Assembly: GCA_041685915.1 (NCBI GenBank)
Contig: JAWLEV010000004.1
Span: 1-62,120, forward strand
Source: Anaerolineae bacterium
Lineage (GTDB): Bacteria > Chloroflexota > Anaerolineae > UBA1429
Direction: 5' to 3'
Length of the DNA: 62,120 nucleotides
Shown here: one piece after another, positions 1 to 62,120 of the stretch
Layout: every line of letters starts with the position of its first letter
Numbering within the stretch: position 1 is the first letter of the stretch
Notes under the pieces: model-generated
The model's input: only the letters and a program-made list of their open reading frames with translations
Databases searched by the model: none
What the model was told of the DNA's origin: nothing
Program-made: the position numbers and the translations under genes

Positions 1-1057
1 GGGCCAACGCCTTGGAGATCCCGGTATCATCGAAGCCTCGCAGTGTCCCCTGCTGGCGACGTTTCAGGATCTTGTCGGCTGATGTAGGCCCAATGCCGGG
101 GATGCGCAGGAGGCGTTCGCGGCTGGCCATGTTGACCTCTATGGGATACGCCTCGGGGTGGCGGCGGGCCCAGAGGAGTTTGGGATCGGCCCTTCGTGGC
201 AAGTGCCCCTCTTGGTCAAAGACGAGTTCCTCCACATCAAACTCGTACTGCCGCAGCAGAAAATCGGCCTGATACAGACGATGCTCGCGCCAGGTGGGTG
301 TCGCTGGGTGGTTATCCAAGGGGGTGTCCCTGATGGGTTGGAAGGCGCTATAGTACGCTCTGGCCAGATGCAGATTGCGATACAGCCAGGCCGCGCTGGC
401 GACAAGTTCTCGATCCGTCTCGTCGGCGGCGCCCACCACGAACTGGGTGGTCATGCTCACCCGACGATCCTGCTGGCGGCGGATCTCGTCCGCTTTCCGA
501 AGGGGGGTCAGGAGCTCCTGGTAAAAGTCCTTTTTACTGCTCAGGGCACCGACGCGCTGTGCGTTGGGGGCTTCTAGATTGACGGAGACACGATTTGCCA
601 TCTCGATGGCGGCCTCGATACTGGCGTCGTCGGCACCAGGCAGGATCTTGAGGTGAACGTAACCCCCGAAGTCGTATTTCTTGCGAACCATCTCCACTGT
701 GGCCAGCATCCGTTCCATGGCCTGGGACGCGTCGCCCCATATACCGGAACTGAGGAACAGTCCCTCCACTAGGTTTGCCCTGACCATCTCGTCAAAGGTC
801 CGCGCCAGTTCGTCCGAGGAGAAACTGACGCGCGGCGTATCCCGCCGGCTGCGGTTGGCGCAGTAGGCACAATCGTTGGCGCAGGCGTTGGTCTGTAGTA
901 CCTTGAGCATGGATACGCGCTTACCGTCCGGCCTCACCGCCGGATAGATCCAGCGGTCCATCTCGCTGCGATGGCGGGAACTGTCTGTCCCACATCCCCG
1001 ACAGATATCGTACTGGGCGGCACGCCCAAGTATCTCTACCTTTTGATCCCTATCCAT
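1..1057 (-). CDS. Putative DNA modification/repair radical SAM protein with C-terminal helix-hairpin-helix (3' end outside window)
   Basis: Not in ORF track because it runs off the edge. Manual translation from ATG at 1057: MDRDQKVEILGRAAQYDIC...LKVLQTNACANDCAYC (CxxxCxxC)...GLFLSSG...YVHLKILPG...REHRLYQADFLLRQY...LLRIPGIG; GGAGG RBS upstream. Confidence 0.9.
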   Translation of the reverse strand, partial: MDRDQKVEILGRAAQYDICRGCGTDSSRHRSEMDRWIYPAVRPDGKRVSMLKVLQTNACANDCAYCANRSRRDTPRVSFSSDELARTFDEMVRANLVEGLFLSSGIWGDASQAMERMLATVEMVRKKYDFGGYVHLKILPGADDASIEAAIEMANRVSVNLEAPNAQRVGALSSKKDFYQELLTPLRKADEIRRQQDRRVSMTTQFVVGAADETDRELVASAAWLYRNLHLARAYYSAFQPIRDTPLDNHPATPTWREHRLYQADFLLRQYEFDVEELVFDQEGHLPRRADPKLLWARRHPEAYPIEVNMASRERLLRIPGIGPTSADKILKRRQQGTLRGFDDTGISKALA

Positions 1058-1130
1058 ACTTGCCTCCCCTCGACGGCTTTCTACCGTCCTACAAGAGGGT
1101 ATGTCTACAGATGCTCCATCTTTTGCCCCT

Positions 1131-1159
1131 ATTATAGCACAAATGTTCTATTAGTACAA
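1131..1159 (-). promoter_or_regulatory. Sigma70-type promoter of the radical SAM gene with overlapping LexA-like box
   Basis: Minus strand TTGTAC-N17-TATAAT with TG extension; AGAAC-ATTT-GTGCT (1136-1149) is 1 mismatch from AGAAC-N4-GTTCT. Confidence 0.65.
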
Positions 1160-1214
1160 ACCACAGAGGAGATTATAATTGCACTCAAACTTTGCGTTGA
1201 AAGGAGCAGCGATC

Positions 1215-2114
1215 ATGTTTTTGCATGAGATGAGACGTGGGAACGAGGAAAAAGTTTTCGTCGAGACGATGTGCGAGGGCGCGCCTCATCGTGGCAAGGT
1301 GTTGGCAGCGGTACAGGCACATGCGGACGATATTCCCTTCTTCTGTGCTGGTACCGTCGCCAAGTTGGTCGCTGAGGGCTATACAGCGTACCTCATCCAG
1401 ACCACGAATGATGAAAAATGTGGTCCGATGAAGAGCATAGGAGAGACGGTCTTGAGTAACGAGGAGGAGGTGGAGGCCCTGGCCGAGACGTTGGATTTCG
1501 ACCAGGTCTTTAATTTGGGATACCGCAATCATCGCATGGATGCCGTCTCGCCCTTGGAGCTGCGGGCGCGGCTGATCTTTCTCTTTCGCCTGCTCCAGGT
1601 GGATACCGTCTTTACCTTTAATCCCTGGGGACATGGGGAGGAGAACCCCGACCACTATGTCACGGCTCAGGCTGTTGAGGCGGCCTGCTGGATGGCGGGC
1701 ATGGACAAGGACTATCCGGAACATTTCGCGGCGGGTCTGGAGCCCCATGCCGTACAGGAAAAGTATTACTGGGTGGCGCGGCCTGGGCAGCCCTACAATC
1801 GCGTGGTGGACATCTCGGACGTGATGGATCAAAAGATAGAGGCCATGAGCGTGAATAAATCCCAGGGGCCGGCCGGCTCCCAGGGCTCCCATCTCAAGGA
1901 GCGGCTGGCAGCGCGGGGCCTGTGTCTGCCGGAGCTCGGCGCCACCGACGAGGAGGCAGATCGCGCCTACATAGAGCTTTTCTGCCTGAATCCCTATCGT
2001 GATCTGGGCCAGCGGTACGGGCTGGAATACGCGGAGGTCTTTTTCCACGTCGGCCCCTCGCAGATGTCCAGAGTCGAGGACTATGTGGAGGAGCACGCCG
2101 TTCCCCTGGAATAG
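1215..2114 (+). CDS. PIG-L/LmbE family deacetylase
   Basis: AHADD and NPDH motifs; AAGGAG RBS before ATG 1215. Confidence 0.85.
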   Translation: MFLHEMRRGNEEKVFVETMCEGAPHRGKVLAAVQAHADDIPFFCAGTVAKLVAEGYTAYLIQTTNDEKCGPMKSIGETVLSNEEEVEALAETLDFDQVFNLGYRNHRMDAVSPLELRARLIFLFRLLQVDTVFTFNPWGHGEENPDHYVTAQAVEAACWMAGMDKDYPEHFAAGLEPHAVQEKYYWVARPGQPYNRVVDISDVMDQKIEAMSVNKSQGPAGSQGSHLKERLAARGLCLPELGATDEEADRAYIELFCLNPYRDLGQRYGLEYAEVFFHVGPSQMSRVEDYVEEHAVPLE

Positions 2115-2135
2115 GGGACGTTATATTTGTTGGCC

Positions 2136-2453
2136 CTAGGTGAGAAGATATTGGAGCAGGGCGTAACTGAGCATGCCGGATAGCATGGTCAGTATCATAC
2201 TCCTGGTGCGCCAGGCCACGAGAAAGGCGGGCAGGGCGGCCAGGAGTTCGACATTTGTCCAGGACAGGTTGATGTGGTTTTCCTGTACCAGCAAAGTCTG
2301 GGTCAGGGAGGCGGCCAGGATGGCTCCCGGTATCAGGCGCAGCCACTCCTTGGCCCAGTCGGGTAGTTCGATCCGCGTCAGTACGGCGAACGGGATAAAG
2401 CGCCAGGCAAAGGTGCCCAGAGCCAGGGCCAGGATCAGCCACGTGGTTGCCAT
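2136..2453 (-). CDS. azlD: AzlD-family branched-chain amino acid export small subunit
   Basis: 105-aa hydrophobic C-terminal part of ORF 2136..3410 (GTFAWRFIPF...IPGAILAA...AWRTRS), overlapping azlC. Confidence 0.85.
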   Translation of the reverse strand: MATTWLILALALGTFAWRFIPFAVLTRIELPDWAKEWLRLIPGAILAASLTQTLLVQENHINLSWTNVELLAALPAFLVAWRTRSMILTMLSGMLSYALLQYLLT

Positions 2454-3109
2454 TGTTTCCATATAACTCCCAGGGTGACGGCGATCAGCGTGGCTACGAG
2501 GGGGCTCCATGTGCTTGGCAACAGGGGCAGCAGGATCAGGCTCAGCAGGGCGGCGAGACCAGAGATGGCGATGCTGAGACAGTCTTGGATGAGGAGGAAC
2601 AGGAGGCAGATCAGGCTGGCCGGCAGGGCATATTCCAGACCCAGGCCGGTGGGGAGTTGCGTGCCAAATCCCAGCCCCAGGGCCGTGGTCATCTGCCACG
2701 TGATAAAGATTGCCAGACCAGAGCCCACGACAAAGAGGGGATCGCCCGTTCGTTTCTCGAAAGCGGCGACACTCACGGCAAAACTCTCGTCCGTGAGCAG
2801 GTGGGCCATGGGAATATAAAGGACGCGGGGCATGTCGTCCAGATGCGCGGCCAGACTGGCGCTCATGAGAACCATGCGCATGTTGATCAATAGCCCCGTG
2901 ATCAGCACGGCGAAGTGGCCTGCCCCCTGGCTCAGCATGCTGGCGGTGACGAATTGGGCCGTCCCGGCAAACACGGTGACGGACATGAGCGAGGCCTGCC
3001 AGGGCATCATGGCTTCTCCTGCGACCGTGCCATAGGCGATGCCAAAGGGCGCCACGCCCAGGGCCAGGGGTAACGTCGCCCGCACGCCATCCGTTAGCCG
3101 TTGCCACAT
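2435..3109 (-). CDS. azlC: AzlC-family branched-chain amino acid export permease
   Basis: VFAGTAQF, INMR, LTDESFA motifs. Confidence 0.9.
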   Translation of the reverse strand: MWQRLTDGVRATLPLALGVAPFGIAYGTVAGEAMMPWQASLMSVTVFAGTAQFVTASMLSQGAGHFAVLITGLLINMRMVLMSASLAAHLDDMPRVLYIPMAHLLTDESFAVSVAAFEKRTGDPLFVVGSGLAIFITWQMTTALGLGFGTQLPTGLGLEYALPASLICLLFLLIQDCLSIAISGLAALLSLILLPLLPSTWSPLVATLIAVTLGVIWKQWQPRG

Positions 3110-3318
3110 AAAAATTCGACTCGTAAACGCGATATAGTGGATTGATCGTCAGATAGCATAGTGCAGACGTCGCTGTCCTCAAAATTTGTCCAGACGGTCG
3201 TGTGCATTTGTGGTTCGCACTGAGAGGCTTTGTCGGGTTCGGTGTCTGTGCATATAATGGGGGATGTGTCCTGGTGAATCTGGACAGTAGCACACGTGAT
3301 GTATGAAATGGGAGCAAA

Positions 3319-5397
3319 ATGAAAGAGATAGCAGTGAACGTGGAACGTTTTGCGCCGTTACATGGTTGGGTTAATCGTATCCTGCGCGTCGATCTCTCCG
3401 ACGGGTCCATAGAGGTGGAGCCGTCGGAGCCATATGTCCCCGATTATCTGGGTGGTCGTGGCCTGGCCGCGCGCATAGCCTGGGAAGACTATCCCGAGCC
3501 TGTGGATGCCCTGTCCCCCGAGAATCCCCTCATGGTCATGGCAGGGGCCCTCACAGGGACGGTGTCTCCCTATTCTGGCCGCGCGGCGATATGTGGTTTC
3601 AGTCCCCAGGCCTATCCGTACAACTGGTTCACGCGGGCCAATATCGGGGCCCAGTGGGGCGCCGAACTGAAAAGAGCCGGCTACGACGGCATCATCGTCA
3701 CCGGCGCCAGCGAGATGCCGGTGCAGATCGTAATTCGCGATGACGAGGTGCGTATCGCGCCGGCCGATCACCTGTGGGGCCTCGATACCTACGAGACGAT
3801 GGAGGCCCTTGAGGATGAGGTGGATCCCCGCGTCAAGCCCCTGATCATCGGCCCCGCAGGGGAGCGCCTCAGTCGCATCGCCACGATACATGCGGCCACC
3901 TCCTCGGCGGCGGGGCAGGGAGGCTTTGGTGCCGTCATGGGTTCAAAAAAACTGAAAGCCATCTCTGTGGTGGGTAGCGGACGCGTGTCGGTGGCCCATA
4001 AGGAAGAGTTTCGCGATTTCGTCGGTGCTGTGCGCGATGAACTGCGTCCCAATCGCCCGTTGCGCGACCTGGAATCCACGAATGAGAAGTTGCAGTCGGA
4101 TCGGGGTGGGCGCGTGCGTCACTATGCCTGCACGGCCTCCTGTCCCACGCCCTGCAATCGCTACTATACCAATATGCCTGGCGTGGCTCATCCGGAGCGC
4201 ACCTACGAGGGGCATATGGCCTGTGTGGGAGGGTGTTTCCCGGGGCAATCGGAGGATGGTCCTATATCCTACGGGGGGCTCTACGATTGGAAGTTAGGCC
4301 TCTATGGGGGGTTCGAGATGAACGTGCTCAGCAATCGCTATGGATTGAACCAGTGGGATCTCATCGTGAGTATGGTACCCTGGTTGGAGCGCTGCCAGAA
4401 CGCCAGTCTTATCGATGAGATGAACGGTATGCCCATGGATTGGCAGGATCCCGAGTTCTGGGCCGAATTTCTCCATGCTATCGCCTATCGCGAGGGGATG
4501 GGCGATGCTTTGGCCGAGGGCGGTCTGCGCGCCTCGGAGGAATTGGGCATGGGACAGGGCTTTGCGCGGCGCTACTATACCGGCTGGGGATACGGGGGCC
4601 ATTGGGATGCCCACGCCTGCTGGTTGAACTATCTCGTCTTTCCTTACTGGCTGGTGTCCACATTGCAGTGGTCCACGGACACGCGGGATCCCTATAGCAG
4701 CAGCCATGGCTATGTGCAGAATATCATGCGCTGGGCGCCCCTGGCCATTCGCCAGCGGCGCGACGTGGAGGTGACCTGGGATCACATTCGGGGCATCAGC
4801 GAGCGCGTCTATGGCAGTGCCGAGGCCCTGGATCCCGAGAGTGGTTATAAGGAAAAGGCCTATCCGGCCTACTATCACGACAAGCGCTCGGTGATGAAGG
4901 ATTGCGTACCCACCGACGATCAGGTCTTCCCTCTCATTTATAGCGTCACCACCGAGGATCGCTTTTTCCGCGTCGGCGATGTGGAAGGTCCCTCTGTGGA
5001 CTATCATCTGTTCCGTCTGGGAACGGGCACCGAGTGGAGCGAAGAGGAATTTGAGGGGGCAGCGGAGCGTGTCTACACCCTGGAGCGGGCTCTGTGCGTC
5101 CGCCACTGGGGACGCGACCGCGCCATGGACGACAGCGTCCTGTCCTCCTTTACCTATGAGGAGAATTGGGAGAACCCCGTTCTCGGCGAAAAACATGCCC
5201 TGGATCGCGAAAAGATAGCGCCGGTTCGGCAAGAGTACTATCGTCATCTGGGATGGGATCCGGACACTGGCCGTCCGACGCGCAAGCGTCTGTGCGATCT
5301 GGATCTGGAAGACATCTACGAGCCCATGGTGTCGGGGGCCGAGGACGCGGAGGAGAGGCGAGCCGAATGGCCGGAATGGCCGCCTCCTGAGGTGTAG
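3319..5397 (+). CDS. Aldehyde:ferredoxin oxidoreductase family (W/Mo-pterin) protein
   Basis: N-terminal ILRVDLS, YLGGRGLA, IGPAGE, GFGAVMGSKKLKAI; Cys cluster CTASCPTPC; C-terminal YY..LGWD..TGRPT. Confidence 0.9.
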   Translation: MKEIAVNVERFAPLHGWVNRILRVDLSDGSIEVEPSEPYVPDYLGGRGLAARIAWEDYPEPVDALSPENPLMVMAGALTGTVSPYSGRAAICGFSPQAYPYNWFTRANIGAQWGAELKRAGYDGIIVTGASEMPVQIVIRDDEVRIAPADHLWGLDTYETMEALEDEVDPRVKPLIIGPAGERLSRIATIHAATSSAAGQGGFGAVMGSKKLKAISVVGSGRVSVAHKEEFRDFVGAVRDELRPNRPLRDLESTNEKLQSDRGGRVRHYACTASCPTPCNRYYTNMPGVAHPERTYEGHMACVGGCFPGQSEDGPISYGGLYDWKLGLYGGFEMNVLSNRYGLNQWDLIVSMVPWLERCQNASLIDEMNGMPMDWQDPEFWAEFLHAIAYREGMGDALAEGGLRASEELGMGQGFARRYYTGWGYGGHWDAHACWLNYLVFPYWLVSTLQWSTDTRDPYSSSHGYVQNIMRWAPLAIRQRRDVEVTWDHIRGISERVYGSAEALDPESGYKEKAYPAYYHDKRSVMKDCVPTDDQVFPLIYSVTTEDRFFRVGDVEGPSVDYHLFRLGTGTEWSEEEFEGAAERVYTLERALCVRHWGRDRAMDDSVLSSFTYEENWENPVLGEKHALDREKIAPVRQEYYRHLGWDPDTGRPTRKRLCDLDLEDIYEPMVSGAEDAEERRAEWPEWPPPEV

Positions 5398-5453
5398 AAT
5401 ATGACACTGCGGAAGGCGTGACGATAAGATTTTCGTCGGACAGGGAGAGGGCT

Positions 5454-6476
5454 GTGATCGTTTTCAAAGATTTCAGGAGGGCCAGGGGGGGCTTGTGCTT
5501 GCTCCTGGCCCTTGTTCTGATCGCGACCTGTGCCTGTGCGGGACCTTTTGCCAGAAAAGGTCCGACGCCTACCACGACGCCGTCGGCAACGCCTCCCGCC
5601 ACCCCTACGCCCTCTTTTACCCCGACGGCGACATACACTCCCTCGCCTACTCCCACAGAGACACCCTCTCCCACGCCGTTGCCCTTGCAGGCGAAGGTGG
5701 ATCTGGAGCAGTCCGAGGTGATGCAGGGGCGTACCACCGTCGTGTGGGTGCGGACGAACCTTCCCAGTCACGTATGGGGAAGTGTCGATAGTCGTGCCCT
5801 TCAATTCGTCTCTGTGAGTGACCTGGAGCATTATTGCCTTGTGGGAATGCAGGCCCTGGATCAGTTGGGCGCCCATCCCTTGAAGGTGGTGGCCCAGGCG
5901 GGGGATGATCGGCAGGTGACCCTCCGGACGTCGCTGCGCGTGATGTCTGGGAACTATGAGCGCGAGACGATCCACTTCACACCAGAGGTGGCCGAATTAT
6001 TGGATCCCAAATACACCCGTCCCGAGCGATTGCGTCTGGCCGAGGTGTATGCGACATTCACGCCGCAGGCTCATTGGGAATCCCCTTTTGCCTGGCCCTG
6101 TGAGGGAGCCATCACATCCCATTTTGGCACCAGGCGGCAGTACGGGGGGGAGATACAGTCCTATCACGCCGGTATCGACATGCGCGGGGCGACTGGCGAT
6201 CCCTTTTGTGCACCCGCCCCGGGTGTGGTGGTCCTGGCCGAGGTGCTGAAGGTGCGTGGGGGAGCGGTGATCCTCGATCACGGCGCCGGTGTACTCAGTG
6301 GATTCTACCACCTTGATAGTGTTGATGTGGAGGTGGGCCAGTCTGTGGCGCAAGGGGATGTTCTGGGAGAGATTGGATCGACCGGATTATCCACGGGATC
6401 GCATCTGCATTGGGAACTACGCGTGGGGGGCGTGGCCGTGGATCCCGGCGAGTGGACGGAGCGCCAATTCCCGTGA
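5454..6476 (+). CDS. M23 family metallopeptidase with signal peptide and Thr/Pro linker
   Basis: ITSHFG, HAGID, TGSHLHWE motifs; start GTG 5454 chosen for RBS (5418 alternative). Confidence 0.85.
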   Translation: MIVFKDFRRARGGLCLLLALVLIATCACAGPFARKGPTPTTTPSATPPATPTPSFTPTATYTPSPTPTETPSPTPLPLQAKVDLEQSEVMQGRTTVVWVRTNLPSHVWGSVDSRALQFVSVSDLEHYCLVGMQALDQLGAHPLKVVAQAGDDRQVTLRTSLRVMSGNYERETIHFTPEVAELLDPKYTRPERLRLAEVYATFTPQAHWESPFAWPCEGAITSHFGTRRQYGGEIQSYHAGIDMRGATGDPFCAPAPGVVVLAEVLKVRGGAVILDHGAGVLSGFYHLDSVDVEVGQSVAQGDVLGEIGSTGLSTGSHLHWELRVGGVAVDPGEWTERQFP

Positions 6477-6506
6477 TGAGGTGCAGGAAGGAGGTATATC
6501 CTTGCG

Positions 6507-7253
6507 ATGAGCACGTTTTATGCTGAAAGGCCGTTGATCATTGCCCATCGTGGTGCCAGCGCCGTGGCGCCGGAGAATACCCTGGCAGCGTTTGAAGCGG
6601 CCGTGGAGGCGGGGGCCGATGGTGTGGAATTGGACGTGATGCGGTGTCGCAGCGGGGAGTTGGTGGTCGTGCACGATGATACGGTGGATCGCACGACGGA
6701 TGGGTCGGGATTGGTGCGCACCATCTCGAAGGATAGCCTGCGCATGCTGGACGCAGGCTCCTGGTTTGGCCTCGAGTACGCCGGACAGCGCATCCCCACA
6801 CTGGAGGAAGCGTTGGCTTTTGTGGAGAGGGGCATCAGGTTGAATATAGAGATCAAGAGCCAGATGCTCCGCAGCGAAGGGTTGGAGGAGGAGATCGCCG
6901 ATATGATTCGCGCCCAGAGGTGCGAGGATAGGGTACTCATTTCTTCTTTCAATCCTCTTGTTCTCATGCGCATGAAAGACGTTGCCCCAGAACTTCAACG
7001 TGGATTGCTGTACGCGCCGGGATCCCTTCGCTCTTCCCCTCGCATATGGCGACATTTTGTACAGCCTCAGGCCCTGCATCCCCATCACAATGTGGTAGAT
7101 GAGGAATACATACACTGGGCGAGAGACAATGGCTACCGCGTCAACGTATGGACGGTAAACGAGGCGGCAAGGATGCGCGAGATGACGGCCCTTGGCGTCG
7201 ACGGTATCATCACGGATCATCCGGCCCGGCTGCGGCGGCTCTTATATTCGTGA
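6507..7253 (+). CDS. Glycerophosphodiester phosphodiesterase
   Basis: IAHRGAS..APENT, ELDV, HD, WTVN, GIITD motifs. Confidence 0.93.
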   Translation: MSTFYAERPLIIAHRGASAVAPENTLAAFEAAVEAGADGVELDVMRCRSGELVVVHDDTVDRTTDGSGLVRTISKDSLRMLDAGSWFGLEYAGQRIPTLEEALAFVERGIRLNIEIKSQMLRSEGLEEEIADMIRAQRCEDRVLISSFNPLVLMRMKDVAPELQRGLLYAPGSLRSSPRIWRHFVQPQALHPHHNVVDEEYIHWARDNGYRVNVWTVNEAARMREMTALGVDGIITDHPARLRRLLYS

Positions 7254-7274
7254 AAGCGGTCGATACGTCCCCCT

Positions 7275-8576
7275 TTAGTGGAGGGGAAAGGCGCGACAGA
7301 GTTCCAGGGCCCGTTCGCCCACCCTTTGTAGAGTTTCCGGATCGTCCGCGTTGTGTATGATCTGGAGGATGAGGTCCGCCACTTCCTCCATCTCCTCCTC
7401 GCCAAAGCCACGGGTGGTCACGGCGGGCGTTCCCAGACGGATGCCGCTCGTCACCCGGGCGGGGAGGGGATCGAAGGGAATACGATTCTTGTTGCAGATG
7501 ACGTTGGCCTCTTCCAACAAGTTCTGGACTTTTCGTCCCGTCAGATCGTGGGGTGCTAGATCGACCAGCATGAGATGGTTGTCCGTGCCCCCGGATACCA
7601 AGCGGAGCCCCTCCTCAGCCAGTGCCTCGGCCAGCGTCTGGGCGTTGCGTACGATCTGGCGCTGATAGTGGTCGAATTCGGGTGCCAGGGCCTCGCCAAA
7701 GGCCACCGCCTTGGCCGCTATGACGTGCATCAGGGGACCGCCCTGGGTGCCCGGGAAGACGGCCCTGTCGATGGCCCTGGACAGGTTCTCTTTGCAGAGG
7801 ATCAGTCCCCCGCGGGGGCCGCGCAGGGTCTTGTGCGTCGTCGCTGTCACGATATCCGCAAACGGTATGGGGCTGGGATGAACGCCAGCCGCGATCAGGC
7901 CAGCGATGTGGGCCATGTCGACCATGAGATACGCGCCCACGTCGTCGGCGATCCTCCGCAGGCGAGCAAAGTCGATGGTGCGGGGATAGGCGCTGGCACC
8001 GGCCACGATCAGTTTGGGCCCAAAGTTTCGGGCTTGGGAGGCCAGATCATCATAATCGATGCATTCCGTGTCGCGCCGCACGCCATAGTGGGCGAAATCG
8101 TACAGTTGGCCGGAGAAGCTTAGTTTATGTCCGTGGGTTAGGTGGCCTCCGTGGGCCAGGCTCATGGCCAGGACCCGGTCACCGGGATCGAGGATGGCCA
8201 TATAGGCCGCCGCGTTGGCCTGGGAGCCCGAGTGGGGCTGAACGTTCACGTGATCGGCGTCGAATAGTTTTTTGGCCCGCTGGATGGCCAGGTTTTCTAC
8301 GACATCCACGTATTGACATCCGCCATAGTAGCGTTGTTCGGGATATCCTTCGGCATACTTGTTTGTGAACAGCGTTCCCTGAGCCGCGCGCACGGCCTGG
8401 CTGGCATAGTTCTCGGAGGCGATGAGGTTGATGGTCTCCTCTGCTCGCCCTCTTTCGCCTCCCAGCGCCTGGGCGACGGACGGGTCAACATCATGCAACA
8501 GTTCATATATCGCAGTATGGGGTTCACATGGATCGTCAGCCAGAACGTCCAAAGCCCCTTTCGTATAATCGGACAT
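7275..8576 (-). CDS. glyA: Serine hydroxymethyltransferase
   Basis: [42 protein letters not shown]; GGAGG RBS before ATG 8576. Confidence 0.97.
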
Positions 8577-8588
8577 TCTTACCTCCAC

Positions 8589-8626
8589 AAAAAAAAAGTG
8601 CCCTGGCCCATGCAGACCCAGGACAC
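8589..8626 (-). terminator. Intrinsic terminator/attenuator immediately upstream of glyA RBS
   Basis: Minus strand GTGTCCTGG...CCAGGGCAC stem followed by T9. Confidence 0.8.
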
Positions 8627-8769
8627 AATCGGATTCCTGCAAATGTGCTAGATCATAACTGTGCTGGGACTGCCTCCTCCTCGAGGTTTGCCTTCCGGGA
8701 AGTTGAGGGATCAGTCACTAACGGAAAGACACACATAAGAATATATACCGAGTATTCGTCGCAGACAAA

Positions 8770-9621
8770 TCATCGTTCTCTCTCGATCTTATGCGACGGT
8801 AAAGTGAATCGGCGGAGGCGGCGTTTCTGCCATGTCCAGAGCAGGCCAGCGACGAGCACGAGAAGCAGGCCCGAAAGGGCGGTCCATCCCGTGCGCAGCC
8901 ACTTCCATATCCTCCACACGGAGGGCTGGTCCGACCCCGCAGGAAAATGGTCCTTCGGCGGAGGGGGTACCATCGTGGCCGTGGGTTCGGGCGGCCTGGG
9001 TGGCGTTGCCGTGGGCGTTTCAGGCATGGCTGCAGCGGAAGCGCTTGGTGTCTCCGATGCTTTCGGTGCTGGTTCCCCCTCCAACATTTCGACCTCGGGT
9101 TCTAGCCCTTCTGGAGTGGCCTCTTCCGTTGCACGTTCCGCCGCCGCAGGGGCTTCTTTTTCCGTGACTTTTTCTTCCCAGGGCGAGGGGGATGGAGTGT
9201 GAACCTCCTCTTGAGGAACCTCGGCCATCTCCACCTGAATATCTTGCGGTGCTTTTGTGGTTCGACCAGGTAGGGAGATGAATCCCTGGCTGATCGCCAG
9301 GTCGCCTGAGAGGAACAATATCAACAGCAGGGATACCACAGCTGTGGCCGTTCCGAGCGCCGTGTGCATCCTGCTCCAGAAACGGTACCGCTCTCGCTCC
9401 TTCTCGACCGAGGCTGGCAGTTCAAAGGAACGGGGTAGCGGAATGGCGGGAACGGCGTGCAGTAGCTCTACGGTGCTGCGAAGCGTCTCGAGTTCCTCCT
9501 GACAACGGGAGCATTCGGCGAGATGGCGCTCCACGCGCTCTCTTTCCCTAATAGTCAGCTGCCCATCCAGGTAGGTGGATAGATTCTTTTGTGTGAACCT
9601 GTGATCGAGGCGAAAGCCCAT
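8770..9621 (-). CDS. Zinc-finger (zf-HC2) anti-sigma factor with two TM segments
   Basis: LSTYLDG..HLAECSRC (HxxxCxxC); downstream of ECF sigma. Confidence 0.85.
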   Translation of the reverse strand: MGFRLDHRFTQKNLSTYLDGQLTIRERERVERHLAECSRCQEELETLRSTVELLHAVPAIPLPRSFELPASVEKERERYRFWSRMHTALGTATAVVSLLLILFLSGDLAISQGFISLPGRTTKAPQDIQVEMAEVPQEEVHTPSPSPWEEKVTEKEAPAAAERATEEATPEGLEPEVEMLEGEPAPKASETPSASAAAMPETPTATPPRPPEPTATMVPPPPKDHFPAGSDQPSVWRIWKWLRTGWTALSGLLLVLVAGLLWTWQKRRLRRFTLPSHKIERER

Positions 9622-9636
9622 CTTTTAGTATCCTGT

Positions 9637-10242
9637 CTAGCTGCTGTGTTCCGATTCATATCTTAGACGGAATTTCTCGGGTAAAAGTTCCTTGTGTTCG
9701 AGGAAATAGTCCCGGAGCTTTTTTCTGCCGCGATTGATACGCGATTTGACCGTTCCCAGAGGCACTGACGTGACCTGAGCGATCTCCTCATAGCTCATAT
9801 CCTGTATATCGGCCATGATCACCGCCACGCGCTGCTCATAGGGCAGCGTATTGAGCCCCTGCTGGATGCTCATACCCAGTTCTTCCCGTATGAGGCCGTT
9901 CTCTGCGGACTCGTCGTGATCCTCCAGGATATCGCTATGTTCTGGATTCTCGACGAGGTCGTCGACCGGGGTGCTGGGGTGGCGCTGTTTGTCACGAAGT
10001 ATGTCATAGCAGCAATTGGTCGTGATGCGCAGGAGCCAGGCTTTGAACGAACCGCCCCGGAACTGATCCAGGGCGCGATAGGCACGCAGAAAGGCATTCT
10101 GCGTGGCGTCCATGGCCCTGTCATAGTCGCCAAGGATACGATAGGCGACGTTATAGGCGAGCTGCTCGTAGGAACGCACAAGTTGGTTGAACGCTTCTAC
10201 GTCGCCCTGTTGAGCAGTCTCGATGATTTCCTTTTCGTCCAT
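9637..10242 (-). CDS. ECF RNA polymerase sigma factor (SigW/RpoE-like)
   Basis: GDVEAFNQLV, SFKAWLLRI, SYEEIA, GTVKSRINRGR. Confidence 0.93.
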   Translation of the reverse strand: MDEKEIIETAQQGDVEAFNQLVRSYEQLAYNVAYRILGDYDRAMDATQNAFLRAYRALDQFRGGSFKAWLLRITTNCCYDILRDKQRHPSTPVDDLVENPEHSDILEDHDESAENGLIREELGMSIQQGLNTLPYEQRVAVIMADIQDMSYEEIAQVTSVPLGTVKSRINRGRKKLRDYFLEHKELLPEKFRLRYESEHSS

Positions 10243-10304
10243 GACCTTCCATTGTTGGCAGTCGCTTGAGCGTGTGTCGGTTGGTGGTACGGATGCCCAG
10301 AGAT

Positions 10305-10333
10305 TTGACGGGGCAGTCCAATCTATCTATACT
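10305..10333 (+). promoter_or_regulatory. Sigma70 promoter for tRNA-Leu
   Basis: TTGACG-N17-TATACT ending 14 nt upstream of the tRNA. Confidence 0.7.
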
Positions 10334-10347
10334 CTTTTTTGGATCCA

Positions 10348-10430
10348 GCCGAAGTGGCGGAACGGAATACGCGGTGGTCTCAAAAACCACTGGAGGCAAC
10401 TCCGTGTGGGTTCGAATCCCACCTTCGGCA
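10348..10430 (+). tRNA. tRNA-Leu (CAA)
   Basis: GCCGAAG/CTTCGGC acceptor stem, GTGGT-CTCAAAA-ACCAC anticodon arm, long variable arm, GGTTCGAATCC T-arm; CCA not encoded. Confidence 0.95.
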
Positions 10431-10621
10431 TGATGATACTTTAGAAGGTATCTCTTGGCAAGCTGGGAAAGCGTTTTTCACTATATGAATGGGGGACGGG
10501 GTTGCCCGCCAATGCGATGAGGCGGCAACCCCATTTCTATGTCCCGTCATTCTTGTGAAAGTCCCTTTTCCTCTTATAGTGCGGATTACTTGCGGCGAAA
10601 TGTGTGAAAGGAGTTGACAAT

Positions 10622-11542
10622 ATGACCCTCGTATCGACCAAGGAGATGCTTCGGGCGGCTGTGGAAGGCCACTATGCCGTCGGGGCCTTCAATGCCAACA
10701 ATATGGAGCAGGTACAGGCCATTGTAGAGGCCGCTGTGGAGGAGCGCGCACCGGTGATTTTGCAGGTAAGCCAGGGTGCGATCCGCTATGCGGGGCTGGA
10801 GACGGCCGCTGCCCTGGTGAAGGTGATCGGCGGGAGGACGGACGTTCCTGTGGCGTTGCACCTGGATCATGGCACCGACTTTGCTCAGAACGTGCGCTGC
10901 CTGCGAGCGGGCTTTACCTCGCTGATGTTCGATGGCTCCAAGCTACCCTATGAGGAGAACGTCGCCACTACTGCCAGGATCGCCGAGATCGCACATATCG
11001 TGGATATCCCGGTGGAGGCCGAGTTGGGGCGCGTGCTGCAATCGGAGGACGACGTCACGCCCGAAGAAGTCGAGGCGGCCATGACGGATCCCGATCAGGC
11101 GGTGGACTTTGTGGCGCGCACCGGCTGTGATTCGCTGGCCGTGGCCATAGGATCGGTGCATGCCATGAAAGACGCCGAGGCCGAACTGGATATCGAGCGC
11201 CTCAAGGCGATTCGGGAGAAGGTGGATATCCCCTTTGTCCTCCACGGTTCCTCTGGTGTAAAGGAGGATAGCGAGGTGGCGGCCATCGAGCACGGTATCG
11301 CCAAGATCAATGTGGCCACCATGCTCAACCAGGGCTTTGTGCGGGGCCTCAAGGAAGGGATGGAAGAGATGCCCGATAACGTGGATCCCCGCAAGTTCCT
11401 GGCCTATTCCCGCGAGAACGTAAAAGATGTGGTGCGGCACAAGATCCGCCTCTTTGGCAGCAATGATCAGATTACTTCCAGCGGCTTTGCGAGCCCCTCG
11501 ACCATGCATCGTAGTGCGGATCTCGGTGGGTTGGAGGAGTAG
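10622..11542 (+). CDS. fba: Class II fructose-bisphosphate aldolase
   Basis: YAVGAFN, LHLDHG, SLMFDGS, VEAELG, VLHGSSG, KINVAT. Confidence 0.92.
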   Translation: MTLVSTKEMLRAAVEGHYAVGAFNANNMEQVQAIVEAAVEERAPVILQVSQGAIRYAGLETAAALVKVIGGRTDVPVALHLDHGTDFAQNVRCLRAGFTSLMFDGSKLPYEENVATTARIAEIAHIVDIPVEAELGRVLQSEDDVTPEEVEAAMTDPDQAVDFVARTGCDSLAVAIGSVHAMKDAEAELDIERLKAIREKVDIPFVLHGSSGVKEDSEVAAIEHGIAKINVATMLNQGFVRGLKEGMEEMPDNVDPRKFLAYSRENVKDVVRHKIRLFGSNDQITSSGFASPSTMHRSADLGGLEE

Positions 11543-11573
11543 CGGACCGATCTTTTAGGCAGTAGTTCGTAGG

Positions 11574-11624
11574 GACGCCATGGAAAGCATTCCGTGATGC
11601 TTTCCATGGCGTCTTGTTCTTTTT
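11574..11624 (+). terminator. Intrinsic terminator after fba
   Basis: GACGCCATGGAAAGCAT...ATGCTTTCCATGGCGTC perfect stem followed by TTGTTCTTTTT. Confidence 0.85.
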
Positions 11625-11759
11625 GTGCATGGTAGAGTTCTGTAAAGGACGAATGGTCTCTATGGAGACGATTTTGCGCCATGAGCAGGATGGGCCTTGA
11701 CGCGGAGGGTCTTGGACGTTAGGATATGCACAATGTGACGATGAAAGACGGGAGAAAGG

Positions 11760-12716
11760 ATGAGGATCGCGACACATATTGGGGAGCCTACTGACTCCAA
11801 GTTGAGATTGGCCAGGCAGATGGGACTGAGCGACATCGTGTCTGGCCCTCCGCGTACGACGTCGGGTGATTTGCCCACGGTAAAGGATTGGGAGCGTTTG
11901 AGACGAGAGATCGAGAGCCACGGACTCACCCTCTCGGTGATCGAGAGTATTCGTCTCTCGGACAGGGCCATGCTGGGCCAGCCGGGGCGCGATGAGGATA
12001 TTCAGGCCTTCTGTCAATCCGTCCTGCGCATGGGCGCGGCTGGCATACCCATCCTCTGCTATGGGTGGGCACCGACGCTTCACGTGCTGAGAACGTCTCG
12101 GACCAAGCGGGTCAGGGGCGACGCGCGAGCCACGGCCTATGAGCATCATCTGCTCGAGAATGCCCCCCTTACCAAGGCGGGAGAGGTCAGTGCGGAGCAA
12201 TTGTGGGAGAGCCTGGCGTATTTTCTGGAGATCGTCGTGCCGGTGGCCGAGGAGGCCGGCGTCAAACTGGCCATGCATCCCAATGATCCGCCCATCTCGC
12301 CCATTCGGGACATGGCGCGCATCATGAGCACGCCCGAGGCTTTTCAAAAGTTGATCGAGCTGGTGCCCAGCCCCAATAACGGGATCACCTTCTGTCAGGG
12401 ATGCTTCGCCGAGATGGGGGTGGATGTGCCCGAGACCATCCGGCACTTTGGGGAACAGAACAGGATCTTTTTTGCGCATTTTCGGAATGTCAGGGGCGCG
12501 GTCCCTAGTTTTCACGAGACCTTTCATGATGAGGGCGATACGGACATGTTCGCCGCCCTAAGGGCCTACTGTGACGTCGGTTTTGATGGTCCCATGCGTC
12601 CCGATCACTATCCGGCCATGGAAGGGGAAAAAGTGGGCGAGTGGCGTATCAAGGGGCGGCTTTTTGCCGTGGGCTATGTGAAGGGGCTGCTGGAAGGTGT
12701 GCAAAAGATGGATTAG
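11760..12716 (+). CDS. uxuA: Mannonate dehydratase family protein
   Basis: VIESI, HPNDPP, NGITFCQG, HFRNV, MRPDH motifs. Confidence 0.85.
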   Translation: MRIATHIGEPTDSKLRLARQMGLSDIVSGPPRTTSGDLPTVKDWERLRREIESHGLTLSVIESIRLSDRAMLGQPGRDEDIQAFCQSVLRMGAAGIPILCYGWAPTLHVLRTSRTKRVRGDARATAYEHHLLENAPLTKAGEVSAEQLWESLAYFLEIVVPVAEEAGVKLAMHPNDPPISPIRDMARIMSTPEAFQKLIELVPSPNNGITFCQGCFAEMGVDVPETIRHFGEQNRIFFAHFRNVRGAVPSFHETFHDEGDTDMFAALRAYCDVGFDGPMRPDHYPAMEGEKVGEWRIKGRLFAVGYVKGLLEGVQKMD

Positions 12717-12783
12717 ATGGTACCTTTCAGTTCAGGTCGGATATTCGTGATCGATAAATCATAATCTGAAGGAGGAGTTTTTG

Positions 12784-13869
12784 GTGACCCTGTTTGACCC
12801 TCTAACCGTAGGTGATCTGCATCTTTTGAATCGGATCATGCGCTCGGCGACTGCTGAATTCCTGGCAGATAGAGAGACAGGAGCCCCCACGCCAGAGATG
12901 GGCCATATATACCGCGAACTGGCCGCGGGAGGGGTGGGGCTGATCGTGACGGGGCATGCGTGTGTCTCCTTTTCCGGTCGCGCCCATGCGCGCATGGCTG
13001 CCATGGCCAGCGATGATCTCATATCTCCTTGGCGGGAGGTCATTCGTCCGGCCCAGGAGGCCGGGGGGCGGATGATGATGCAGATCAACCACGCGGGAGC
13101 GAACGCGGATCCGGAAGTGACACCCCGTCCTCTTTCCCCTTCTGGGGTGGCGACCAACGATCTCGTGGAACCACGGGCCATGTCCGAGGAGGAGATTGGC
13201 AAAGTCATAGTGGAGTTCGGTGAGGCCGCTCGCCGTGCGCGGGAGGCGGGCTTTGACGGTGTGCAGATACACGGTGCACATGGTTATCTCGTTACCCAGT
13301 TTCTGACGCCGGAGACGAACCTTCGGGAGGATCGCTGGGGAGGGGATGAGGAGCGGAGGAGCGCCTTCTTGAAAGCCGTCGTTGCCGAGGTGCGGCGTCA
13401 GGTGGGACCTGATTACCCTGTGTGGATCAAGCTCGGCGTGGCCGGACGTGAAAGCAGCGGGCTGGATATGGAGGAGGGCGCCAGGATAGCGGCCCGATGC
13501 GCCACCTATGGCATCGACTGTGTGGAGATAAGCTTTGCTCTCGGTCGGCCAGAGTGGATAGATATCTCTGTCGAGGCACCCTTGCGTCCTCTGGCCAAAG
13601 CCGTGCGCGATGCTGTAGGACCTGACTACCCCCTCAGTCTGGTCTATGGCTTTCGTACGTGCCAGTGTATGGAGCGCGTGTTGAACGATGAGGTGGTGCA
13701 GTTGATCAGTCTCTGTCGCCCCTTTATCGCCGAGCCCGACCTCGTGCACAAGATGGAACGAGGTCTTGCTCAGGAGGTCGCCTGTGTGCGCTGCGATCTT
13801 TGCCATCCTGGAGAAGGAGAGGAGGGCATCGCCTGCCGAAACGAGCAGGTGCTGGAGGATCTATCGTAG
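12784..13869 (+). CDS. NADH:flavin oxidoreductase (old yellow enzyme family) with C-terminal Cys cluster
   Basis: NRIMRSAT, GGVGLIVTG, QINHAG, IHGAHGYL, CVRCDLC. Confidence 0.9.
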   Translation: MTLFDPLTVGDLHLLNRIMRSATAEFLADRETGAPTPEMGHIYRELAAGGVGLIVTGHACVSFSGRAHARMAAMASDDLISPWREVIRPAQEAGGRMMMQINHAGANADPEVTPRPLSPSGVATNDLVEPRAMSEEEIGKVIVEFGEAARRAREAGFDGVQIHGAHGYLVTQFLTPETNLREDRWGGDEERRSAFLKAVVAEVRRQVGPDYPVWIKLGVAGRESSGLDMEEGARIAARCATYGIDCVEISFALGRPEWIDISVEAPLRPLAKAVRDAVGPDYPLSLVYGFRTCQCMERVLNDEVVQLISLCRPFIAEPDLVHKMERGLAQEVACVRCDLCHPGEGEEGIACRNEQVLEDLS

Positions 13870-13928
13870 AGAATCGTTTATTCGCGCATAGCCCGGAAAT
13901 GATTTGCCTGATGTCGCAGGATTGAAGG

Positions 13929-16900
13929 ATGGGAAAAGGCGTGCAGCGATCCTTGTGGTGGTGTGAAACATGTGTGCTATGTGTCTTCCTGGTCTTGACT
14001 GGCGGGTGTGTCAAGGAAGCGAGGGGGACACCGACTGTAGCCTTCCCCATCGCATCCTCCACCCCTGCGAGATCCCCCTCGCTCACAGCATCTCCCAGTC
14101 CCGTCATATCTCCCTCTCTCACGGCGTCTCCCAGTTCCAGAGTGTCCCCCGCTCCCTCACCCACACCCCAGGAGTCTCTGCCTTCCGTGCTCGCGGAACT
14201 GGATTTAGGGCCGGCGGTGGGCAACGCCTACGATCCAACGGCGCTGGCCGTGGATGGCGATACCGTCTACGTTCTCTGTCGCCACCACGGGACCCCCGAT
14301 GCCGAGGGCGCCTGTGTGGCGGTCGTAGATCTTGACGCGGGCACTGTGCGGGATGTCTGGGGCCTATCCGGAACGCCGACGGGCCCCTTGGCTGCTGGAG
14401 GAGGATGGGTCTATCTGGTCTGCGAGAAGGCAGATGGGGAATATCTCCTTGCCCTGGATGCCGCCGATGGCCAACAGGTGTATGATGTCGATCTGCGCTC
14501 TACCGGATACGTGGACGGGATGTGGATGGATGCCCGGCGGGGACGCCTGTACGTGTCCTTGCCCGATCGCTTGCAGGTTCGTGATCCCCAAGGACTCGAC
14601 ATAATAGATGACCTTGTGTATCCTTCCAGGGACGCGGAGCGGGGCGTGGCGTTGACGGGGGACATGGATATCCTGTTCGTCTCCTTCTCCAATACCGTCT
14701 ATGCCTATACGTTGCCAGAGATGATCCCTCTGTGGGAAGTGGAGATGCCGCTGGAGACCGTGCGTGCTCTGATTATGGAGAGTAGTGGCCAGTTTTTGAT
14801 GGCCCAGGGGCCCTCAGCGCAAGGGGAAGAGGCGTCCTCGGTACTCTTTTACGGTTTGGATGAGGGTGTTTTGCAGGAGGAACTCACACTTGTTGACGAT
14901 CAGGAGGGCGAACTGGTGTGGGGCGATGTTTCGTCGGAGCGTCTCGTGTTCGCCCGTACCACCTATCCTCCGACCCAGCCTTACCTTTTGCAACTGTGGG
15001 GCACCGATCTGACGGGGGAGGGGACAGGTGAGACGTTGCCATTCGCGGGGGGTGTCCTGGCCGATGAACAAGGTGATGGGGCACGCCTCTACGTTCTGGA
15101 TCGACGGGGACATGGGGCGGTCGGCGTCGACGGTGTCACGCTGGAGATCGAAAAGTCGATACAGTTGGGCGTTGAAATCTATGATCTGATTGTGGATCGT
15201 GATAGAGGGAGCCTGTACGTAAACGATACGGGCGGCGTCGTCTATGAGGTGGATATGACCCATTGCCAGGAAGGGACGCTCAGCGTGGATCGTGCGATGT
15301 CGGCAGGCGGAGATGAGATGGTTCTGGATGACCAGAACGACCTCCTGCTCGTGGGCCAGGGCGATGGTTCGCGGGTCAGCGTCGTCGATGTGGATAGTCT
15401 CCAGATATCCCATGTCATCACGGGGGGAGATCGCGTCGCTCTGGACACGCGGCGGGCGCGGGCTCTCGTCGGAGCGGAGGGGGATGTGTATCAACTCGAG
15501 GAGGGGGAGATCCAGGTCTGGGACCTGGTGCAGGGCGAACATGTGGGCGTCATCCCCGAGGGGGGTGTGCCCGCTTACAATGCTCTGCGGGACGAGATAT
15601 ATGTGGCTGCGTATGGTGCACACGTGTACGACGGCGATAGCCTTGAATGGATCGATTCCCTGACCCCCGATATCGATGCCCAGTCCTGTCCTGGTTGTAC
15701 GGGAAGTCAGTTCGTGCGCGATCTGGAGGTACGTCCCGCCCTTGGTGTGTTGTCTATGGTTGTGACGATGTGGGGTAAAGGCCCCGGCACGATTCCCACG
15801 CCAAAAATTTACTCCCTCGATACGCTGGCACCCGTGACCCATACCGTCAGCGTTTTGGCCGGTGTGAATGGGGAAGGTGTATTGCTTCCGCCTGTGGGCG
15901 ACCGTATCTATGAGAATGTGCGCTACATGCGTGACGCCTCACACGCGAACCTGTTCGTCCGCGACGTTGAGAGCGGCGAGGTCATCTCCTGGCGTGATGG
16001 CCTTCTCTTGGAGTTGCTCTCGCCGGATGGTACTCGAGGTTTTGTGCCCCGCGATGGCCGCTGGCTGGTGCTGGATACGGAGACGTGGACCCCGTTGGGC
16101 TATATACCCCGCTATCACGTACATAGCTATGATGAGAGCCTTGATCTGTTCTATGCTCTGGAGGGCTCCCGGTTGGTGGTGTTGCGTTCTCGTGGAGGAG
16201 AGCCCTCGGCTCCTGCCGCTTCCCAGCAAGCGTCCCTGCGGGGTGGCGTGTCGAGCCTACGCCTCTCGCCGCGCTATGATGAGCACAAGGCGCTCTTTGC
16301 CCTGAGCGAGAACGCCCTTTATCGTTCTCATTCGGATGGGCGTGACTGGAGGCGATTAGAGGGCGGGCTGCCACGTGCGCGACCTGGCGCGGATGCTCAT
16401 CTGGTGCTCGCCGTGTCTCCCGATTACGTGGATGATCACACGCTCTTTGTGGGGGGCTGGGATAGCGACGGCCAGGGTTTTGGCGTATGGCGCTCCCTCG
16501 ATGGGGGCGACACCTGGCAGCCCATGTGGCAGGGTCTAACCCATCTGCAGGTGGAGGAGATCGTCCTTTCGCGGGAATATGCTGCCGACGACACCCTTTT
16601 GGCCTATTGTCGCTATCGCGATCTGCGCTCCCGTGAGGCGGGTCGGTCCTTGTTCCGCTCCATGGATCGAGGAGAGACGTGGGAACTGGTTGCTCAGGTC
16701 GCTGAGGGAGAGAATCTTCCCCAGGCAGAGGTCTTGTTGGGCGAGGAATCGGAGGATGCAGCGCTTTGTGCGGCTGAGGGGAGCCGTATACTCACACGAG
16801 GGGACGACCCCGAGCGGACCGTTCTCTCTTTGCCGTCGGGGGAATTCGTGGTGGCAAAGGAAAAATCTCCCTTCTATGATCGCGATGGTACCGTGTACGT

Positions 16901-17126
16901 GCTTTCCTCTCTGAGCCTCTACCGTTCCACGGATGGGGGCGAGATATGGTCTCGGGCTCAGGGGACGCCCTTTGCTGGGCGGGAGTTGGAAGAGCGCTTT
17001 ACCGACCTGGATGTTAGTATGGAGGGAGAGGAACGGGTTCTGCTGGCATTGGGCGACCTCACGGGGCGGGTGTATCTGGTGCGGGCGGAGGAACTGGTTT
17101 GGGAGCCTGTCTCTGCCTCTCAATAG
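13929..17126 (+). CDS. Large secreted lipoprotein: YncE-like beta-propeller region plus BNR/Asp-box repeats
   Basis: LTGGC lipobox, Ser/Thr/Pro linker, repeated VSVVD/LYV strands, Asp-boxes RSLDGGDTW, RSMDRGETW, RSTDGGEIW. Confidence 0.7.
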   Translation: MGKGVQRSLWWCETCVLCVFLVLTGGCVKEARGTPTVAFPIASSTPARSPSLTASPSPVISPSLTASPSSRVSPAPSPTPQESLPSVLAELDLGPAVGNAYDPTALAVDGDTVYVLCRHHGTPDAEGACVAVVDLDAGTVRDVWGLSGTPTGPLAAGGGWVYLVCEKADGEYLLALDAADGQQVYDVDLRSTGYVDGMWMDARRGRLYVSLPDRLQVRDPQGLDIIDDLVYPSRDAERGVALTGDMDILFVSFSNTVYAYTLPEMIPLWEVEMPLETVRALIMESSGQFLMAQGPSAQGEEASSVLFYGLDEGVLQEELTLVDDQEGELVWGDVSSERLVFARTTYPPTQPYLLQLWGTDLTGEGTGETLPFAGGVLADEQGDGARLYVLDRRGHGAVGVDGVTLEIEKSIQLGVEIYDLIVDRDRGSLYVNDTGGVVYEVDMTHCQEGTLSVDRAMSAGGDEMVLDDQNDLLLVGQGDGSRVSVVDVDSLQISHVITGGDRVALDTRRARALVGAEGDVYQLEEGEIQVWDLVQGEHVGVIPEGGVPAYNALRDEIYVAAYGAHVYDGDSLEWIDSLTPDIDAQSCPGCTGSQFVRDLEVRPALGVLSMVVTMWGKGPGTIPTPKIYSLDTLAPVTHTVSVLAGVNGEGVLLPPVGDRIYENVRYMRDASHANLFVRDVESGEVISWRDGLLLELLSPDGTRGFVPRDGRWLVLDTETWTPLGYIPRYHVHSYDESLDLFYALEGSRLVVLRSRGGEPSAPAASQQASLRGGVSSLRLSPRYDEHKALFALSENALYRSHSDGRDWRRLEGGLPRARPGADAHLVLAVSPDYVDDHTLFVGGWDSDGQGFGVWRSLDGGDTWQPMWQGLTHLQVEEIVLSREYAADDTLLAYCRYRDLRSREAGRSLFRSMDRGETWELVAQVAEGENLPQAEVLLGEESEDAALCAAEGSRILTRGDDPERTVLSLPSGEFVVAKEKSPFYDRDGTVYVLSSLSLYRSTDGGEIWSRAQGTPFAGRELEERFTDLDVSMEGEERVLLALGDLTGRVYLVRAEELVWEPVSASQ

Positions 17127-17144
17127 GGAGGTCGGCGCGCCGTC

Positions 17145-17549
17145 CTAGGCTGTGTCGTGAGGGGATGGGGTTTGGCTTTGCATATGGGCGATGCCCCACA
17201 GCAGGAGGAACAGGACGCCCGGCGCTGCCACCAGCGCAAAGTAGGGACCACGGGGAAAGCGGCCATCAAAGCCCCACAGGATGAGGTAAAAGGCCAACAG
17301 ACTGCCCACCGTCATCGCGCCGCCCAGTCCCTCGCGCCACCAGGCCACTACAAGCCCCACACATACCCCCACGGGGAAAAGGGCCATGCCCAAGATCCCG
17401 CGGGGCGCTGTAGGCGGTGATCCTGTGTGTGAGGCGAGTTCGCCGCCCACTATCAACAGCACGAATCCCAGGCTGACGATACTCCAGACGCGCGCCACCC
17501 AACGGATGACGGGAGTTACAGGATCGGATTTCTCGTTGACCTTGCCCAT
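17145..17549 (-). CDS. Small 4-TM membrane protein of unknown function
   Basis: Four hydrophobic segments; AAGGAG RBS before ATG 17549; TGTTATAAT upstream. Confidence 0.7.
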   Translation of the reverse strand: MGKVNEKSDPVTPVIRWVARVWSIVSLGFVLLIVGGELASHTGSPPTAPRGILGMALFPVGVCVGLVVAWWREGLGGAMTVGSLLAFYLILWGFDGRFPRGPYFALVAAPGVLFLLLWGIAHMQSQTPSPHDTA

Positions 17550-17700
17550 ATCTCTCCTTCTGCTGATCATCTGATGCGCGGTTATTATAACATAGTAGAT
17601 CGTAGGTCGCCATGGAAACTTTGGCGGCAGGCTTGGTAAAAAGTTAGTCCCGGCTCTTAGACAGGACAGGATAGGAGCGATGTCGGATTGATTGGCTCAC

Positions 17701-17729
17701 TTGCCAATGCTTCTACCGCCTCGTACAAT
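17701..17729 (+). promoter_or_regulatory. Sigma70 promoter for AICAR transformylase gene
   Basis: TTGCCA-N17-TACAAT. Confidence 0.65.
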
Positions 17730-17776
17730 AAGCCAGTGTGTCTCATATAAAAATCTTTATAGCAAAGGAGGGATTT

Positions 17777-18949
17777 ATGTCCGGTGAGATGAGCCTGCGC
17801 TATGGTGTGAATCCTCACCAAAAACCGGCCCGCGTCTTTGTGGAGGAGGGCGACCTGCCCTTTGAGGCTCTGAACGGAAGGCCGGGCTATATCAACCTGT
17901 TGGACGCCCTGAACGGTTGGCAGTTGGTGCGCGAGTTAAAGGCCCTTCTTGGTCGACCTGCTGCTACCTCTTTCAAGCACGTCAGCCCGGCGGGGGCGGC
18001 CGTGGCCATGCCCCTGAGCGAGGCGGAAAAGAAGGCCTGCTTTGTGGAGGATCTGGATCTCTCGCCTCTGGCCACGGCCTATGCCCGCGCCCGAGGCGCC
18101 GACCGCATGTCTTCGTTTGGCGATTGGATCTCTCTGAGCGATCCCTGCGACGTGCCCACGGCCCGTGTCGTGCGCCGCGAGGTGTCGGATGGCATCATCG
18201 CCCCTGGTTACGAGCCGGACGCCCTAGAGATTCTCAAACAGAAGCGTAATGGCGGATATCGCATCCTGCAGATCGATCCCGAATACGAACCGCCCGAGAT
18301 GGAGAAGCGCACCCTTTTTGGTCTGACTCTGGAGCAGCCGCGTAACGATGTCGTGCTCTCCGAGGAATTGTTTGAGAATATTGTGACAGAGAACGAGAAT
18401 CTGCCCGCCTCGGGTCTCCGCGATCTCATCGTGGCTTCCGTGGCCCTCAAGTTCACACAGTCCAACTCTGTATGCTTCGCCTATAATGGTCAGGTGACGG
18501 GAGTGGGGGCGGGGCAGCAGTCCCGGGTGCACTGTACGCGCCTGGCGGCCTCCAAGTCCGACCTCTGGTTCCTGCGCCAGCATCCCCGTGTGCTGAACTT
18601 TCAGTTCGCTGAGGGCATTTCCCGGGCCCAAAAGAACAATGCCATCGACGTCTATTTTTTGGAAGAGATTTCTGAGGCCGAGGAGGAGGCCTGGGAAAAG
18701 GCTTTTAAGGTGGTTCCCGAGCGCCTCACGCCGGAGGAGAAAAGGGAATGGCTGGATCAGGTGAATGAAGTGGCTCTCAGCTCGGACGCCTTTTTCCCCT
18801 TCCGCGATTCCATCGATCGTGCCTCTCGTAGCGGTGTCAGTTACGTGGCCCAGCCCGGTGGCTCCTTGAACGACGAGGGCGTCATCGCGGCTTGCGATGA
18901 ATACGGGATGGTCATGTGCTTCACGGGCGTTCGCCTGTTCCACCACTAG
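17777..18949 (+). CDS. purH: AICAR transformylase (PurH C-terminal domain only)
   Basis: [54 protein letters not shown]. Confidence 0.92.
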
Positions 18950-18982
18950 ACATCTACGACGATAGGAGCATGAGGTAAGACG

Positions 18983-19792
18983 ATGATTGATGCGCACAGA
19001 GCGTATATCTACAAGACGACGGAGCATGCCAGGCTGTTCCTGTATTTGTATCTGCCGTCGGACTGGAAGAAAAGTGACCGCCGTGCGGGCATAGTCTTCT
19101 TTTTCGGGGGCGGCTGGCGGCAGGGCACGGCGAACCATTTCAGGCGTCAGGCCCAGTATCTGGCCGAGCGGGGCATGGTGACTGCCTGTACCGACTATCG
19201 CGTCAGGTCGCGCCAGAACGTGCTGCCGGACGCCTGCGTGGAGGATGCCAAGAGCGCCGTCCGCTGGATGCGCGCCCACGCTGACGAACTGGGGCTCGAT
19301 CCCGAGCGGTTGGTGGCCTCGGGCGGATCGGCGGGCGGTCATCTGGCGGCCTGCACGGCCACCATTGAGGGCTTTGAGGCGGAGGGGGAGGATGAGACGG
19401 TCTCCTCTGTCCCCAATGCCCTGGCCCTTTTCAATCCCGCATTGGATCTGTCCAGGGACCTTCCCGGTATTGTGGAGCGATTCGGCTCTATGGAGTTAGC
19501 CAGGGCGCTCTCCCCCAATCTCTACATCGAAGAGGGGCTGCCTCCGGCCGTGGTCTTTCATGGGGCAGACGACGCCGTGGTCCCGGTAGCGCAGTCGGAG
19601 TCCTTTGTGGCGTTGATGGAGGAGGCGGGGAACCGCGCCGAACTGCACATCGCCTCAGGCGAGGGGCACGGGTTCTTTAACCGTTCTCCATGGTTCGAAC
19701 GTACGCTGTATCGACTGGACCAGTTCCTCGCCTCATTCGGCTATCTGAAGGGGGAGCCGACCATTCCGGTGTTGGCGGAGGGGGAATGGTGA
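18983..19792 (+). CDS. Alpha/beta hydrolase (HSL-like esterase)
   Basis: FFGGGW, GGSAGG nucleophile, HGADD, GHGF. Confidence 0.9.
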   Translation: MIDAHRAYIYKTTEHARLFLYLYLPSDWKKSDRRAGIVFFFGGGWRQGTANHFRRQAQYLAERGMVTACTDYRVRSRQNVLPDACVEDAKSAVRWMRAHADELGLDPERLVASGGSAGGHLAACTATIEGFEAEGEDETVSSVPNALALFNPALDLSRDLPGIVERFGSMELARALSPNLYIEEGLPPAVVFHGADDAVVPVAQSESFVALMEEAGNRAELHIASGEGHGFFNRSPWFERTLYRLDQFLASFGYLKGEPTIPVLAEGEW

Positions 19793-19819
19793 CCTCCGTC
19801 GTGCGTGTATCTGAGATCC

Positions 19820-20449
19820 ATGGTTGATATCTATCTCTTTCGTCATGCCCACGTCGACTATGATCCTCCGGCCCAGATAACGGCGCACAATCCGCTGACG
19901 GCGCTGGGCCACGAGATGGCCGAGCGCCTGGCTGAGCGGTGCGATGAGTGGCATCTGCAATATCTTTTCGTGAGCACCATGCCCAGGGCGCAGGAGACGG
20001 CGGACGCCATCTCTGGGCGCTTTCCCGGCCTGCCCCGCATGGAGATGCCCGAGTTCCGCGAGGTGTGTCTCGATCACCTGGTGGACTATCCTGGAGATCT
20101 GCCGGAGGCCGATCTGGCCTGCTGGGAGAGCGACCACTTTGCCCATGGCAACGAGCGTATGTGGAAGCGTGTGGAGGCGGGGTGGCGGCGGATGATGGAC
20201 GTGGTGGCCGACGAGGGGCTGCAGCGCGTCGCCGTCGTCTCCCACGCCGGACCCATAAACGTCATGCTGCGCCAGTTCCTGGGCGGGGGAATGGTTCGCC
20301 TGCGCACCTGCTGGTTCGAACTCGACTGGGCCTCCACCAGTTGCCTGCGCTCCACGTCGGAGGGTAAATGGGTGCGCTGGGTGAACGACGCGCGGCACAT
20401 CGATGCCCTGCGCCATCGTCTGTCCTCCGACGAGGATGACGCCTCGTAA
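19820..20449 (+). CDS. Histidine phosphatase (phosphoglycerate mutase family)
   Basis: LFRHA, STMPRAQET, VSHAG, NDARH. Confidence 0.88.
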   Translation: MVDIYLFRHAHVDYDPPAQITAHNPLTALGHEMAERLAERCDEWHLQYLFVSTMPRAQETADAISGRFPGLPRMEMPEFREVCLDHLVDYPGDLPEADLACWESDHFAHGNERMWKRVEAGWRRMMDVVADEGLQRVAVVSHAGPINVMLRQFLGGGMVRLRTCWFELDWASTSCLRSTSEGKWVRWVNDARHIDALRHRLSSDEDDAS

Positions 20450-20480
20450 TCCCATAATCCGTCTTGCATTTGCATTGCTA

Positions 20481-20511
20481 CAGGGAGGCGTCTCTCAGAG
20501 ACGCCTCCCTG
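20481..20511. terminator. Strong hairpin after histidine phosphatase
   Basis: CAGGGAGGCGTCTCT-C-AGAGACGCCTCCCTG perfect inverted repeat. Confidence 0.7.
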
Positions 20512-20572
20512 TCACTTTGGGAAGAGGCTGGGAGGGTGAAGGGGCGTCACAGAGAATAAGGAGGTTGGGTTA

Positions 20573-21304
20573 ATGCAATTATCAGGGGATCGCAACCGTA
20601 TTCTATTGGTGGATGACGAAAAGGCCATAACGGACAATCTGGCTTCCCTCCTGGAGCGCGCCGGATTCGCCGTGGCTGTGGCCGGCGATGGGGAGGAGGC
20701 AATGGAGCGGGCTGCCGCCTTTGCGCCGGACCTGATCGTCCTAGATGTGCTGATGCCCAAACTGAACGGGCGGGAAGTGCTGCGGCGGCTGCGTCAGGAG
20801 GGCGACTGGACCCCTGTGATCCTTCTTACCCAGGTGGGGGAATCCACCGAGCGGGCCATGGCCCTGGAGGAGGGGGCCGACGATTACCTCAACAAGCCCT
20901 TTGATCCCCACGAGTTGATCGCGCGCATCCGGGCCGTGCTGCGCCGCCGGGGCGCGGCTCCCGGGCAAAAGCCGTTGGCGGTGGCGAGCCGACTCCGCGC
21001 TCACGACGTGATCCTCGACCGCACGGCCCGGCAGGTTGAAAGGGGCGGCCGGCCTGTGGAACTCACTTCCAGGGCGGTGGCCCTGCTGGAGTATCTGATG
21101 CTTCATTCTCAGGAGGTGCTGGACCGGGAGCGGCTGCTGGATGCAGTCTGGGGTTGGGACTATGTCGTCGCCACCCGCGCCGTGGACGCTCGGGTGGCCG
21201 AACTGCGTCGCGCCCTCGATGACGATGCCGACGAGCCACGCTTTATCGAGACGGTGGTGGGACAGGGCTATCGCTTTGTGGCCCCTGTGGAGGCGACATC
21301 GTGA
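20573..21304 (+). CDS. OmpR/PhoB family response regulator
   Basis: LLVDDE, LDVLMP, GADDYLNKPF, C-terminal winged helix IETVVGQGY. Confidence 0.95.
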   Translation: MQLSGDRNRILLVDDEKAITDNLASLLERAGFAVAVAGDGEEAMERAAAFAPDLIVLDVLMPKLNGREVLRRLRQEGDWTPVILLTQVGESTERAMALEEGADDYLNKPFDPHELIARIRAVLRRRGAAPGQKPLAVASRLRAHDVILDRTARQVERGGRPVELTSRAVALLEYLMLHSQEVLDRERLLDAVWGWDYVVATRAVDARVAELRRALDDDADEPRFIETVVGQGYRFVAPVEATS

Positions 21305-22227
21305 ATGGCGGGCGATGGCGGAGGTGGTGGCCCTTGGCGGCGAGCCTGGCTCCGCTCATGCTGGGGTTGCTGGTGGCGTTGCTCTGGCAGTCCGGCCTCT
21401 TTCCCGATCCGCTGCTGACCTTTCGGCTGCGCGCCGACGTGGGGAGTCTGTTCCTGCTGCTCGGGGCGTTGCTCACATTGCTGGCCTTGCCGGCTGCAGC
21501 CGTCGCCGTGTACGCCAGGCACCGGCGCGCCCGCGACCTAGAGGCCGCCCGCGCCGCTTGGGCCGACGACCGCCAGCGCTTTTTACGTCGCCTCGACCAC
21601 GAGTTAAAGAACCCCCTCACCGCCCTCCGTGCGGGGCTGGCCAACCTGGTCTCCCTCGACGATGGCCCCGAACGGGACGCCGCCCAGGCCAGCGTGGAGA
21701 CGCAACTGATGCGCCTGAACCGCCTGGTCGGTGATCTGCGTAAACTCGTGGAACTGGAGCAGCGGCCCCTGGAGCGGGCGCCCGTGGACGTGGGCGCGCT
21801 GCTGACCGAGGTGGTCGAGCTGGCGAGGGAGACGCCCGACCGCCAGGTCTCCCTCGCCCTGCCTCAGGCCCCCTGGCCGCTGCCGCCCGCATCCGGCGAC
21901 CAGGATCTGATCTTTTTGGCCTGTTACAACCTGGTGGATAACGCCTGCAAGTTCACCTGTCCCGGCGACGCCATTGAGGTACGCGCCTTTGAGGATGATC
22001 GTTGGATCGTCGTCGAGGTGGCTGATACCGGCCCCGGCATCCCCGTGGAGGATCTCTCCCACATTTTTGAGGAGCTGTATCGCGGTGATGCCGCCCGCGC
22101 GGTGGAGGGCAGCGGGTTGGGACTGGCGCTGGTGCGCGCTGTGGCTCGTCACCACGGCGGCAGCGTGACCGTGCGCAGCCGCAAGGGCGAGGGCACCGCC
22201 TTTACCCTGCGCCTCCCGATGGCCTAG
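21301..22227 (+). CDS. Sensor histidine kinase, 2 TM with short loop
   Basis: HELKNPL, NLVDNA, DTGPGI, GSGLGL; 4-nt overlap with the regulator. Confidence 0.93.
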   Translation: MNGGRWRRWWPLAASLAPLMLGLLVALLWQSGLFPDPLLTFRLRADVGSLFLLLGALLTLLALPAAAVAVYARHRRARDLEAARAAWADDRQRFLRRLDHELKNPLTALRAGLANLVSLDDGPERDAAQASVETQLMRLNRLVGDLRKLVELEQRPLERAPVDVGALLTEVVELARETPDRQVSLALPQAPWPLPPASGDQDLIFLACYNLVDNACKFTCPGDAIEVRAFEDDRWIVVEVADTGPGIPVEDLSHIFEELYRGDAARAVEGSGLGLALVRAVARHHGGSVTVRSRKGEGTAFTLRLPMA

Positions 22228-22267
22228 GGGCGGCGCACGCTGTCTTATACTTTTGCTGTTTCTCCGA

Positions 22268-22294
22268 TGCAGTATTTTCCTCCCTCGCGCGTTT
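22268..22294 (+). promoter_or_regulatory. Candidate ECF-type (autoregulatory) promoter
   Basis: TGCAGT-N16-CGTTT upstream of the ECF gene, resembling the TGAAAC-N16-CGT layout. Confidence 0.4.
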
Positions 22295-22337
22295 TAATAA
22301 GTGAGTTGGATGAATCCTCAATAGGAGTGCAGATCGG

Positions 22338-22919
22338 ATGGACCCCAAGCAGGAGCGAGCGCTACTGAGACGCGCCCGGAACGATCCCCAGGCCTTGCGA
22401 GCGCTGTACGATCACTACTTTCCTAAGGTGTATGCCTATACGAGTTACCGCGTAGGGCGGGTGCAGGATGCGGAGGATATCGTTGCCGACGTATTTCTGA
22501 CAGCGGTCGATAAACTGGATATGTTTCGGTGGCGCGGAGAGGGCTCCTTTGCCGCCTGGCTCTTTCGTATCGCTCGCAACCGGGTGAGCGACTTTTACCG
22601 GCGCGGGCGGGGCTCTGAGGAGGGGGTCGCCCTGGAGGATCTGCCCTGTCTGGCGTCCAGTGCCCTACTTCCGGCCGATGCCATCGCGCGGAAGGAGAGG
22701 TTCGCCCACCTGCGGCGCCTGATTGACACGCTGTCGCCTCGACGCCGTGAGGTGATCCTTCTCAGGTTCTTTGGGGGCCTGCGGAACAAGGAAATCGCCG
22801 CCCTGCTGGAGTTGGACGAGCGTACCGTGGCCTCGCACCTGTGTCGGGGATTGAGAGATCTGCACCGCCAATATGTGGATGAGGAAAAGAGGGAGGTGCC
22901 CCATGAGCAAGGAGTATGA
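22338..22919 (+). CDS. ECF sigma factor
   Basis: DAEDIVADVF, FAAWLFRIARN, NKEIAALL, TVASHLCRG. Confidence 0.92.
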   Translation: MDPKQERALLRRARNDPQALRALYDHYFPKVYAYTSYRVGRVQDAEDIVADVFLTAVDKLDMFRWRGEGSFAAWLFRIARNRVSDFYRRGRGSEEGVALEDLPCLASSALLPADAIARKERFAHLRRLIDTLSPRRREVILLRFFGGLRNKEIAALLELDERTVASHLCRGLRDLHRQYVDEEKREVPHEQGV

Positions 22920-24171
22920 GTTGACGGAGCAGGATCGCATGTTGTTGGAGGAAATTGAGGAGAGCCTCGCCGATGGCGAGGGACGCGAGGAGGGGGCGCT
23001 GCATGGCCTTGGCGTTCGACTGGCCAGCACTGTGCCCCGGGCCGACGACGCTTTCCGAGAGCGGTTGGCGTCTCGGTTAGTTGCCAGAATGCAACAACGG
23101 ACGGCTCATGAGGCCGACGAGGAGGTTACTGGGAGACGCGGGGCGCGGCGATGGTTCCCCCTTGGCCGCTTGCTTGCACAGATTCCCAGCCCCGCCACCG
23201 GTCTGGGATGGGCCGTTACAGCCTTGATCCTTTGCCTGTTTTTTGGGACGGTGACCTATGCCGTGGTGCCCGCTGTAAGCCGCTTGTTCCAATTGGAGGA
23301 CGGTTTGCAGCACGTCGAGCAGGCCGATTTGGTGCAGGAACTTGATCTGAGCCAGACGATGCACGGTGTCACTGTCACCCTGGAACGGGCCTACGCTGAT
23401 GCTAACCGTATCGTCGTGGACTATACCGTAAAACATCCCGACGACCAGCGGTATGAGGCGAGTCGCCTGACACTCACCGATGCGGACGGCAACGTCTTTC
23501 CCAGGACGGTGGGATGGGGCGCGTCTGGTCGATCCGATCTCTTCGGAATCGAACTCCCAGAGGGAGAAGGAAACTATGTGAATTCCTTCGATGCCGCCAG
23601 TGTAAAGGGAGCGCCAGCGGAATTGGATTTGCGGCTGGCGATGGAGTTGAGGGAGTTTGTTCTGCCCACTGACACGCCAGGTACCTCTGTCGGTTCATCG
23701 AGTGCCCCGGCGGAGCCCGCGGAGCCCATGGTGGTGGAACTGGAGCCCATGCCCCAGGGGGACGTCGTTGGGACCTTTGCCTTTGACTTTAGCGTGCCCT
23801 TTATTCCCGGACGTGTGGTCGAGGTGGACCAGACTGTGGAAACTGCCGGGGTTGCTATGCGCCTGGAGCGGGTGGTGGTAACTCCTTCGGAGGCGAGGGC
23901 CTACTTGCGTTTCGATCCACCGACCGAAGTGGAGACGAGCTGGACGTCCATCGTGACGCTCAGAGCACCTGACGATAGGAAGACACGAGGCGACTTCTAT
24001 GCCGTCGCCGACGATTCACCTGTCCACGTATATGGTTTCCCGGCACCGCTCCACGAGCGGCAAGGCGAGTGGACGCTGAAGGTGACCGAACTGGTGGGGA
24101 CCGAGTTGGTGCCTCCATACGAACAGGTGCGGCTGGCTGGGCCGTGGGAGTTTCGCTTCCGCGTGCCGTAG
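22903..24171 (+). CDS. Membrane-anchored anti-sigma factor with DUF4179-like extracytoplasmic domains
   Basis: Overlaps the sigma gene; single TM; SQTMHGVTVTLERAYADANRI and GPWEFRF pattern; GGAGG RBS. Confidence 0.7.
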   Translation: MSKEYELTEQDRMLLEEIEESLADGEGREEGALHGLGVRLASTVPRADDAFRERLASRLVARMQQRTAHEADEEVTGRRGARRWFPLGRLLAQIPSPATGLGWAVTALILCLFFGTVTYAVVPAVSRLFQLEDGLQHVEQADLVQELDLSQTMHGVTVTLERAYADANRIVVDYTVKHPDDQRYEASRLTLTDADGNVFPRTVGWGASGRSDLFGIELPEGEGNYVNSFDAASVKGAPAELDLRLAMELREFVLPTDTPGTSVGSSSAPAEPAEPMVVELEPMPQGDVVGTFAFDFSVPFIPGRVVEVDQTVETAGVAMRLERVVVTPSEARAYLRFDPPTEVETSWTSIVTLRAPDDRKTRGDFYAVADDSPVHVYGFPAPLHERQGEWTLKVTELVGTELVPPYEQVRLAGPWEFRFRVP

Positions 24172-24220
24172 CAGGTTAGAGGCGTTGGTGTTCGCGTATG
24201 CCGAACCCGGGACGGCTAGC

Positions 24221-24309
24221 TCTCAGCGACCTATGTAACGAGATTGTAACACTGTGTGACGAGGTGGTTACCATCCCATCATACGGTGTTACGGGGTATG
24301 TGGTACACT
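24221..24309 (+). repeat. 89-bp direct repeat copy 1 (promoter element)
   Basis: 81/89 identical to 25283-25371; ends in TGGTACACT extended -10. Confidence 0.92.
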
Positions 24310-24337
24310 ATGACTGCCGGAACACGGGAGGGGAAGG

Positions 24338-25165
24338 ATGACAGCTCATAAAGTGACGCGAACGTTCCTGGAAGAAGCTGCCCGGGCGATGGCGATCCTT
24401 GCCATCCTGTTCTTTGGCGGCGTCGCGCCCCTGGTATCTCTGTTCGGTCTGCGGTTTTGGCCCACACTCCTCGGCGTGATGGGTGTAGCCCTAGTGGTGT
24501 TTGTCGTGATGATCGCGATGCGTCTCAGAACCGGTCGCGGGGTCAAGCTGCGATGGCATCGCTTAGGCCTGTTCGTCGTTGGGACGTTGGGCCTGAGTCT
24601 GCTGTCCCTGTGGCTGTCCGGGCCCACGGCGGGAGGCGCCCTGCGGGCTAGCCTCGTGGAGCGCATCCGCGGCGAGACGCCTGAGGCCCGAATCGAGGCC
24701 TACGTGGACGCAGTCCTGCGCGGTGATGAGGCCGCCGCGCTGGCGGCATGGAAGGTGCCGGCCGAGGACGGCGCCGACGAACAAAGCAATCTCCTCCGCC
24801 AACGGCGGCAGGAGGTGACGCGCACGCTCATCGCCGCCGACCTCGATAGCGAGTATATGATCACGCGCACCGAGTGGTGGCGCACCTGCTGCGAGCCTGG
24901 CGTGACGTGTGACCCGCGCAGCGCCGGGGGCGCGCGGGTGCGCGTCCAGTTCCTGGATCAGGATGGCTTGCCGGTCACCTACGTCTTTGACGTCTTCCAT
25001 CAGGATGGCGCCTACTGGGGGGCTGCGGCGGGCTATCCACCAAGACGGTGGGCGCTCCGCGACGTCTACCCTCGGGGCGAGGAGCCCCTCTACTGGCGAT
25101 GGGTCTATACACCTAGGGTGGAACACCTGGGCTGGCCGCCCGGCGCTGCGGCAGCGGTGCCGTGA
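24338..25165 (+). CDS. Hypothetical membrane protein (3 TM plus soluble domain with WWRTCCEPGVTC motif)
   Basis: ORF with RBS, hydrophobic N-terminus, preceded by repeat copy 1. Confidence 0.7.
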   Translation: MTAHKVTRTFLEEAARAMAILAILFFGGVAPLVSLFGLRFWPTLLGVMGVALVVFVVMIAMRLRTGRGVKLRWHRLGLFVVGTLGLSLLSLWLSGPTAGGALRASLVERIRGETPEARIEAYVDAVLRGDEAAALAAWKVPAEDGADEQSNLLRQRRQEVTRTLIAADLDSEYMITRTEWWRTCCEPGVTCDPRSAGGARVRVQFLDQDGLPVTYVFDVFHQDGAYWGAAAGYPPRRWALRDVYPRGEEPLYWRWVYTPRVEHLGWPPGAAAAVP

Positions 25166-25282
25166 GGACGGTGGGCAATCTGGCCGACTACAATCGCCGT
25201 GTAGGAGGGCCTTCCCCCTGGCAGCCTACCTCTTGGCGGACGATAAGGCGGCCGATAGAGTTGTACAGCAGGCAGGGTTGGT

Positions 25283-25371
25283 TCTCACCGACCTATGTAA
25301 CGAGACTGTAACACCGTGTGACGAGGTGGTTACCATCCCATCATACGGTGTTACACGTTATGTGATATACT
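25283..25371 (+). repeat. 89-bp direct repeat copy 2 (promoter element)
   Basis: 81/89 identical to 24221-24309; ends in TGATATACT extended -10. Confidence 0.92.
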
Positions 25372-25422
25372 GGCTATCGAAAAAGGGAGGGATTGAAGGG
25401 TTCCAGTTGAGGAGATTCTGGC

Positions 25423-27495
25423 ATGAAGCGACGGTCATTAGGGGAGTGGTTAACGGGTCTGGGGCTGTTGGTGGCGTTTTTGTCTCTAGCGGCCGCCTGT
25501 GGGGACACGCTCGACCTGGCGGTGGAGACCGCGCCGGCGGCCGAGGCGACCATCACCGCATTAGAACGGGAGAAATCTCAACTGGCCACCAAGGTGGCCC
25601 ACCACGAGTCCCGCCTGGGACGGTTGGCCTACGTTCAGGGGGGCGACATTTGGGTCAAGGGGTTGCCCGATGGGGAGCCGCAGCGCCTGACCACGGACGG
25701 GCACAACAGCGAGCCACGGTGGTCGCCCTCGGGCCAGTGGTTGGCCTTCCGCCGGGGAGATTTCAATCGCGTCTGGATCATGCGGGAGGATGGTGTGGCT
25801 GCCCGTCAGGCAAACCAGGGGCGTCCCGTGGATGCCTTTGCCTGGTCGCCGGTGGAAGACCATCTGGCCTACGTCGATGCGTCTAATGGTGCATTGTGCG
25901 TGCAGGACGCGGATGCAGAGCAGTCAGAGGCGCTGGTGCGCGAGGTTGGGGAGGATTCGCCGACGCCCCCGGAGAGGGAACGCGGCGTCACGGAGATCGC
26001 CTGGAGCATGGACGGCACCCGCATCGCGTACACCCTGTTCGAGCATCCACAGCAGGCGGGGGAAAACGCCGGTCCACCAAGTTATCAGGGGTTGTGGGTC
26101 GTCCCGGCAGGGGGCGGCGAGCCGGAAGAGATCTATGACAGTGGGGTGCCGGAGCGGGGGATGGTTCATCTTTATGGTTGGACGGTGGATGGCGGTCACG
26201 TCCTGTTCTGGCAGGGAGAAACGCTCTCGGCCTCGATGCTGGCCGATGGCATTCCCCTCCATGCCCTGCCCGCGGACGGGGGCGGGGCGACACAGTTGAC
26301 CGATGCCGTCCTCTTACACCAGGACTTTGTGGCGCCGTTCCCCGCTGGCTTTCGCGTCGCCGTCGTCGCAGGCGCCGGGCGGATGACCTGGACCAACAAA
26401 CGCATCGCGGTCGTGGAGCCTGAGAGCGGGGAGGTCACTTACCTCACCTCCGAGGATGTGGTGGCCCTCTCCCCCGTGTGGTCTCCGGATGGCACCCATC
26501 TGGTCTACTCAGCCATGCCTGAGGAGGAAGATCTGGTGGGCGGGGAGGTGGCTCGGGAGGCGATGATGGGCCGCAGGCTCTGGATGATCGATGCGGACGG
26601 CAGGGAGGCTGAGAAACTGACCGACGATTCCGATTACCGCGACGAGCGTCCCCTGTGGTCGGCCGACGGCTCGCACCTCCTCTTCGCCCGCTTTGACGCC
26701 GAGGATCGCGCCTCCCTGTGGCTCGTGCCACTGGAGGCTGGCGAGCCGCAGCAGGTGGTGGAGGAACTGACCCCGGCGCCAGAGTGGTTCGGCAATTACG
26801 GTCACATCGCCTGGCATCAATGCTTTGATTGGTGGCGCGGCGAGGCCCGTCCCATGACGGCAGCAACGGCGACACCTGGGCAAACGCCAACTCGGACGCC
26901 AGCCGAGACGCCGCGGGCGAAATACGCCCCTCCATCGCTGATGGAGACCCCTCTACCCTATGCTATCTCCCTACAGGCCTACGACGGTCCGGGCTTCTCG
27001 TTTCAGTATCCGGCCCATGCCCAGGTGGAAGCGGTCGATCCGGAGGTGCCTGCGGCGACCGAGATACGCGTCAATGGCCCCGTCGTGTGTATCAAACTAG
27101 GTGATGCGGACTGGTCATACAATGGTGAAGCCTACCAGCTGACCGTACGCACGTTTGAGAATCCAGAGGGGCTGGACGCGGAGTCGTGGGCACGGGATTA
27201 CGTCCTCGTGCGTTGGCAGGAGGCCAGAGAGCGAGACCGACCCACGGGGTCGTTGCCGGTGACGGAGGAGGGGGCGATTCAAGAGGATAAAGTGGGACAC
27301 CACATCGTGGCTGGTCAGCCTGCATTTTGGGTCAGGTACTTTTGGTTTGATTCTACCTATTGGGCGTTCTATCTGACCGTCGAGGACCGCATTGTGGAGC
27401 TGAGCTTCCTCAACTACCCGCTGGCCAACCAGCCATTAGCCGTGGTACAACAGGATATCTATGCGTTGATCATAGATACCTTTCAGCTTGATTGA
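25423..27495 (+). CDS. TolB-like (PD40/WD40 propeller) lipoprotein with C-terminal PsbP-like domain
   Basis: LAAAC lipobox; PRWSPSG, AWSP, AWSMDG, VWSPDG, LWSADG repeats; Thr/Pro linker; GFSFQYP. Confidence 0.8.
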   Translation: MKRRSLGEWLTGLGLLVAFLSLAAACGDTLDLAVETAPAAEATITALEREKSQLATKVAHHESRLGRLAYVQGGDIWVKGLPDGEPQRLTTDGHNSEPRWSPSGQWLAFRRGDFNRVWIMREDGVAARQANQGRPVDAFAWSPVEDHLAYVDASNGALCVQDADAEQSEALVREVGEDSPTPPERERGVTEIAWSMDGTRIAYTLFEHPQQAGENAGPPSYQGLWVVPAGGGEPEEIYDSGVPERGMVHLYGWTVDGGHVLFWQGETLSASMLADGIPLHALPADGGGATQLTDAVLLHQDFVAPFPAGFRVAVVAGAGRMTWTNKRIAVVEPESGEVTYLTSEDVVALSPVWSPDGTHLVYSAMPEEEDLVGGEVAREAMMGRRLWMIDADGREAEKLTDDSDYRDERPLWSADGSHLLFARFDAEDRASLWLVPLEAGEPQQVVEELTPAPEWFGNYGHIAWHQCFDWWRGEARPMTAATATPGQTPTRTPAETPRAKYAPPSLMETPLPYAISLQAYDGPGFSFQYPAHAQVEAVDPEVPAATEIRVNGPVVCIKLGDADWSYNGEAYQLTVRTFENPEGLDAESWARDYVLVRWQEARERDRPTGSLPVTEEGAIQEDKVGHHIVAGQPAFWVRYFWFDSTYWAFYLTVEDRIVELSFLNYPLANQPLAVVQQDIYALIIDTFQLD

Positions 27496-27507
27496 GTCGG
27501 AGAAAGC

Positions 27508-28830
27508 CTAGATATTGCCCTGCACCATGCCCTTGATGCGCTTGGGCAGCTTGCCGCGGACGTGAATGCCGTCCTGGCCATAGTCTTCCCGCTCGATGAT
27601 GCCCTGCTTGTGCCACAGATCCAGCAGGTTGCTCACCTTATAAGGGATGACGAGGTCCACGTCCTCCATCTCCTCCAGCAGCATTTCCTCCAGGCTGATC
27701 AGCAGATCCTCGATCCCCACCCCCTGCTCTGCCGAGATGGGAATCACGTGTCTATACTGCCTTCGGAGTTCCCCCACAGGACTGTTCTGCATGGCGAAGG
27801 GGTGTTCCTCCTCGTTCAGCATCACTTCTGGATCGATGAGGTCGATCTTGTTCAGGGCGATGATCGTGGGCTTGCCGCCAGCGTCTATTTCCTGCAGAAC
27901 CTCGTTCGCGGCAGTTACCTTTTGGAGCAGGTTCCGATCCTGAACGTCGACGACGTGGACGAGGATATCCGCCTCGTGCACCTCTTCCAGGGTGGCATGG
28001 AAGGCGGCCACCAGTTGCGTGGGAAGTTTTTGGATAAAGCCCACCGTGTCGGTAAAGAGGATTTCCTTGCCACTGGGCAGCGCCACTTTACGTGTGGTGG
28101 GATCCAGGGTGGCAAAGAGCTTGTCCTCCACGAGTACGTCGGCGTCCGCCAGGCGATTCAACAGTGTGGACTTGCCGGCGTTGGTATAGCCCACGATGGC
28201 CGCCACCGGCAGACCACGTAACCTGCGGCGATTCCTTCGCAGATCACGTTGCTTGCGCACCTCTTCGAGTTCTCGCTTCAGTCGCGTCATGCGCCGTCTG
28301 ATGTCGCGTTGGTCTGACTCTAGCTGGGTCTCGCCGGGTCCTCGGAGTCCCACACCGCCCACGGCCTGCCTGGAGAGGTGGGTCCATCGCCGTGTGAGGC
28401 GCGGCAGCCGATAGACGTACTGGGCCAGTTCGACCTGCAGGGAGCCCTCCTTGGTGTTGGCGCGCATGGCAAAGATATCGAGGATGAGGGCCGTCCGGTC
28501 CAGCACGTTGGTATCAAGGATCTCCTCCAGGTTGCGCAATTGTGCCGCCGACAACTCGTTGTCAAAGATGACCACGTCGAACCCCAACGCTTTCTTGAGG
28601 TCCCTTATCTCCTCGGCCTTGCCTGTGCCGATATAGGTGGCGGGATTGATGCTGTGCAGGTTCTGGGACGCGCGGCCCACCACCTTCAGTCCTGCTGTGT
28701 AGGCAAGTTGCTCCAACTCATCCAGGGATTCTTCCAGAGTGAATAGGGATTGCTCGCCCCTGACCTGGGCGCCGACGAGAAAGGCACTCTCGGGACGCTC
28801 CAGGAGACCCGTGTCATGTTCCCCGGCAAT
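27508..28830 (-). CDS. hflX: GTPase HflX (start uncertain, probably non-canonical ATT)
   Basis: LDIFAMRA, GPGETQLE, GYTNAGKS, LFATLD, DTVGFI, NKID; conserved ESAFLVG N-terminus lies upstream of the TTG in the ORF track. Confidence 0.93.
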   Translation of the reverse strand: MAGEHDTGLLERPESAFLVGAQVRGEQSLFTLEESLDELEQLAYTAGLKVVGRASQNLHSINPATYIGTGKAEEIRDLKKALGFDVVIFDNELSAAQLRNLEEILDTNVLDRTALILDIFAMRANTKEGSLQVELAQYVYRLPRLTRRWTHLSRQAVGGVGLRGPGETQLESDQRDIRRRMTRLKRELEEVRKQRDLRRNRRRLRGLPVAAIVGYTNAGKSTLLNRLADADVLVEDKLFATLDPTTRKVALPSGKEILFTDTVGFIQKLPTQLVAAFHATLEEVHEADILVHVVDVQDRNLLQKVTAANEVLQEIDAGGKPTIIALNKIDLIDPEVMLNEEEHPFAMQNSPVGELRRQYRHVIPISAEQGVGIEDLLISLEEMLLEEMEDVDLVIPYKVSNLLDLWHKQGIIEREDYGQDGIHVRGKLPKRIKGMVQGNI

Positions 28831-28835
28831 AGTTC

Positions 28836-29990
28836 TTAGATGTCTGATAATCTCTCTCCTGCTTCTCTAAGGCGTTCTTCCGTCACGCATAATGAGATAC
28901 GCATATAACCATCTCCATACTTGCCAAAGGCTGTTCCCGGCGTGATCCAGACGCCCGCCTCCTCCAACAAGGTGATGGCAAAGTCGTCACAATTTGTCCC
29001 CTCTGGGACCTTGGCCCACACATAAAGTCCGCCTTTGGGTGTTTCTGCACTCATGCCGATGCTGGGTAGCCAGTCGAGGATGATGTCGCGACGGCGCTGG
29101 TATACCATGTTGCGTTCTTCAATCCAGCTCTGGTCGCTGGTGAGGGCCACGGCCGCTGCGTCCTGGATGGGCCGAAAGATCCCGGAATCGATGTTGGTCT
29201 TGACCGTAGTCAGAGCGCCGATGGCCTCGGCGTTGCCCACGGCCATGCCCACGCGCCAGCCGGCCATATTGTAGGTTTTGGAAAGCGAGTTGAACTCTAC
29301 CGTCACCTCTTTGGCGCCGGGAACTTTCAGGATGCTGGGCGCTTTATAGCCGTCGAAGGTCAGGTCACAATAGGGATTGTCGTAGCAAAGGACGATGTCG
29401 TACTCGCCGGCAAAATCGACGGCCTCGCGCATAAAGTCCTCCGGGGCCACGGCTCCCGTAGGATTGTTGGGATAGTTGAGCCACAGGATTGTGCTCTGAT
29501 CGGCCACGTAAGGGGGTATCTCTTCGAAATCCACGAGATAGTCTTTTTCCTCCAGCAGAGGCATGGCATAATAGTCCCCATCGGCCAGTATGGCGCCCAT
29601 GCGGTAGGTGGGGTAACCAGGAACGGGGGCCAGAGCCAGGTCGCCCGGATCGACAAAGGCCAGGGCCATGTTGGCCAGCCCCTCTTTGGAGCCTATGAGG
29701 GGACGGATCTCCGTTTCGGGATCCACCTCAACGTCGAAACGTTGCTGATAGTAGGTTGCTATGGCCTGTCGCAGATCTGGTGTCCCGTAATAGCCCGCGT
29801 ACCCGTGAGTGTCGGCGCGCTTGGCAGAATGACACAGCGCCTCGACGATGAAATCGGGGGGCGCCAGATCGGGACTGCCGATGCCCAGGTTGATGACATC
29901 GACTCCCTTGGCCTCTTGGGCGGCGATCTTTTTTTCCACGGTGGCAAATACATAGGGTGGAAGATTGTTGATACGATCGGCGATTTTCAT
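28836..29990 (-). CDS. dapL: LL-diaminopimelate aminotransferase (class I/II)
   Basis: LPPYVF, LGIGSPD, GSKEG, NYPNNPTG, SLSKTYNMAGWR. Confidence 0.8.
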   Translation of the reverse strand: MKIADRINNLPPYVFATVEKKIAAQEAKGVDVINLGIGSPDLAPPDFIVEALCHSAKRADTHGYAGYYGTPDLRQAIATYYQQRFDVEVDPETEIRPLIGSKEGLANMALAFVDPGDLALAPVPGYPTYRMGAILADGDYYAMPLLEEKDYLVDFEEIPPYVADQSTILWLNYPNNPTGAVAPEDFMREAVDFAGEYDIVLCYDNPYCDLTFDGYKAPSILKVPGAKEVTVEFNSLSKTYNMAGWRVGMAVGNAEAIGALTTVKTNIDSGIFRPIQDAAAVALTSDQSWIEERNMVYQRRRDIILDWLPSIGMSAETPKGGLYVWAKVPEGTNCDDFAITLLEEAGVWITPGTAFGKYGDGYMRISLCVTEERLREAGERLSDI

Positions 29991-29999
29991 GCTGGTCTC

Positions 30000-30899
30000 C
30001 TATTCCTGTGCTCCATGAGCTTCAAAAGAACTCCTAAGGGGCTCTCCTTCGAGCAACGTCTCCATAATGTCTCCCACGCGCTGTAGACTATTTACGTTGA
30101 TCTTGTCTACTGTATCGTGGCCGGTGCGCCAATAAGGATAATCCAGATCTGTCACGATGGCCGCCGGTATACCTGCCTCCAGAAAGGATGTATGATCGCC
30201 GACGATGCGGTGCTGATGCTGGGGAATGAAATGTGCCTCATGTCCCAGGTCTGCCGCGATCCCCCACACTTTTTCTTGCAGCCATAGCGTCGATGACCAC
30301 TCATAGTAAATTCGCTGATCGTCGTCGCCTACCATATCTATGATGAGGGCGTACTCGAGTCTGGCATTCAAATTTCGGGCCATGTGGCGCGAGCCGACAC
30401 AGCAGGGCCACCCCTCGATATTTTCCCTGGCCTTGCCGTCGAAGAAGGCCAACCATATCTCAACCTGATCCGTGGCTGCAGTGTCCAGCACCCGTGCAAG
30501 CTCCAGCAGTACAGCTGTGCCACTTCCCCCGTCGTTGGCTCCCATCACGGCCTGAGAGCGATCTGATGGATCCCTATCGGCCAGGGGGCGGGTGTCAAAG
30601 TGCGTTCCCACAAGGATGACGGGCCCTTTTCCCCGCTTTCCCACAATGTTCTGTAGGGTTTCTCCTTCGTACACAAACCTTTGTACGTCGACTTCCCAAC
30701 CGTTCTGCTTCAGCGTCTCGGCGATATGGCGTGACGTCCGAAGATTGGCCTCGCTACTTACCGGACGGGCTCCAAAGGCGCACAGCCTTTCCACGTCTTT
30801 GAGGGCGCGCTTACCGTCAAAGCGCTCCTGCTCCGAATTACATTGTATACTCAGTATGACAAGTACCAGGGCCAGCGACAAGGAGGCCAGGCGTTTCAT
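30000..30899 (-). CDS. M28 family peptidase/glutaminyl cyclase homolog, secreted, degenerate active site
   Basis: HFDTR, GANDGGSG, DMVGD present; FFDGEE/ED replaced by FFDGKA; WHT replaced by WRT. Confidence 0.8.
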   Translation of the reverse strand: MKRLASLSLALVLVILSIQCNSEQERFDGKRALKDVERLCAFGARPVSSEANLRTSRHIAETLKQNGWEVDVQRFVYEGETLQNIVGKRGKGPVILVGTHFDTRPLADRDPSDRSQAVMGANDGGSGTAVLLELARVLDTAATDQVEIWLAFFDGKARENIEGWPCCVGSRHMARNLNARLEYALIIDMVGDDDQRIYYEWSSTLWLQEKVWGIAADLGHEAHFIPQHQHRIVGDHTSFLEAGIPAAIVTDLDYPYWRTGHDTVDKINVNSLQRVGDIMETLLEGEPLRSSFEAHGAQE

Positions 30900-30909
30900 C
30901 ACCGGGCCT

Positions 30910-32277
30910 CTAGCCCGTTTCTCCAAGGTCTTGGGTGACGACGATATCCTCCCCAACGTTTTTTCCGGCGATAAAGCACGTCAGCTCTCGCTGCGACCTC
31001 TTGGCGCGCGCTGCATAGCGCTCCCGCTTGTTGCGAATGCGTTCCGGCAAGGGGGCCAGCAGCCCCATGTTGGGCTTCATGGGTTGAAAGTTCTCCTCTT
31101 CTGTCCGCGCCACGTAATGTAGCAGGGCGCCCAACATCGTCGTGCGTGGGAACACGAGCTCCTCGTCCCCGCGCAGGGTGCGCGCCGCGTTGATGCCGGC
31201 GACCAGGCCACTGGCTGTGGAAGCCACGTATCCCTCCGTACCCGTTATCTGGCCGGCAAAGTAGAGATCCTCTCGTTCGCGCCAACGCATCGTGGGCTCC
31301 AGAAAGGCGGGGGCGTTGATATACGTGTTCCTGTGCATCTGGCCGAAACGCACCCAGTGGGCGTTCTCCAGCCCCGGAATGAGGGAGAAAACCCGTTTCT
31401 GCTCCGACCATTTCAGATTCGTCTGAAAGCCCACCAGATTGTACAGGGTTCCGGCCAGGTTGTCCTGGCGAAGCTGCACGACGGCATAGGGCCGCTCTCC
31501 CGTCTCTGGAATCTCCAGGCCAACCGGTCGCAGGGGGCCAAAGGCCAGCGCCTTGTGGCCGCGAGCGGCCAGTTCCTCAATGGGGAGACAGGCTTCAAAA
31601 AAGTGGGGATCCTCCTGCTCAAAGTCGCGCAGAGTGATGGTGTCCGCGTTGACCAGCGCCTCCACAAAGCGATCGTACTCCGCCTTTGTCATGGGGCAGT
31701 TGATATAATCCGCCTCTTCCGCATCGTAACGGGAAGCGCGAAAGGTCTTGTTCTCGTCGATGGATTCGCGGGTTACGATGGGAGCCATGGCATCGTAAAA
31801 GTAGAGATGCTCCTGCCCGGTCAGCGTGCCAATATCTTGCGCCAACGCGTCCGAGGTGAGAGGACCGGTGGCCACGATGGTGGTCGTCTCTTCCGGGATA
31901 CGACGTATCTCCTGACGGATCAATTCGATGTTTGGGTGTCCCTCGATGGCCTCGGTGACCATCCGGGCAAAGGCTTTACGCCCCACGGCCAGAGCGCCGC
32001 CGGCAGGAACGGCACACGCCTCGGCGCAGCGCAGGATGAGGGAGTTGAGCTGTCGCAACTCTCGTTTGAGCAATCCCAGCGCCCGATCTGGACGCTCGGA
32101 CCCCAACGAGTTACTGCATACCAACTCGGCCAGCCATTCCGTTTCATGCGCAGGGGTGCTCAGGCAGGGACGCATCTCGAACAGGTGGACCTTGATTCCG
32201 CGAGAGGCCGCCTGCCACGCCCCTTCACTTCCAGCCAGTCCCCCACCGATGATGACCAATGAAGATTCGTCTATCAT
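30910..32277 (-). CDS. trmFO: Folate/FAD-dependent tRNA m5U54 methyltransferase
   Basis: [47 protein letters not shown]. Confidence 0.95.
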
Positions 32278-32328
32278 GTGCCGCCGATAAAGCTCCAAAT
32301 GCCCCACAAAGATGATAACACAGGTATT

Positions 32329-32354
32329 CCCTGTGGGCAATTATGCCCACAGGG
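32329..32354. terminator. Hairpin between fusA paralog and trmFO
   Basis: CCCTGTGGGCA-ATTA-TGCCCACAGGG; weak U-tract. Confidence 0.55.
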
Positions 32355-32380
32355 TGATGTTACGGTACCTTTGGGAGCCT

Positions 32381-34447
32381 TTATGCCACCTGGGTGACCA
32401 ACTCCTCGCGGGTGTCCTCGCTCACCTGCTGATAGTGGGAGAATTGCATGGTAAAGGTTCCACGTCCCTGGGTAACAGACCGCAGCGCGGTGGCATAACC
32501 GAACATCTGTGCCAGGGGCACGTGGGCCTTGACACTCTGCATGCCCATGGAACGGGGTTCGATACCCTGCACGTCCGCCGCCCGCCTGCTGAGGTCGCTG
32601 ATCACGTCGCCGGTATACTGTTGAGGGGCGATGACCTCCACCTCCATGACCGGTTCCAAGAGGATGGGGTTCGCCTTTTTCAGCCCATCCCGTAGGGCCA
32701 TGGCTCCGGCCGTCTCGAACGCCTGTTCCGAGGAGTCGACCTCGTGATACTTGCCATCTATCAGCGTCGCTTTGATATCCACGACGGGTTGCTTGGCCAG
32801 AGGCCCCTCTTCCATCGCCGAGATGATACCCTTTTCCACGGCGGGGATAAAGTCCTTGGGGACAGCGCCCCCCCTTATCTCTTCCTCGAAAACGAACCCG
32901 CTGCCCGCTTTCAGGGGCTCGAGATCCACAACTACCACGGCGTACTGACCATGACCGCCGGACTGTTTGACGAGCCGACCCTCAACGCGAACGGGGCGGG
33001 TAATGGTCTCCGTGTAGGCCACCTTCGGAGCCCCCGTCTCCACGTTCACGTTGAATTCCCTTTTCAGGCGTTCCACGGTCACTTCAAGGTGAAGCTCGCC
33101 CATGCCTGCCAGGATCGTCTCTCCCGTATCCTCATCGTAATGTACATAGAGGGTGGGATCCTCGTCGCAGAGGCTGCGTAGGGCCTTGCCCAATTTTTCC
33201 TGGTCGGCGCTGGTCTTGGGATGCACGGCCAGCTTGATGACCGGCGTGGGGAAGGTGATCTGCTCAAGCAACACGGGTTGATCCTCGTCGCAGAGGGTGT
33301 GTCCCGTTCTGGCCGATTTGAACCCCAGAATTGCGCCGATGTCTCCGGCCTTTAATTCTTCTACCGCTTCACGTTTATCGGCATGCATGCGAACCAGGCG
33401 ACCGATACGCTCGGTGGTGCGTTCCGTGGCGTTCAACACTGTCATGCCTTGACGGATGACCCCAGAGTAGACGCGGATAAACGAGAGTTTGCCCACATAG
33501 GGGTCGGTGCTGATCTTGAAGATGAGGGCAGCAAGGGATTCCTCGTCGGTGGGATCGCACACGAACGGCTCATCATCCTCGGTATAGCCCACCATGGGCT
33601 CCACATCGAGGGGCGAGGGAAGATAGCGCACGATACCGTTCAGCAAGGGTTGTACGCCAATGTTATGCAATCCCGACCCACACAACACGGGTACAGCCCG
33701 GTTATCGCACGTAACTCTGCGCAGAGCCTCGATGATGGTCTCGTCCTCCAACTCTCCTTCCTCGAGATAAGCCCAGGCAAAATCGTCATCCACGTCGGCG
33801 ATGGCCTCAAGCATCTCATCTCGCTTCTCTTCTGCCACCGCCTGTATGTCTTCCGGGATATCCTGAACCATTGGCTCTAGGCTCTCGTCCTCGAATAGGA
33901 GCACCTTCATGGTGATGAGGTCTATGACCCCGCAAAAATCATCCTCTTGTCCTACGGGGACTTGCATCACCACGGGATGCGCCTTGAGTCGTTCGCGAAT
34001 CATCTTCACGGTGCGATCCAGATTGGCGCCGGGCCGATCCATCTTGTTCACAAAGGCGATGCGCGGCACCTCGTAGCTGTTCGCCTGACGCCATACCGTC
34101 TCCGATTGGGGCTCCACGCCGGCCACGCCATCAAAGACGACTACACCACCGTCTAGCACGCGCAGTGCGCGCTGTACCTCGGCGGTAAAGTCGATATGCC
34201 CCGGGGTGTCGATAAGGTTGATCTGGTGATCCTGCCACGTGCAGGTGATGGCCGCCGATTGGATGGTGATGCCCCGATCGCGTTCCTGAGGCATAAAATC
34301 GGTGACGGTATCACCATCATCGACTTTTCCTACACGGTGTGTCAATCCTGTGTAGTGCAGGATCCGCTCCGTGATGGTTGTTTTCCCCGCATCTATATGT
34401 GCTATAATGCCAATGTTCCTCAGCCGTTGTAGTCGTTCGTTACTCAT
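32381..34447 (-). CDS. fusA: Elongation factor G (stand-alone paralog outside the str operon)
   Basis: AHIDAGKTT, RGITI, DTPGH, NKMD, GMGELH, KQSGGHGQY, HEVDSS, LEPVM. Confidence 0.95.
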   Translation of the reverse strand: MSNERLQRLRNIGIIAHIDAGKTTITERILHYTGLTHRVGKVDDGDTVTDFMPQERDRGITIQSAAITCTWQDHQINLIDTPGHIDFTAEVQRALRVLDGGVVVFDGVAGVEPQSETVWRQANSYEVPRIAFVNKMDRPGANLDRTVKMIRERLKAHPVVMQVPVGQEDDFCGVIDLITMKVLLFEDESLEPMVQDIPEDIQAVAEEKRDEMLEAIADVDDDFAWAYLEEGELEDETIIEALRRVTCDNRAVPVLCGSGLHNIGVQPLLNGIVRYLPSPLDVEPMVGYTEDDEPFVCDPTDEESLAALIFKISTDPYVGKLSFIRVYSGVIRQGMTVLNATERTTERIGRLVRMHADKREAVEELKAGDIGAILGFKSARTGHTLCDEDQPVLLEQITFPTPVIKLAVHPKTSADQEKLGKALRSLCDEDPTLYVHYDEDTGETILAGMGELHLEVTVERLKREFNVNVETGAPKVAYTETITRPVRVEGRLVKQSGGHGQYAVVVVDLEPLKAGSGFVFEEEIRGGAVPKDFIPAVEKGIISAMEEGPLAKQPVVDIKATLIDGKYHEVDSSEQAFETAGAMALRDGLKKANPILLEPVMEVEVIAPQQYTGDVISDLSRRAADVQGIEPRSMGMQSVKAHVPLAQMFGYATALRSVTQGRGTFTMQFSHYQQVSEDTREELVTQVA

Positions 34448-34637
34448 CTTATATCTGTATACTCCATCAAGGTGATACGTTTACCATGCGGGGCCGCAGC
34501 CCCGCAAAAAGAACCTTCAAGTGACCGAGAGACAACAAAAGACGGTTCTGTCCAGGCATCCTGTCGTTGATGCGGACAAGCATGTCAAGACGAGACCGTC
34601 TGCTTGTGTGACTCTAGGTTCCGAAATAACCAACATG

Positions 34638-34666
34638 AGAATAGCATATATTGCGCTTTTTGTCAA
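34638..34666 (-). promoter_or_regulatory. Sigma70 promoter of fusA paralog
   Basis: Minus strand TTGACA-N17-TATTCT with TG extension. Confidence 0.75.
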
Positions 34667-34725
34667 AAAGGAATGGTCTTTTTGTGATTTCTCCTGTGCG
34701 GGGATGCCGCTGCCAACGTCGATCA

Positions 34726-34768
34726 TGTGACTCCCGTCACATCGTGGCTGTTTGTTTCCTGGTATAGT
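34726..34768 (+). promoter_or_regulatory. Crp/Fnr-family box plus extended -10 for flavodiiron gene
   Basis: TGTGA-CTCCCG-TCACA (34726-34741) and TGGTATAGT (34760-34768). Confidence 0.7.
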
Positions 34769-34797
34769 ATGGTTAGGAACTGACAGAAAGGAGGCCG

Positions 34798-35979
34798 ATG
34801 ATGCAAGTGCGAAGGATTCGCGATCGTGTGAGTTGGTTGGGGGCTGTGGATTGGGATCGTCGTCTCTTCGATGCCCTCATCCCACTGCCCGATGGTACCA
34901 GCTATAATGCCTACCTCGTCCGTGGCAGTGAAAAAGTGGCGTTACTCGATACTGTCGACCCCTCCATGGCGCAGGTGCTGCTATCCCAACTCGAGGAGGT
35001 GGAAAGAGTTGATTATCTCGTCTCACACCATGCTGAACAGGATCATTCGGGAACCATCCCCGAGATTCTCGAGATGTATCCCAATGCCAGGGTCGTGGCC
35101 TCTCCCAAGGGCAAGGAACTCCTCGGCCACCATCTGAAAATTGGCGAGGATAGCTTTCTCAGCGTGGAGGATGGAGAGGAAATCTCCCTTGGCGACAGGA
35201 CGTTGCGTTTCATTCATACACCGTGGGTGCACTGGCCCGAGACGATGGTGACCTATGTGCCAGAGGAACGCATGCTCTTTTCGTGTGATTTTTTTGGTTC
35301 CCACCTGGCCACCTCTGACCTCTATGTCGAGGATGAGGGGCGGGGTTACGAGGCTGCCAAGCGCTACTATGCAGAGATCATGATGCCTTTTCGCCGCGTC
35401 ATCAGAAGGAACCTGGAAAAGATGGAAGACTGTACCATCGATGTCATCGCACCCAGCCATGGTCCCCTTTATGATCGACCGTCGTTTATCATCGATGCCT
35501 ATGAGGATTGGGTATCGGACGAGCCCAAAAATAGAGTCGTCCTGCCCTATATCTCTATGCACGGCAGCACGCGCCAGATGGTGGAATATCTGGTCAGCGC
35601 CCTGGTAGAAAAAGGGATTACCGTCCATAAATTTGACCTTTCCGTGACCGATATTGGCAAGTTGGCCATTACTCTGGTGGACGCTGCAACCATTATCATC
35701 GGGACGCCTACCTTTCATCGTGGTCCCCATCCCGACGTCCTGTACGCCGCCTATCTGGCCAACGCGCTCCGCCCCAAGGCTGCGTTCGCTTCCGTCATCG
35801 GTTCCTATGGCTGGCGGAGCCAGGCAGTGGAGCAGATCGCTCATCAGATCGGCGATCTGAAGATGGAGATTCTCGAGCCCGTCCTCTGCGAGGGATTGCC
35901 GGACGAGGATACCTGTGCGGCCCTGGATACTTTGGCCCTGACCATCGCCGAGAAGCATCGGGAACGGGGCCTGGCTTGA
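34798..35979 (+). CDS. fprA: Flavodiiron protein (FprA/A-type flavoprotein)
   Basis: GTSYNAY, HAEQDH, HWPE, SCDFFGSH, PSHG, SMHGST, GSYGW. Confidence 0.93.
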   Translation: MMQVRRIRDRVSWLGAVDWDRRLFDALIPLPDGTSYNAYLVRGSEKVALLDTVDPSMAQVLLSQLEEVERVDYLVSHHAEQDHSGTIPEILEMYPNARVVASPKGKELLGHHLKIGEDSFLSVEDGEEISLGDRTLRFIHTPWVHWPETMVTYVPEERMLFSCDFFGSHLATSDLYVEDEGRGYEAAKRYYAEIMMPFRRVIRRNLEKMEDCTIDVIAPSHGPLYDRPSFIIDAYEDWVSDEPKNRVVLPYISMHGSTRQMVEYLVSALVEKGITVHKFDLSVTDIGKLAITLVDAATIIIGTPTFHRGPHPDVLYAAYLANALRPKAAFASVIGSYGWRSQAVEQIAHQIGDLKMEILEPVLCEGLPDEDTCAALDTLALTIAEKHRERGLA

Positions 35980-36287
35980 TCTTTTGGGTACATTGCGCGC
36001 TCCTCGGACGGTCGTATTGGATTTGGCGGCACCGAGAGATGTGATACCATATAGATACAAGACGCTGTGGGACCTATTACGTTACAGCCTTCACCCTTTA
36101 TCCCATGGCGTCTTTTCTTTTGGCTCAGTTCACTGGCAGGCCGTCCGCCCTGATGATCGTCCCCATCCCGTTTGTATGCAGTTCCGAGAGGACGTAAGAT
36201 AGGACAAACCCACGGTGGGCTGCATCCCGGGATGCGGATCCCGCCTTCGATTCGCTGGGGATATAGTATCGAAAGGAGAGAGCGTTC

Positions 36288-37340
36288 ATGGATACACGAG
36301 TCGTTTATCTCGATGTGGGGGAGATCATCATGGATACGGTAACCCTCCCTGAGATCGGTCCCAACGACGTCCTGGTAAAGGTGCATCAGGCGTCGGTGTG
36401 TGGCTCGGAGAGATACTTTTACCGAGGCATCTCGGTGAGACCGGAGGACGAGGCTCGAGGACGTCCGGATGAACGGGTGGAGGGGGAGGAGCCCGAACAT
36501 ACCTATCCCATGGGCCCTATGGGTCACGAGGGAGGTGGTACCATCGTGAAAGTCGGTTCGGCTGTGGGAGAGTATCTGGGAGGAGGGGGGGTGTCTGTCG
36601 GCGATCGTGTGGGGAGCCTCATCTTTCCTACCTATACCGACTATTGGGTCACGGATATCAGCAATGTGCAGCCCATTCCCAAAGGAGTCTCTTTCGAGGT
36701 GGGATGTCTCTACGAAGCCCTGGCCTGTGCGGCATGGGCGGCGCGTCGCATAGATATCAAGCTTGGAGATACGGTGGCCGTTAATGGGGCGGGCTTTGCG
36801 GGCAACATCCTGCTGCAGGGGGCGATCAAGGCCGGTGCCTCCCTGGTCGTCGCCGTGGATGTGGTCGATGAGAAGCTGCAGGTGGCCAAAGAGTTGGGTG
36901 CCGATGTTGTCATCAACGCTCAACAGGAGGATCCGGTAGCACGGGTGAACGAGTTGACCGACGACGAGGGCGTGGACGTGGCCGTGGATGCTGTGGGCGG
37001 CACGGGTATCGGTATCGTGCAGGCTCTGGGCATGGTGGCCCACAACGGTGTCCTCGCCCTATACGGGGATAATTATGCGCCCATCGAAGAGTTCTGTTTC
37101 CATCGCTTTCATGAAGATGGGCTAAAGGTGCAGAATCTCAATGCCATGCACTATACCAAACTTCAGGCGGTGGAGAATGCGCGAGAGGCGTATCGCGCCG
37201 TGCAGCGGGGCGCATTTGATGTGGACATCATTTTGGAAAACTCGGACCGTTATGCCCTTGATGAGATCGCCGAGGTCTTTGCTCGAGAAGCCGAGTCTCT
37301 GGGATCCCAGCAGTCATTGAAGACCTTGATTGTGCCTTGA
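36288..37340 (+). CDS. Zn-dependent medium-chain dehydrogenase (no structural Zn loop)
   Basis: VCGS, GHEGGG, VGDRV, GAGFAG. Confidence 0.85.
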   Translation: MDTRVVYLDVGEIIMDTVTLPEIGPNDVLVKVHQASVCGSERYFYRGISVRPEDEARGRPDERVEGEEPEHTYPMGPMGHEGGGTIVKVGSAVGEYLGGGGVSVGDRVGSLIFPTYTDYWVTDISNVQPIPKGVSFEVGCLYEALACAAWAARRIDIKLGDTVAVNGAGFAGNILLQGAIKAGASLVVAVDVVDEKLQVAKELGADVVINAQQEDPVARVNELTDDEGVDVAVDAVGGTGIGIVQALGMVAHNGVLALYGDNYAPIEEFCFHRFHEDGLKVQNLNAMHYTKLQAVENAREAYRAVQRGAFDVDIILENSDRYALDEIAEVFAREAESLGSQQSLKTLIVP

Positions 37341-37370
37341 TCTTCTCTGTTTGAGTCGCAGGAGGGACGA

Positions 37371-37406
37371 AAAAGAAAAACGGGCTGACGTCATCCGTCA
37401 GCCCGT
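37371..37406 (-). terminator. Terminator downstream of tRNA-Gln (possibly bidirectional)
   Basis: ACGGGCTGACG-N5-CGTCAGCCCGT with a U-tract on the minus strand. Confidence 0.8.
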
Positions 37407-37411
37407 CGTCA

Positions 37412-37482
37412 CTGAGGGACAGGGATTCGAACCCCGATTTACTGATCCAGAGTCAGTCGTCCTACCATTAGACGATCCCTCA
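37412..37482 (-). tRNA. tRNA-Gln (CTG)
   Basis: TGAGGGA/TCCCTCA acceptor stem, ACTGA-CTCTGGA-TCAGT anticodon arm, GGTTCGAATCC. Confidence 0.95.
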
Positions 37483-37742
37483 CCGTGGTTCACAATTTTA
37501 GCATATTTCGCCCCCTTTCGCAAATGTGGTTGTGTGCCTTTGGGATGTCTTGTGGAGAATATGTACCGTAGGAGCAGGGCACAGCCTGCTATTGGCTCCC
37601 TTTTTTCAGGATCGCTGGTTTTGACAGGTACGAACTGAGAGATAGACTGTTATCTGCTTTGAGATATCGTCCGTGATGGTCAGGCGATCGAAACGCCGCA
37701 TGGCCATGGGTGTTATAGTCAGGGAAAGGTAGTAGCGTTCGC

Positions 37743-38300
37743 ATGGAAGAATGGGATGAGAAAGCGTGTATCGAGGCCGCAAAGGAGGATCCACGCGCCT
37801 TTGACAAGATATACGAGCATTATGTGGATCGCATCTATGCCTATCTCTATCGCCGTGTCGGCAACGTGCGTGACGCTGAGGATCTCACATCCAGGACGTT
37901 TTACCGCGCCCTGTCACACTTGTCCGATTATGAAGACAGAGGATTTCCCTTTTCCGCCTGGCTGTATCGGATCGCACATAACCTTATGGCAAACTGGCAT
38001 CGGGACAATAGCCGAAAGACCGTCGTGTCCCTCGATGCCACGATATTGCGCAATGTGGTAGAGCCGCAGCCAGAGAGCGCGGCAGAGTTGGAATACGACG
38101 TGCGGCTCTTACGTGACGTCATTGGCACTCTCGATTCCTCTCGTCAAGAACTGCTCGTGCTCAAGTTTACCGAAGGACTGACGAACAGGGAGATTGGTAC
38201 GATCATGGGGAGGAGCGAAGGGGCTATCAAGTCGCTCTATCATCGCACACTTGTGGAACTGCGCGAAAAGATAGCAGAGAAAGGTCTGGGAGTCGAGTGA
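37743..38300 (+). CDS. ECF sigma factor
   Basis: DAEDLTSRTF, FSAWLYRIAHN, NREIG, SEGAIKSL. Confidence 0.92.
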   Translation: MEEWDEKACIEAAKEDPRAFDKIYEHYVDRIYAYLYRRVGNVRDAEDLTSRTFYRALSHLSDYEDRGFPFSAWLYRIAHNLMANWHRDNSRKTVVSLDATILRNVVEPQPESAAELEYDVRLLRDVIGTLDSSRQELLVLKFTEGLTNREIGTIMGRSEGAIKSLYHRTLVELREKIAEKGLGVE

Positions 38301-38644
38301 ACCTGAGAGCAGCGACCTGGCGAATGGTATACACCATACGTGATTTTCTGGCCTTTGTGCTGGAAGAATTGGGTTTGTGGTCTCATGATGTGGATGAGGT
38401 AGACGAGTTAGAGAGCACCATGGAGGAGGCCCTGCCACCCGTCAGGCCCTCCGATCGTTTTCGCGAGAGGCTGCGGGACGATCTCAGTCTGGCGGCACAG
38501 CATCAGGCGTCCGGACTTGTGGTCGAATATCCACGACCACTTCGAGAGGCCATCCTCTTGGGCCTCTCGGCGGGTATCTTGACCATCCTATTGACCGTCG
38601 TCGTGGTAATCTTTTATACCCGTCTGGTGACCTCTGAGGACTGA
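38297..38644 (+). CDS. Short putative anti-sigma factor with C-terminal TM
   Basis: 4-nt overlap with the sigma gene; RPSDRFRERL helix; C-terminal hydrophobic segment. Confidence 0.6.
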   Translation: MNLRAATWRMVYTIRDFLAFVLEELGLWSHDVDEVDELESTMEEALPPVRPSDRFRERLRDDLSLAAQHQASGLVVEYPRPLREAILLGLSAGILTILLTVVVVIFYTRLVTSED

Positions 38645-38660
38645 TCAGTCCTGCAGAGAT

Positions 38661-38696
38661 ATAAAAGAGCCCCTCTGAATAGAGGGGCTCTTTTAT
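38661..38696. terminator. Bidirectional intrinsic terminator
   Basis: ATAAAAGAGCCCCTCT-GAAT-AGAGGGGCTCTTTTAT between convergent genes. Confidence 0.9.
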
Positions 38697-38709
38697 TCGT
38701 TGGTTGGCA

Positions 38710-39693
38710 TCACGCACGGTGGCATGCTACCCAGTGTCCATCTTCTACTTCTTTCCATTCAGGGCTGACGGTTTCACACTTTTCCGTAGCGTATTGGCAC
38801 CGGGTGCAAAAGTTGCAACCCTGCGGGGGATTCGCGGGGCTCGGAACGTCCCCTTGTAGTATGATACGTTCCCGTTCATCCTCGACGTCGGGATCGGGGA
38901 TGGGCACGGCGGAAAGGAGCGCTTGGGTGTAGGGATGAAGTGGTTTCTCGTACAACTCGTCGCGGGTCGTCAACTCTGCGAGCTTGCCCAAGTACATCAC
39001 GGCGATACGGTCGCTGATGTGCCGCACCACGGATAGGTCGTGGGCGATGAACAGATATGTGAGACCAAGTTCGTCCTGGAGTTCCTCCAACAGGTTGATA
39101 ATCTGGGCCTGGATGGAGACATCCAGGGCGGATACCGGCTCGTCGCACACGATAAAGTCGGGCTGGACGGCCAGGGCGCGTGCCACACCGATACGCTGAC
39201 GCTGTCCGCCAGAGAACTCGTGGGGATAGCGGTTGATAAAGTACGGGTTCAGTCCCACCGTCTCCAGCAGCTCTTGCACCCGCTCGCGGCGCGCCTTTGG
39301 TCGCAGGATATTGTGCACCTGGAGGGGTTCCCCGACGATATTGCCCACGGTCATACGTGGATTAAGAGAGGCATAGGGATCCTGGAAGATCATCTGCATG
39401 CGTCTGCGCATGAGACGCAGCCGCTCGCCCCGCATCTCTGTTAACTCCTGACCCTCAAATTGTACCTTGCCCTCCGTTGGAGAGTACAGCTGCAGGAGGG
39501 CGCGCCCCGTCGTCGACTTGCCGCAGCCGCTCTCTCCTACCAGGCCGAGGGTCTCTCCCTTGCGTATATTAAAAGTCAGGCCATCGACGGCCTTGATATC
39601 TCCAATGTGGCGCTGGAATATGATACCCCGGGTGATGGGAAACCACATCTTGAGATTTTCGACTTGTATCAGTACGTCGTTATTTGTGACCAT
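38710..39693 (-). CDS. oppF: Oligopeptide ABC transporter ATPase
   Basis: [34 protein letters not shown]. Confidence 0.93.
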
Positions 39694-40687
39694 AACTTGT
39701 GCTCCCTTTATCCTCCGAGACGTCAACCCAACATGCTATCTCGTGTCCATCTGAGCCGATGGGTTCAAGTTGAGGATTTCGATCCAGACATTTGGGTATT
39801 CTATATTTACACCGTGCATAAAAGGGACACCCCGGCGGCAAACTGACGAGATCGGGAGGCAATCCCGCGATGGGGGTGAGTTTTTCGCGCTCCTGTTCAT
39901 CCAATCGTGGAAGCGAAGCCAACAAGCCCATAGAATAGGGATGGCGTGGATTGTTGTAGAATTCGTGTACTTTTGCTCGCTCCACCACATAGCCCGCATA
40001 CATCACCTGCACGCGATCCACAAGTCCCGCGACCACGCCCAGGTCGTGGGTTATCCAGATGATGGCCATGCCCAACTCTTCCTGCAGTTCCTTGATCAGC
40101 TCTGCGATCTGGGCCTGGATGGTTACGTCCAGGGCCGTGGTGGGCTCATCGGCGATGAGTACTTTGGGGTTGCAGGAAAGGGCCATGGCGATCATCACGC
40201 GTTGGCGCATGCCCCCTGAGAACTGATGGGGATAGTCGTCGATGCGATCTCGAGCCTGCGGAATATGCACCATTTCCATCAGTTCGATGCTGCGTTCCCG
40301 TGCCTCCCTCTTATCCATACCCATGTGCAGCTCCAGGGCTTCGCTGATCTGGCGCCCGATGGTCAACACGGGGTTCAAAGAAGTCATGGGGTCCTGAAAG
40401 ATCATGGCGATATCGTTGCCCCGCACACGACGGATATCCTCGTTGCTGAGCTGGAGCAGATCCCTCCCCTCGAACAGTACCTCACCGTCCACGATGCGAC
40501 CAGGGGGTTGGGGAATGAGCCGCATCATCGACAACACGCTGACGCTCTTTCCGCAACCGCTTTCGCCTACCACTCCCAGCGTTTCTCCTGCTTTTAGCGT
40601 AAAACTGATGCCATTGACCGCCTGGACGATCCCGTCCTGGGTAACGAACTCGGTGTGCAGGTTTTTGACTTGCAAAAGAGGTTCCAT
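39680..40687 (-). CDS. oppD: Oligopeptide ABC transporter ATPase
   Basis: [30 protein letters not shown]. Confidence 0.93.
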
Positions 40688-40717
40688 AGCCGTACTGCCT
40701 CCAATAAAGACTTTTTC

Positions 40718-42382
40718 TCAATCCTCGATGCGAATGTCCTTCAACCAGGGGTGCAACCCCGCACCAGCGGTAAAATCCCTGACATGGGGTTTCACTAGAT
40801 GATAGTTCACGCCATGATACAGGGGGATTATCGGGGCCTCGCGCACCACGATACGTTCCGCCTCTCGATAGAGCTCCCAGCGTGCGGCTGCATCTTCTTC
40901 CACCCGCGCCGCCTCCAGCAGTTCGTCCATGCGCTGATTGCGGTATCCCGTGTGATTCTGAGAGCTCTCGCTGTGAAAAAGAACATCTAAAAAGTTCTGA
41001 GGATCTGGGTAATCGGCGATCCAACCGGAGGAAAATATCTGATAGCGCTGCGCGCTTAGGTCGTCCAAAAAGTGTGCCCACTCCACCTGCTGCACCATGA
41101 TGTCCAGGCCCAGGTTCTCCGAGATCATATGCCGTATCGCCCGCGTCGTGTCGGGCATATGGCCGCTGGTGCCGCTGATGGTCAGCACGATCTGAGGCAT
41201 CTCCTCCTCGTTGCCATAGCGCGAACGTTCCAGGTTCTCGCGCGCTGCCTGGGGATCATGATTCAAGCCGCTCAGGGACGCGTCATGGCCCGGCATATCG
41301 GGAGGCAAAATGCCCTCGGCCGGTAGCCCCGTCTCCCTCAGCACGAGATCGGTGAGCTTTTGCTTGTCGATGGCCTGGATAAAAGCCTGACGCATCTTCT
41401 CGTCGTCAAAGGGTGGCTTGGTCACGTTCAATCCCAGATATTGTAGACTCAACTCCGCGCTTTGCACCAATTCGTTATGCAGGGGATTGTACGGGTCCGA
41501 TACACGCTCGATCTCGGATGGGGGTACGGTTACGATGTCCAGCATATCGTTCTCATACATGGCGATGGGCATACCCTCGCCCATCACGTATTCCACCCTT
41601 TGCAGGGCTGGCTTTTCCCCATAGTAGTTCTCATTGCGCAGGAGGATGATCTCATCGTCATCATGGCGCTCCAGAACAAAAGGGCCGCTCCCGTTGGGTG
41701 CCTCCAGCCAGGCCTTCCCTTCTTGTGTTATCTGTTCTTCATCCACTACAAAGGCGGTGGGGTAGGTGAGTTTGGCTAAAAAATAGGCCTTGGGCGCATC
41801 TATCTCGATCTGCAGGGTATGGGGACCCATGATCTCCAGGCCCGCGATTTCTTCCGTATCTCCGGCCATAAAGGCTTTTGTCCCCATAATGTCTCCCAAA
41901 TAGGGTGCTGCTACGGGAGAGCCCAGTTCGGGACTGCAGGCTCGTTCTATGGAATAGATGATGTCCTGTGCTGTGATAGGGCTGCCATCGGCGAACTGGG
42001 CCTCTTCCTTTAGGTGAAAGGTATACGTCGTCCCGTCGGGATCGAGTTCCCACTCGCTGGCCAGATCGGGCACGATCTCCTGTTCCGCGTTCAGAGCCAC
42101 CAGGCCACTGTAGAGATGGACCACATATTCCGCAGATGTGCTGTCCTGTACCATGGCCGGGTCCAGCGTCGGGGGCTTTCCGCCAAGGACGCGGAGGGTC
42201 CCCCCCGCGTCCGCCCGTTTTACGTCGCTGAGGGGAGCCCCCTGGGAGACCGAGGACTCTTGCTTACGCAAAAAGCCCTTGTAGGCCAAATAGCCCGCGG
42301 AGGCGCATGCTCCGCTGAGCACACACAAAGAGAGTAGAATCAAGCCTATGCCGGCCAACCAGGTGCGCCTGGACATATCCAT
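40718..42382 (-). CDS. Second peptide ABC substrate-binding protein (family 5)
   Basis: PPTLDPA, PDLASEW, NGSGPF, GWIADYPDP. Confidence 0.9.
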   Translation of the reverse strand: MDMSRRTWLAGIGLILLSLCVLSGACASAGYLAYKGFLRKQESSVSQGAPLSDVKRADAGGTLRVLGGKPPTLDPAMVQDSTSAEYVVHLYSGLVALNAEQEIVPDLASEWELDPDGTTYTFHLKEEAQFADGSPITAQDIIYSIERACSPELGSPVAAPYLGDIMGTKAFMAGDTEEIAGLEIMGPHTLQIEIDAPKAYFLAKLTYPTAFVVDEEQITQEGKAWLEAPNGSGPFVLERHDDDEIILLRNENYYGEKPALQRVEYVMGEGMPIAMYENDMLDIVTVPPSEIERVSDPYNPLHNELVQSAELSLQYLGLNVTKPPFDDEKMRQAFIQAIDKQKLTDLVLRETGLPAEGILPPDMPGHDASLSGLNHDPQAARENLERSRYGNEEEMPQIVLTISGTSGHMPDTTRAIRHMISENLGLDIMVQQVEWAHFLDDLSAQRYQIFSSGWIADYPDPQNFLDVLFHSESSQNHTGYRNQRMDELLEAARVEEDAAARWELYREAERIVVREAPIIPLYHGVNYHLVKPHVRDFTAGAGLHPWLKDIRIED

Positions 42383-42405
42383 CCCCCTATTCGCTGGCGG
42401 CGCCT

Positions 42406-43464
42406 CTACTGAGTGCCGCGCATGCGCGGATCCAGTGCATCGCGCAGTCCATCCCCCAAAAAGTTGAAAGCGAACATGGTAAGGGACAGGATGATGGCGG
42501 GGAAAAGCACCTGGTTGGGATAGGAGCGAATGGCCTTGGCCCCGTCAGAGATCATGCTCCCCCAGCTCGGGGTGGGGGGATCGACGCCCAACCCGATGAA
42601 GCTCAAAAACACCTCAGTATTGATGTAACCGGGGATATCCAGTGTCACGCTGACCAGGATGGGGCCGATGATGTTGGGCAGGACATGTCGTACGATGATG
42701 CGCAGATCACTGGCCCCAATCATGCGGGACGCTTCGATGAATTCTTTTTCTTTCAGGGAGAGGATCTGTCCTCGTGCCAGGCGGGCGGTGCCCATCCAGG
42801 CCGTAATCCCGATGCCCATAAAGATGAAAAAGATACCTCCGCCTTGTAGACCAAAGAGGCCGTCGATGGCGTCGTTGATCTTATTGAAGGTGTAAGAGGC
42901 TGTTCCCGGTTCTGGCGCGCCGCCAAAGGTGGTCTTGAAAAAGGCCATGAGCAGGATGATGAGCAGCATGGTGGGGAAGGCATAGACGATCTCCACGATG
43001 CGCATCATGATGTCGTCCACTTTTCCGCCATAATATCCCGATATACAGCCGTACACGAGACCGATAACCAGAGCTGTCGTGGCTCCGATGAATCCCACGG
43101 GGAGAGACACGCGGGCACCATAGATGATGCGACTCAGGAGGTCGCGCCCCAAATAGTCGGCACCCAATGAGAATTTGTTTCCTATGGTGGCATAGTTCTC
43201 CATGTTCCCGGGCATTACCTTTGTCAGCCACAGGGGCACCATATAGTTCTCGTCGGAATCTCCCCTTGCGTAATGGTAGGGGGCGATGACGTTGGCGAAA
43301 ATGGCCAGAAATATCAATAGGAGGACGAGGATGCCCCCGATGACGGCTGCCCTGTTTCGGAGCAGGCGCTCGAAAGCATCCTGCCATAGGTTTGTCACCC
43401 TATGTTGCGATTCACGGTCCGTACCGGTACTTAGACGGCGAGCGGCCCGCTTTTGTCTGCTCAT
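42406..43464 (-). CDS. oppC: Oligopeptide ABC permease
   Basis: LGADYLGRD, EFIEASRMIGA, LSFIGLG, GDGLRDALDPR. Confidence 0.92.
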   Translation of the reverse strand: MSRQKRAARRLSTGTDRESQHRVTNLWQDAFERLLRNRAAVIGGILVLLLIFLAIFANVIAPYHYARGDSDENYMVPLWLTKVMPGNMENYATIGNKFSLGADYLGRDLLSRIIYGARVSLPVGFIGATTALVIGLVYGCISGYYGGKVDDIMMRIVEIVYAFPTMLLIILLMAFFKTTFGGAPEPGTASYTFNKINDAIDGLFGLQGGGIFFIFMGIGITAWMGTARLARGQILSLKEKEFIEASRMIGASDLRIIVRHVLPNIIGPILVSVTLDIPGYINTEVFLSFIGLGVDPPTPSWGSMISDGAKAIRSYPNQVLFPAIILSLTMFAFNFLGDGLRDALDPRMRGTQ

Positions 43465-43481
43465 AAGGGAAAAAGTCCTTT

Positions 43482-44429
43482 CTAGTCGTAATGGATCCGC
43501 GGATCCAGGAATGCATATATGATGTCGACGACGAGGGTCGATACGGTCAAAAAGAGAGCATACATGAGCACCGTTCCCATCACGACGGGATAGTCTCGGT
43601 TGCTGATGCTGGTGATGAAATATTTGCCCATGCCAGGGATGGCAAATATCTGTTCCACAACAAAGCTGCCCGTGACGATGCTAGCGAACATGGGTGCCAG
43701 GACGGTGACCACTGGTATCAAGGCGTTTTTAAGCGCATGGCGCACGATCACGATTTTCTCGCTCAAACCCTTGGCATGAGCGGTGCGTATATAATCCTCG
43801 CGTGTGACCTGCAGCATGCTGGCCCGCGTCAGGCGGGCGATGATGGCCGACGAGCCCAGCCCCAGGGCTATGGCGGGCATGATCATCTGTTTCAGGCGTC
43901 CCCATCCAGCCACGGGGAACCATCCCAGGGTCAGGGCAAAGATGAGGATGAGCAGGGGACCCAATACCACCGAGGGCACGGACACGCCAAAGATGGCCAC
44001 CGTCATGCTCGCATAGTCCCATACAGTGTTCTGTTTTAGTGCGGCCACCACGCCCAGGGGGACGCCCATGCCCACAGCGATCGACATGGCCACCAGGCCC
44101 AGTTTTAAGGAGACGGGAAGGTGGTCACGAAAGATGTCGTTCACCGTGCGGCTGCGCGAGGCGTAGGAGGGGCCAAAATCCCACTGAAGGACGCCGGAAA
44201 ACTCGCCTTGTGGGTTGCGAGTAACACCAATATAGTCGGTGTACTGTTTCCACAGGGGTTGATCGATGCCATAGTGCCTGTTCAGGTTGGCCCTGATCTC
44301 GGCCGGCAGGGGTTTTTCGCGGTCAAAAGGGCCGCCGGGGACGGCGTGCACCAAGGCAAAGGTGACGATGGAGATAAAAAGGAACACGGGAATCAACCAT
44401 AATATGCGTCGAACGATGTATCGTCCCAT
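43482..44429 (-). CDS. oppB: Oligopeptide ABC permease
   Basis: PGGPF, DYIRTAHAKGL, RDYPV, LDPRI. Confidence 0.93.
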   Translation of the reverse strand: MGRYIVRRILWLIPVFLFISIVTFALVHAVPGGPFDREKPLPAEIRANLNRHYGIDQPLWKQYTDYIGVTRNPQGEFSGVLQWDFGPSYASRSRTVNDIFRDHLPVSLKLGLVAMSIAVGMGVPLGVVAALKQNTVWDYASMTVAIFGVSVPSVVLGPLLILIFALTLGWFPVAGWGRLKQMIMPAIALGLGSSAIIARLTRASMLQVTREDYIRTAHAKGLSEKIVIVRHALKNALIPVVTVLAPMFASIVTGSFVVEQIFAIPGMGKYFITSISNRDYPVVMGTVLMYALFLTVSTLVVDIIYAFLDPRIHYD

Positions 44430-44614
44430 CTTTTTCTATTGTCCGTCCTCCCTGTAGGTTATAAAGATCTAGCATCTTATCCACTGAAACGCTTTTTCTG
44501 CTGGATGGTAGCGTTCTCCGTTAAAGATTCTGGATTTGGCGATGATTGTTTCCTAAGTGGATCCCAGATTGGAACGCCGACAACACATTATAACATGTAT
44601 CACACGATATACAT

Positions 44615-44649
44615 AAAAGTGCCACATGGCCACCGGGGCCATGTGGCAC
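44615..44649 (-). terminator. Internal terminator after oppA
   Basis: GTGCCACATGGCC/GGCCATGTGGCAC stem followed by TTTT on the minus strand. Confidence 0.8.
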
Positions 44650-44672
44650 ACATCCCTAGCGATGATGGAAGC

Positions 44673-46328
44673 CTATTCCTTCTCGATGGTCCACTGCTCC
44701 CAGTGCTCGCCGCCCAGAGGCGCGTACGCGCGGTTCACGTATGGCTTGGTGCAGACGACGCGCGTATAGTAGTAGATGGGGGCGATGATGGCCTCGTCGG
44801 CGCAGAGGATCTTTTCCGCCTCAAAGTAGAGTTCCTCGCGCTTCTCGGGATCGGGCTCTTCCGCCGCTTGCTCCGTCAGTTCCATAAATCTCTGTGCGGA
44901 TTCTGACTCGGGATCCCACTGGGGATCGTTAGAGCCCTTTGTGGGGTGGAAGACTTCCATGACCCAGTTGTTCTCGTCCGGATAGTCCGCACACCAACCC
45001 AGGCGGTAAGCCTGCGGTGCGTCCTCGGTCACGGTGTCCAGGTAAACCTTCCACTCCTGGTTGGCCAGTTTCACTTCCACGCCCAGGTTCTCTTTCCACG
45101 TCTGCTGGGCGAACTCGGCGATCCTTTGGTGTCCCTCGTCTGTATTGAACATCAGGGTGATATCGGGCAATCCCTCGCCATCCGCATATCCCGCCTCTGC
45201 CAACAGTTGTTTCGCCTTGTCGGGGTCGAAGGTGATACCGGGAAAGTCCGGATTTTCTGCCGGCGTGCCAAAGATACCGGGAGGGGCGAACGTCTGGGCT
45301 GGCTTTTGGCCGCCCTTGGTCACCGTGTCGATCAGTTTCTGCCGGTCAAAGGCGTAGGAGAAGGCCTGTCGCACCAGGGGATCGTCGAACGGTTCCTTGG
45401 TCGTGTTGAACCCATAGTAGTAGGTGCAGAGGTCTGGCGCGATGTACAGTTCCTCGGACAACTCGGGGTCCGCCTTGACGCGGTCTATATCCTCCTGGGG
45501 CGGGCTCGCCACGTCCAACTCGTCGTTCTCGTACATGGCAAAGGCCGTCGAGGCCTCGGTGACCATGACGCAGTTGACCTTGGCGATCTGCACGTCATCC
45601 GCCGCATAGTAGTGGGGGTTCTTGACAAAGACCATCTCGTCTTCGTGGTCCCACGTGTCGAGGCAGTAGGGACCGTTAGTCACAATGTTCTCGGGTTCTG
45701 TCCACGTGTCGCCATGTTCCTCGATGGTGTCCTGGGGCACGGGGCGGTTGATCCACATGCCAGCGATGGCGGGGAAATAGCCCGCGGGCCGTTCCAACGT
45801 GAACTGCAGCGTATAGTCGTCCAGGGCCTCGACGCCGATGCTATCCAGGTCCGTGCTCTCGCCGGTGTTTACGGCCTCGGCATTCTTGATGATATAGTCG
45901 ACGTAGGCATAGTCCGACGCCGTCTCGGGATTGATGGTGCGCTTTACGCCGTATTCCACGTCGTGAGCCGTGACCGGATCCAGCTCTTCCGCCTTCTCGC
46001 TTTCGGGATCATACTTTACCCAATGGGCATCATCCCGCATGTTGAACGTCCAGACGAGGCCATCGTCGGATACGTCCCAATCTGTGGCCAGTTCGGGCAC
46101 GACCTCCATGGTCTCGTCGTCAAAGTCCGTCAACCCCAAAAAGAGCGCCTGGTCCACCTGCACTGATGTGGTGTCCGTGGCCAGGGCGGGGTCTGCGGTG
46201 GGCGGTTCGGTGCCCAGGTTCCAGTTGAGCTCAGGCCCCTCGGCCCTCCCTCCGGCACATCCGCTCAGAACCGTCGAAAAAGCCATAAAGACGGCCAGCA
46301 GGATGAGAACTGCTTTCTTACTTGCCAT
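44673..46328 (-). CDS. oppA: Oligopeptide ABC substrate-binding lipoprotein
   Basis: LSGC lipobox, EPPTADP, VTNGPY, GWCADYPD. Confidence 0.92.
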   Translation of the reverse strand: MASKKAVLILLAVFMAFSTVLSGCAGGRAEGPELNWNLGTEPPTADPALATDTTSVQVDQALFLGLTDFDDETMEVVPELATDWDVSDDGLVWTFNMRDDAHWVKYDPESEKAEELDPVTAHDVEYGVKRTINPETASDYAYVDYIIKNAEAVNTGESTDLDSIGVEALDDYTLQFTLERPAGYFPAIAGMWINRPVPQDTIEEHGDTWTEPENIVTNGPYCLDTWDHEDEMVFVKNPHYYAADDVQIAKVNCVMVTEASTAFAMYENDELDVASPPQEDIDRVKADPELSEELYIAPDLCTYYYGFNTTKEPFDDPLVRQAFSYAFDRQKLIDTVTKGGQKPAQTFAPPGIFGTPAENPDFPGITFDPDKAKQLLAEAGYADGEGLPDITLMFNTDEGHQRIAEFAQQTWKENLGVEVKLANQEWKVYLDTVTEDAPQAYRLGWCADYPDENNWVMEVFHPTKGSNDPQWDPESESAQRFMELTEQAAEEPDPEKREELYFEAEKILCADEAIIAPIYYYTRVVCTKPYVNRAYAPLGGEHWEQWTIEKE

Positions 46329-46538
46329 TTTTCCCTCCTCAGAGAGTATTGTGAAATGAGATAACTCTATCCATCCCCCGTATGATCTCGCCTCGCGTCA
46401 TCTCGATTTTTCTCAGATGTGTGATCATCGAATGGGGAATGAAATTGACGCCCTATTATATCATCCTTTCGTCCTTGTACCCAACTTCACAATTGTACTA
46501 CTAATTATGTTCGAATCCAAATGTGTTTCCGCGCAAAC

Positions 46539-47408
46539 TTAGTGTGGAATGATCAGCTTTTGTCCCACGTGGATCGCGTTAGGATTCCGCAATCCGTTGG
46601 CGTGCACGAGGCTTTCTACACTTACGCCATATCGCCTGGCGATGGCAAAGAGGCTCTGGCCCGGCGCCACGATGTGAATGCGGATGGGAGGCACCGTGCC
46701 TGCCCTGATAGTGAGCGTGGTGCCTGGCGACAGGTCGTTGGGGTCTCTTACGCGGGGATTCTCTGCCATGATGTCAGAGATCGTGGTGCGATACGTGCGG
46801 GCAAGTTGGGCCAGGCTCTCTCCCCGCCGCACTATATGCTCGACGGTGTAGGGGGTGGGGGTCCCCGATGGTTTATGCCCCACCGGGATTATAAGCGATT
46901 GGTCTACATGAATTGCATTCGAGTAGGGTAGATCGTTTTTGTCCATGATGGCCAGTACGGTAGTGTCGTATCTCTCGGCGATGCTGTAAAGGGTCTCTCC
47001 CGCTTTTACCACATGCACCACCTCACCTGGAGGATGTGGGGTCGATTCAAGGGAGGAGGTCGTCGGTCCTATGGTGGGGATCTCGACCGTGGTGGTGGGC
47101 GGATGGGAGGTGGTTGTAGGTAGGGATGTCGTGGTCAATGGGGGTGTGATGGGGGGAAGGGAGGGCGTAACGCTGGGCATGGTGGGAGAGGGCTGGGTGT
47201 CGGTGTCCTGGGCCGGGGCATTTTGGGCGACGATTTCCTGTTCCCGTTCGAGACTCTCGGGTATCGTGACCGTGCGCGGGGGCTTGGCTCGCGCGCAGCC
47301 GAGAGCCAGTATCACAAGAATAAGCATTGGCCCGATCTTTGCCAGGAACCTGAAAAAGTAGTTGGGACCCTTTTTCCTTTCTCGCTGCAAGCGTCCCTTT
47401 ATGGACAT
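46539..47408 (-). CDS. Lipoprotein with three LysM domains and Thr/Pro linker
   Basis: LALGC; HVVKAGETLYSIA, HIVRRGESLAQLA, HIVAPGQSLFAIA. Confidence 0.9.
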   Translation of the reverse strand: MSIKGRLQRERKKGPNYFFRFLAKIGPMLILVILALGCARAKPPRTVTIPESLEREQEIVAQNAPAQDTDTQPSPTMPSVTPSLPPITPPLTTTSLPTTTSHPPTTTVEIPTIGPTTSSLESTPHPPGEVVHVVKAGETLYSIAERYDTTVLAIMDKNDLPYSNAIHVDQSLIIPVGHKPSGTPTPYTVEHIVRRGESLAQLARTYRTTISDIMAENPRVRDPNDLSPGTTLTIRAGTVPPIRIHIVAPGQSLFAIARRYGVSVESLVHANGLRNPNAIHVGQKLIIPH

Positions 47409-47548
47409 TGCGCTGCTTTCACTCTTTTTCTCATAGGGTCAGCTGCGTTTCATCCTATCATGACCGCTCGACGTCGTCAAGGGCCGGTCAATCCTTTTCC
47501 TTTCGGCCTGCCCCTCGGGAGAATCTACTCGCTGCAGTTCAGAACTTT

Positions 47549-48316
47549 TTACTCCCCCGATTCCCCCCTCTTGGCTTCGTCTCCCGCTTTCTCTGTGGCA
47601 TCCTCCTGACACTGTTCAAGACATATCTCCCCAAAGTTTTTTTTCTGAGATACCCGAATCTGCTGCTGTTTTATTAGCTCCAGCATGGCCAGAAAAGTGA
47701 CGATGATCTCCATGCGAGAACGAGCCTCACGCATGAACTCGCTGAACGTTACCCTCTCTTTGTGGCGCACTCCTGTCAGGATGCTCTGAATGCAGTCATC
47801 TATGTGTACCTCGAGGCGAGAGACCACCTCTTCCACAGGTGAATGGGGCGGGTTTCTCTCCAAGAGTTCCTCAAAGGCCTGTAGCAGGTCCTCGATGTCG
47901 CCCTGGCCAGGCTTTACCCGCTGTTCTATGTCGGGAGGAGGGGCAAGCCGCACATAGCTTCTCTGCCCCCTCTCTTCGATCTCTCCCAACCGGGAGGCCA
48001 TCTCTTTGAAGCGCTTGTAGGCCTGCAGCCTGCTCACGAGATCGCTCTCCCAGTCGCTTTCCTCCTGCTCTTTGTCCTCTTCTGGTTGGGGGAGGAGCAC
48101 CCTCGACTTGATCACCAAAAGCTGGGCGGCCACCACGACAAAGTCCGCCAGATCGTCCGGCTCGACGTGCTGAAGCTCTTCCAGGTGGGCCAGATATTGA
48201 TCCGCCACGGTGGCTAAAGAGATGGTGGTGACATCGAGCTCCTCGGCCTCGATGAGGCGGAGGAGGAGTTCCAGAGGGCCTCTGAAAATGTCGAGTGCTA
48301 CGGTATAAGAAGACAT
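47549..48316 (-). CDS. scpA: Segregation and condensation protein A
   Basis: [25 protein letters not shown]; GGAGG RBS. Confidence 0.92.
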
Positions 48317-48522
48317 GCCACCTCCTGACAGGGAATAGGATACCTGGAATGCGCTCTTTTGTCCATGTCGCAAGCACACGGCGCATCGCGCCGATGGATG
48401 GACTACCGGTGGTGCGGGAGCGATGGCATCTATTCGACTTGACGTCACGGGGTGAAAGGCACACAATATCCTTTGTGTTTGCAGATATGGCGGCTGGAGG
48501 GCACAGGATAGGGAGGTCTGTT

Positions 48523-50178
48523 GTGGATGATATTTCGGATGCCAAATCGGAGTGGGAAGAGAACGTCCTGGAACCCCTTTTGGAGCGCTACCCGGAGCGG
48601 CGTATCCCGCCGCGGTCGAATGGAAGGCCAGTGAAGCGCCTCTATACACCGTGTGACGTGGAGGGCGACTATTTGGGCGGGCTCGGATTCCCTGGCGAGT
48701 ATCCCTTTACACGTGGGGTGTATCCTACCATGTACCGGGGGCGCCTATGGACCATGCGCCAGTACGCCGGATATGCCACTGCACAAGAGTCCAATCGTCG
48801 CTACACGTATTTGCTGGAACAGGGGCAAACGGGCCTCTCGGTGGCCTTTGATCTGCCCACCCAGATCGGCTACGACGCCGATCATCCTCTGGCCCTTGGC
48901 GAGGTGGGCAAAGTGGGGGTCTCTGTCTGCTCCCTGGAGGATATGGAGACCCTCTTTCAGGGTATTCCGCTGGATGAGGTGAGTACCTCCATGACCATCA
49001 ATGCCCCTGCCGCCGTGCTGTTGGCTATGTACGTCGCCGTCGCAGATGCACAGGGGGTGGAGCGTCGGGCCCTGCGGGGTACCATTCAGAATGACATCCT
49101 AAAAGAGTATGTCGCGCGCGGCACCTATATCTATCCGCCTCAGCCCTCTATGCGGCTTATCACCGATACCATCAGCTTTTGTACGGAGGAACTGCCGCGC
49201 TGGAATCCCATCAGCATCAGCGGGTATCACATGCGCGAGGCCGGGTCTACGGCGGTACAGGAGGTGGCCTTTACCCTGGCCAATGCCATCGCCTACGTAG
49301 AGGCGGCATTGGAGACGGGACAGGACATCGATGCCTTTGCCGGACGTCTTTCCTTCTTTTTTGCCGCGCATAACAACCTCTTGGAGGAGGTGGCCAAGTT
49401 TCGTGCGGCGCGGCGTCTGTGGGCCCGTCTCGTGATGGAGCGTTTCGGCGCTCAGGATCCTCAATCGGCCCGCCTTAGGTTTCATACGCAAACATCGGGG
49501 GCGACCCTCACGGCGCAGCAGCCGGAGAACAATGTGGTGCGTGTTGCGCTTCAGGCCCTGGCTGCCGTGTTGGGCGGTACCCAGAGTTTGCACACCAACT
49601 CGCGAGATGAGGCCCTGGGGTTGCCCACGGAAGAGTCGGTGCAGATCGCGCTGCGCACGCAGCAGATCATTGCTCATGAAAGCGGCGTGGTCGATACCAT
49701 CGACCCCCTGGCAGGGAGTTACTATTTGGAGCACCTGACCGAGGATATCGAAAGGGAGGCTCGAGAATATATCGCCCGTATCGACGATATGGGCGGGGCG
49801 CCTGCCGCCATCGATGTGGGATATGTGCAGCAAGAGATTCAGGAGAGCGCCTATGAGCAGCAGCGGGCCATCGAGGCGGGAGAGCGTGTGGTGGTGGGGG
49901 TCAATCGATACCGCGAGGAACAGGAAGTAGATCTTGATCGTCTGACTGTGGATCCCGAGATGGGTCGCCGCCAGCGCCAACGCTTGGAGAGGTTGAGGGA
50001 GTGTCGTGACGATGCCGCTGTCCGGGAGACGTTGGAGACATTGCAGAGGGCGGCCGAGGGGGAGGACAACTTGATTCCTCCCATCCTCGATGCCGTCAAG
50101 GCCTATGCGACGCTGGGGGAGATCTGTGATACCCTGCGGGACGTCTTTGGAGAATACGAGCAGGTTACTACAATCTAA
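48523..50178 (+). CDS. Methylmalonyl-CoA mutase, substrate-binding subunit
   Basis: [38 protein letters not shown]; GTG start after GGAGG. Confidence 0.92.
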
Positions 50179-50192
50179 AAAGGTGGGAAGAC

Positions 50193-50591
50193 ATGACACG
50201 TATCGATCATGTGGGTATAGCGGTGGAGGATATTCGGGAAGCCGCTCGCCTGTACACGAAGGGGCTGGGCATAGAACTCTGTCATATCGAGGCAGTGGAG
50301 GATCAGGGGGTCAAGGTGGGGTTCCTTCCTTTGGGTACTTGTGAGATCGAACTGCTAGAGCCCCTGAATGACGATAGTCCCGTGGCCAGATTTCTGGCCA
50401 GGCGGGGTGAGGGGATACACCATCTCTGTGTGCAAGTATCGGATATAGAGGCGGTTATGGAGCGTCTGCAGACGCAGGGTGTGCAACTGCTGAGCGAGCA
50501 GCCCGTGCGTGGGGCTGGTGGATCTTTGGTGGCCTTTGTTCACCCTCGCAGTGCAAATGGCGTGCTATTGGAACTGATCCAGGATTCCTGA
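50193..50591 (+). CDS. mce: Methylmalonyl-CoA epimerase
   Basis: IDHVGIAV, IELLEP, GEGIHH, GVLLEL. Confidence 0.93.
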   Translation: MTRIDHVGIAVEDIREAARLYTKGLGIELCHIEAVEDQGVKVGFLPLGTCEIELLEPLNDDSPVARFLARRGEGIHHLCVQVSDIEAVMERLQTQGVQLLSEQPVRGAGGSLVAFVHPRSANGVLLELIQDS

Positions 50592-50642
50592 GGGTGGCAC
50601 GCTGTTACGGGGGAAGATGGTGGATACCTATAAGGGAGGGAT

Positions 50643-51053
50643 ATGTCTGAGAGGCCGATTCGGGTCTTGATTGCCAAGCCTGGTCTGGATGGACACGATC
50701 GGGGCGCCAAAGTCATTGCTCGGGCCCTGCGAGATGCTGGTATGGAGGTCATCTATACGGGCCTTCGTCAAACGCCAGAAATGGTCGTGGAAACGGCTCT
50801 GCAGGAGGACGTGGACGTGATTGGGCTCAGCATCCTTTCCGGGGCGCACATGACGTTGGTGCCCCGGATAGTGGAACTGCTGGCGGAAGCCAGGCTAAAG
50901 GAGCCCCTCGTGCTGGTGGGTGGTATCATCCCAGAAGAGGATATCCCCCGTCTGATGGAGCAGGGCGTCGACGGCGTTTTCGGGCCCGGTGCCTCCACCG
51001 ATGAAGTGGTGAAATTCATTCGTAAAAGAGTTGACACGCAGGGCGCTTTATGA
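50643..51053 (+). CDS. Methylmalonyl-CoA mutase cobalamin-binding subunit
   Basis: [22 protein letters not shown]. Confidence 0.93.
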
Positions 51054-52009
51054 AAGAGACCCTTGAAAGGGCCCTTGCTGGCGAGCGACGTGCCATGGCA
51101 CGATTGATGAGCCTTTTGGAGAACGATGGCTCCAGGATCCGGGAGATCATGGCTCATATCTACCGCCATACGGGCAGAGCTCATGTCATCGGTGTCACGG
51201 GCGCGCCCGGCTCGGGAAAGAGTACTCTGGTAGCCCGGCTGGCCGCCACATACCGTGAGCGCGATATGACTGTGGGCATTGTGGCCGTGGATCCCAGCAG
51301 CCCTTTTTCGGGAGGGGCCGTGCTGGGGGACCGTATTCGTATGGGAAATCTCAGTGGCGACCCCGGCGTCTTTGTGCGGAGCATGGCCAACCGGGGAACC
51401 CCAGGCGGTCTGGCCCAGGCCACGGGGAATGTGGTGCGATTGCTGGACGCGTGCGGCTACCAGCGCGTTATCATCGAGACCGTGGGGGCGGGGCAGGGCG
51501 AAGTCGAAATTGCCAGAACTGCTCATACCGTAGTGGTACTCCAGGTGCCCGGTATGGGAGACGCCATCCAGACACTAAAGGCTGGCATTTTGGAGATTGC
51601 CGACATTCTGGTGGTGAATAAGGCCGACCTTGAGGGGAGTGAACGCTTGAGGACGCGCCTGCAGGCCATGCTGTCCTTGGCGGGGAAAAAAGGAGGGAAG
51701 GATGAGCCGTCATGGGAGCCACCGGTCATCGAGATGGTGGCTACGGAGGATCGGGGCACAAAAGTTCTCGTCGATAACATTGAGAACCACGCGGATCATC
51801 TAAGAAAAAGCGGGACGCTTGAAAAGTTGGAACGGAATTGGGTAGAAAAGGAGATTCGAACTATTTTGTTGCAGGATGTTATCTCCAAATATCTGACCAA
51901 GGGGGATACTGAGCATTATGCCACCCTGATCGAGCGCGTTGTGAGACGTGAAGTGGATCCGTATACAGCGGCCCAAGAGCTGTTGAAGAGAATAAAAGAG
52001 ATAGGATAA
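51050..52009 (+). CDS. meaB: MCM-associated GTPase chaperone MeaB
   Basis: [37 protein letters not shown]. Confidence 0.93.
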
Positions 52010-52027
52010 TTCGGAGGGAGAAAGACG

Positions 52028-53002
52028 ATGGAAAAAGGTGTCAGAATCTATGGGGAACTGGCTCTCGTTGCGGGAAGCGGCAACCCAGAACTAGCGCAGG
52101 AGATCAGCGAGGCGTTGGATGTCCCTTTGCATGACGTGGAGATCAAGACTTTTGCCAACGAGAACATTTTCGTCCAGTTGAGGCAGACAGTTCGTTCCAA
52201 GGATGTATTCATCATTCAGCCCACCTGCTTTCCTGTCCAATACAATGTGATGGAACTTCTCATCATGATCGACACTGTGAAGCGGGCTTCGGCGGGACGT
52301 ATCACAGCAGTGGTTCCCTTTTATGCCTATGCGCGCAGCGATAAAAAGGATATGCCCCGCGTGCCCATCAGCGCGAGCCTGCTGGCGAATATGATAGACG
52401 TTGCCGGCGCGGACCGCTTTATGACTGTGGATCTGCATGCGCCGCAGATTCAGGGTTTCTTTGATATGCCTACTGATGAACTTACGGCATTTCGTCTCAT
52501 CGGAGAGTATTTCCAGCGAAAAGAGATCCCCAATCTGACCGTCGTTGCGGCCGACCTTGGGTTTGCCAAGGAAGCGCGCTATTTCGCCGAGCGTCTCGAC
52601 GTGCCTGTGGCCTTTGTTGAGAAGCGGCGCACGGGAAGCCAGACTGAGAGCCTCACCATTATCGGTGACGTGGAGGGAAGAAATGTTGTCCTGATCGATG
52701 ATGAGGTCAATCGGGGCACGACCATAGTGGGCGGGGCCAAAAAGCTATATGAGGCCGGTGCTCGGAACATCTATTCCTGTTTTGTACATCCTACCTTTAT
52801 ACCAGAGACCTATGATCTTTTGAAGGAAGCCAATTTTAAAGAGATCGTCTTCACGAATACGGAGCGTATCGATAGGGACAACCTCTTGCCCAATATGAAG
52901 ATTATCCACCTGGGAGATTGGTTGGCTGCCGTGATAGATGCCGTTCACCGAGGTTTCTCTGTGGGAGAAACCCTCAGAAAGTACGAGCCCAAGTTCGATT
53001 GA
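52028..53002 (+). CDS. prs: Ribose-phosphate pyrophosphokinase family protein (divergent motifs)
   Basis: FANEN, MELLIMID, YARSDKK, DLHAPQIQGFF, KRR; atypical IDDEVNRGTT. Confidence 0.85.
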   Translation: MEKGVRIYGELALVAGSGNPELAQEISEALDVPLHDVEIKTFANENIFVQLRQTVRSKDVFIIQPTCFPVQYNVMELLIMIDTVKRASAGRITAVVPFYAYARSDKKDMPRVPISASLLANMIDVAGADRFMTVDLHAPQIQGFFDMPTDELTAFRLIGEYFQRKEIPNLTVVAADLGFAKEARYFAERLDVPVAFVEKRRTGSQTESLTIIGDVEGRNVVLIDDEVNRGTTIVGGAKKLYEAGARNIYSCFVHPTFIPETYDLLKEANFKEIVFTNTERIDRDNLLPNMKIIHLGDWLAAVIDAVHRGFSVGETLRKYEPKFD

Positions 53003-53037
53003 GGTGGAACTGCTTTCTTGATAGCGTCAGAATGGTC

Positions 53038-53787
53038 CTATTCCATGTCCCCCAGGACATAGAGGAGGATGGAACTGGCCACAAGAGGGGCCGTTTCCGT
53101 GCGCAGGGTGCGCGGTCCCAGGGAGACGAGTTCCAATCCTGCCTCACTGGCGCTTTGCACTTCTTCTGGCGTAAAGCCCCCCTCCGGTCCCACATAGAGC
53201 CGAACTTCTTTGAGGTTGGGAGCCGTTTTATCCTCCAAGATGTGGCGCAGGGATGGGGCTTTTTCTGCAAGGGAGAACATGAGGGCGAGGGTATCCGGCG
53301 ATGGGGGGGAATTGCAAATCTGAGAAAAAGATCTGGCCTGCATGAGTTGGGGGAGACGCACGCGGCCCGATTGCTCCGCAGCCTCTTTTAGGATGCGCCG
53401 CCAGCGCTCCATCTTGTGCTCGGTGATGCGATCGAGATCCTGTATCATGCAACGATGGGTAAGCAGGGGCACAAAGGTCTCTATACCTATCTCCGTTCCC
53501 TTTTGCAGCACCCAATCGAAATTCTGTGCTTTCGGTACCGCCTGGTAGAGCACAATCCGTGTGCGGGGCTCCGTTTCGGGATGGGAGACGGAGAGAATAT
53601 GAACATGGCACTCAGAGGGTGTGACGCGGTCTAGTTCGGCGACGTACGCGCGGCCCGAGTTATCCAGGAGGACGATGCGCTCGCCAGGGCGCATGCGAAG
53701 CACGCGGCACAGTTGATGTGCCACGTCCCCGGTGAGGCTGACAGGATCCTCTCTTAGCCATTCTGGCGGTACGAAGAAGCGGTGCAT
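53038..53787 (-). CDS. rsmE: 16S rRNA m3U1498 methyltransferase
   Basis: MHRFF, VLRMRPG, EAAEQSGR, GPEGG, LRTETA. Confidence 0.95.
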   Translation of the reverse strand: MHRFFVPPEWLREDPVSLTGDVAHQLCRVLRMRPGERIVLLDNSGRAYVAELDRVTPSECHVHILSVSHPETEPRTRIVLYQAVPKAQNFDWVLQKGTEIGIETFVPLLTHRCMIQDLDRITEHKMERWRRILKEAAEQSGRVRLPQLMQARSFSQICNSPPSPDTLALMFSLAEKAPSLRHILEDKTAPNLKEVRLYVGPEGGFTPEEVQSASEAGLELVSLGPRTLRTETAPLVASSILLYVLGDME

Positions 53788-53792
53788 CTTCT

Positions 53793-54692
53793 TTACGTCC
53801 GATGTCCTATGAGGGCTGCCCAGTCGTCTTCCCGTAGGATCTTGTCCACTGTGATGTGATCCCGTGCAAGGGCCCGTTCCACCTGAGAGGCCTTTGTCTC
53901 GATAATCCCAGAGCCCACAAAGAGGCCTTGTTTGGGCAGAATGGTGCCCAGGGCGGGGGCCATGTCGACGATGACCTCCGCGAGGATGTTGACGAGCAGG
54001 AGGTCATAGCATCTGGTTACCAGGGATGTATCCAGCGGCATCTTCAGTGTCCCCTCCTGCACGGTGACTCGATCATCCACATTGTTCAGCGCCACATTGT
54101 CCTGGGCGACCTGTACACAGGTGGGGTCTATGTCCAGAGCCCAGACATGCTCGGCTCCCTGCAGGGCCGCCGAGATGGCCAGGATTCCTGAGCCCGTTCC
54201 CACGTCCAGCACCTTCATGCCAGGCTGTAGGAGGCGTTCTATGGCCACGAGGCACAGTCGCGTGGTGGCGTGCAGGCCCGTGCCAAAGGCCATGCCGGGA
54301 TCCAGATGGAGGACGATCTCCTCTGGTTTGGGTTCGTACGAGCGCCAGGTGGGTACGATCACGGTGCGCTCGCCGACGTGTTGAGGTGAGAAAAAACTTT
54401 TCCAGGACTCGGTCCAGTCTTCTGGCGATAGTATTCTGGTTCGGGGCGCCGAGATGGGTGAGGTTCTGGCCAGTAGGAGAAGGGCGATCTCCAGTTTTTG
54501 GCGCGTTTCTATATCCTTTGCCGGCAAAAAGCCACTGACCTTTAAGCGCGTGCATTGTTCAGATTTCTCTGGGTCCTGCTCTTCCACCGCGGCGCCCCCC
54601 TGACAATTTCTGTCAAAGAGGCTAACCAGATCGTCCACGGTCTCTCGGGCGGCCCATACGCTTATTTCGGCCCATTGTCCATGCTGGGACAT
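53793..54692 (-). CDS. prmA: Ribosomal protein L11 methyltransferase
   Basis: LDPGMAFGTGLHATT, LDVGTGSGIL, NILA, SGII. Confidence 0.95.
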   Translation of the reverse strand: MSQHGQWAEISVWAARETVDDLVSLFDRNCQGGAAVEEQDPEKSEQCTRLKVSGFLPAKDIETRQKLEIALLLLARTSPISAPRTRILSPEDWTESWKSFFSPQHVGERTVIVPTWRSYEPKPEEIVLHLDPGMAFGTGLHATTRLCLVAIERLLQPGMKVLDVGTGSGILAISAALQGAEHVWALDIDPTCVQVAQDNVALNNVDDRVTVQEGTLKMPLDTSLVTRCYDLLLVNILAEVIVDMAPALGTILPKQGLFVGSGIIETKASQVERALARDHITVDKILREDDWAALIGHRT

Positions 54693-54698
54693 CGCTTC

Positions 54699-55829
54699 CT
54701 ATATGCCCAATACAACCTTGAGGCGCTTTAAAAAGCTCTTTTCCTCTTGAGGGGTTATCTCATCCCCCAACGTCTCGCCCAGCTCGGCAAAGAGCTCTTT
54801 TTGGTGCTCGTCCAGCATTTCGGGGATCTCCACGTTCACGATCACGATTTCATCTCCACGTCCTGTTCCCTGCAGCCGAGGCACGCCTTCCCCTTTCAGT
54901 CTGAAGACGGCCCCCGTCTGGGTGCCCGCGGGGATGCCGAGTTCGCGTTCGCCGTTCAACGTGGGGACGGTGATCTCGTCGCCCAGGGCGGCCTGGGCCA
55001 CATTGACGTTGATATTCAGCAGGATATCCTCATCGCGCCGTCTGAAATAGCGGTGTTCCTTGACGTGCACTACCACATAGAGGTTTCCGGCAGGGCCGCC
55101 ATCCAGGCCCGACTCTCCTTCGCCGGCCAGACGTATGCGCATACCATCGTCGACGCCAGCAGGAATGTCCACAGAGATCTTTTGGGTCTTTTCGATGCGC
55201 CGTGAACCGTGGCATTCCGAACAGGGCGTCTCGATGATCTCGCCCCTGCCCCCGCAGCGGGGACACGTGGTCACGTTTACAAAGGAGCCAAAGATCGAGC
55301 GCTGGGCGTGGCGCACCTGCCCCGTGCCGTTGCACTCTGGACAACGTGTGGGGCGCGTGCCGGGCTCTGCCCCCGTGCCACCGCAGTGGGGGCAGGTCTG
55401 CATTCGGGAGATCTCGAGCTCTTTACTGCATCCAAAGACCGCTTCCTCGAAGGTGATCTCCAGATCGTAGCGCAGGTCCGAGCCGCGTCGGGGGCCACCT
55501 TGCTGCGTCGTCCCCGCCCTGCCGAACCCGAAAAAGGAGTCAAAGATATCCTCGAAACTATCGAACCCCTCAAACCCGCCTCTCATACCGGAGCGATCCA
55601 GGCCAGAATGACCATAGCGATCATAGACGGCCCGCCTCTCATCGTCATTCAGGATCTGATACGCTTCGTTGATTTCTTTGAACCTTTCCTCGGCGTTTGG
55701 GGCGTCGCTCACGTCGGGATGATTCTCACGAGCTAATTTCCGATAGGCGGCGCGGATCTCGGATTTCGAAGCCTGCCGGGAGACGCCCAATATTTCATAG
55801 TAGTCACGTTTTCTATCGTTAGAAGCCAT
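54699..55829 (-). CDS. dnaJ: Chaperone DnaJ
   Basis: HPD J-domain, G/F region, four CxxCxGxG-type repeats. Confidence 0.97.
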   Translation of the reverse strand: MASNDRKRDYYEILGVSRQASKSEIRAAYRKLARENHPDVSDAPNAEERFKEINEAYQILNDDERRAVYDRYGHSGLDRSGMRGGFEGFDSFEDIFDSFFGFGRAGTTQQGGPRRGSDLRYDLEITFEEAVFGCSKELEISRMQTCPHCGGTGAEPGTRPTRCPECNGTGQVRHAQRSIFGSFVNVTTCPRCGGRGEIIETPCSECHGSRRIEKTQKISVDIPAGVDDGMRIRLAGEGESGLDGGPAGNLYVVVHVKEHRYFRRRDEDILLNINVNVAQAALGDEITVPTLNGERELGIPAGTQTGAVFRLKGEGVPRLQGTGRGDEIVIVNVEIPEMLDEHQKELFAELGETLGDEITPQEEKSFLKRLKVVLGI

Positions 55830-55902
55830 ATATCAAGTATTTCAGTCTAGTGAACTGATAGCCAACCAAGTTTACCTATTCTATCCGTCGACGTCAAAAG
55901 AG

Positions 55903-55938
55903 AAAGGGTTAGGAGAGGGATCCCTCTCCTAACCCTTT
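55903..55938 (-). terminator. Internal terminator/stabilising hairpin between dnaK and dnaJ
   Basis: Perfect 36-bp palindrome AAAGGGTTAGGAGAGGGATCCCTCTCCTAACCCTTT. Confidence 0.8.
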
Positions 55939-55957
55939 GCTGATTACAGATCGTTCC

Positions 55958-57892
55958 CTATACCTCTCGGAACTCACCTTCCACCGTGTCGTCCTCGTCC
56001 GATTCACCACCTTGTTGCTGTTCTCCGCCAGGACGGGGACCACCTGCGGCACCAGGACCACCCGCGGCCTCGGCTCCGGCTGGCCCGCCGGCCTGTTGAT
56101 AGGCTGCGGCGCCAACCTGTTGCAGGGCTTCAGCCAGTTCTTCGCGGAGACGGCGAATCTTGTCGATATCATCGCCCTCGAGGGCGTCGCGCACCGCCTC
56201 GATCTTGGATTCGATGTCGGATCTGACGTCCGAGGGGACCTTGTCACCCAGTTCTTTCAACGTCTTTTCCGCTCTGTAAGCCATGGTATCGGCCTGATTA
56301 CGCTCTTCGATTCTTTCCTTCCTACGGCGGTCTTCGTCGGCATGCTCCTCAGCTTCTTGGACCATCTGCTCAATCTCTTCCTCGGTGAGGCCACTCGAAG
56401 CCTCGATGGTGATCTCCTGCTCGCGGCCTGTGGCCTTGTCCTCGGCCGAGACGTGGAGTATGCCGTCCGCGTCGATATCAAAGGTCACCTCGATCTGGGG
56501 CACACCCCGTGGTGCAGGGGGGATGCCGTCAAGGATAAAGGTGCCCAGCTGCTTGTTGTCTGCAGCCATCTCGCGCTCGCCCTGTACGACGTTTATCTGC
56601 ACCTGTGTCTGGTTATCCTCTGCAGTAGAGAATACCTGGCTCTTTTTCGTGGGAATGGTCGTGTTGCGCGGGATGAGAGGTGTGGCCACGCCCCCCAGGG
56701 TCTCGATGCCCAGCGTCAAGGGGGTGACATCCAGCAACAATACGTCGTCCACCTCGCCTCCCAGGACGCCTGCCTGAATGGCGGCGCCAATGGCGACCAC
56801 CTCGTCGGGATTGATGCCCTTGTGCGGTTCCTTGCCAAAGAACTCTTGGACGCGTTCTTGTATCATGGGCATACGCGTCTGCCCGCCCACCAGGATCACC
56901 TCGTCGATGTCGCCTGTGGTAAGCTCGGCATCCTCAAGTGCTTGACGACAAGGCTCCATGCTTTCGGCTACCAGGTCATCCACCAGTTGCTCCAGCTTGG
57001 CACGTGTCAGTGTCATGTTCAGGTGCTTGGGACCGCTGGCGTCTGCAGTGATAAAGGGCAGGTTTATCTCTGTCTGCTGGGTTGTGGACAGCTCGATCTT
57101 GGCCTTTTCCGCTGCTTCCTTCAGACGCTGAAGGGCCATGCGGTCTTTGCTCAGATCGATGCCCTGATCCTCGCGGAAGCCCTTGACGATCCAGTCGATC
57201 ACGCGCTGGTCAAAGTCGTCTCCACCCAAAAAGGTATCGCCGTTGGTGGACAGAACCTCGAATACACCTTCTCCGATGTCAAGGATGGAGATGTCGAACG
57301 TCCCGCCTCCCAAGTCGTAAACGGCAATCTTTTGATCTATCTCTTTGTCCAACCCATAGGCCAGGGAAGAGGCTGTCGGCTCATTGATGATGCGTAATAC
57401 CTCCAAACCGGCGATGCGACCGGCATCCTTTGTCGCCTGGCGCTGAGAGTCGTCAAAGTAGGCGGGAACGGTGATCACGGCCTGATTCACCTCTTCACCC
57501 AGATAGGACTCGGCGTCCTTTTTGAGTTTTGACAGAATCATGGCCGATATCTCTGGCGGCGAATACTCTTCGCCGTTCATGACCACCCAGGCGTCCCCAT
57601 CCTTTTCCACGATTTCGTAAGGCAAGAGTTCGCGTGCCCTTTCCACCTCTGGGTCATCGTATCTACGGCCCATAAGGCGCTTTATGGAAAAGATTGTGTT
57701 TTCCGGATTCGTTATCGCCTGTCGACGCGCCACCTGTCCCACCATGCGCTCCCCTGTTTCGGGATTCACAGCGACTACGGATGGGCAGAGACGGCCTCCC
57801 TCGGCCGTATTGACAACCGTTGGCTCGTCGCCTTCCATGACGGACACAACCGAGTTTGTCGTTCCCAGGTCTATACCAACTATCTTTGACAT
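55958..57892 (-). CDS. dnaK: Chaperone DnaK
   Basis: [30 protein letters not shown]. Confidence 0.98.
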
Positions 57893-57957
57893 AATTTCCT
57901 CCCAAATTGCTTATTATCTATAATGCGGGCCATCGATGAGCATGGATTTGTGAACCA

Positions 57958-58596
57958 TTATTTCTCATCTTTGGCTGCTGATTCGTCTCCATTGGATTCT
58001 GATCCCAAGGAAACCTTGACGAGGGCAGGTCGAAGAACCCTATCGCCGATAACGTATCCCTTTTCTACTTCTTCCATCACTGTGCCCTTGGGATATTCGT
58101 CGCTCTCAGCCTGGAGCAAAGCCGAGTGGTAGTTGGGATCAAAGGGTTTCCCCAGCACCTCGATGGGCTCTACTTCGTACTTGTCTAGAAGCCCTTCGAG
58201 CTTGCGCTGAATAAGGGTAATTCCCTCCACCCATTCCTTATCCTCGGCTTGCTCGGGCACGTTCTGAAGTGCCCGTCGAAAGTCGTCCACGATGGGCAAA
58301 AGCTCACCCAGCACTTCGGTACGAAGGCGGATAGACTCGAGTTCACGCGCGCGCTTTTGACGCTTACGATAGTTGGAAAAGGCGGCTGCCTTTCGGCGGT
58401 ATTTGTCAACAAGTTCTTCTATCTCCGCCTCATATTCTTTTATTTTTTCTTGTAACCCTTCCAAGGTTTCCTCGCTCTTATCCCGTTCTTGGGTGTCCGT
58501 CTGTTCTGTAGGACGTTCTGTTTCCTTGCCCTCTTCTTGTTGTTGCATTTTCATCTGTTCTTCATGATTTTTGGTCTCACCTTTTCCGCCTCCCAT
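57958..58596 (-). CDS. grpE: Nucleotide exchange factor GrpE
   Basis: FSNYRKR, FDPNYH, GY..GDRVLRPALVKV. Confidence 0.95.
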   Translation of the reverse strand: MGGGKGETKNHEEQMKMQQQEEGKETERPTEQTDTQERDKSEETLEGLQEKIKEYEAEIEELVDKYRRKAAAFSNYRKRQKRARELESIRLRTEVLGELLPIVDDFRRALQNVPEQAEDKEWVEGITLIQRKLEGLLDKYEVEPIEVLGKPFDPNYHSALLQAESDEYPKGTVMEEVEKGYVIGDRVLRPALVKVSLGSESNGDESAAKDEK

Positions 58597-58660
58597 ATAA
58601 CCTCCCTTTATGACCTCTATATTTCGCTTTATCTGAGGGGACCGACGTGCTTTTGATGAT

Positions 58661-59743
58661 CTAGTCGTCTTCCCCGTAGACGTTGCTTATCAGGTCGTCC
58701 ATCAGACGTGTGACATAGCGCACCGTGGAGATCGCCCGGCCATAGGGCATCCGTCTTGGTCCCATGATGCCCAGAACGCCGCTCGCTCTATCTCGAATAC
58801 CATAGCGCGACAGTACCAGGCTCAGATTATCGATCTCCTCGTACGGTCCTTCCCCTCCGATGATCACCTGGATACCGTTCGAATTCAGGATGCTTGCCAG
58901 GATGGGCTCCAACAAGTTGTGACGCTGCTGTATCTCGATCAGTTGCTGCATCTTTTCCGCATCCCTGAACTCGGGCTCGCGGAACATATTCTCTAGGCCG
59001 TCTCGATAGATCTTGCTGATGGCGTCGCGATCTATGCTTTCCATGATATCCACGACGCGGCCCAGCACCTGGCGTGTCAACCCTTCCAGGGCCGTCAGTT
59101 CCGGGTCCTTGCTCTCTTGGATCTCCTCCGCGGTGCAGTTTTTTAACAGCACATTGAGTTTTCTTGACGTTTGCGTTAACGTCTCTTGGTCTATGGGGTT
59201 GGCCATACCCAACATCTCTTGGTGAATGCTGCCATCCTGTAGCACCAGGATCATCAGGCACATGACTTCATTGATGCCGATCAGTTCCAAGTGCTTAAAG
59301 TAGGCGCTCTTGGCGTGAGGGGGGGTAACTAGAGAAGCAGCCCTCGCGGTATGGGCTAGCACGGCCGCCGTAAGACTCATCCATTGATCCAGGTTGAGCC
59401 GCATCTGATGAAACTGATGACCGATCATACGCCGCTCTGGAACGGATAGGTTGACCCTCTCCATCAGTTCCTCGACAAAGTAGCGATATCCCTCCACTGT
59501 CGGTACCCTGCCGGCGGAAGTATAGGGTTGATGTACATAGCCCGCTTCCTCCAGCGCAGCAAGCTCGTTACGGATGGTGGCCGAACTGACCTCAAGGTTT
59601 CCCACACGACGTACGGTCTCCGATCCTACCGGAGCTGCCGTGTCCACATATTTCTGCACGAGCGCCTTGAGGATATCGCGTTGTCGAGGCTTCAGTTTGT
59701 TTTCCGCAAGTTGGTTGTTCTGATTCTCTGCGGTCATCATCAC
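58661..59743 (-). CDS. hrcA: Heat-inducible transcription repressor
   Basis: PVGS, SSATIRNE, TSAGRVPT, GPRRMPY. Confidence 0.96.
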   Translation of the reverse strand: MMMTAENQNNQLAENKLKPRQRDILKALVQKYVDTAAPVGSETVRRVGNLEVSSATIRNELAALEEAGYVHQPYTSAGRVPTVEGYRYFVEELMERVNLSVPERRMIGHQFHQMRLNLDQWMSLTAAVLAHTARAASLVTPPHAKSAYFKHLELIGINEVMCLMILVLQDGSIHQEMLGMANPIDQETLTQTSRKLNVLLKNCTAEEIQESKDPELTALEGLTRQVLGRVVDIMESIDRDAISKIYRDGLENMFREPEFRDAEKMQQLIEIQQRHNLLEPILASILNSNGIQVIIGGEGPYEEIDNLSLVLSRYGIRDRASGVLGIMGPRRMPYGRAISTVRYVTRLMDDLISNVYGEDD

Positions 59744-59761
59744 CCATTTTACACTGGCGAA

Positions 59762-59788
59762 TTAGCAGTCCCCTCATTAGAGTGCTAA
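59762..59788. promoter_or_regulatory. CIRCE element
   Basis: TTAGCAGTC-N9-GAGTGCTAA, 1 mismatch to consensus; directly downstream of minus-strand TTGACA-N17-TATTAT (59790-59818). Confidence 0.93.
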
Positions 59789-59886
59789 TATAATAGCATT
59801 CATACCCTTGTGTGTCAAGATCAGAGGGGCTCAAACGGGCTCTCACCCCTCTTTTTTCGGCCAGAGTGCGTTTTATGGTCAAATTA

Positions 59887-59943
59887 TTAGCACTCCTCAC
59901 ATGAATCTGATAAAATTTTAGTACCTTTAGTATCCTTTGTCAA
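59887..59943 (-). promoter_or_regulatory. Second hrcA promoter with degenerate CIRCE
   Basis: Minus-strand TTGACA-N17-TAAAAT (59915-59943); TTAGCACTC-N9-ATCTGATAA (59887-59913). Confidence 0.65.
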
Positions 59944-60135
59944 GTTTGCTCAAGTGATATTATAAGGGCATCTTGTCACATGGCGTAGAGGATCTGTCTG
60001 TGACGAGGGCGGCACGGCATAGGGATGGCAGGATTATCTGAGATTGGCCTCTTGGATATGAGGAGATGAGAGGCATACCGGGTGGGGGCAGAGGGGAACG
60101 GGAGAACTTTTTTCACTATTTTCGTCACAGAAGGA

Positions 60136-61140
60136 TTATCGCCGCAACTTGGGAAAGAGGAGGCCTTCGCGCCGCAGCCAGATCCCCGTATGCTGCATTC
60201 CTTCTTGAAAGTCCACACGTGGACGATATCCCAGTTGTTCCCTGGCTTTTTTGATGGAGAAGACCTGATCGGTGCCCATGGTTTCCACCATCATACGCGT
60301 CATGGGAGGGCGCTCCGTGCGTCCCATGAGATGATAATAGTTTTCCCACGCCGTGGCTAGCAAATAGGCAAGCCAATGAGGATAGCTGCGCTTGGGACGG
60401 GGGAGTTCGGCCAGGTCCGCCAGAGCGTTGAGGTACTGCCGCCACGTCACCCGGCTGTCGTCGGAGATATTGTACGCTTCACCGACAGCTGTTTCCTCAT
60501 CCGCCACTAGAACCAGGGCATCCACCAGATTTCCCACGTACGTCAGTCCGGCGACATGTTGGCCCTCATCGATCAAGACCATCTCCCGCTTGCGAATGGC
60601 CTCGAGCATATTCGTGACAAAGAGATCGGCTCGGGGACCATACACGGTGGCTGGTCGAATCACACAGACGGGCAGTCCCACACGGCGTCGGTGGTTCCAG
60701 ACCAGGCTTTCCGCCTCGATCTTGCTGTCTACATAGGGAAAGCCCCTGGGGGCAGGACGCTCATCCTCAGTTACTTTTTCGCCCGCAAAGCCATAGATGT
60801 CGGTGGTGCTGAGGTGGATGAACCTGTCCACCTTGGCTCGCGTGGCTGCCGCCAGTATGTTTCGCACACCATGGACGTTCGCCTGACGAAAAGCCTCCTC
60901 GACACCCCAATCCCTCACCAAGGCAGCACAATGAAAGATACAATCCACCCCCTTGGTGATGGCCATAAGAGCGGCCGCGTCTGCCAGCTCTCCAACGCGG
61001 ATCTCCACCCCCAGCTCTCGGAGGTGGGATTTGTCGCTGGTGGGGCGAACCAGCACGCGCACCTTTTCCCCGCGCATTACCAACGTCTCGACGAGATGAC
61101 TACCGATCAACCCTGTGGCACCGGTCACCAGGCTTACCAT
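60136..61140 (-). CDS. NAD-dependent epimerase/dehydratase (3-beta-HSD-like extended SDR)
   Basis: TGATGLIG, HCAA, YVDSK, RPATVYGP. Confidence 0.9.
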   Translation of the reverse strand: MVSLVTGATGLIGSHLVETLVMRGEKVRVLVRPTSDKSHLRELGVEIRVGELADAAALMAITKGVDCIFHCAALVRDWGVEEAFRQANVHGVRNILAAATRAKVDRFIHLSTTDIYGFAGEKVTEDERPAPRGFPYVDSKIEAESLVWNHRRRVGLPVCVIRPATVYGPRADLFVTNMLEAIRKREMVLIDEGQHVAGLTYVGNLVDALVLVADEETAVGEAYNISDDSRVTWRQYLNALADLAELPRPKRSYPHWLAYLLATAWENYYHLMGRTERPPMTRMMVETMGTDQVFSIKKAREQLGYRPRVDFQEGMQHTGIWLRREGLLFPKLRR

Positions 61141-61271
61141 ACTGGGCCTCCTTTTACCACATACTGTCTGGTTGGAATGATTGTATTCGCTTGCAAAAAC
61201 TCCCTACGAGATCGCGGCGCTTGTCTGAGCTGCAGGACTCGACGCGTGATCGAGCCTGTGTGTGACGCGTT

Positions 61272-62120
61272 TTACTCCAATACGAACGTCTCTATGATCT
61301 GCGCCAGGCCATCCTTGTGGGCCGGAGGCGCGATGCGTAGTGCCCGATGCTTTGTCTCCGGTGGAGCCCCTCCCATGATCACGCCGCATCCCGCCCGCTG
61401 CACATAAGCCAGGTCGCTGGGGGAATCGCCAGCGGCAAAGACACACTCCCAACGGATGCCCAGTTCGCGTAACAGAACCTCCAGGCTGACACATTTGTTC
61501 ACGTTCGCACACATGACATTGGCGAAATATCCCTCAAAACCTGGCGAGACGCCCCAGCTCAAGGTGGCCTTGGGTTTGAGCCTTTTATCCAAAGCCTGAA
61601 GGCGTCGTCGCTGGGCCTCCATGCGCACGATGAACTGGGCCTTTAACAAGGCTTCTCCCTCTTTCCATAGATCGTCAAAGGGTGCCACAACGGGCTCTAT
61701 GCCCAGTTTTCGGGCCTGTCGCCTCCCTATGGACCCCATGGACTCTACATAATATTCCCCCGCCGTATGAAGTTCCAGATGGTCGCCATATTCCCGGGCC
61801 TCTCTCACCACCATCTGCACGGTATGATGGGAGAGGGGACGGCTTACCAGGGGCTTGCCGCCATTTACAGAGGGTACCAATGCGCCGTTAAAGACGACGG
61901 GAGGTGTATGTAGGTTCAGCGCTTCCAGATAGCGTTCCGTGGCAGCCAGCGGGCGGCCTGTACAGAGACAGATGCGCATGCCCAGGTGCTGGCAATGCTC
62001 AAGGGCCATTTGCAGGCGCGTGCTGATTTCGCCCGTCTCGTCGACGAGCGTGCCGTCAACGTCCAGGGCCAGGAGATCAAAGCGGTTTTTTGGGACCCCT
62101 TTTTGGTTCTTTGGCCTGTT
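61272..62120 (-). CDS. Cof-type HAD hydrolase (start outside window)
   Basis: Frame open to the window edge; upstream extension reads LALDVDGTL; CTGR, NGAL, GDSPSD. Confidence 0.88.
   Translation of the reverse strand, partial: NRPKNQKGVPKNRFDLLALDVDGTLVDETGEISTRLQMALEHCQHLGMRICLCTGRPLAATERYLEALNLHTPPVVFNGALVPSVNGGKPLVSRPLSHHTVQMVVREAREYGDHLELHTAGEYYVESMGSIGRRQARKLGIEPVVAPFDDLWKEGEALLKAQFIVRMEAQRRRLQALDKRLKPKATLSWGVSPGFEGYFANVMCANVNKCVSLEVLLRELGIRWECVFAAGDSPSDLAYVQRAGCGVIMGGAPPETKHRALRIAPPAHKDGLAQIIETFVLE

Follow-up and report, generated by a model that had tools for sequence, protein, structure and literature searches.

An uncatalogued leader with an intrinsic terminator upstream of glyA in one Anaerolineae genus: a candidate transcription attenuator

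One-carbon units enter folate metabolism mainly through serine hydroxymethyltransferase (SHMT), an enzyme whose control is known for only a small number of bacterial phyla. The SHMT gene of the Anaerolineae genome analyzed here poses a question of this kind: what is the role of a leader in which a strong terminator stands between the gene's promoter and its ribosome-binding site (RBS)? The window, that is, the whole 62,120-nt stretch of DNA that was analyzed, carries glyA on the minus strand (7275..8576), and its 433-aa translation matches the SHMT family of Pfam (PF00464) with an E-value of 6.7e-166. The start region (8574..8586, minus strand), as read from the sequence, consists of a GGAGG RBS at 8586-8582 and an ATG at 8576-8574, and both UGGAGG and AUGUCCGAUU at the gene start are conserved in an alignment of the four species of the genus. 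The N-terminus of the enzyme (residues 1-26; window 8498-8576, minus strand) looks like a genus-specific extension when protein matches are compared: conservation across the genus's four species extends through the first ~25 residues (MSDY...CEPH...), whereas the Pfam SHMT domain begins at residue 27 and SHMT matches from other genera start at residues 14-31.

A preliminary description of the locus, made from the sequence, had proposed a TTGTCT-N17-TATATT promoter for glyA. This promoter is present at 8768-8740 on the minus strand as a sigma-70-type site (8740..8768) with 9 of 12 consensus matches in a consensus scan, in a surrounding 4-kb region that holds 7 promoter-like sites vs 1.5 expected. 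Two of the three relatives (G001 and G002) have this promoter predicted at the orthologous position, and its columns are 79-97% identical in the four-species alignment. The glyA transcript probably starts near 8734-8732, and the leader from promoter to glyA is ~150-157 nt long on the minus strand. Upstream lies a gene for a zf-HC2 anti-sigma factor (8770..9621, minus strand), recognized by a domain match, whose stop codon is 1 nt ahead of the -35 hexamer of the glyA promoter; it is in turn preceded by an ECF sigma gene (9637-10242). Among 30 family loci, the anti-sigma gene is syntenic with glyA in 11 and the sigma gene in 10. The only Rfam matches in the window are two tRNA genes (10348-10430 on the plus strand and 37412-37482 on the minus strand), the first of which is located just past the ECF sigma gene and is accompanied by promoter-like sites on both strands at ~10305-10461.

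The spacer of the glyA promoter (8749-8761, minus strand) contains an inverted repeat that reads CCGAC-N5-GTCGG in G002 and G003 and CCGA-N4-TCGG in G001, and that is present in a weaker form in the present genome; the repeat was mapped to L032 1306-1320 and L034 1309-1324, and in G001 and G002 it was picked up by a terminator scan. A DNA-binding regulator of glyA might use this repeat as its operator.

The most conspicuous feature of the leader is an intrinsic terminator (8589..8626, minus strand, from folding) with the stem GUGUCCUGG/CCAGGGCAC, an 11-nt loop and a U9 tract. The two arms of the G+C-rich, 9-bp stem occupy 8626-8618 and 8606-8598, the U9 tract lies at 8597-8589, and the fold has a predicted energy of -19.6 kcal/mol, with values of -13.7 to -16.5 in the relatives. 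Runs of at least eight T are found at 2 places in the 62-kb window vs 0.41 matches expected. The U9 tract ends 2 nt (GU) before GGAGG and leaves no room for a downstream promoter, as the preliminary description had stated and as both the sequence and the folding confirm. A consensus terminator scan missed this hairpin because its 11-nt loop exceeds the 3-8 nt limit of the scan. Since no further terminator follows the anti-sigma stop codon (8770) ahead of the glyA promoter, the glyA hairpin must also stop read-through from the ECF operon in this genome. The features listed in the preliminary description were thus all confirmed in the sequence.

The two strands of the terminator differ in their conservation. 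AUUGUGUCCUGGG (8629-8617), which contains the 5' strand of the stem, is invariant at 13 of 13 positions in all four species. By comparison, only about half of the 3' strand is invariant, and the loop also varies in the same alignment. An invariant 5' strand opposite a variable 3' strand fits the existence of a second, competing partner for the former, and this asymmetry is the one positive structural hint in the alignment that the strand may have two alternative partners.

Conservation of the unit was found to be confined to the genus. Among 61 related genomes, full-length BLAST matches to the 194 nt came only from the genus's three other species, at 80, 78 and 71% identity. Within these four species, whose SHMT proteins are 82-90% identical, the invariant or nearly invariant parts are the promoter, a 5' block UCUUUCCG, the block AACCUCGAGGAGGAGGC, CCCAG, UUAUG-NNC-UAG, AUUGUGUCCUGGG and the RBS. 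Pairwise identity of the leader is 0.67-0.88 vs 0.58-0.71 at four-fold degenerate sites of glyA for the same genome pairs. A different gene, divergently oriented, lies ahead of the promoter in G001, where both promoter and leader are still kept. The leader is therefore to be assigned to glyA. That it might be no more than the terminator of the ECF operon, an outcome that the preliminary description had named as undoing its reading, is refuted by the G001 arrangement.

A covariance model built for the leader (R1) was run over 42 genomes, the same set serving at the level of the order and of the family. Each genome of the genus gave exactly one match, whereas the order's other 38 genomes gave no match; with its filters off, the model matched no other leader among 23 family loci. 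Likewise, nhmmer with a four-species profile found nothing outside the genus among 30 upstream regions of family glyA genes, and a scan of 185,579 species genomes with a three-block pattern recovered only the three relatives. When metagenomes were searched with the SHMT protein, 80 loci were recovered, none above 71% identity and none from the genus; of these, only L064, a relative of G006, was of use. As the element is single-copy and genus-only in these searches, it has neither a regulon nor a wide phylogenetic spread, unlike established riboswitch classes. One short match elsewhere was set aside: a 28-nt stretch of G020 (contig C634; L145 154-181; E 0.002 per genome) that matches the leader core GCGAACCUCGAGGAGGAGGC at 89% and lies in a coding sequence resembling tryptophanyl-tRNA synthetase (trpS-like; peptide RAANLEEEAMP). 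This is probably a chance match over 61 genomes.

To obtain a consensus structure for the part of the leader that precedes the terminator's 3' strand, the four-species alignment truncated at that point was folded with RNAalifold, which yielded three helices, H1, H2 and H3. H1 (8691..8728, minus strand) pairs CUUUCCG (8728-8722) with CGGAAGG (8697-8691) and closes a 24-nt loop containing GACUG (8716-8712); five of its seven pairs are invariant, one has a change on one side and one is broken in G001. The most conserved block of the four-species alignment, AACCUCGAGGAGGAGGC (8668..8690, minus strand), follows and includes H2, in which CCUC (8686-8683) forms four invariant pairs with GAGG (8676-8673). 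CAGUC (8672-8668) can pair with the GACUG of the H1 loop, so that the GACUG/CAGUC pairing is, relative to H1, a loop-to-downstream pseudoknot; of its five pairs, one is compensatory (G-C to A-U) and two are mismatched in one species each. H3 (8617..8668, minus strand) pairs CCCAGCACAGUU (8668-8657) with GAUUGUG (8630-8624) and CUGGG (8621-8617), and is drawn as CCCAGCACA.GUU with GAUUGUG..CUGGG. It is the candidate antiterminator because the 5' strand of the terminator is used in it. All 11 of its counted pairs are kept in 4/4 species, with four varying on one side only, and it encloses the conserved UUAUG-NNC-UAG (8658-8648) together with a variable, indel-rich stretch. Within this enclosed segment, AUG-NNC-UAG (8648-8656, minus strand) has an invariant AUG and UAG in the four species, a middle codon that varies (AUC, CGC, CAC, GCC) and no Shine-Dalgarno sequence at a usable distance.

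How well does comparative evidence support these helices? H1, H2 and H3 are possible in each of the four species, with pairing in 97% of cells over the 27 pairs counted. A single pair is changed on both sides, and 338/500 shuffles do as well; with only four sequences, this speaks neither for nor against covariation. The pairings named in that description, GACUG/CAGUC, GCACAGUU/GAUUGUGU and UGCAG..AUCC/GGGU-CUGCA, can all be drawn, and UGCAG/CUGCA is restricted to the present genome, the three relatives having a different sequence there. The antiterminator duplex (upstream leader against the terminator's 5' strand) showed no excess over dinucleotide shuffles (P 0.08-0.79), and the minimum free energy (MFE) of the leader had a z-score of ~0 with dinucleotide shuffles and of -1.4 to +0.4 (four species) with mononucleotide shuffles. 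The same duplex test also fails for 5/5 genuine T-boxes of the present genome, and the mononucleotide z-scores of T-boxes range from -2.3 to +0.4. Since genuine T-boxes give the same null result, neither test counts against the antiterminator model.

Four metatranscriptome runs supplied RNA-library contigs that resemble the window at a level of 95-100% in the glyA region. One of them (X2) spans the region from the anti-sigma gene through glyA (7194-9652), another (X9) bridges the terminator (8336-8721), and a third covers the leader only (8590-8760). These contigs fit transcription through the region, if weakly: they carry neither ends nor strand nor levels, DNA carry-over is possible, and stretches that they leave uncovered carry no weight. 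They also reveal differences among natural strains: the T-run at 8589 varies between T8 and T9, being one T shorter in X2 and X9, and position 8730, which belongs to the leader's variable 5' end, differs as well. The breaks of two contigs (X7 and X8) at the leader ends are uninformative on transcript ends because they coincide with the T8/T9 polymorphism and nearby SNPs.

Leaders of a similar layout are frequent elsewhere in the order. TATAAT occurs within ~260 nt upstream of the glyA start at 22/29 loci, and a hairpin with a U-run stands between the TATAAT box and the RBS at 17 of these 29 loci, in 13 genera; such glyA terminators occur with or without an upstream sigma/anti-sigma pair. The glyA leaders of sister genera resemble the present one in promoter type (TTTGC.-N17-TATAAT), in length (65-206 nt) and in having a terminator just before the RBS. 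However, they cannot be aligned to it by BLAST, nhmmer or a covariance model, and their common descent is for that reason unproven. Among the 29 leaders, a k-mer search for an aptamer shared across the family found, beyond promoter/terminator, GC-rich and Shine-Dalgarno-like words, only CCTCAAC, in 5/29. The pattern CCUC-N3-12-GAGG, which was chosen post hoc, is present in 9/29 leaders but in 4 genera only, and MAFFT followed by RNAalifold on 7 leaders recovered the terminator alone.

Two groups of leaders within this set have features of their own. In five genera (L158-L162; G008, G011, G024, G004 and G009), the terminator has the common form GCUCC...UG[CU]GAGC[CU]U followed by a U-run, and a GCCUC-AAC...GAGGC hairpin and an A-rich linker lie upstream of it. 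Each of these genomes has the terminator pattern a single time, at glyA, and the 42 genomes contain one further match; only the scarcity of other copies is informative because the pattern was derived from those leaders. From these shared segments, the five-genus leaders look like a separate uncatalogued glyA leader family. The glyA leaders of genus g20 (L048 and L050-L052), for their part, have a promoter and no U-run, and share GCGCG...CCCGU...CGCGC...ACGGG, a possible pseudoknot, as well as a CCUC-N6-GAGG hairpin; glyA control in g20 may be translational.

In our judgment, the unit is best explained as a glyA-specific transcription attenuator that acts by premature intrinsic termination, a reading that we hold with a rough probability of 0.55. 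The promoter consensus, the terminator, the conservation, the link to glyA and the lack of a match to a known family are observed; the transcription start, the antiterminator and any conditional read-through are the parts that we infer. In such an attenuator, transcription would start ~7 nt after TATATT, and the nascent RNA would fold a 5' domain consisting of H1, H2 (CCUC/GAGG) and possibly the loop-to-downstream pseudoknot. GAUUGUGUCCUGGG could then pair backwards with CCCAGCACAGUU, making the antiterminator and letting the polymerase read into glyA. Alternatively, GAUUGUGUCCUGGG would pair forwards with CCAGGGCAC, which is followed by U9, and the transcript would end 2 nt before the RBS. 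The choice between the two would be set by a trans-acting signal on the conserved 5' domain or on the antiterminator; the signal might be a small molecule, which would make the leader a riboswitch, or else a protein or some other factor. A bolder version of this proposal, speculative in our view, is that the leader represents a new riboswitch class or a protein-dependent RNA switch that would sense the serine, glycine or one-carbon state, block its own terminator and thereby turn SHMT on, and that would be the local form of fast-evolving glyA attenuators across the order. Sensing of one-carbon compounds, also proposed in the preliminary description, is a possibility that derives from the gene context.

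A diverged member of the ZTP, THF, glycine, c-di-GMP-I or T-box family would fit insofar as the gene context suits ZTP or THF and short look-alike fragments are present in the leader, yet this explanation is close to refuted. With all 4227 Rfam models, cmscan found nothing at E<=10 in 8450-8900 and no relevant match at E<=10 at the three orthologous loci, in line with the preliminary description, which could fit the leader to no known consensus; specifically, the THF, glycine and c-di-GMP-I covariance models had no match at the locus or its orthologues (E<=10), and no riboswitch family was detected in an Rfam scan of 25 glyA loci in the order's other genera. The best ZTP (RF01750) match genome-wide scored 20.8 bits, against a gathering cut-off of 39 bits, and lies elsewhere, whereas the T-box model (RF00230) recognizes eight other sites in the genome (L147-L154; E 1e-22 to 7e-16), none at glyA. 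As for the look-alike fragments pointed out in the preliminary description, CCUGGG is present in all four species, but GUGACUG and GGAAGGCAAAC are not kept: the former reads GCGAUUG, GCGAUUG and GAGACUA in the three relatives, and the latter differs in all three. Full-text literature searches returned no description of a comparable glyA leader or motif. There remains a metabolite riboswitch of a new class as a special case of the attenuator: an ON switch whose 5' domain (H1, pseudoknot and H2) would bind a ligand related to one-carbon units, serine or glycine and stabilize the antiterminator. In its favor, the architecture is as in known ON switches before glyA (pfl/ZTP; PMC2864571). Conserved blocks are also located outside the terminator, and the leader has no conserved short reading frame, its start being in frame in 2/4 species and the coding test not being significant. 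The ZTP and glycine sensors are not seen in this genome (91.9% complete), where no ZTP match exceeds the cut-off and the glycine riboswitch model found nothing at E<=1. However, the element is single-copy and limited to one genus, covariation is absent with four sequences, and the leaders of sister genera are unalignable, whereas the conservation of aptamers normally reaches well past a single genus; a new riboswitch class is accordingly a possibility that we put forward only tentatively.

Two further explanations were considered. The hairpin might be a constitutive element, an insulator or partial terminator that ends transcripts of both the ECF operon and the leader, the rest being an ordinary 5' UTR conserved through the closeness of the species. 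Upstream read-through must indeed meet the hairpin, since no terminator stands between the anti-sigma stop codon and the promoter; neither covariation nor excess stability was found; and the comparison covers only four fairly close species (82-90% amino-acid identity in glyA). We nevertheless consider it unlikely. G001, which lacks a co-directional upstream gene, keeps the whole unit, and polymerase must have some means of getting past a strong terminator (U9, -19.6 kcal/mol) that separates the RBS of an essential-type gene from its only promoter. An invariant 5' strand facing a variable 3' strand is, moreover, unexpected for a plain terminator, and the leader is conserved above the level of four-fold sites. 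A ribosome might instead do the regulating from a leader peptide: translation would begin at a leaderless AUG at the transcript start and run through a frame of 27-29 codons that stops in the antiterminator, and a ribosome at the stop codon would mask CCCAGCACAGUU and let the terminator form. An AUG does stand 3-5 nt after TATATT in all four species, the frame is stop-free in the four species over a 70-nt ungapped block, and in the present genome (G000) and G002 it extends for 27-29 codons, ending here at 8655-8653, just past the 5' strand of H3. Still, only 2/4 species have the AUG in register with the long frame, and in G003 and G001 it opens a 7-codon frame; a column-shuffle coding test gave P 0.22-0.72, with no frame significant; there is no run of Gly, Ser or other codons; and no comparable peptide is present in the other 25 family leaders. 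We regard this mechanism as improbable. Separately, the action of CsrA on a GGA-rich block was considered and dropped, as no CsrA gene was found in the genome (91.9% complete).

No known RNA sensor was found before glyA in this order, and most glyA genes there have their own promoter, a long leader and an RBS-adjacent terminator. If the present leader is a conditional switch, it would constitute a new regulator of one-carbon metabolism in Chloroflexota as well as a testable orphan RNA; a constitutive leader would instead be a commonplace 5' UTR whose terminator leaks.

Three known systems provide points of comparison for the attenuator that we favor. PMC2864571 describes glyA as a common riboswitch target and the pfl/ZTP motif as being associated with glyA and other one-carbon genes, with overlapping terminators and with ligand binding turning the gene on. 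Like ZTP (RF01750), the present element precedes glyA and has a terminator that shares GUGUCCUGG with a candidate antiterminator. Unlike ZTP, it has no covariance-model match, its GUGACUG look-alike varies across the four species, and it was found in one genus only whereas ZTP is distributed over several phyla. Compared with trpL-type attenuators, it has in G000 and G002 a short frame that ends at the 5' strand of the antiterminator and is followed by the terminator, but the start is out of frame in some species and neither regulatory codon runs nor a coding signal are present. In the case of T-boxes, the glyA leader lacks a GGUGGNACC-type sequence, and no specifier-loop or tRNA-acceptor pairing was identified in it. 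What it has in common with them is the overall arrangement of a promoter, a long leader, competing antiterminator and terminator (a candidate pair here) and a U-run shortly before the RBS. A run of at least five U is found near the 3' end of 5/8 T-box match regions in the present genome, and because terminator-type T-box leaders are present, attenuation by intrinsic terminators appears to be in use in this organism. The glyA element itself is uncatalogued, but the type of control proposed for it, attenuation, is well known.

Follow-up and report, generated by a model that had tools for sequence, protein, structure and literature searches.

A probable mosaic locus in an Anaerolineae genome, arranged around a recurring unit of response regulator, two-helix kinase and propeller lipoprotein

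Within the window, that is, the whole 62,120-nt stretch of Anaerolineae DNA analysed here, open reading frame calls and Pfam searches place six genes on the (+) strand with short gaps between them. The six co-oriented genes, upstream hairpin and convergent hflX described in the initial annotation were all recovered, and together with the associated control sequences they are as follows.

20480..20512, + strand: palindrome (hairpin); arms 20480-20495 and 20497-20512, 16 nt, 100% complementary
20573..21304, + strand: OmpR/PhoB-family response regulator (RR), 243 aa; Pfam Response_reg (1.1e-31) and Trans_reg_C (1.1e-25)
21301..22227, + strand: histidine kinase (HK), 308 aa; Pfam HisKA and HATPase_c
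22227..22246, + strand: weak terminator-like hairpin with T-rich tail, from a consensus scan; directly 3′ of the kinase stop codon
22273..22298, + strand: candidate ECF-type autoregulatory promoter, TATTTTCC-N9-CGTTTTAAT
22338..22919, + strand: ECF sigma factor, 193 aa; Pfam Sigma70_r2, r4_2 and Sigma70_ECF
22873..24171, + strand: single-pass anti-sigma factor with DUF4179 and a DUF5643-like extracytoplasmic domain
24209..24309, + strand: control element copy 1; hexamer starts 24234, 24245, 24255, 24266, 24277 (degenerate) and 24287
24301-24309, + strand: extended -10 of copy 1, TGGTACACT
24338..25165, + strand: membrane protein g5, 275 aa; NTF2-like extracytoplasmic domain preceded by three helices at the N-terminus
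25271..25371, + strand: control element copy 2, at the putative ancestral position; hexamer starts 25296, 25307, 25317, 25328, 25339 (degenerate) and 25349
25363-25371, + strand: extended -10 of copy 2, TGATATACT
25423..27495, + strand: lipoprotein g6, 690 aa; lipobox Cys26, PD40 beta-propeller, Thr/Pro-rich linker and PsbP/Mog1-fold domain
27508..28716, − strand: hflX (Pfam), convergent; right edge of the cluster, syntenic in the genus and family

The palindrome separates a histidine-phosphatase gene (19805-20449) from that of the regulator and is kept in the relatives of the genus; it likely terminates transcription of the former and delimits the cluster on the left. As the terminator consensus scan saw 3 sites against 4.8 expected, it is weak evidence for the hairpin at 22227..22246, and it gave no convincing terminator in the gap between the anti-sigma gene and g5. 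Relative to the family, the cluster region is an insertion, since hflX directly faces purH in one relative (G022) and est in another (G023).

The Pfam domains of the RR and the ECF sigma agree with the identities first proposed for them. Among NCBIfam models, the RR matches PhoB, RpaB, OmpR, MtrA, YycF and CseB best, but every one under its equivalog cut-off, as with CseB (167.5 vs 350 bits), WalR (183.5 vs 340 bits) and PhoB (195.9 vs 296.2 bits). Alignments of 18 orthologues show that the HK has two N-terminal hydrophobic helices separated by a ~15-18-residue loop with the conserved pattern NP(I/V)L..LRADxGT, followed directly by the DHp and catalytic domains; the hydrophobic segments and loop length were read off the alignment. 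As no sensor, HAMP or PAS domain was found in the Pfam search, the earlier description of a short kinase with two membrane helices and almost no extracellular sensor (the loop here is ~18 residues) is upheld, and the HK is predicted to be of the loop-only, intramembrane-sensing type.

The ECF sigma meets the NCBIfam sigma70-ECF superfamily model (96.5 vs 42.9) and falls under the cut-off of the BldN-family model. For its partner, the DUF4179 assignment is confirmed by Pfam (45.3 bits; cut-off 30.1), the true start is likely 22903, and its Atlas structures align to DUF4179/DUF5643 proteins with TM 0.63-0.72. The sigma shares only 29% identity with the partner sigma of the closest anti-sigma orthologue. 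The candidate promoter before the ECF gene is kept in the sister species (G002) and in the genome with the closest ECF orthologue (G065), and with three sequences only it is held at low confidence; neither the regulator gene nor g5 or g6 has its motif in the region 5′ of it. The region 5′ of the ECF gene bears no regulator-type hexamer array. The ECF sigma and anti-sigma probably constitute a second, independent signalling pair of RsiV-like architecture.

The Cys motif ascribed to g5 is real, being part of a W-W-x-T-C-C-E-P sequence conserved among homologues within the NTF2-like domain. While g5 belongs to no Pfam family, and no Pfam domain was found in any of the 120 homologues listed out of 165 (E <= 1e-5), the top Foldseek matches of its AF2 model (pLDDT 83.6) are all SnoaL/KSI/NTF2 proteins (best E 4.7e-3, probability 0.99). 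The TolB-like and PsbP-like character of g6 is borne out by PD40 repeats forming a beta-propeller (residues ~60-480) and by a C-terminal domain (~511-690) of PsbP/Mog1 fold (Foldseek E 2.4e-5), which has stand-alone lipoprotein homologues of up to 78% identity; the lipobox Cys26 is invariant in 16 orthologues.

The two copies of the element shared by g5 and g6 match over 101 nt at 87%, with an 89-nt stretch 91% identical (E 6.7e-30), and are the only ones in the 2.8-Mb assembly (profile E ~1e-14 for both, 0.15 for the next match). Each comprises six TGTNAC hexamers spaced by 11, 10, 11, 11 and 10-11 nt, and the array ends 8 nt 5′ of an extended -10, TGnTAnnnT, of which columns T71, G72, T74, A75 and T79 are invariant in an alignment of 13 copies from 12 genomes that is ungapped except for one missing 5′-end base in one copy. 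Counted to the -10 hexamer, the distance is ~10 bp, as in PhoB pho boxes, and hexamer direct repeats at 11-bp phase are common to pho boxes, WalR/VicR sites and the element, a predicted binding site that differs in having six phased hexamers instead of two. In each window copy, hexamers one and two (TGTAAC-N5-TGTAAC) exactly fit the consensus for WalR sites, TGTWAH-N5-TGTWAH, as given in PMC4168254. Judged by its sequence, the element resembles a row of binding sites for a regulator of the OmpR/PhoB/WalR type, and with such a grammar common to both copies, co-regulation of g5 and g6 by the adjacent regulator, as initially suggested, seems the best reading. The site orientation, as direct or inverted repeats, is ambiguous because TGTNACA is nearly palindromic, and as the last hexamer lies inside the would-be -35/spacer region, the element could possibly mediate repression instead of activation. 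A similar four-hexamer array 5′ of a stand-alone receiver gene on another contig (C57) suggests that the hexamer grammar may be common to other regulators.

A profile built from 12 copies also detected others that were not part of it: G388 (8.8e-18) and G100 (1.1e-12) each have one 5′ of the propeller gene, G002 has one (4.9e-15), and in G252 one immediately follows the kinase gene (3.9e-9). In G388 and G100, the element has no adjacent two-component genes, yet each genome encodes an orthologous RR-HK pair elsewhere (RR identity 71% by tblastn, and 73% and 71% in another search). In G092 and G357, the propeller homologue comes without the element, and there is no RR match at E <= 1e-60. Between kinase and propeller, six of the 16 linked loci gave no profile match (E <= 1), and in one of these (L050) two TGTNAC hexamers and a TGnTA box were visible by eye. 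Taken comparatively, the element appears to be the conserved control region of the propeller gene, duplicated before g5 in the window, and it is predicted from co-location, sequence grammar and conservation that the RR acts there.

For the genomic comparison, we used 401 Anaerolineae genomes, namely the window genome and 400 others. Propeller orthologues occur in 42 of the 401, and among the 28 propeller loci with 1.5-kb flanks (self and G001, a species of the genus, excluded), 16 are immediately preceded, in the same orientation, by an orthologue of the RR, the HK or both, at 60-73% (RR) and 48-64% (HK) identity; RR orthologues of 62-73% identity adjoin propeller genes in other families. At three of these 16 loci, the kinase stop is no more than 16 nt from the first possible start codon of the propeller ORF. 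A lipoprotein-type propeller start, if used, lies up to ~50 nt further downstream. The recurring unit in Anaerolineae is hence a regulator, a two-helix kinase and a PD40-propeller lipoprotein, and the synteny expected initially holds for these three genes, but the six are nowhere together outside the window genome (0 of the 400 others), against the claim of a self-contained system.

That all six genes nonetheless form one dual-input envelope-stress system, acquired as a block, with the two-component and ECF pairs converging on g5 and g6, is a reading we consider unlikely. It would accord with the shared orientation and short gaps, with the lack of a convincing terminator between the anti-sigma gene and g5, with an RNA-library contig (X3, 24064-24298) bridging the anti-sigma stop into element copy 1, and with the region being one insertion relative to the family. 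In the sister species G002, the order RR-HK-ECF-antisigma is kept, after which come the element and a g6 remnant of 29 codons, g5 being absent; in G341, the two pairs are neighbours again in another order, ECF-antisigma-RR-HK...PD40; and in G048 and G054 anti-sigma homologues lie within a few kb of PD40 paralogues. Against this, none of the 28 loci has an ECF, anti-sigma or g5 gene between kinase and propeller, none of 29 g5 loci has an ECF or anti-sigma match within 1.5 kb, and one of 29 anti-sigma loci (G341) has RR-HK orthologues, so that among the genomes examined the ECF pair is linked to RR-HK in three only (own, G002 and G341). Besides the window, g5 is linked to the RR-HK-propeller core only in G219 (g5-RR-HK-element-propeller) and G208. 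The genus shows four layouts in four species; in G001, RR-HK and element-g6 are both at contig ends, and no ECF, anti-sigma or g5 was found. Composition is also heterogeneous: against a genome GC of 0.5835, the RR (0.654), HK (0.689) and g5 (0.669) are at the 97th-99.7th percentile of long ORFs and g6 (0.636) at the 90th, whereas the ECF sigma (0.615, 72nd) and anti-sigma (0.610, 66th) are ordinary. The GC-rich parts noted initially are therefore present but patchy, and together with the four layouts they speak against block acquisition. Neither g5 nor g6 shares an ECF-type promoter motif. The dual input survives solely in that transcription may run on out of the anti-sigma gene into g5. By a hand count from genome tables, in which related genomes are not independent, 15 genomes have both an anti-sigma homologue and a propeller orthologue, where independence would predict ~4.5, and so the ECF pair may have some functional tie to the propeller module. 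In place of one novel system, we see a patchwork of parts of known kinds.

Among contigs from RNA libraries (four runs, from three studies), there are matches at 95-100% identity to parts of each of the six genes, which shows presence in RNA libraries only and is a hint of expression. As well as X3, contigs X1 (25134-25345) and X2 (25107-25354) bridge the g5 stop into element copy 2; should these contigs derive from RNA, transcription that starts upstream would also run into the elements, which fits read-through (the dual input) or an RNA role. It is nevertheless quite improbable that the element works in cis as an RNA, such as an attenuator, a leader hairpin or a 3′-end stem-loop, rather than as a DNA operator. 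Although the window copies fold into a long hairpin of 15-16 outer pairs plus an inner stem (MFE -37.5 and -44.9 kcal/mol), whose sole stem substitution (C/T) retains pairing as G-U, the fold z-scores are only -1.7 and -2.3, and across the 13 copies the share of paired cells is just 58.6%, where shuffles give 53.3% and slid partners 36-52%. The outer stem pairs in just 3-7 of the 13 copies, and this lack of conservation makes an RNA element unlikely; moreover, Rfam gave no match, the invariant columns are those of the TGnTAnnnT box, 3′ of the hairpin, and the phased hexamers, and the contig ends (24298, 25345/25354) fall where the stretch identical between the copies stops, so that assembly breaks at a repeat account for them. 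Least probable of all is that the element is a promoter of the neighbouring ECF sigma, with TGTAAC/TGAAAC as -35 and a CGT-containing box as -10: there is an ECF gene nearby in the window, and the copies of G311, G219 and G267 (one family) have TGAAAC followed by a CGT/CAT box at about the usual ECF spacing, a pattern resembling SigW-type promoters, but the pattern is missing from the window copies and the other family subgroup, the box that is invariant is an extended -10 of housekeeping type, the region 5′ of the ECF gene looks different, and among 12 element-bearing propeller loci outside the genus RR-HK is adjacent in 10 and an ECF gene within the 1.5-kb flank in none.

BceS/LiaS-type kinases of the Bacillota have two membrane helices, a loop of fewer than 25 residues and no extracytoplasmic domain, and presumably receive their signal via a partner. 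The window HK too has two helices, a short loop and no extracytoplasmic domain, but it lacks HAMP, its cluster contains no BceAB-type ABC transporter or LiaF homologue, and its conserved neighbour is a PD40 lipoprotein. The concept of intramembrane sensing is cited in PMC5083920 and PMC7826278, and for Chloroflexi/Anaerolineae, our literature searches brought up nothing relevant on kinases of this type. The closest logic would be that of SaePQRS, CseABC or Lia-type feedback. According to a review (PMC5083920), SaePQRS of Staphylococcus aureus likewise pairs an OmpR-family regulator with a kinase whose extracytoplasmic part is only a short linker; the regulator has direct-repeat sites in the promoter of two auxiliary genes, for a lipoprotein and a polytopic membrane protein, targets that may feed back on the kinase. 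In contrast to the 146-aa lipoprotein and two binding sites described there, g6 is a 690-aa propeller and PsbP-fold protein and the array has six hexamers; here, in another phylum, the auxiliary genes lie 3′ of the two-component genes, each with its own promoter copy, and feedback would be speculative. Moreover, we found no sequence relation to SaeP/SaeQ, g5 and g6 matching no such family in Pfam or NCBIfam. The sigE-cseA-cseB-cseC cluster of Streptomyces coelicolor similarly holds a co-oriented ECF sigma, lipoprotein (a suspected kinase modulator), OmpR-type regulator and membrane kinase for envelope stress, but, as described in PMC6767563, its sigma has no anti-sigma and is transcribed wholly through the two-component system, whereas here an anti-sigma is present and the ECF gene lacks an upstream regulator-type array. 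As to the anti-sigma, SigV-RsiV and BAS1627-type ECF30 systems share its single-pass layout, with DUF4179 directly after the membrane helix and then a DUF5643-like domain; in RsiV, it is in the DUF4179 region that the signal-peptidase site lies from which regulated proteolysis begins (PMC6066255, PMC7826278). The same sources describe DUF4179 as almost confined to Firmicutes, in contrast to the 43 of 401 Anaerolineae genomes with homologues of the window protein, in which Pfam found none of the lysozyme-binding domains of RsiV.

Overall, with moderate confidence, we read the locus as a mosaic around a conserved RR-HK-propeller module, with a duplicated promoter that the regulator probably binds and a separately acquired ECF pair. 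As the HK has no sensor domain, it would sense the membrane or envelope state through its membrane part or a partner protein and, as is usual for its family, phosphorylate the RR. Judging by array grammar and conservation, the RR would then bind the six phased hexamers, probably as up to three head-to-tail dimers, with the array standing in for a -35 box 8 nt before the extended -10, and drive the g6 lipoprotein gene; in the window genome, the second promoter/operator copy would also drive g5. In this genus, the ECF/anti-sigma pair, probably independent of that circuit, would have come to sit after the kinase gene and ahead of the target promoter, and it may add read-through transcription into g5. 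The g5 and g6 products would act in the envelope and, more speculatively, may feed back on the HK in the manner of SaeP/SaeQ, CseA or LiaF.

The initial annotation had read the cluster as one self-contained envelope-signalling module, possibly acquired as a block. Its six co-oriented genes were confirmed by ORF calls and the gene kinds by Pfam (the fifth gene without a family), and these are listed here, all on one strand, with the two copies of the control element.

20573-21304: OmpR-type response regulator gene (RR); Response_reg 109.7 bits and Trans_reg_C 89.9 bits, both above cut-off (Pfam)
21301-22227: histidine kinase gene (HK); HisKA and HATPase_c as the sole Pfam domains
22338-22919: ECF sigma factor gene; sigma-70 regions 2 and 4 only (Pfam), NCBIfam sigma70-ECF superfamily 96.5 against 42.9
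22873-24171: anti-sigma gene; DUF4179 45.3 bits against a cut-off of 30.1, residues 114-187 (Pfam)
24209-24309: control element, first copy
24338-25165: membrane-protein gene (g5); no Pfam family
25271-25371: control element, second copy
25423-27495: propeller lipoprotein gene (g6); PD40 repeats (Pfam)

At the edges, the upstream hairpin that had been noted is a perfect palindrome with 16-bp arms (20480-20512), and the convergent hflX begins 12 nt past g6. The suggestion that parts are more GC-rich also held, in a patchy fashion along the cluster (genome GC 0.5835): ranked among long ORFs, RR (0.654), HK (0.689), and g5 (0.669) reach the 97th-99.7th percentile and g6 (0.636) the 90th, while the GC of the ECF sigma (0.615) and anti-sigma (0.610) genes is ordinary. 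The composition of the cluster is thus a mosaic.

To identify the unit that recurs, we searched a sample of 401 genomes of the class, where orthologs of the g6 propeller part (E <= 1e-40) occur in 42. The best 30 propeller loci were inspected with 1.5-kb flanks, which left 28 once the window and the sister species G001 were set aside. RR and/or HK orthologs lie directly upstream on the same strand in 16 of these 28; the rest comprise one locus with a regulator fragment only, one with the regulator downstream, and ten with neither within the flank. Moreover, none of the 28 has an ECF, anti-sigma, or g5 homolog between the TCS (RR plus HK) and the propeller gene within these flanks. On account of these neighborhoods, we take the conserved unit to be regulator, kinase, and propeller lipoprotein. 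In three loci the HK stop codon is at most 16 nt from the first possible start codon of the propeller ORF, and the lipoprotein-type start, if used, is up to ~50 nt downstream; the lipobox cysteine is kept in all 16 aligned propeller orthologs. At one locus (L129, G311:C28), a single regulator-kinase-element unit precedes two tandem propeller paralogs (4910-6493 and 7629-8924), which share 52% and 55% identity with g6. By hand count, and with kinship ignored, propeller and anti-sigma homologs occur together in 15 genomes (~4.5 expected if independent), propeller and g5 in 9 (~2.9 expected), and all three in 4. Because related genomes are not independent, this is taken only as a hint of a loose association of the propeller with the anti-sigma and g5.

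With a receiver domain and a winged-helix Trans_reg_C domain, RR belongs to the OmpR/PhoB family, and it scores below the NCBIfam equivalog cut-offs for PhoB (195.9 vs 296.2 bits), YycF (WalR; 183.5 vs 340), CseB (167.5 vs 350), and OmpR (186.4 vs 331). By Pfam and alignment, HK has the features of an intramembrane-sensing histidine kinase, namely two N-terminal helices, a loop shorter than ~25 residues, and no sensor domain. The two hydrophobic blocks and a 15-18-residue loop were read from the alignment of 18 HK orthologs, and all 18 share one plan in which two hydrophobic helices and a loop with NP(I/V)L..LRADxGT lead directly into the DHp domain. There is no HAMP domain in HK and no BceAB-like ABC transporter or LiaF gene between 20573 and 27495, which sets the system apart from the Bce and Lia types. 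We infer that HK senses either via its own membrane part or via a partner protein.

The shared upstream element that had been claimed for g5 and g6 was upheld (24209-24309 and 25271-25371, 87% identity over 101 nt), and only these two copies were found in the 2.8-Mb assembly (92% complete) by a DNA search (89 nt, 91%, E 6.7e-30) and a profile search. A related element sits between kinase and propeller in 10 of the 16 TCS-linked loci, and 13 copies from 12 genomes align gap-free except for one base absent at the 5' end of one copy. Among the invariant columns are T71, G72, T74, A75, and T79, which make up an extended -10 box (TGnTAnnnT). Upstream of this box are six TGTNAC-type hexamers, spaced by 11, 10, 11, 11, and 10-11 nt, with 7-8 nt from the end of the last hexamer to the TG of the extended -10. 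Because a -35 box is missing, the elements were not picked up as promoters in a scan with the sigma-70 consensus. The geometry recalls that of pho boxes standing in for a -35 box. In both copies, the first two hexamers (24234-24250 and 25296-25312) read TGTAAC-N5-TGTAAC, a predicted site that matches the WalR-type box. This box, TGTWAH-N5-TGTWAH, is the WalR consensus as worded in one account (PMC4168254).

A profile built from 12 copies recovered others outside its build set: G388 (8.8e-18) and G100 (1.1e-12) each carry one ahead of the propeller gene, the sister species G002 has another (4.9e-15), and in G252 one directly follows the kinase gene (3.9e-9). In G388 and G100, the element is present with no TCS beside the propeller, and a regulator-kinase ortholog pair lies on another contig in each (RR identity 71% by tblastn; 73% and 71% in a second comparison). 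Two other genomes (G092 and G357) have a propeller homolog without the element, and no regulator match was found there at E <= 1e-60. Across this small sample, the distribution points to a trans-acting link between the RR family and the element. We infer that RR binds the array, with up to three tandem dimers as the probable form, and thereby controls g6 and g5.

Several loci vary the arrangement. In G252 (L154, C18:12000-18900, 2323-3788), three small ORFs lie between the post-kinase element and the propeller gene and encode a 137-aa Cys-rich protein, a 197-aa protein whose N-terminus resembles a twin-arginine signal, and a 105-aa protein; further secreted proteins can thus be part of the controlled operon. 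At L054 (G318:C93), kinase and propeller genes are only ~25 nt apart with no element between them, and a partial element copy (2880-2947, E 2.9e-8) is found downstream of the propeller and ahead of a gene whose N-terminal sequence resembles the LacI type. Elsewhere in the window's own genome (G000 C57:510-579, L150), an array of four phased hexamers (TGTAAC-N5-TGCTAC-N5-TGTAAC-N5-TGAAAC), with TGGTATCAT 7 nt further on, precedes a gene for a 120-aa stand-alone receiver domain (618-980). This array has the grammar of the element and only a weak profile match (E 0.15), and may represent either a third target or a site used by a paralogous regulator.

Both window copies of the element also fold as a long hairpin (-37.5 and -44.9 kcal/mol), with z-scores of only -1.7 and -2.3. 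As a conserved RNA this hairpin was rejected, since the share of cells that pair is 58.6% over the 13 copies, compared with 53.3% after shuffling and 36-52% when the partners are slid. Just 3-7 of these copies pair along the outer stem; central-base covariation of the first and last TGTNACA sites, which would indicate a hairpin, was discarded too, as the stem is not kept across the 13. An Rfam search at E <= 1 gave two chance-level matches only, none on the element. TGTNACA is nearly its own reverse complement, so that an array of such sites yields inverted repeats by itself, and we read the hairpin as a probable by-product in this genus.

Pieces of all six genes occur at 95-100% identity in contigs of four metatranscriptome runs (three studies, all labelled salt lake metagenome); such contigs attest presence in RNA libraries, cannot show starts, ends, strand, or level, and may include DNA carry-over. 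Some bridge the anti-sigma stop codon into the first element (24064-24298) and the g5 stop codon into the second (25134-25345 and 25107-25354). The ends of these bridging contigs coincide with the end of the stretch identical in both copies, a pattern to be expected where assemblies break at a repeat; uncovered parts and contig ends near the elements were not counted as evidence.

Comparison within the genus shows how the cluster varies between flanks that are syntenic in four species (purH, esterase, and histidine phosphatase on the left; hflX, aminotransferase, and peptidase on the right). With E for the element, the window reads RR-HK-ECF-antisigma-E-g5-E-g6. The sister G002 has RR-HK-ECF-antisigma-E, then the first 29 codons of g6 only, then hflX, and no g5. 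In G001 the locus is split between the ends of two contigs (C108 and C101), with RR-HK on one of them and g6-hflX, preceded by the 3' part of E, on the other; ECF, anti-sigma, and g5 were not found in this 95%-complete assembly. The locus of the third sister, G003, is decayed (L022, G003:C6:1-1530; L144, G003:C11): its g6 homolog is interrupted by in-frame stops and breaks off near residue 447, and behind it the final 87 codons of the histidine-phosphatase gene are present as a copy, together with a copy of the hairpin region. Only ~45 codons of the regulator gene are left, at a contig end; this state may reflect rearrangement or misassembly. Elsewhere in the family, other genera have purH (G022, L146) or the esterase gene (G023, L148) directly facing hflX. 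It follows that the entire region was inserted in this genus, and the histidine-phosphatase gene and the cluster occupy a variable spot between conserved convergent genes. The sequence shows the element array duplicated in front of g5. The closest relatives of RR, HK, and the propeller are in other families of the class (52-73% identity), and within their own family these occur in genus members only (1 of 15 sampled family genomes). RR is 62-73% identical across families, whereas hflX is only 59-64% identical within the family.

The g5 protein is modeled as three N-terminal helices and a soluble domain (AF2 pLDDT 83.6). Its top Foldseek matches are all NTF2-like (SnoaL, ketosteroid isomerase) though weak (best E 4.7e-3, prob 0.99, none at E <= 0.001), and atlas rows also point to this fold (TM 0.31-0.38). 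The family is large, with 165 matches at E <= 1e-5, and none of the 120 homologs listed from these has a Pfam domain; a W-W-x-T-C-C-E-P motif is conserved, and where the source is named it is Anaerolineae or Chloroflexota. Among the 401 genomes, g5 homologs are found in 28, mostly beside unrelated housekeeping genes. A link to the RR-HK-propeller module is confined to two of them: G219 has the order g5-RR-HK-E-propeller, and G208 has a 979-aa ORF, 3.5 kb downstream of the propeller, that contains a g5-like domain. Neither an ECF nor an anti-sigma match was found at any g5 locus examined. A conserved ECF-antisigma-g5 module, prompted by two ORFs before the g5 homolog of G041, was dropped, as by Pfam these two ORFs encode a flavin reductase and an unknown protein.

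The ECF gene product is a genuine ECF sigma factor, and the NCBIfam BldN-family model falls below its cut-off (131.4 vs 206.45). Its partner has the DUF4179 part of the RsiV/BAS1627 architecture, over the membrane helix and the amphipathic helices that follow, and a DUF5643-like domain; DUF5643 itself is sub-threshold (26.5 bits vs a cut-off of 34, Pfam), atlas structure models align to DUF4179/DUF5643 clusters (TM 0.63-0.72), and phmmer against PDB sequences gave nothing meaningful. Anti-sigma homologs occur in 43 of the 401 genomes and their orthologs are preceded by ECF genes. Among the ortholog loci examined, adjacency to an RR-HK pair is seen only in G002 and in G341 (ECF-antisigma-RR-HK, four ORFs, then a PD40 paralog), and in G048 and G054 the homolog lies a few kb from a PD40 paralog. 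The window's sigma is only 29% identical to the one partnering the closest anti-sigma ortholog, and for that reason we regard sensor domain and sigma as reshuffled. The closest orthologs (L127 G370:C5, L121 G219:C45, L130 G243:C97) are found in a recurring five-gene-scale layout, in which an ECF gene (40-42% identical to the window's) is followed by a ~950-aa protein (weak DUF5818 match, Pfam-checked in G370 only), a second ECF gene, and the DUF4179 anti-sigma; the window's pair resembles this layout after reshuffling. Derivation of the anti-sigma N-terminus from the 955-aa protein after the related ECF gene in G370 was rejected, as no similarity was found. By analogy, the pair would most likely work as its own RsiV-like proteolytic switch. 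Comparison of three sequences gives 22273-22298 as a candidate autoregulatory promoter of the ECF gene, and motif scans for an ECF-type promoter common to other cluster genes gave nothing usable.

As for g6, PD40 repeats are all that it has in common with TolB (NCBIfam TIGR02800, 69.2 vs 343.15 bits), and the guess of a PsbP-like part was right, since the C-terminal domain has the PsbP/Mog1 fold (AF2 pLDDT 83.5). Its top Foldseek matches are PsbP/CyanoP (E 2.4e-5 to 1e-4, TM 0.41-0.61), with no sequence-level Pfam match. This domain also occurs as stand-alone lipoproteins (<=78% identity). One such homolog at L031 (G041:C6:74000-92000, 5778-9405; 288 aa, 62% identity) is divergent from a cluster in which a lone winged-helix ORF and a DUF5667 protein accompany an ECF sigma that shares 43% identity with the one in the window.

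Among known systems, the auxiliary circuit of SaePQRS is defined by a regulator-dependent promoter before a lipoprotein gene and a membrane-protein gene and by a ternary complex with the kinase, a pattern that the window's array and kinds of genes would fit. The sigE-cseABC type, in contrast, is defined by an ECF sigma without an anti-sigma and transcribed from a TCS-dependent promoter; the window's ECF has an anti-sigma, and a search with the profile of the element gave nothing ahead of the ECF gene. Speculatively, g6 and g5 might feed back on HK like SaePQ, CseA, or LiaF, the first two as treated in PMC5083920 and PMC6767563. A complex prediction that combined two copies of the HK N-terminus (residues 1-105) with residues 27-482 of g6, the propeller, scored 0.00, which counts neither for nor against binding. 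A wider joint reading, which we consider rather unlikely, would have the propeller/PsbP-fold lipoprotein, and here also g5, as the missing sensor parts of the loop-only kinase, with the propeller binding a cell-wall or envelope ligand, the ECF/DUF4179 pair wired into the same circuit in this genus, and g5 taking both inputs.

The kinds of parts and the logic of the cluster are already known. Open-access full text on Chloroflexi intramembrane-sensing kinases and Anaerolineae envelope-stress TCS yielded only a general census, and the module of loop-only kinase and propeller lipoprotein, the six-hexamer control region, and the promoter duplication were not found described there. A tidy co-oriented cluster such as this one is not safely read as a single system. 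Published accounts know DUF4179 from RsiV and related ECF30 partners, and regard it as almost restricted to Firmicutes (PMC6066255, PMC7826278); the range of such anti-sigmas is here extended to many Anaerolineae. The duplicated array would represent regulon growth by copying of a whole promoter/operator, for which sister species still show the state before or after the step. Were g6 and g5 indeed sensor parts, they would form a new accessory class for intramembrane-sensing kinases outside Bacillota, and the duplicated promoter would be a recent, still polymorphic step in regulon growth. Regulator, loop-only kinase, and propeller lipoprotein together define a widespread, unstudied signalling module of uncultured Anaerolineae, and as a conserved candidate operator accompanies it, the module can be probed directly with purified regulator and synthetic DNA.

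Follow-up and report, generated by a model that had tools for sequence, protein, structure and literature searches.

A duplicated hexamer-array element in an Anaerolineae genome as a probable target promoter of an adjacent OmpR/PhoB-type two-component system

The nearest described counterparts of the element that we report here are the arrays bound by response regulators of the OmpR family. The pho box, which is bound by PhoB, ends ~10 bp upstream of the -10 hexamer, and the ompF and ompC arrays (F1-F3 and C1-C3) consist of contiguous, 10-bp-phased sites from about -100 to -40, through which a single regulator acts in a graded manner. To our knowledge, no regulatory sites are known in Anaerolineae, and a full-text literature search on Anaerolineae, OmpR and promoter found nothing related. 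PMC4168254 gives the WalR/VicR consensus as TGTWAH-N5-TGTWAH and also quotes that of the PhoB box, which TGTAAC-N5-TGTAAC resembles.

We analysed a 62,120-nucleotide stretch of DNA from an Anaerolineae genome (hereafter, the window), in which an 89-bp element occurs twice. Both copies are probably target promoters of the OmpR/PhoB-type two-component system (TCS) encoded at 20573-22227; binding by its response regulator, activation and the transcription start are what we infer from the sequence. When compared with the pho box, the locus is alike in its direct hexamer/heptamer repeats with an 11-bp period, in a box that takes the place of the -35 and in the adjacent regulator gene. However, the array here has 5-6 phased positions over ~60 bp as opposed to one or two boxes, its proximal hexamer is inverted (counting flanks), the regulator scores 195.9 bits against the PhoB equivalog cut-off of 296.2, and the targets are envelope proteins and not phosphate genes. 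The ompF/ompC arrays are similar in layout, with several sites phased at ~10 bp, but they stop upstream of a recognisable -35, whereas the last site here overlaps the -35 position.

The likeness to the WalR/VicR box is closer at the level of the motif. TGTAAC-N5-TGTAAC in both copies, as well as TGTAAC-N5-TGTTAC in family f43, formally match the WalR/VicR consensus exactly, and that consensus has only four matches in the genome, the element's TGTAAC-N5-TGTAAC among them. Nonetheless, the host here is a member of the Anaerolineae and not a Firmicute, and the WalR consensus contains nothing that corresponds to the further phased hexamers or to the conserved CCATAnnGGTGTnACAC block. The response regulator was also considered as a WalR/YycF orthologue and rejected (NCBIfam resp_reg_YycF, 183.5 bits vs. 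a cut-off of 340).

Anatomy of the element and its neighbouring genes

Copy A (24221-24309) and copy B (25283-25371) lie on the forward strand and are the predicted promoters, based on the repeat and on a profile from outside the genus (described below), of a gene for a 275-aa membrane protein and a gene for a PD40 lipoprotein, respectively. The two copies differ at 8 of 89 positions (24226, 24244, 24253, 24293, 24294, 24296, 24303 and 24306 in copy A), of which two fall within the 66-nt core at 24227-24292, exactly as the original prediction had it. A repeat search extended the similarity, more weakly, to 101 nt (24209-24309 and 25271-25371; 87%). Contigs of the DNA sequencing run break inside the repeat. 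The genome-wide BLAST proposed along with the original prediction returned only these two copies in the 2.8-Mb genome, and neither BLAST nor a three-sequence profile found a third across its 2,815,145 bases and 170 contigs.

An array of GTAAC, GTAAC, GTGAC and GTTAC at 11/10/11-bp spacing had been noted before, and it is present in copy A at 24235, 24246, 24256 and 24267, together with a fifth pentamer, GTTAC, at 24288. The array stands in both copies, but in the copy of a relative from the same genus (G002) the inner GTGAC and GTTAC are replaced by ATGGC and ATTAC; the columns of these inner pentamers hold hexamers in most other families. Read as hexamers, the array of copy A comprises H1 (24234-24239), H2 (24245-24250), H3 (24255-24260), H4 (24266-24271) and H6 (24287-24292), and that of copy B comprises H1 (25296-25301), H2 (25307-25312), H3 (25317-25322), H4 (25328-25333) and H6 (25349-25354). 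The predicted core promoter that follows has TRTG at 24299-24302 and the -10 TACACT at 24304-24309 in copy A, and TRTG at 25361-25364 and the -10 TATACT at 25366-25371 in copy B. The extended -10 TGnTAyACT (24301-24309 and 25363-25371) that was described at the outset as having no consensus -35 is indeed there, and scanning for the consensus turned up no hexamer resembling TTGACA at a suitable distance from the -10 in either copy. None of the mismatches between the copies touches a hexamer, the TG or a key position of the -10. From the element to the start codon there are 28 nt in copy A and 51 nt in copy B, with a Shine-Dalgarno sequence in between.

The spacing of the pentamers is also unusual for this genome. 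GTAAC-N6-GTAAC occurs six times compared with ~0.6 expected (an estimate from 1,880 GTAAC/GTTAC counts), and the neighbouring spacings are nearly empty genome-wide (2, 0, 0 and 1 for N4, N5, N7 and N8). Three other GTAAC-N6-GTAAC boxes lie 10 nt upstream of TGnTATAMT, and two of them precede genes for OmpR-type regulators. Other promoters of this genome are canonical (TTGACA / TGnTATAAT). Because of these canonical promoters elsewhere, the GTAAC boxes and the WalR/PhoB-like motif, we read the element as a regulator-dependent promoter with an extended -10 and no -35.

The response regulator gene (20573-21304, forward strand; Pfam Response_reg 1.1e-31, Trans_reg_C 1.1e-25) encodes an OmpR/PhoB-family protein that is the candidate binder of the hexamer array; it reached no cut-off among the NCBIfam equivalogs. 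Its partner histidine kinase follows on the same strand (21301-22227; Pfam HisKA and HATPase_c). Between the kinase and copy A lie, also on the forward strand, the gene of an ECF sigma factor (22338-22919; Pfam Sigma70_r2, r4_2 and Sigma70_ECF), which is 82% identical in G002, and that of a DUF4179 anti-sigma-like membrane protein (22873-24171; Pfam DUF4179 1.2e-11). Homologues of the DUF4179 protein are patchy, being found in 42 of the 401 genomes of our class set and, within the genus, only in this genome (G000) and G002.

Gene A (24338-25165, forward strand) is located between the two copies and encodes the 275-aa membrane protein, which belongs to an unnamed family and had no Pfam match above cut-off and no NCBIfam match. 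This family is widespread in Anaerolineae, with 165 relatives in the protein collection and homologues in 25 of the 401 class genomes; gene A was not found in the relatives G001-G003, and in the 27 loci checked its homologues adjoin the TCS only in G219. Gene B (25423-27495, forward strand) encodes a 690-aa lipoprotein with PD40/TolB-like beta-propeller repeats (Pfam PD40 3.9e-17) and has homologues in 49 of the 401 class genomes. Downstream of it lies hflX, convergent with it, so that the overall order is response regulator, kinase, ECF sigma factor, DUF4179 protein, copy A, gene A, copy B, gene B and hflX. No such hexamer box was found in the region upstream of the response regulator gene in this genome. 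The recognition helices of the OmpR paralogues in this genome are, by eye, too divergent to assign the box by similarity.

Conservation of the predicted promoter architecture outside the genus

A BLAST search with the 89-nt element in 61 relatives gave G002 as the sole match, and this, together with pattern scans, first suggested an element restricted to the genus, a view that was overturned by searches anchored on gene B. The arm pattern GTAACACYGT-N17-37-ACGGTGTTAC was found at 30 loci in the genome collection and 71 in the metagenome collection; among these, only one (L071, the contig of G002) resembles the element further, and the rest are unrelated GTAACAC-rich repeats. With up to two mismatches, TGTAACGAGATTGTWAC had 124 matches (hand count) in the 401 class genomes vs. 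~86 for a reversed-pattern control, and these are mostly noise. Its six exact matches were in G000, G100, G350, G388, G311 and G219, and those in G100, G388, G311 and G219 are copies of the element. One of the matches comes from G371, which is flagged as unpublished and on which none of the conclusions depends.

Specifically, contig C262 of G219 carries, in this order, a gene A homologue, the response regulator, the kinase, TGTAACGAGATTGTTAC...CTCGTTAC...TGGTATAAT and a gene B homologue, and the same motif lies 5' of the gene B homologues in G311, G388, G267 and G100. Orthologues of the response regulator (63-69% identical) and of the kinase (~65% identical) are found directly upstream of the element in G219, G311 and G267 (tblastn), and in other families the stop codon of the kinase orthologue abuts the first hexamer. 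Among the 20 gene B loci that were fetched, response regulator and kinase are both adjacent in 11, and the kinase alone in two.

We aligned 18 promoter copies without gaps by anchoring them on the -10 hexamer (the G100 copy was re-anchored by 5 nt). The hexamers share columns in 15 of the 18, that is, in three copies from this genus and 12 from eight other families (f43, f19, f9, f48, f52, f24, f6 and f26); the copies of G413, G236 and G183 have hexamer pairs that are out of register. The consensus is TGTaaC..GATTGTtACA..aTGTTTCG..TtGTtAC..CATAc..GTnAC..TGgTAnnAT, in which H1 (TGTaaC) occupies columns 23-28, H2 (TTGTtACA) 33-40, H3 (aTGTTTCG) 43-50, H4 (TtGTtAC) 54-60, a further block (CATAc) 69-73, H6 (GTnAC) 77-81, the TG 90-91 and the -10 (TAnnAT) 93-98. 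In the aligned copies, the TGTnnC/GTnAC hexamers advance in steps of ~10.5 bp and the extended -10 is TRTGnTAnnnT; from the end of H6 to the -10 there are 11 nt in this genus and 10 nt in other families. Conservation along the columns is periodic, the autocorrelation of information content peaking at lags 11 (0.39) and 21 (0.42) and lying between -0.26 and 0.23 at the other lags from 5 to 24.

A profile HMM of the 11 copies from outside the genus, run against the whole genome, placed copy A at the top (E 1.3e-5) and copy B next (E 8.1e-5), and the best match outside the two copies had an E value of 2.3. This ranking demonstrates that the elements are homologous and points to two promoters as the regulon in this genome. 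The predicted promoter type is conserved across many Anaerolineae families and is a genuine, if rather ordinary, regulatory region, with nothing in it that would surprise a specialist in two-component regulation. The suggestion made at first sight, that a regulator of the OmpR family reads phased repeats and activates the promoter, finds support in the synteny, in the 15 of 18 phased copies and in the out-of-genus profile. A unit in which a sensor kinase and an OmpR-type regulator go together with a phased hexamer array and a PD40/TolB-like lipoprotein is conserved in at least nine Anaerolineae families. For a class whose genomes stem almost all from uncultured organisms, this provides a concrete predicted regulon, with TGTaaC-N5-TGTtAC plus CCATAnnGGTGTnACAC as the predicted binding sites.

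The same comparisons bear on whether the element could instead be a promoter that the neighbouring ECF sigma factor recognises, which we consider very unlikely. It does lie directly 3' of a sigma/anti-sigma pair, as is typical of ECF targets, and TGTAAC resembles the -35 of some ECF promoters, but in other families the elements adjoin the TCS with no sigma gene beside them and the ECF sigma gene is not adjacent to the element. Furthermore, there is no AAC...CGT pair at ECF spacing, an extended -10 (TRTGnTATACT) being found instead, and no motif is common to the element and the region conserved 5' of the sigma gene between G000 and G002. A link between the element and the sigma/anti-sigma pair was dropped, as the regions 3' of anti-sigma homologues in other families are without the element.

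With the TCS as the probable source of control, the core promoter would be of the housekeeping-sigma type, with the extended -10 TRTGnTAyACT and no -35 hexamer. Counted from the predicted start, the TGTnnC/GTnAC hexamers would extend from about -82 to -24 along one side of the helix, in steps of ~10.5 bp, and the last of them ends 10-11 nt upstream of the -10, in the position at which a PhoB-type box replaces the -35. Once phosphorylated, the regulator would bind across the array and bring in RNA polymerase. On the model of the pho box, activation appears somewhat more likely than repression. The orientation of the proximal hexamer is opposite to that of H1 and H2 when flanks are considered, which is unusual for the head-to-tail binding of the OmpR family and would also suit repression; repression keeps a sizeable share of the probability because of this inversion.

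A genus-specific palindrome overlying the array

A long palindrome overlies part of the array in this genus. In copy A (24246-24292), 14-nt arms at 24246-24259 and 24279-24292 are separated by a 19-nt spacer and form 12 Watson-Crick and two G-T pairs of 14; in copy B (25308-25354), the arms at 25308-25321 and 25341-25354 form 13 Watson-Crick pairs and one G-T pair of 14. The departures are thus G-T only, in agreement with the earlier reading that all mismatches of the inverted repeat are G-U compatible. Half-sites are typically much shorter than these arms.

When the copies are read in the register of the G000 palindrome, 12-13 of 14 pairs are Watson-Crick in the three from this genus, vs. 2-7 in the 12 from other families. 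Other lineages show only inverted repeats of 6-9 bp between a distal hexamer and H6, and family f43 has, by eye, arms of its own that are different. Judging by these alignments, the palindrome is specific to the genus and overlies H2/H3 and the conserved promoter-proximal block. The right arm, TCATACGGTGTTAC, is the counterpart of the block CCATAnnGGTGTnAC that is conserved in other families, and for this reason the left arm would be the derived side.

It is most likely that the palindrome arose by homogenisation of the arms of a short, pre-existing inverted repeat. Template switching has been documented as a mutational process that makes the arms of quasipalindromes alike (PMC7202029, PMC8604942, PMC13100816). 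Our case is similar in that a short inverted repeat elsewhere (TGTTACAC/GTGTAACA) has become one of 13-14 bp in one genus and in that a different pair of arms was extended in family f43; it differs in that the event here is read from the comparison of a few lineages. These copies document a lineage-specific palindromisation of a promoter.

What the palindrome would do is a separate matter. One reading, which we hold to be possible but unlikely, is that the hexamer-array promoter was remodelled in this genus so that the 47-nt palindrome of ~20 pairs, as a cruciform or as a fold in read-through RNA, adds a second layer of control. It could then be a supercoiling-sensitive switch, or an insulator keeping the envelope genes independent of the upstream ECF sigma/anti-sigma operon in G000 and G002. 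If this were true, the independent palindromisation in f43 would speak for recurrent selection of hairpin-capable versions of the promoter.

A related reading, on which we are similarly doubtful, takes the element as an RNA hairpin of the forward strand, a stem-loop of ~70 nt in read-through transcripts that would process, stabilise or insulate between cistrons. The forward strand does fold better than the reverse strand, by 3.7-6.3 kcal/mol in the three copies from this genus, and the predicted fold stands out in copy B (-35.2 kcal/mol, z -4.0) and in the G002 copy (z -4.9), but copy A is ordinary (-29.2 kcal/mol on the forward and -22.9 kcal/mol on the reverse strand; forward z -1.8, with 8 of 200 shuffles folding as well) and the inner stem does not persist in G002. 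At all three of the left arm's variable positions, pairing is maintained through G-U on the forward strand only, although the conservation of the arms is already accounted for by H2/H3 and the ancestral proximal block. Outside the genus, where only 2-7 of 14 pairs remain in the 12 copies, it is the hexamer positions and the -10 that are conserved, and the -10 lies downstream of the hairpin. A structured RNA had been offered as an alternative in the original prediction; Rfam returned only miRNA-hairpin noise (at most 21.3 bits vs. gathering thresholds of 67-109; E of at least 1.3), and the hairpin is not conserved beyond the genus.

Read-through itself has some points in its favour. A scan found no terminator-like site after the anti-sigma gene or gene A, and anti-sigma homologues elsewhere are followed, by eye, by GC hairpins and T runs. 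Contigs of three RNA libraries (X6, 25134-25345; X9, 25107-25354; X10, 25121-25381) bridge the end of gene A into copy B, with little over the body of gene A; such contigs give no starts, strand or level, and they may be carried-over DNA. The element was rejected as an intrinsic terminator, as no terminator-like site was found there and its stem is followed by ACGTTATGTG or GGGGTATGTG with no T run.

The palindrome could also be the operator of a separate dimeric or tetrameric repressor, with two half-sites of 13-14 bp placed 33 bp apart that would occlude the -35 region. The right arm spans approximately positions -37 to -24, the spacer has a constant length (19 nt in G000 and G002) but a variable sequence, and other lineages have different inverted repeats between a distal hexamer and the proximal one. 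We nevertheless find this operator quite improbable, given that no DNA-binding protein other than the response regulator and the ECF sigma factor was identified in the eight adjacent genes examined, that half-sites of 13-14 bp would be unusually long and that, outside the genus, the phased hexamers are conserved and the palindrome sequence is not.

Copies within the genus and history of the duplication

For the regulator-dependent promoter, the ancestral layout was probably response regulator, kinase, promoter and PD40 lipoprotein gene, as still found in other families. In this genus, a sigma/anti-sigma pair lies between kinase and promoter, and in this genome the promoter would have been duplicated before a second envelope gene (24338-25165), bringing both genes under one signal. 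As read from the sequence, this is a probable example of regulon growth, in which duplication of a promoter of ~100 bp put a second envelope gene under the same signal.

G002 has one copy, with the anti-sigma gene on one side and, on the other, what is left (29 codons) of the signal peptide of gene B; neither gene A nor another gene B was found in G002. This copy is a hybrid, with a 5' flank as in copy A and a 3' flank as in copy B, as would be expected if the repeats had recombined and gene A had been lost; the opposite course, a gain of gene A in G000, is conceivable. In G001, the gene B orthologue is 82% identical and its contig starts inside the element, so that the left half of this copy was not found. 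The part that is present consists of the right arm with one change (T to C) and, beyond it, 3' sequence that matches copy B at every position.

The original prediction had also raised an attC-like, single-strand recombination site, with genes A and B as mobile cassettes, and the pattern just described seems to invite it: gene A is present in G000 between both copies and absent from G002, whose single copy joins the 5' flank of A to the 3' flank of B. The element resembles attC as an imperfect palindrome with AAC...GTT ends that lies between genes. However, the attC core is GTTRRRY, and the ends of the element do not fit this core. No integrase or other tyrosine recombinase was found on the 62-kb contig (C79, the window), the three PF00589 matches of the genome being on C156, C31 and C56. 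There are also only two copies in the genome, a -10 lies within the conserved unit, and across families the gene order is fixed, with the element beside the same upstream TCS and downstream PD40 gene. Homologous recombination between direct repeats of 89-101 bp explains the presence and absence of gene A. We consider the cassette reading extremely unlikely and, like the ECF-promoter and conserved-RNA readings, it is not supported.

Within the probable promoter, two segments of the copies tell different histories. The 19-nt spacer is identical in copies A and B and differs at 7 of 19 positions from that of G002; between copy B and G002, these 7 differences compare with 3 in the other 61 nt. The 17-nt 3' segment that ends in the -10 (24293-24309 in copy A numbering) is identical in copy B, G002 and G001, and that of copy A differs from these at 5 of 17 positions. 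The patterns of the spacer and the 3' segment fit no single tree and call for either gene conversion between copies A and B or a different constraint on the -10 region of copy A.

Possible sequence turnover around the target genes

An ECF sigma/DUF4179 anti-sigma gene pair (22338-24171 in the window) lies between the histidine kinase gene and the target promoter, an arrangement found only in this genome (G000) and its congener G002. Homologues of the anti-sigma factor are patchily distributed across the class (42/401 genomes), a pattern consistent with an insertion. The PD40/TolB-like lipoprotein gene (gene B) appears to be undergoing decay in part of the genus. In G002, only a remnant of 29 codons is left (L006 1342-1449, minus strand) and the promoter is retained. 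The G003 homologue (L283/L284) lies where a contig begins, and its reading frame is interrupted by two stop codons, a TAG and a TAA.

A shared leader and a stretch with tiny ORFs

Within family f43, the leaders of the gene A (membrane protein) and gene B homologues of G219 have in common a 53-nt stretch that is 77% identical (L231 106-158 and 2748-2800) and that includes the Shine-Dalgarno sequence as well as a hairpin, CCATCGG-N4-CCGATGG. Lying 3' of the promoter, the stretch would make up another shared element, the second, and one post-transcriptional in appearance. Leaders in G132 and G100 are similar.

Another conserved stretch, GGAGGTGTCTATGG..., encodes tiny ORFs at several loci. The ORF reads MDD* 3' of anti-sigma homologues (L032, L033 and L034, from G370, G243 and G219) and MVPWF* after the C91/G001 promoter (C91 ~3720-3750; L181 of G001 ~1605-1635). 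Sequence resembling this stretch also forms the loose ends past window position 24169 on assembled RNA-library contigs from three runs.

A second box family, a further promoter copy and lookalikes

A second family of boxes, cGTAACC-N4-TTGTAACCTTG, was found in our genome at C57:8371 (+), C91:3606 (+) and C147:2496 (-), and elsewhere in L181 (G001), L253 (G300) and L276 (G101); TGnTATAMT begins 10 nt past the end of the box. The C57 and C147 boxes are placed 5' of OmpR-type regulator genes, and these positions suggest paralogous two-component systems with autoregulation. Upstream of the box, C91 and C147 share an AAAAGAGTAATrAATTAT block.

On the minus strand of L255 (G146:C127), an in-register hexamer-array promoter at ~1221 stands in front of another kind of gene, one for a lipoprotein-like protein with at least four tandem repeats of ~100 residues; none of the response regulator, the kinase, gene A or gene B occurs within 2.7 kb of it. 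In our genome, TGTCACACCGTATGCGGCGATGATGG (C4:16951-16980, minus strand), ~70 nt 5' of an ORF, weakly resembles the element's left half; the likeness is no better than chance (nhmmer E 4.6), and the right arm is missing. Collection scans also returned dense GTAACAC/GTGTTAC arrays in unrelated genomes and metagenome contigs (L098, L120, L152, L112 and others), which matched through arm-pattern fit alone and were discarded as unrelated to the element; they look like iterons or satellite repeats.
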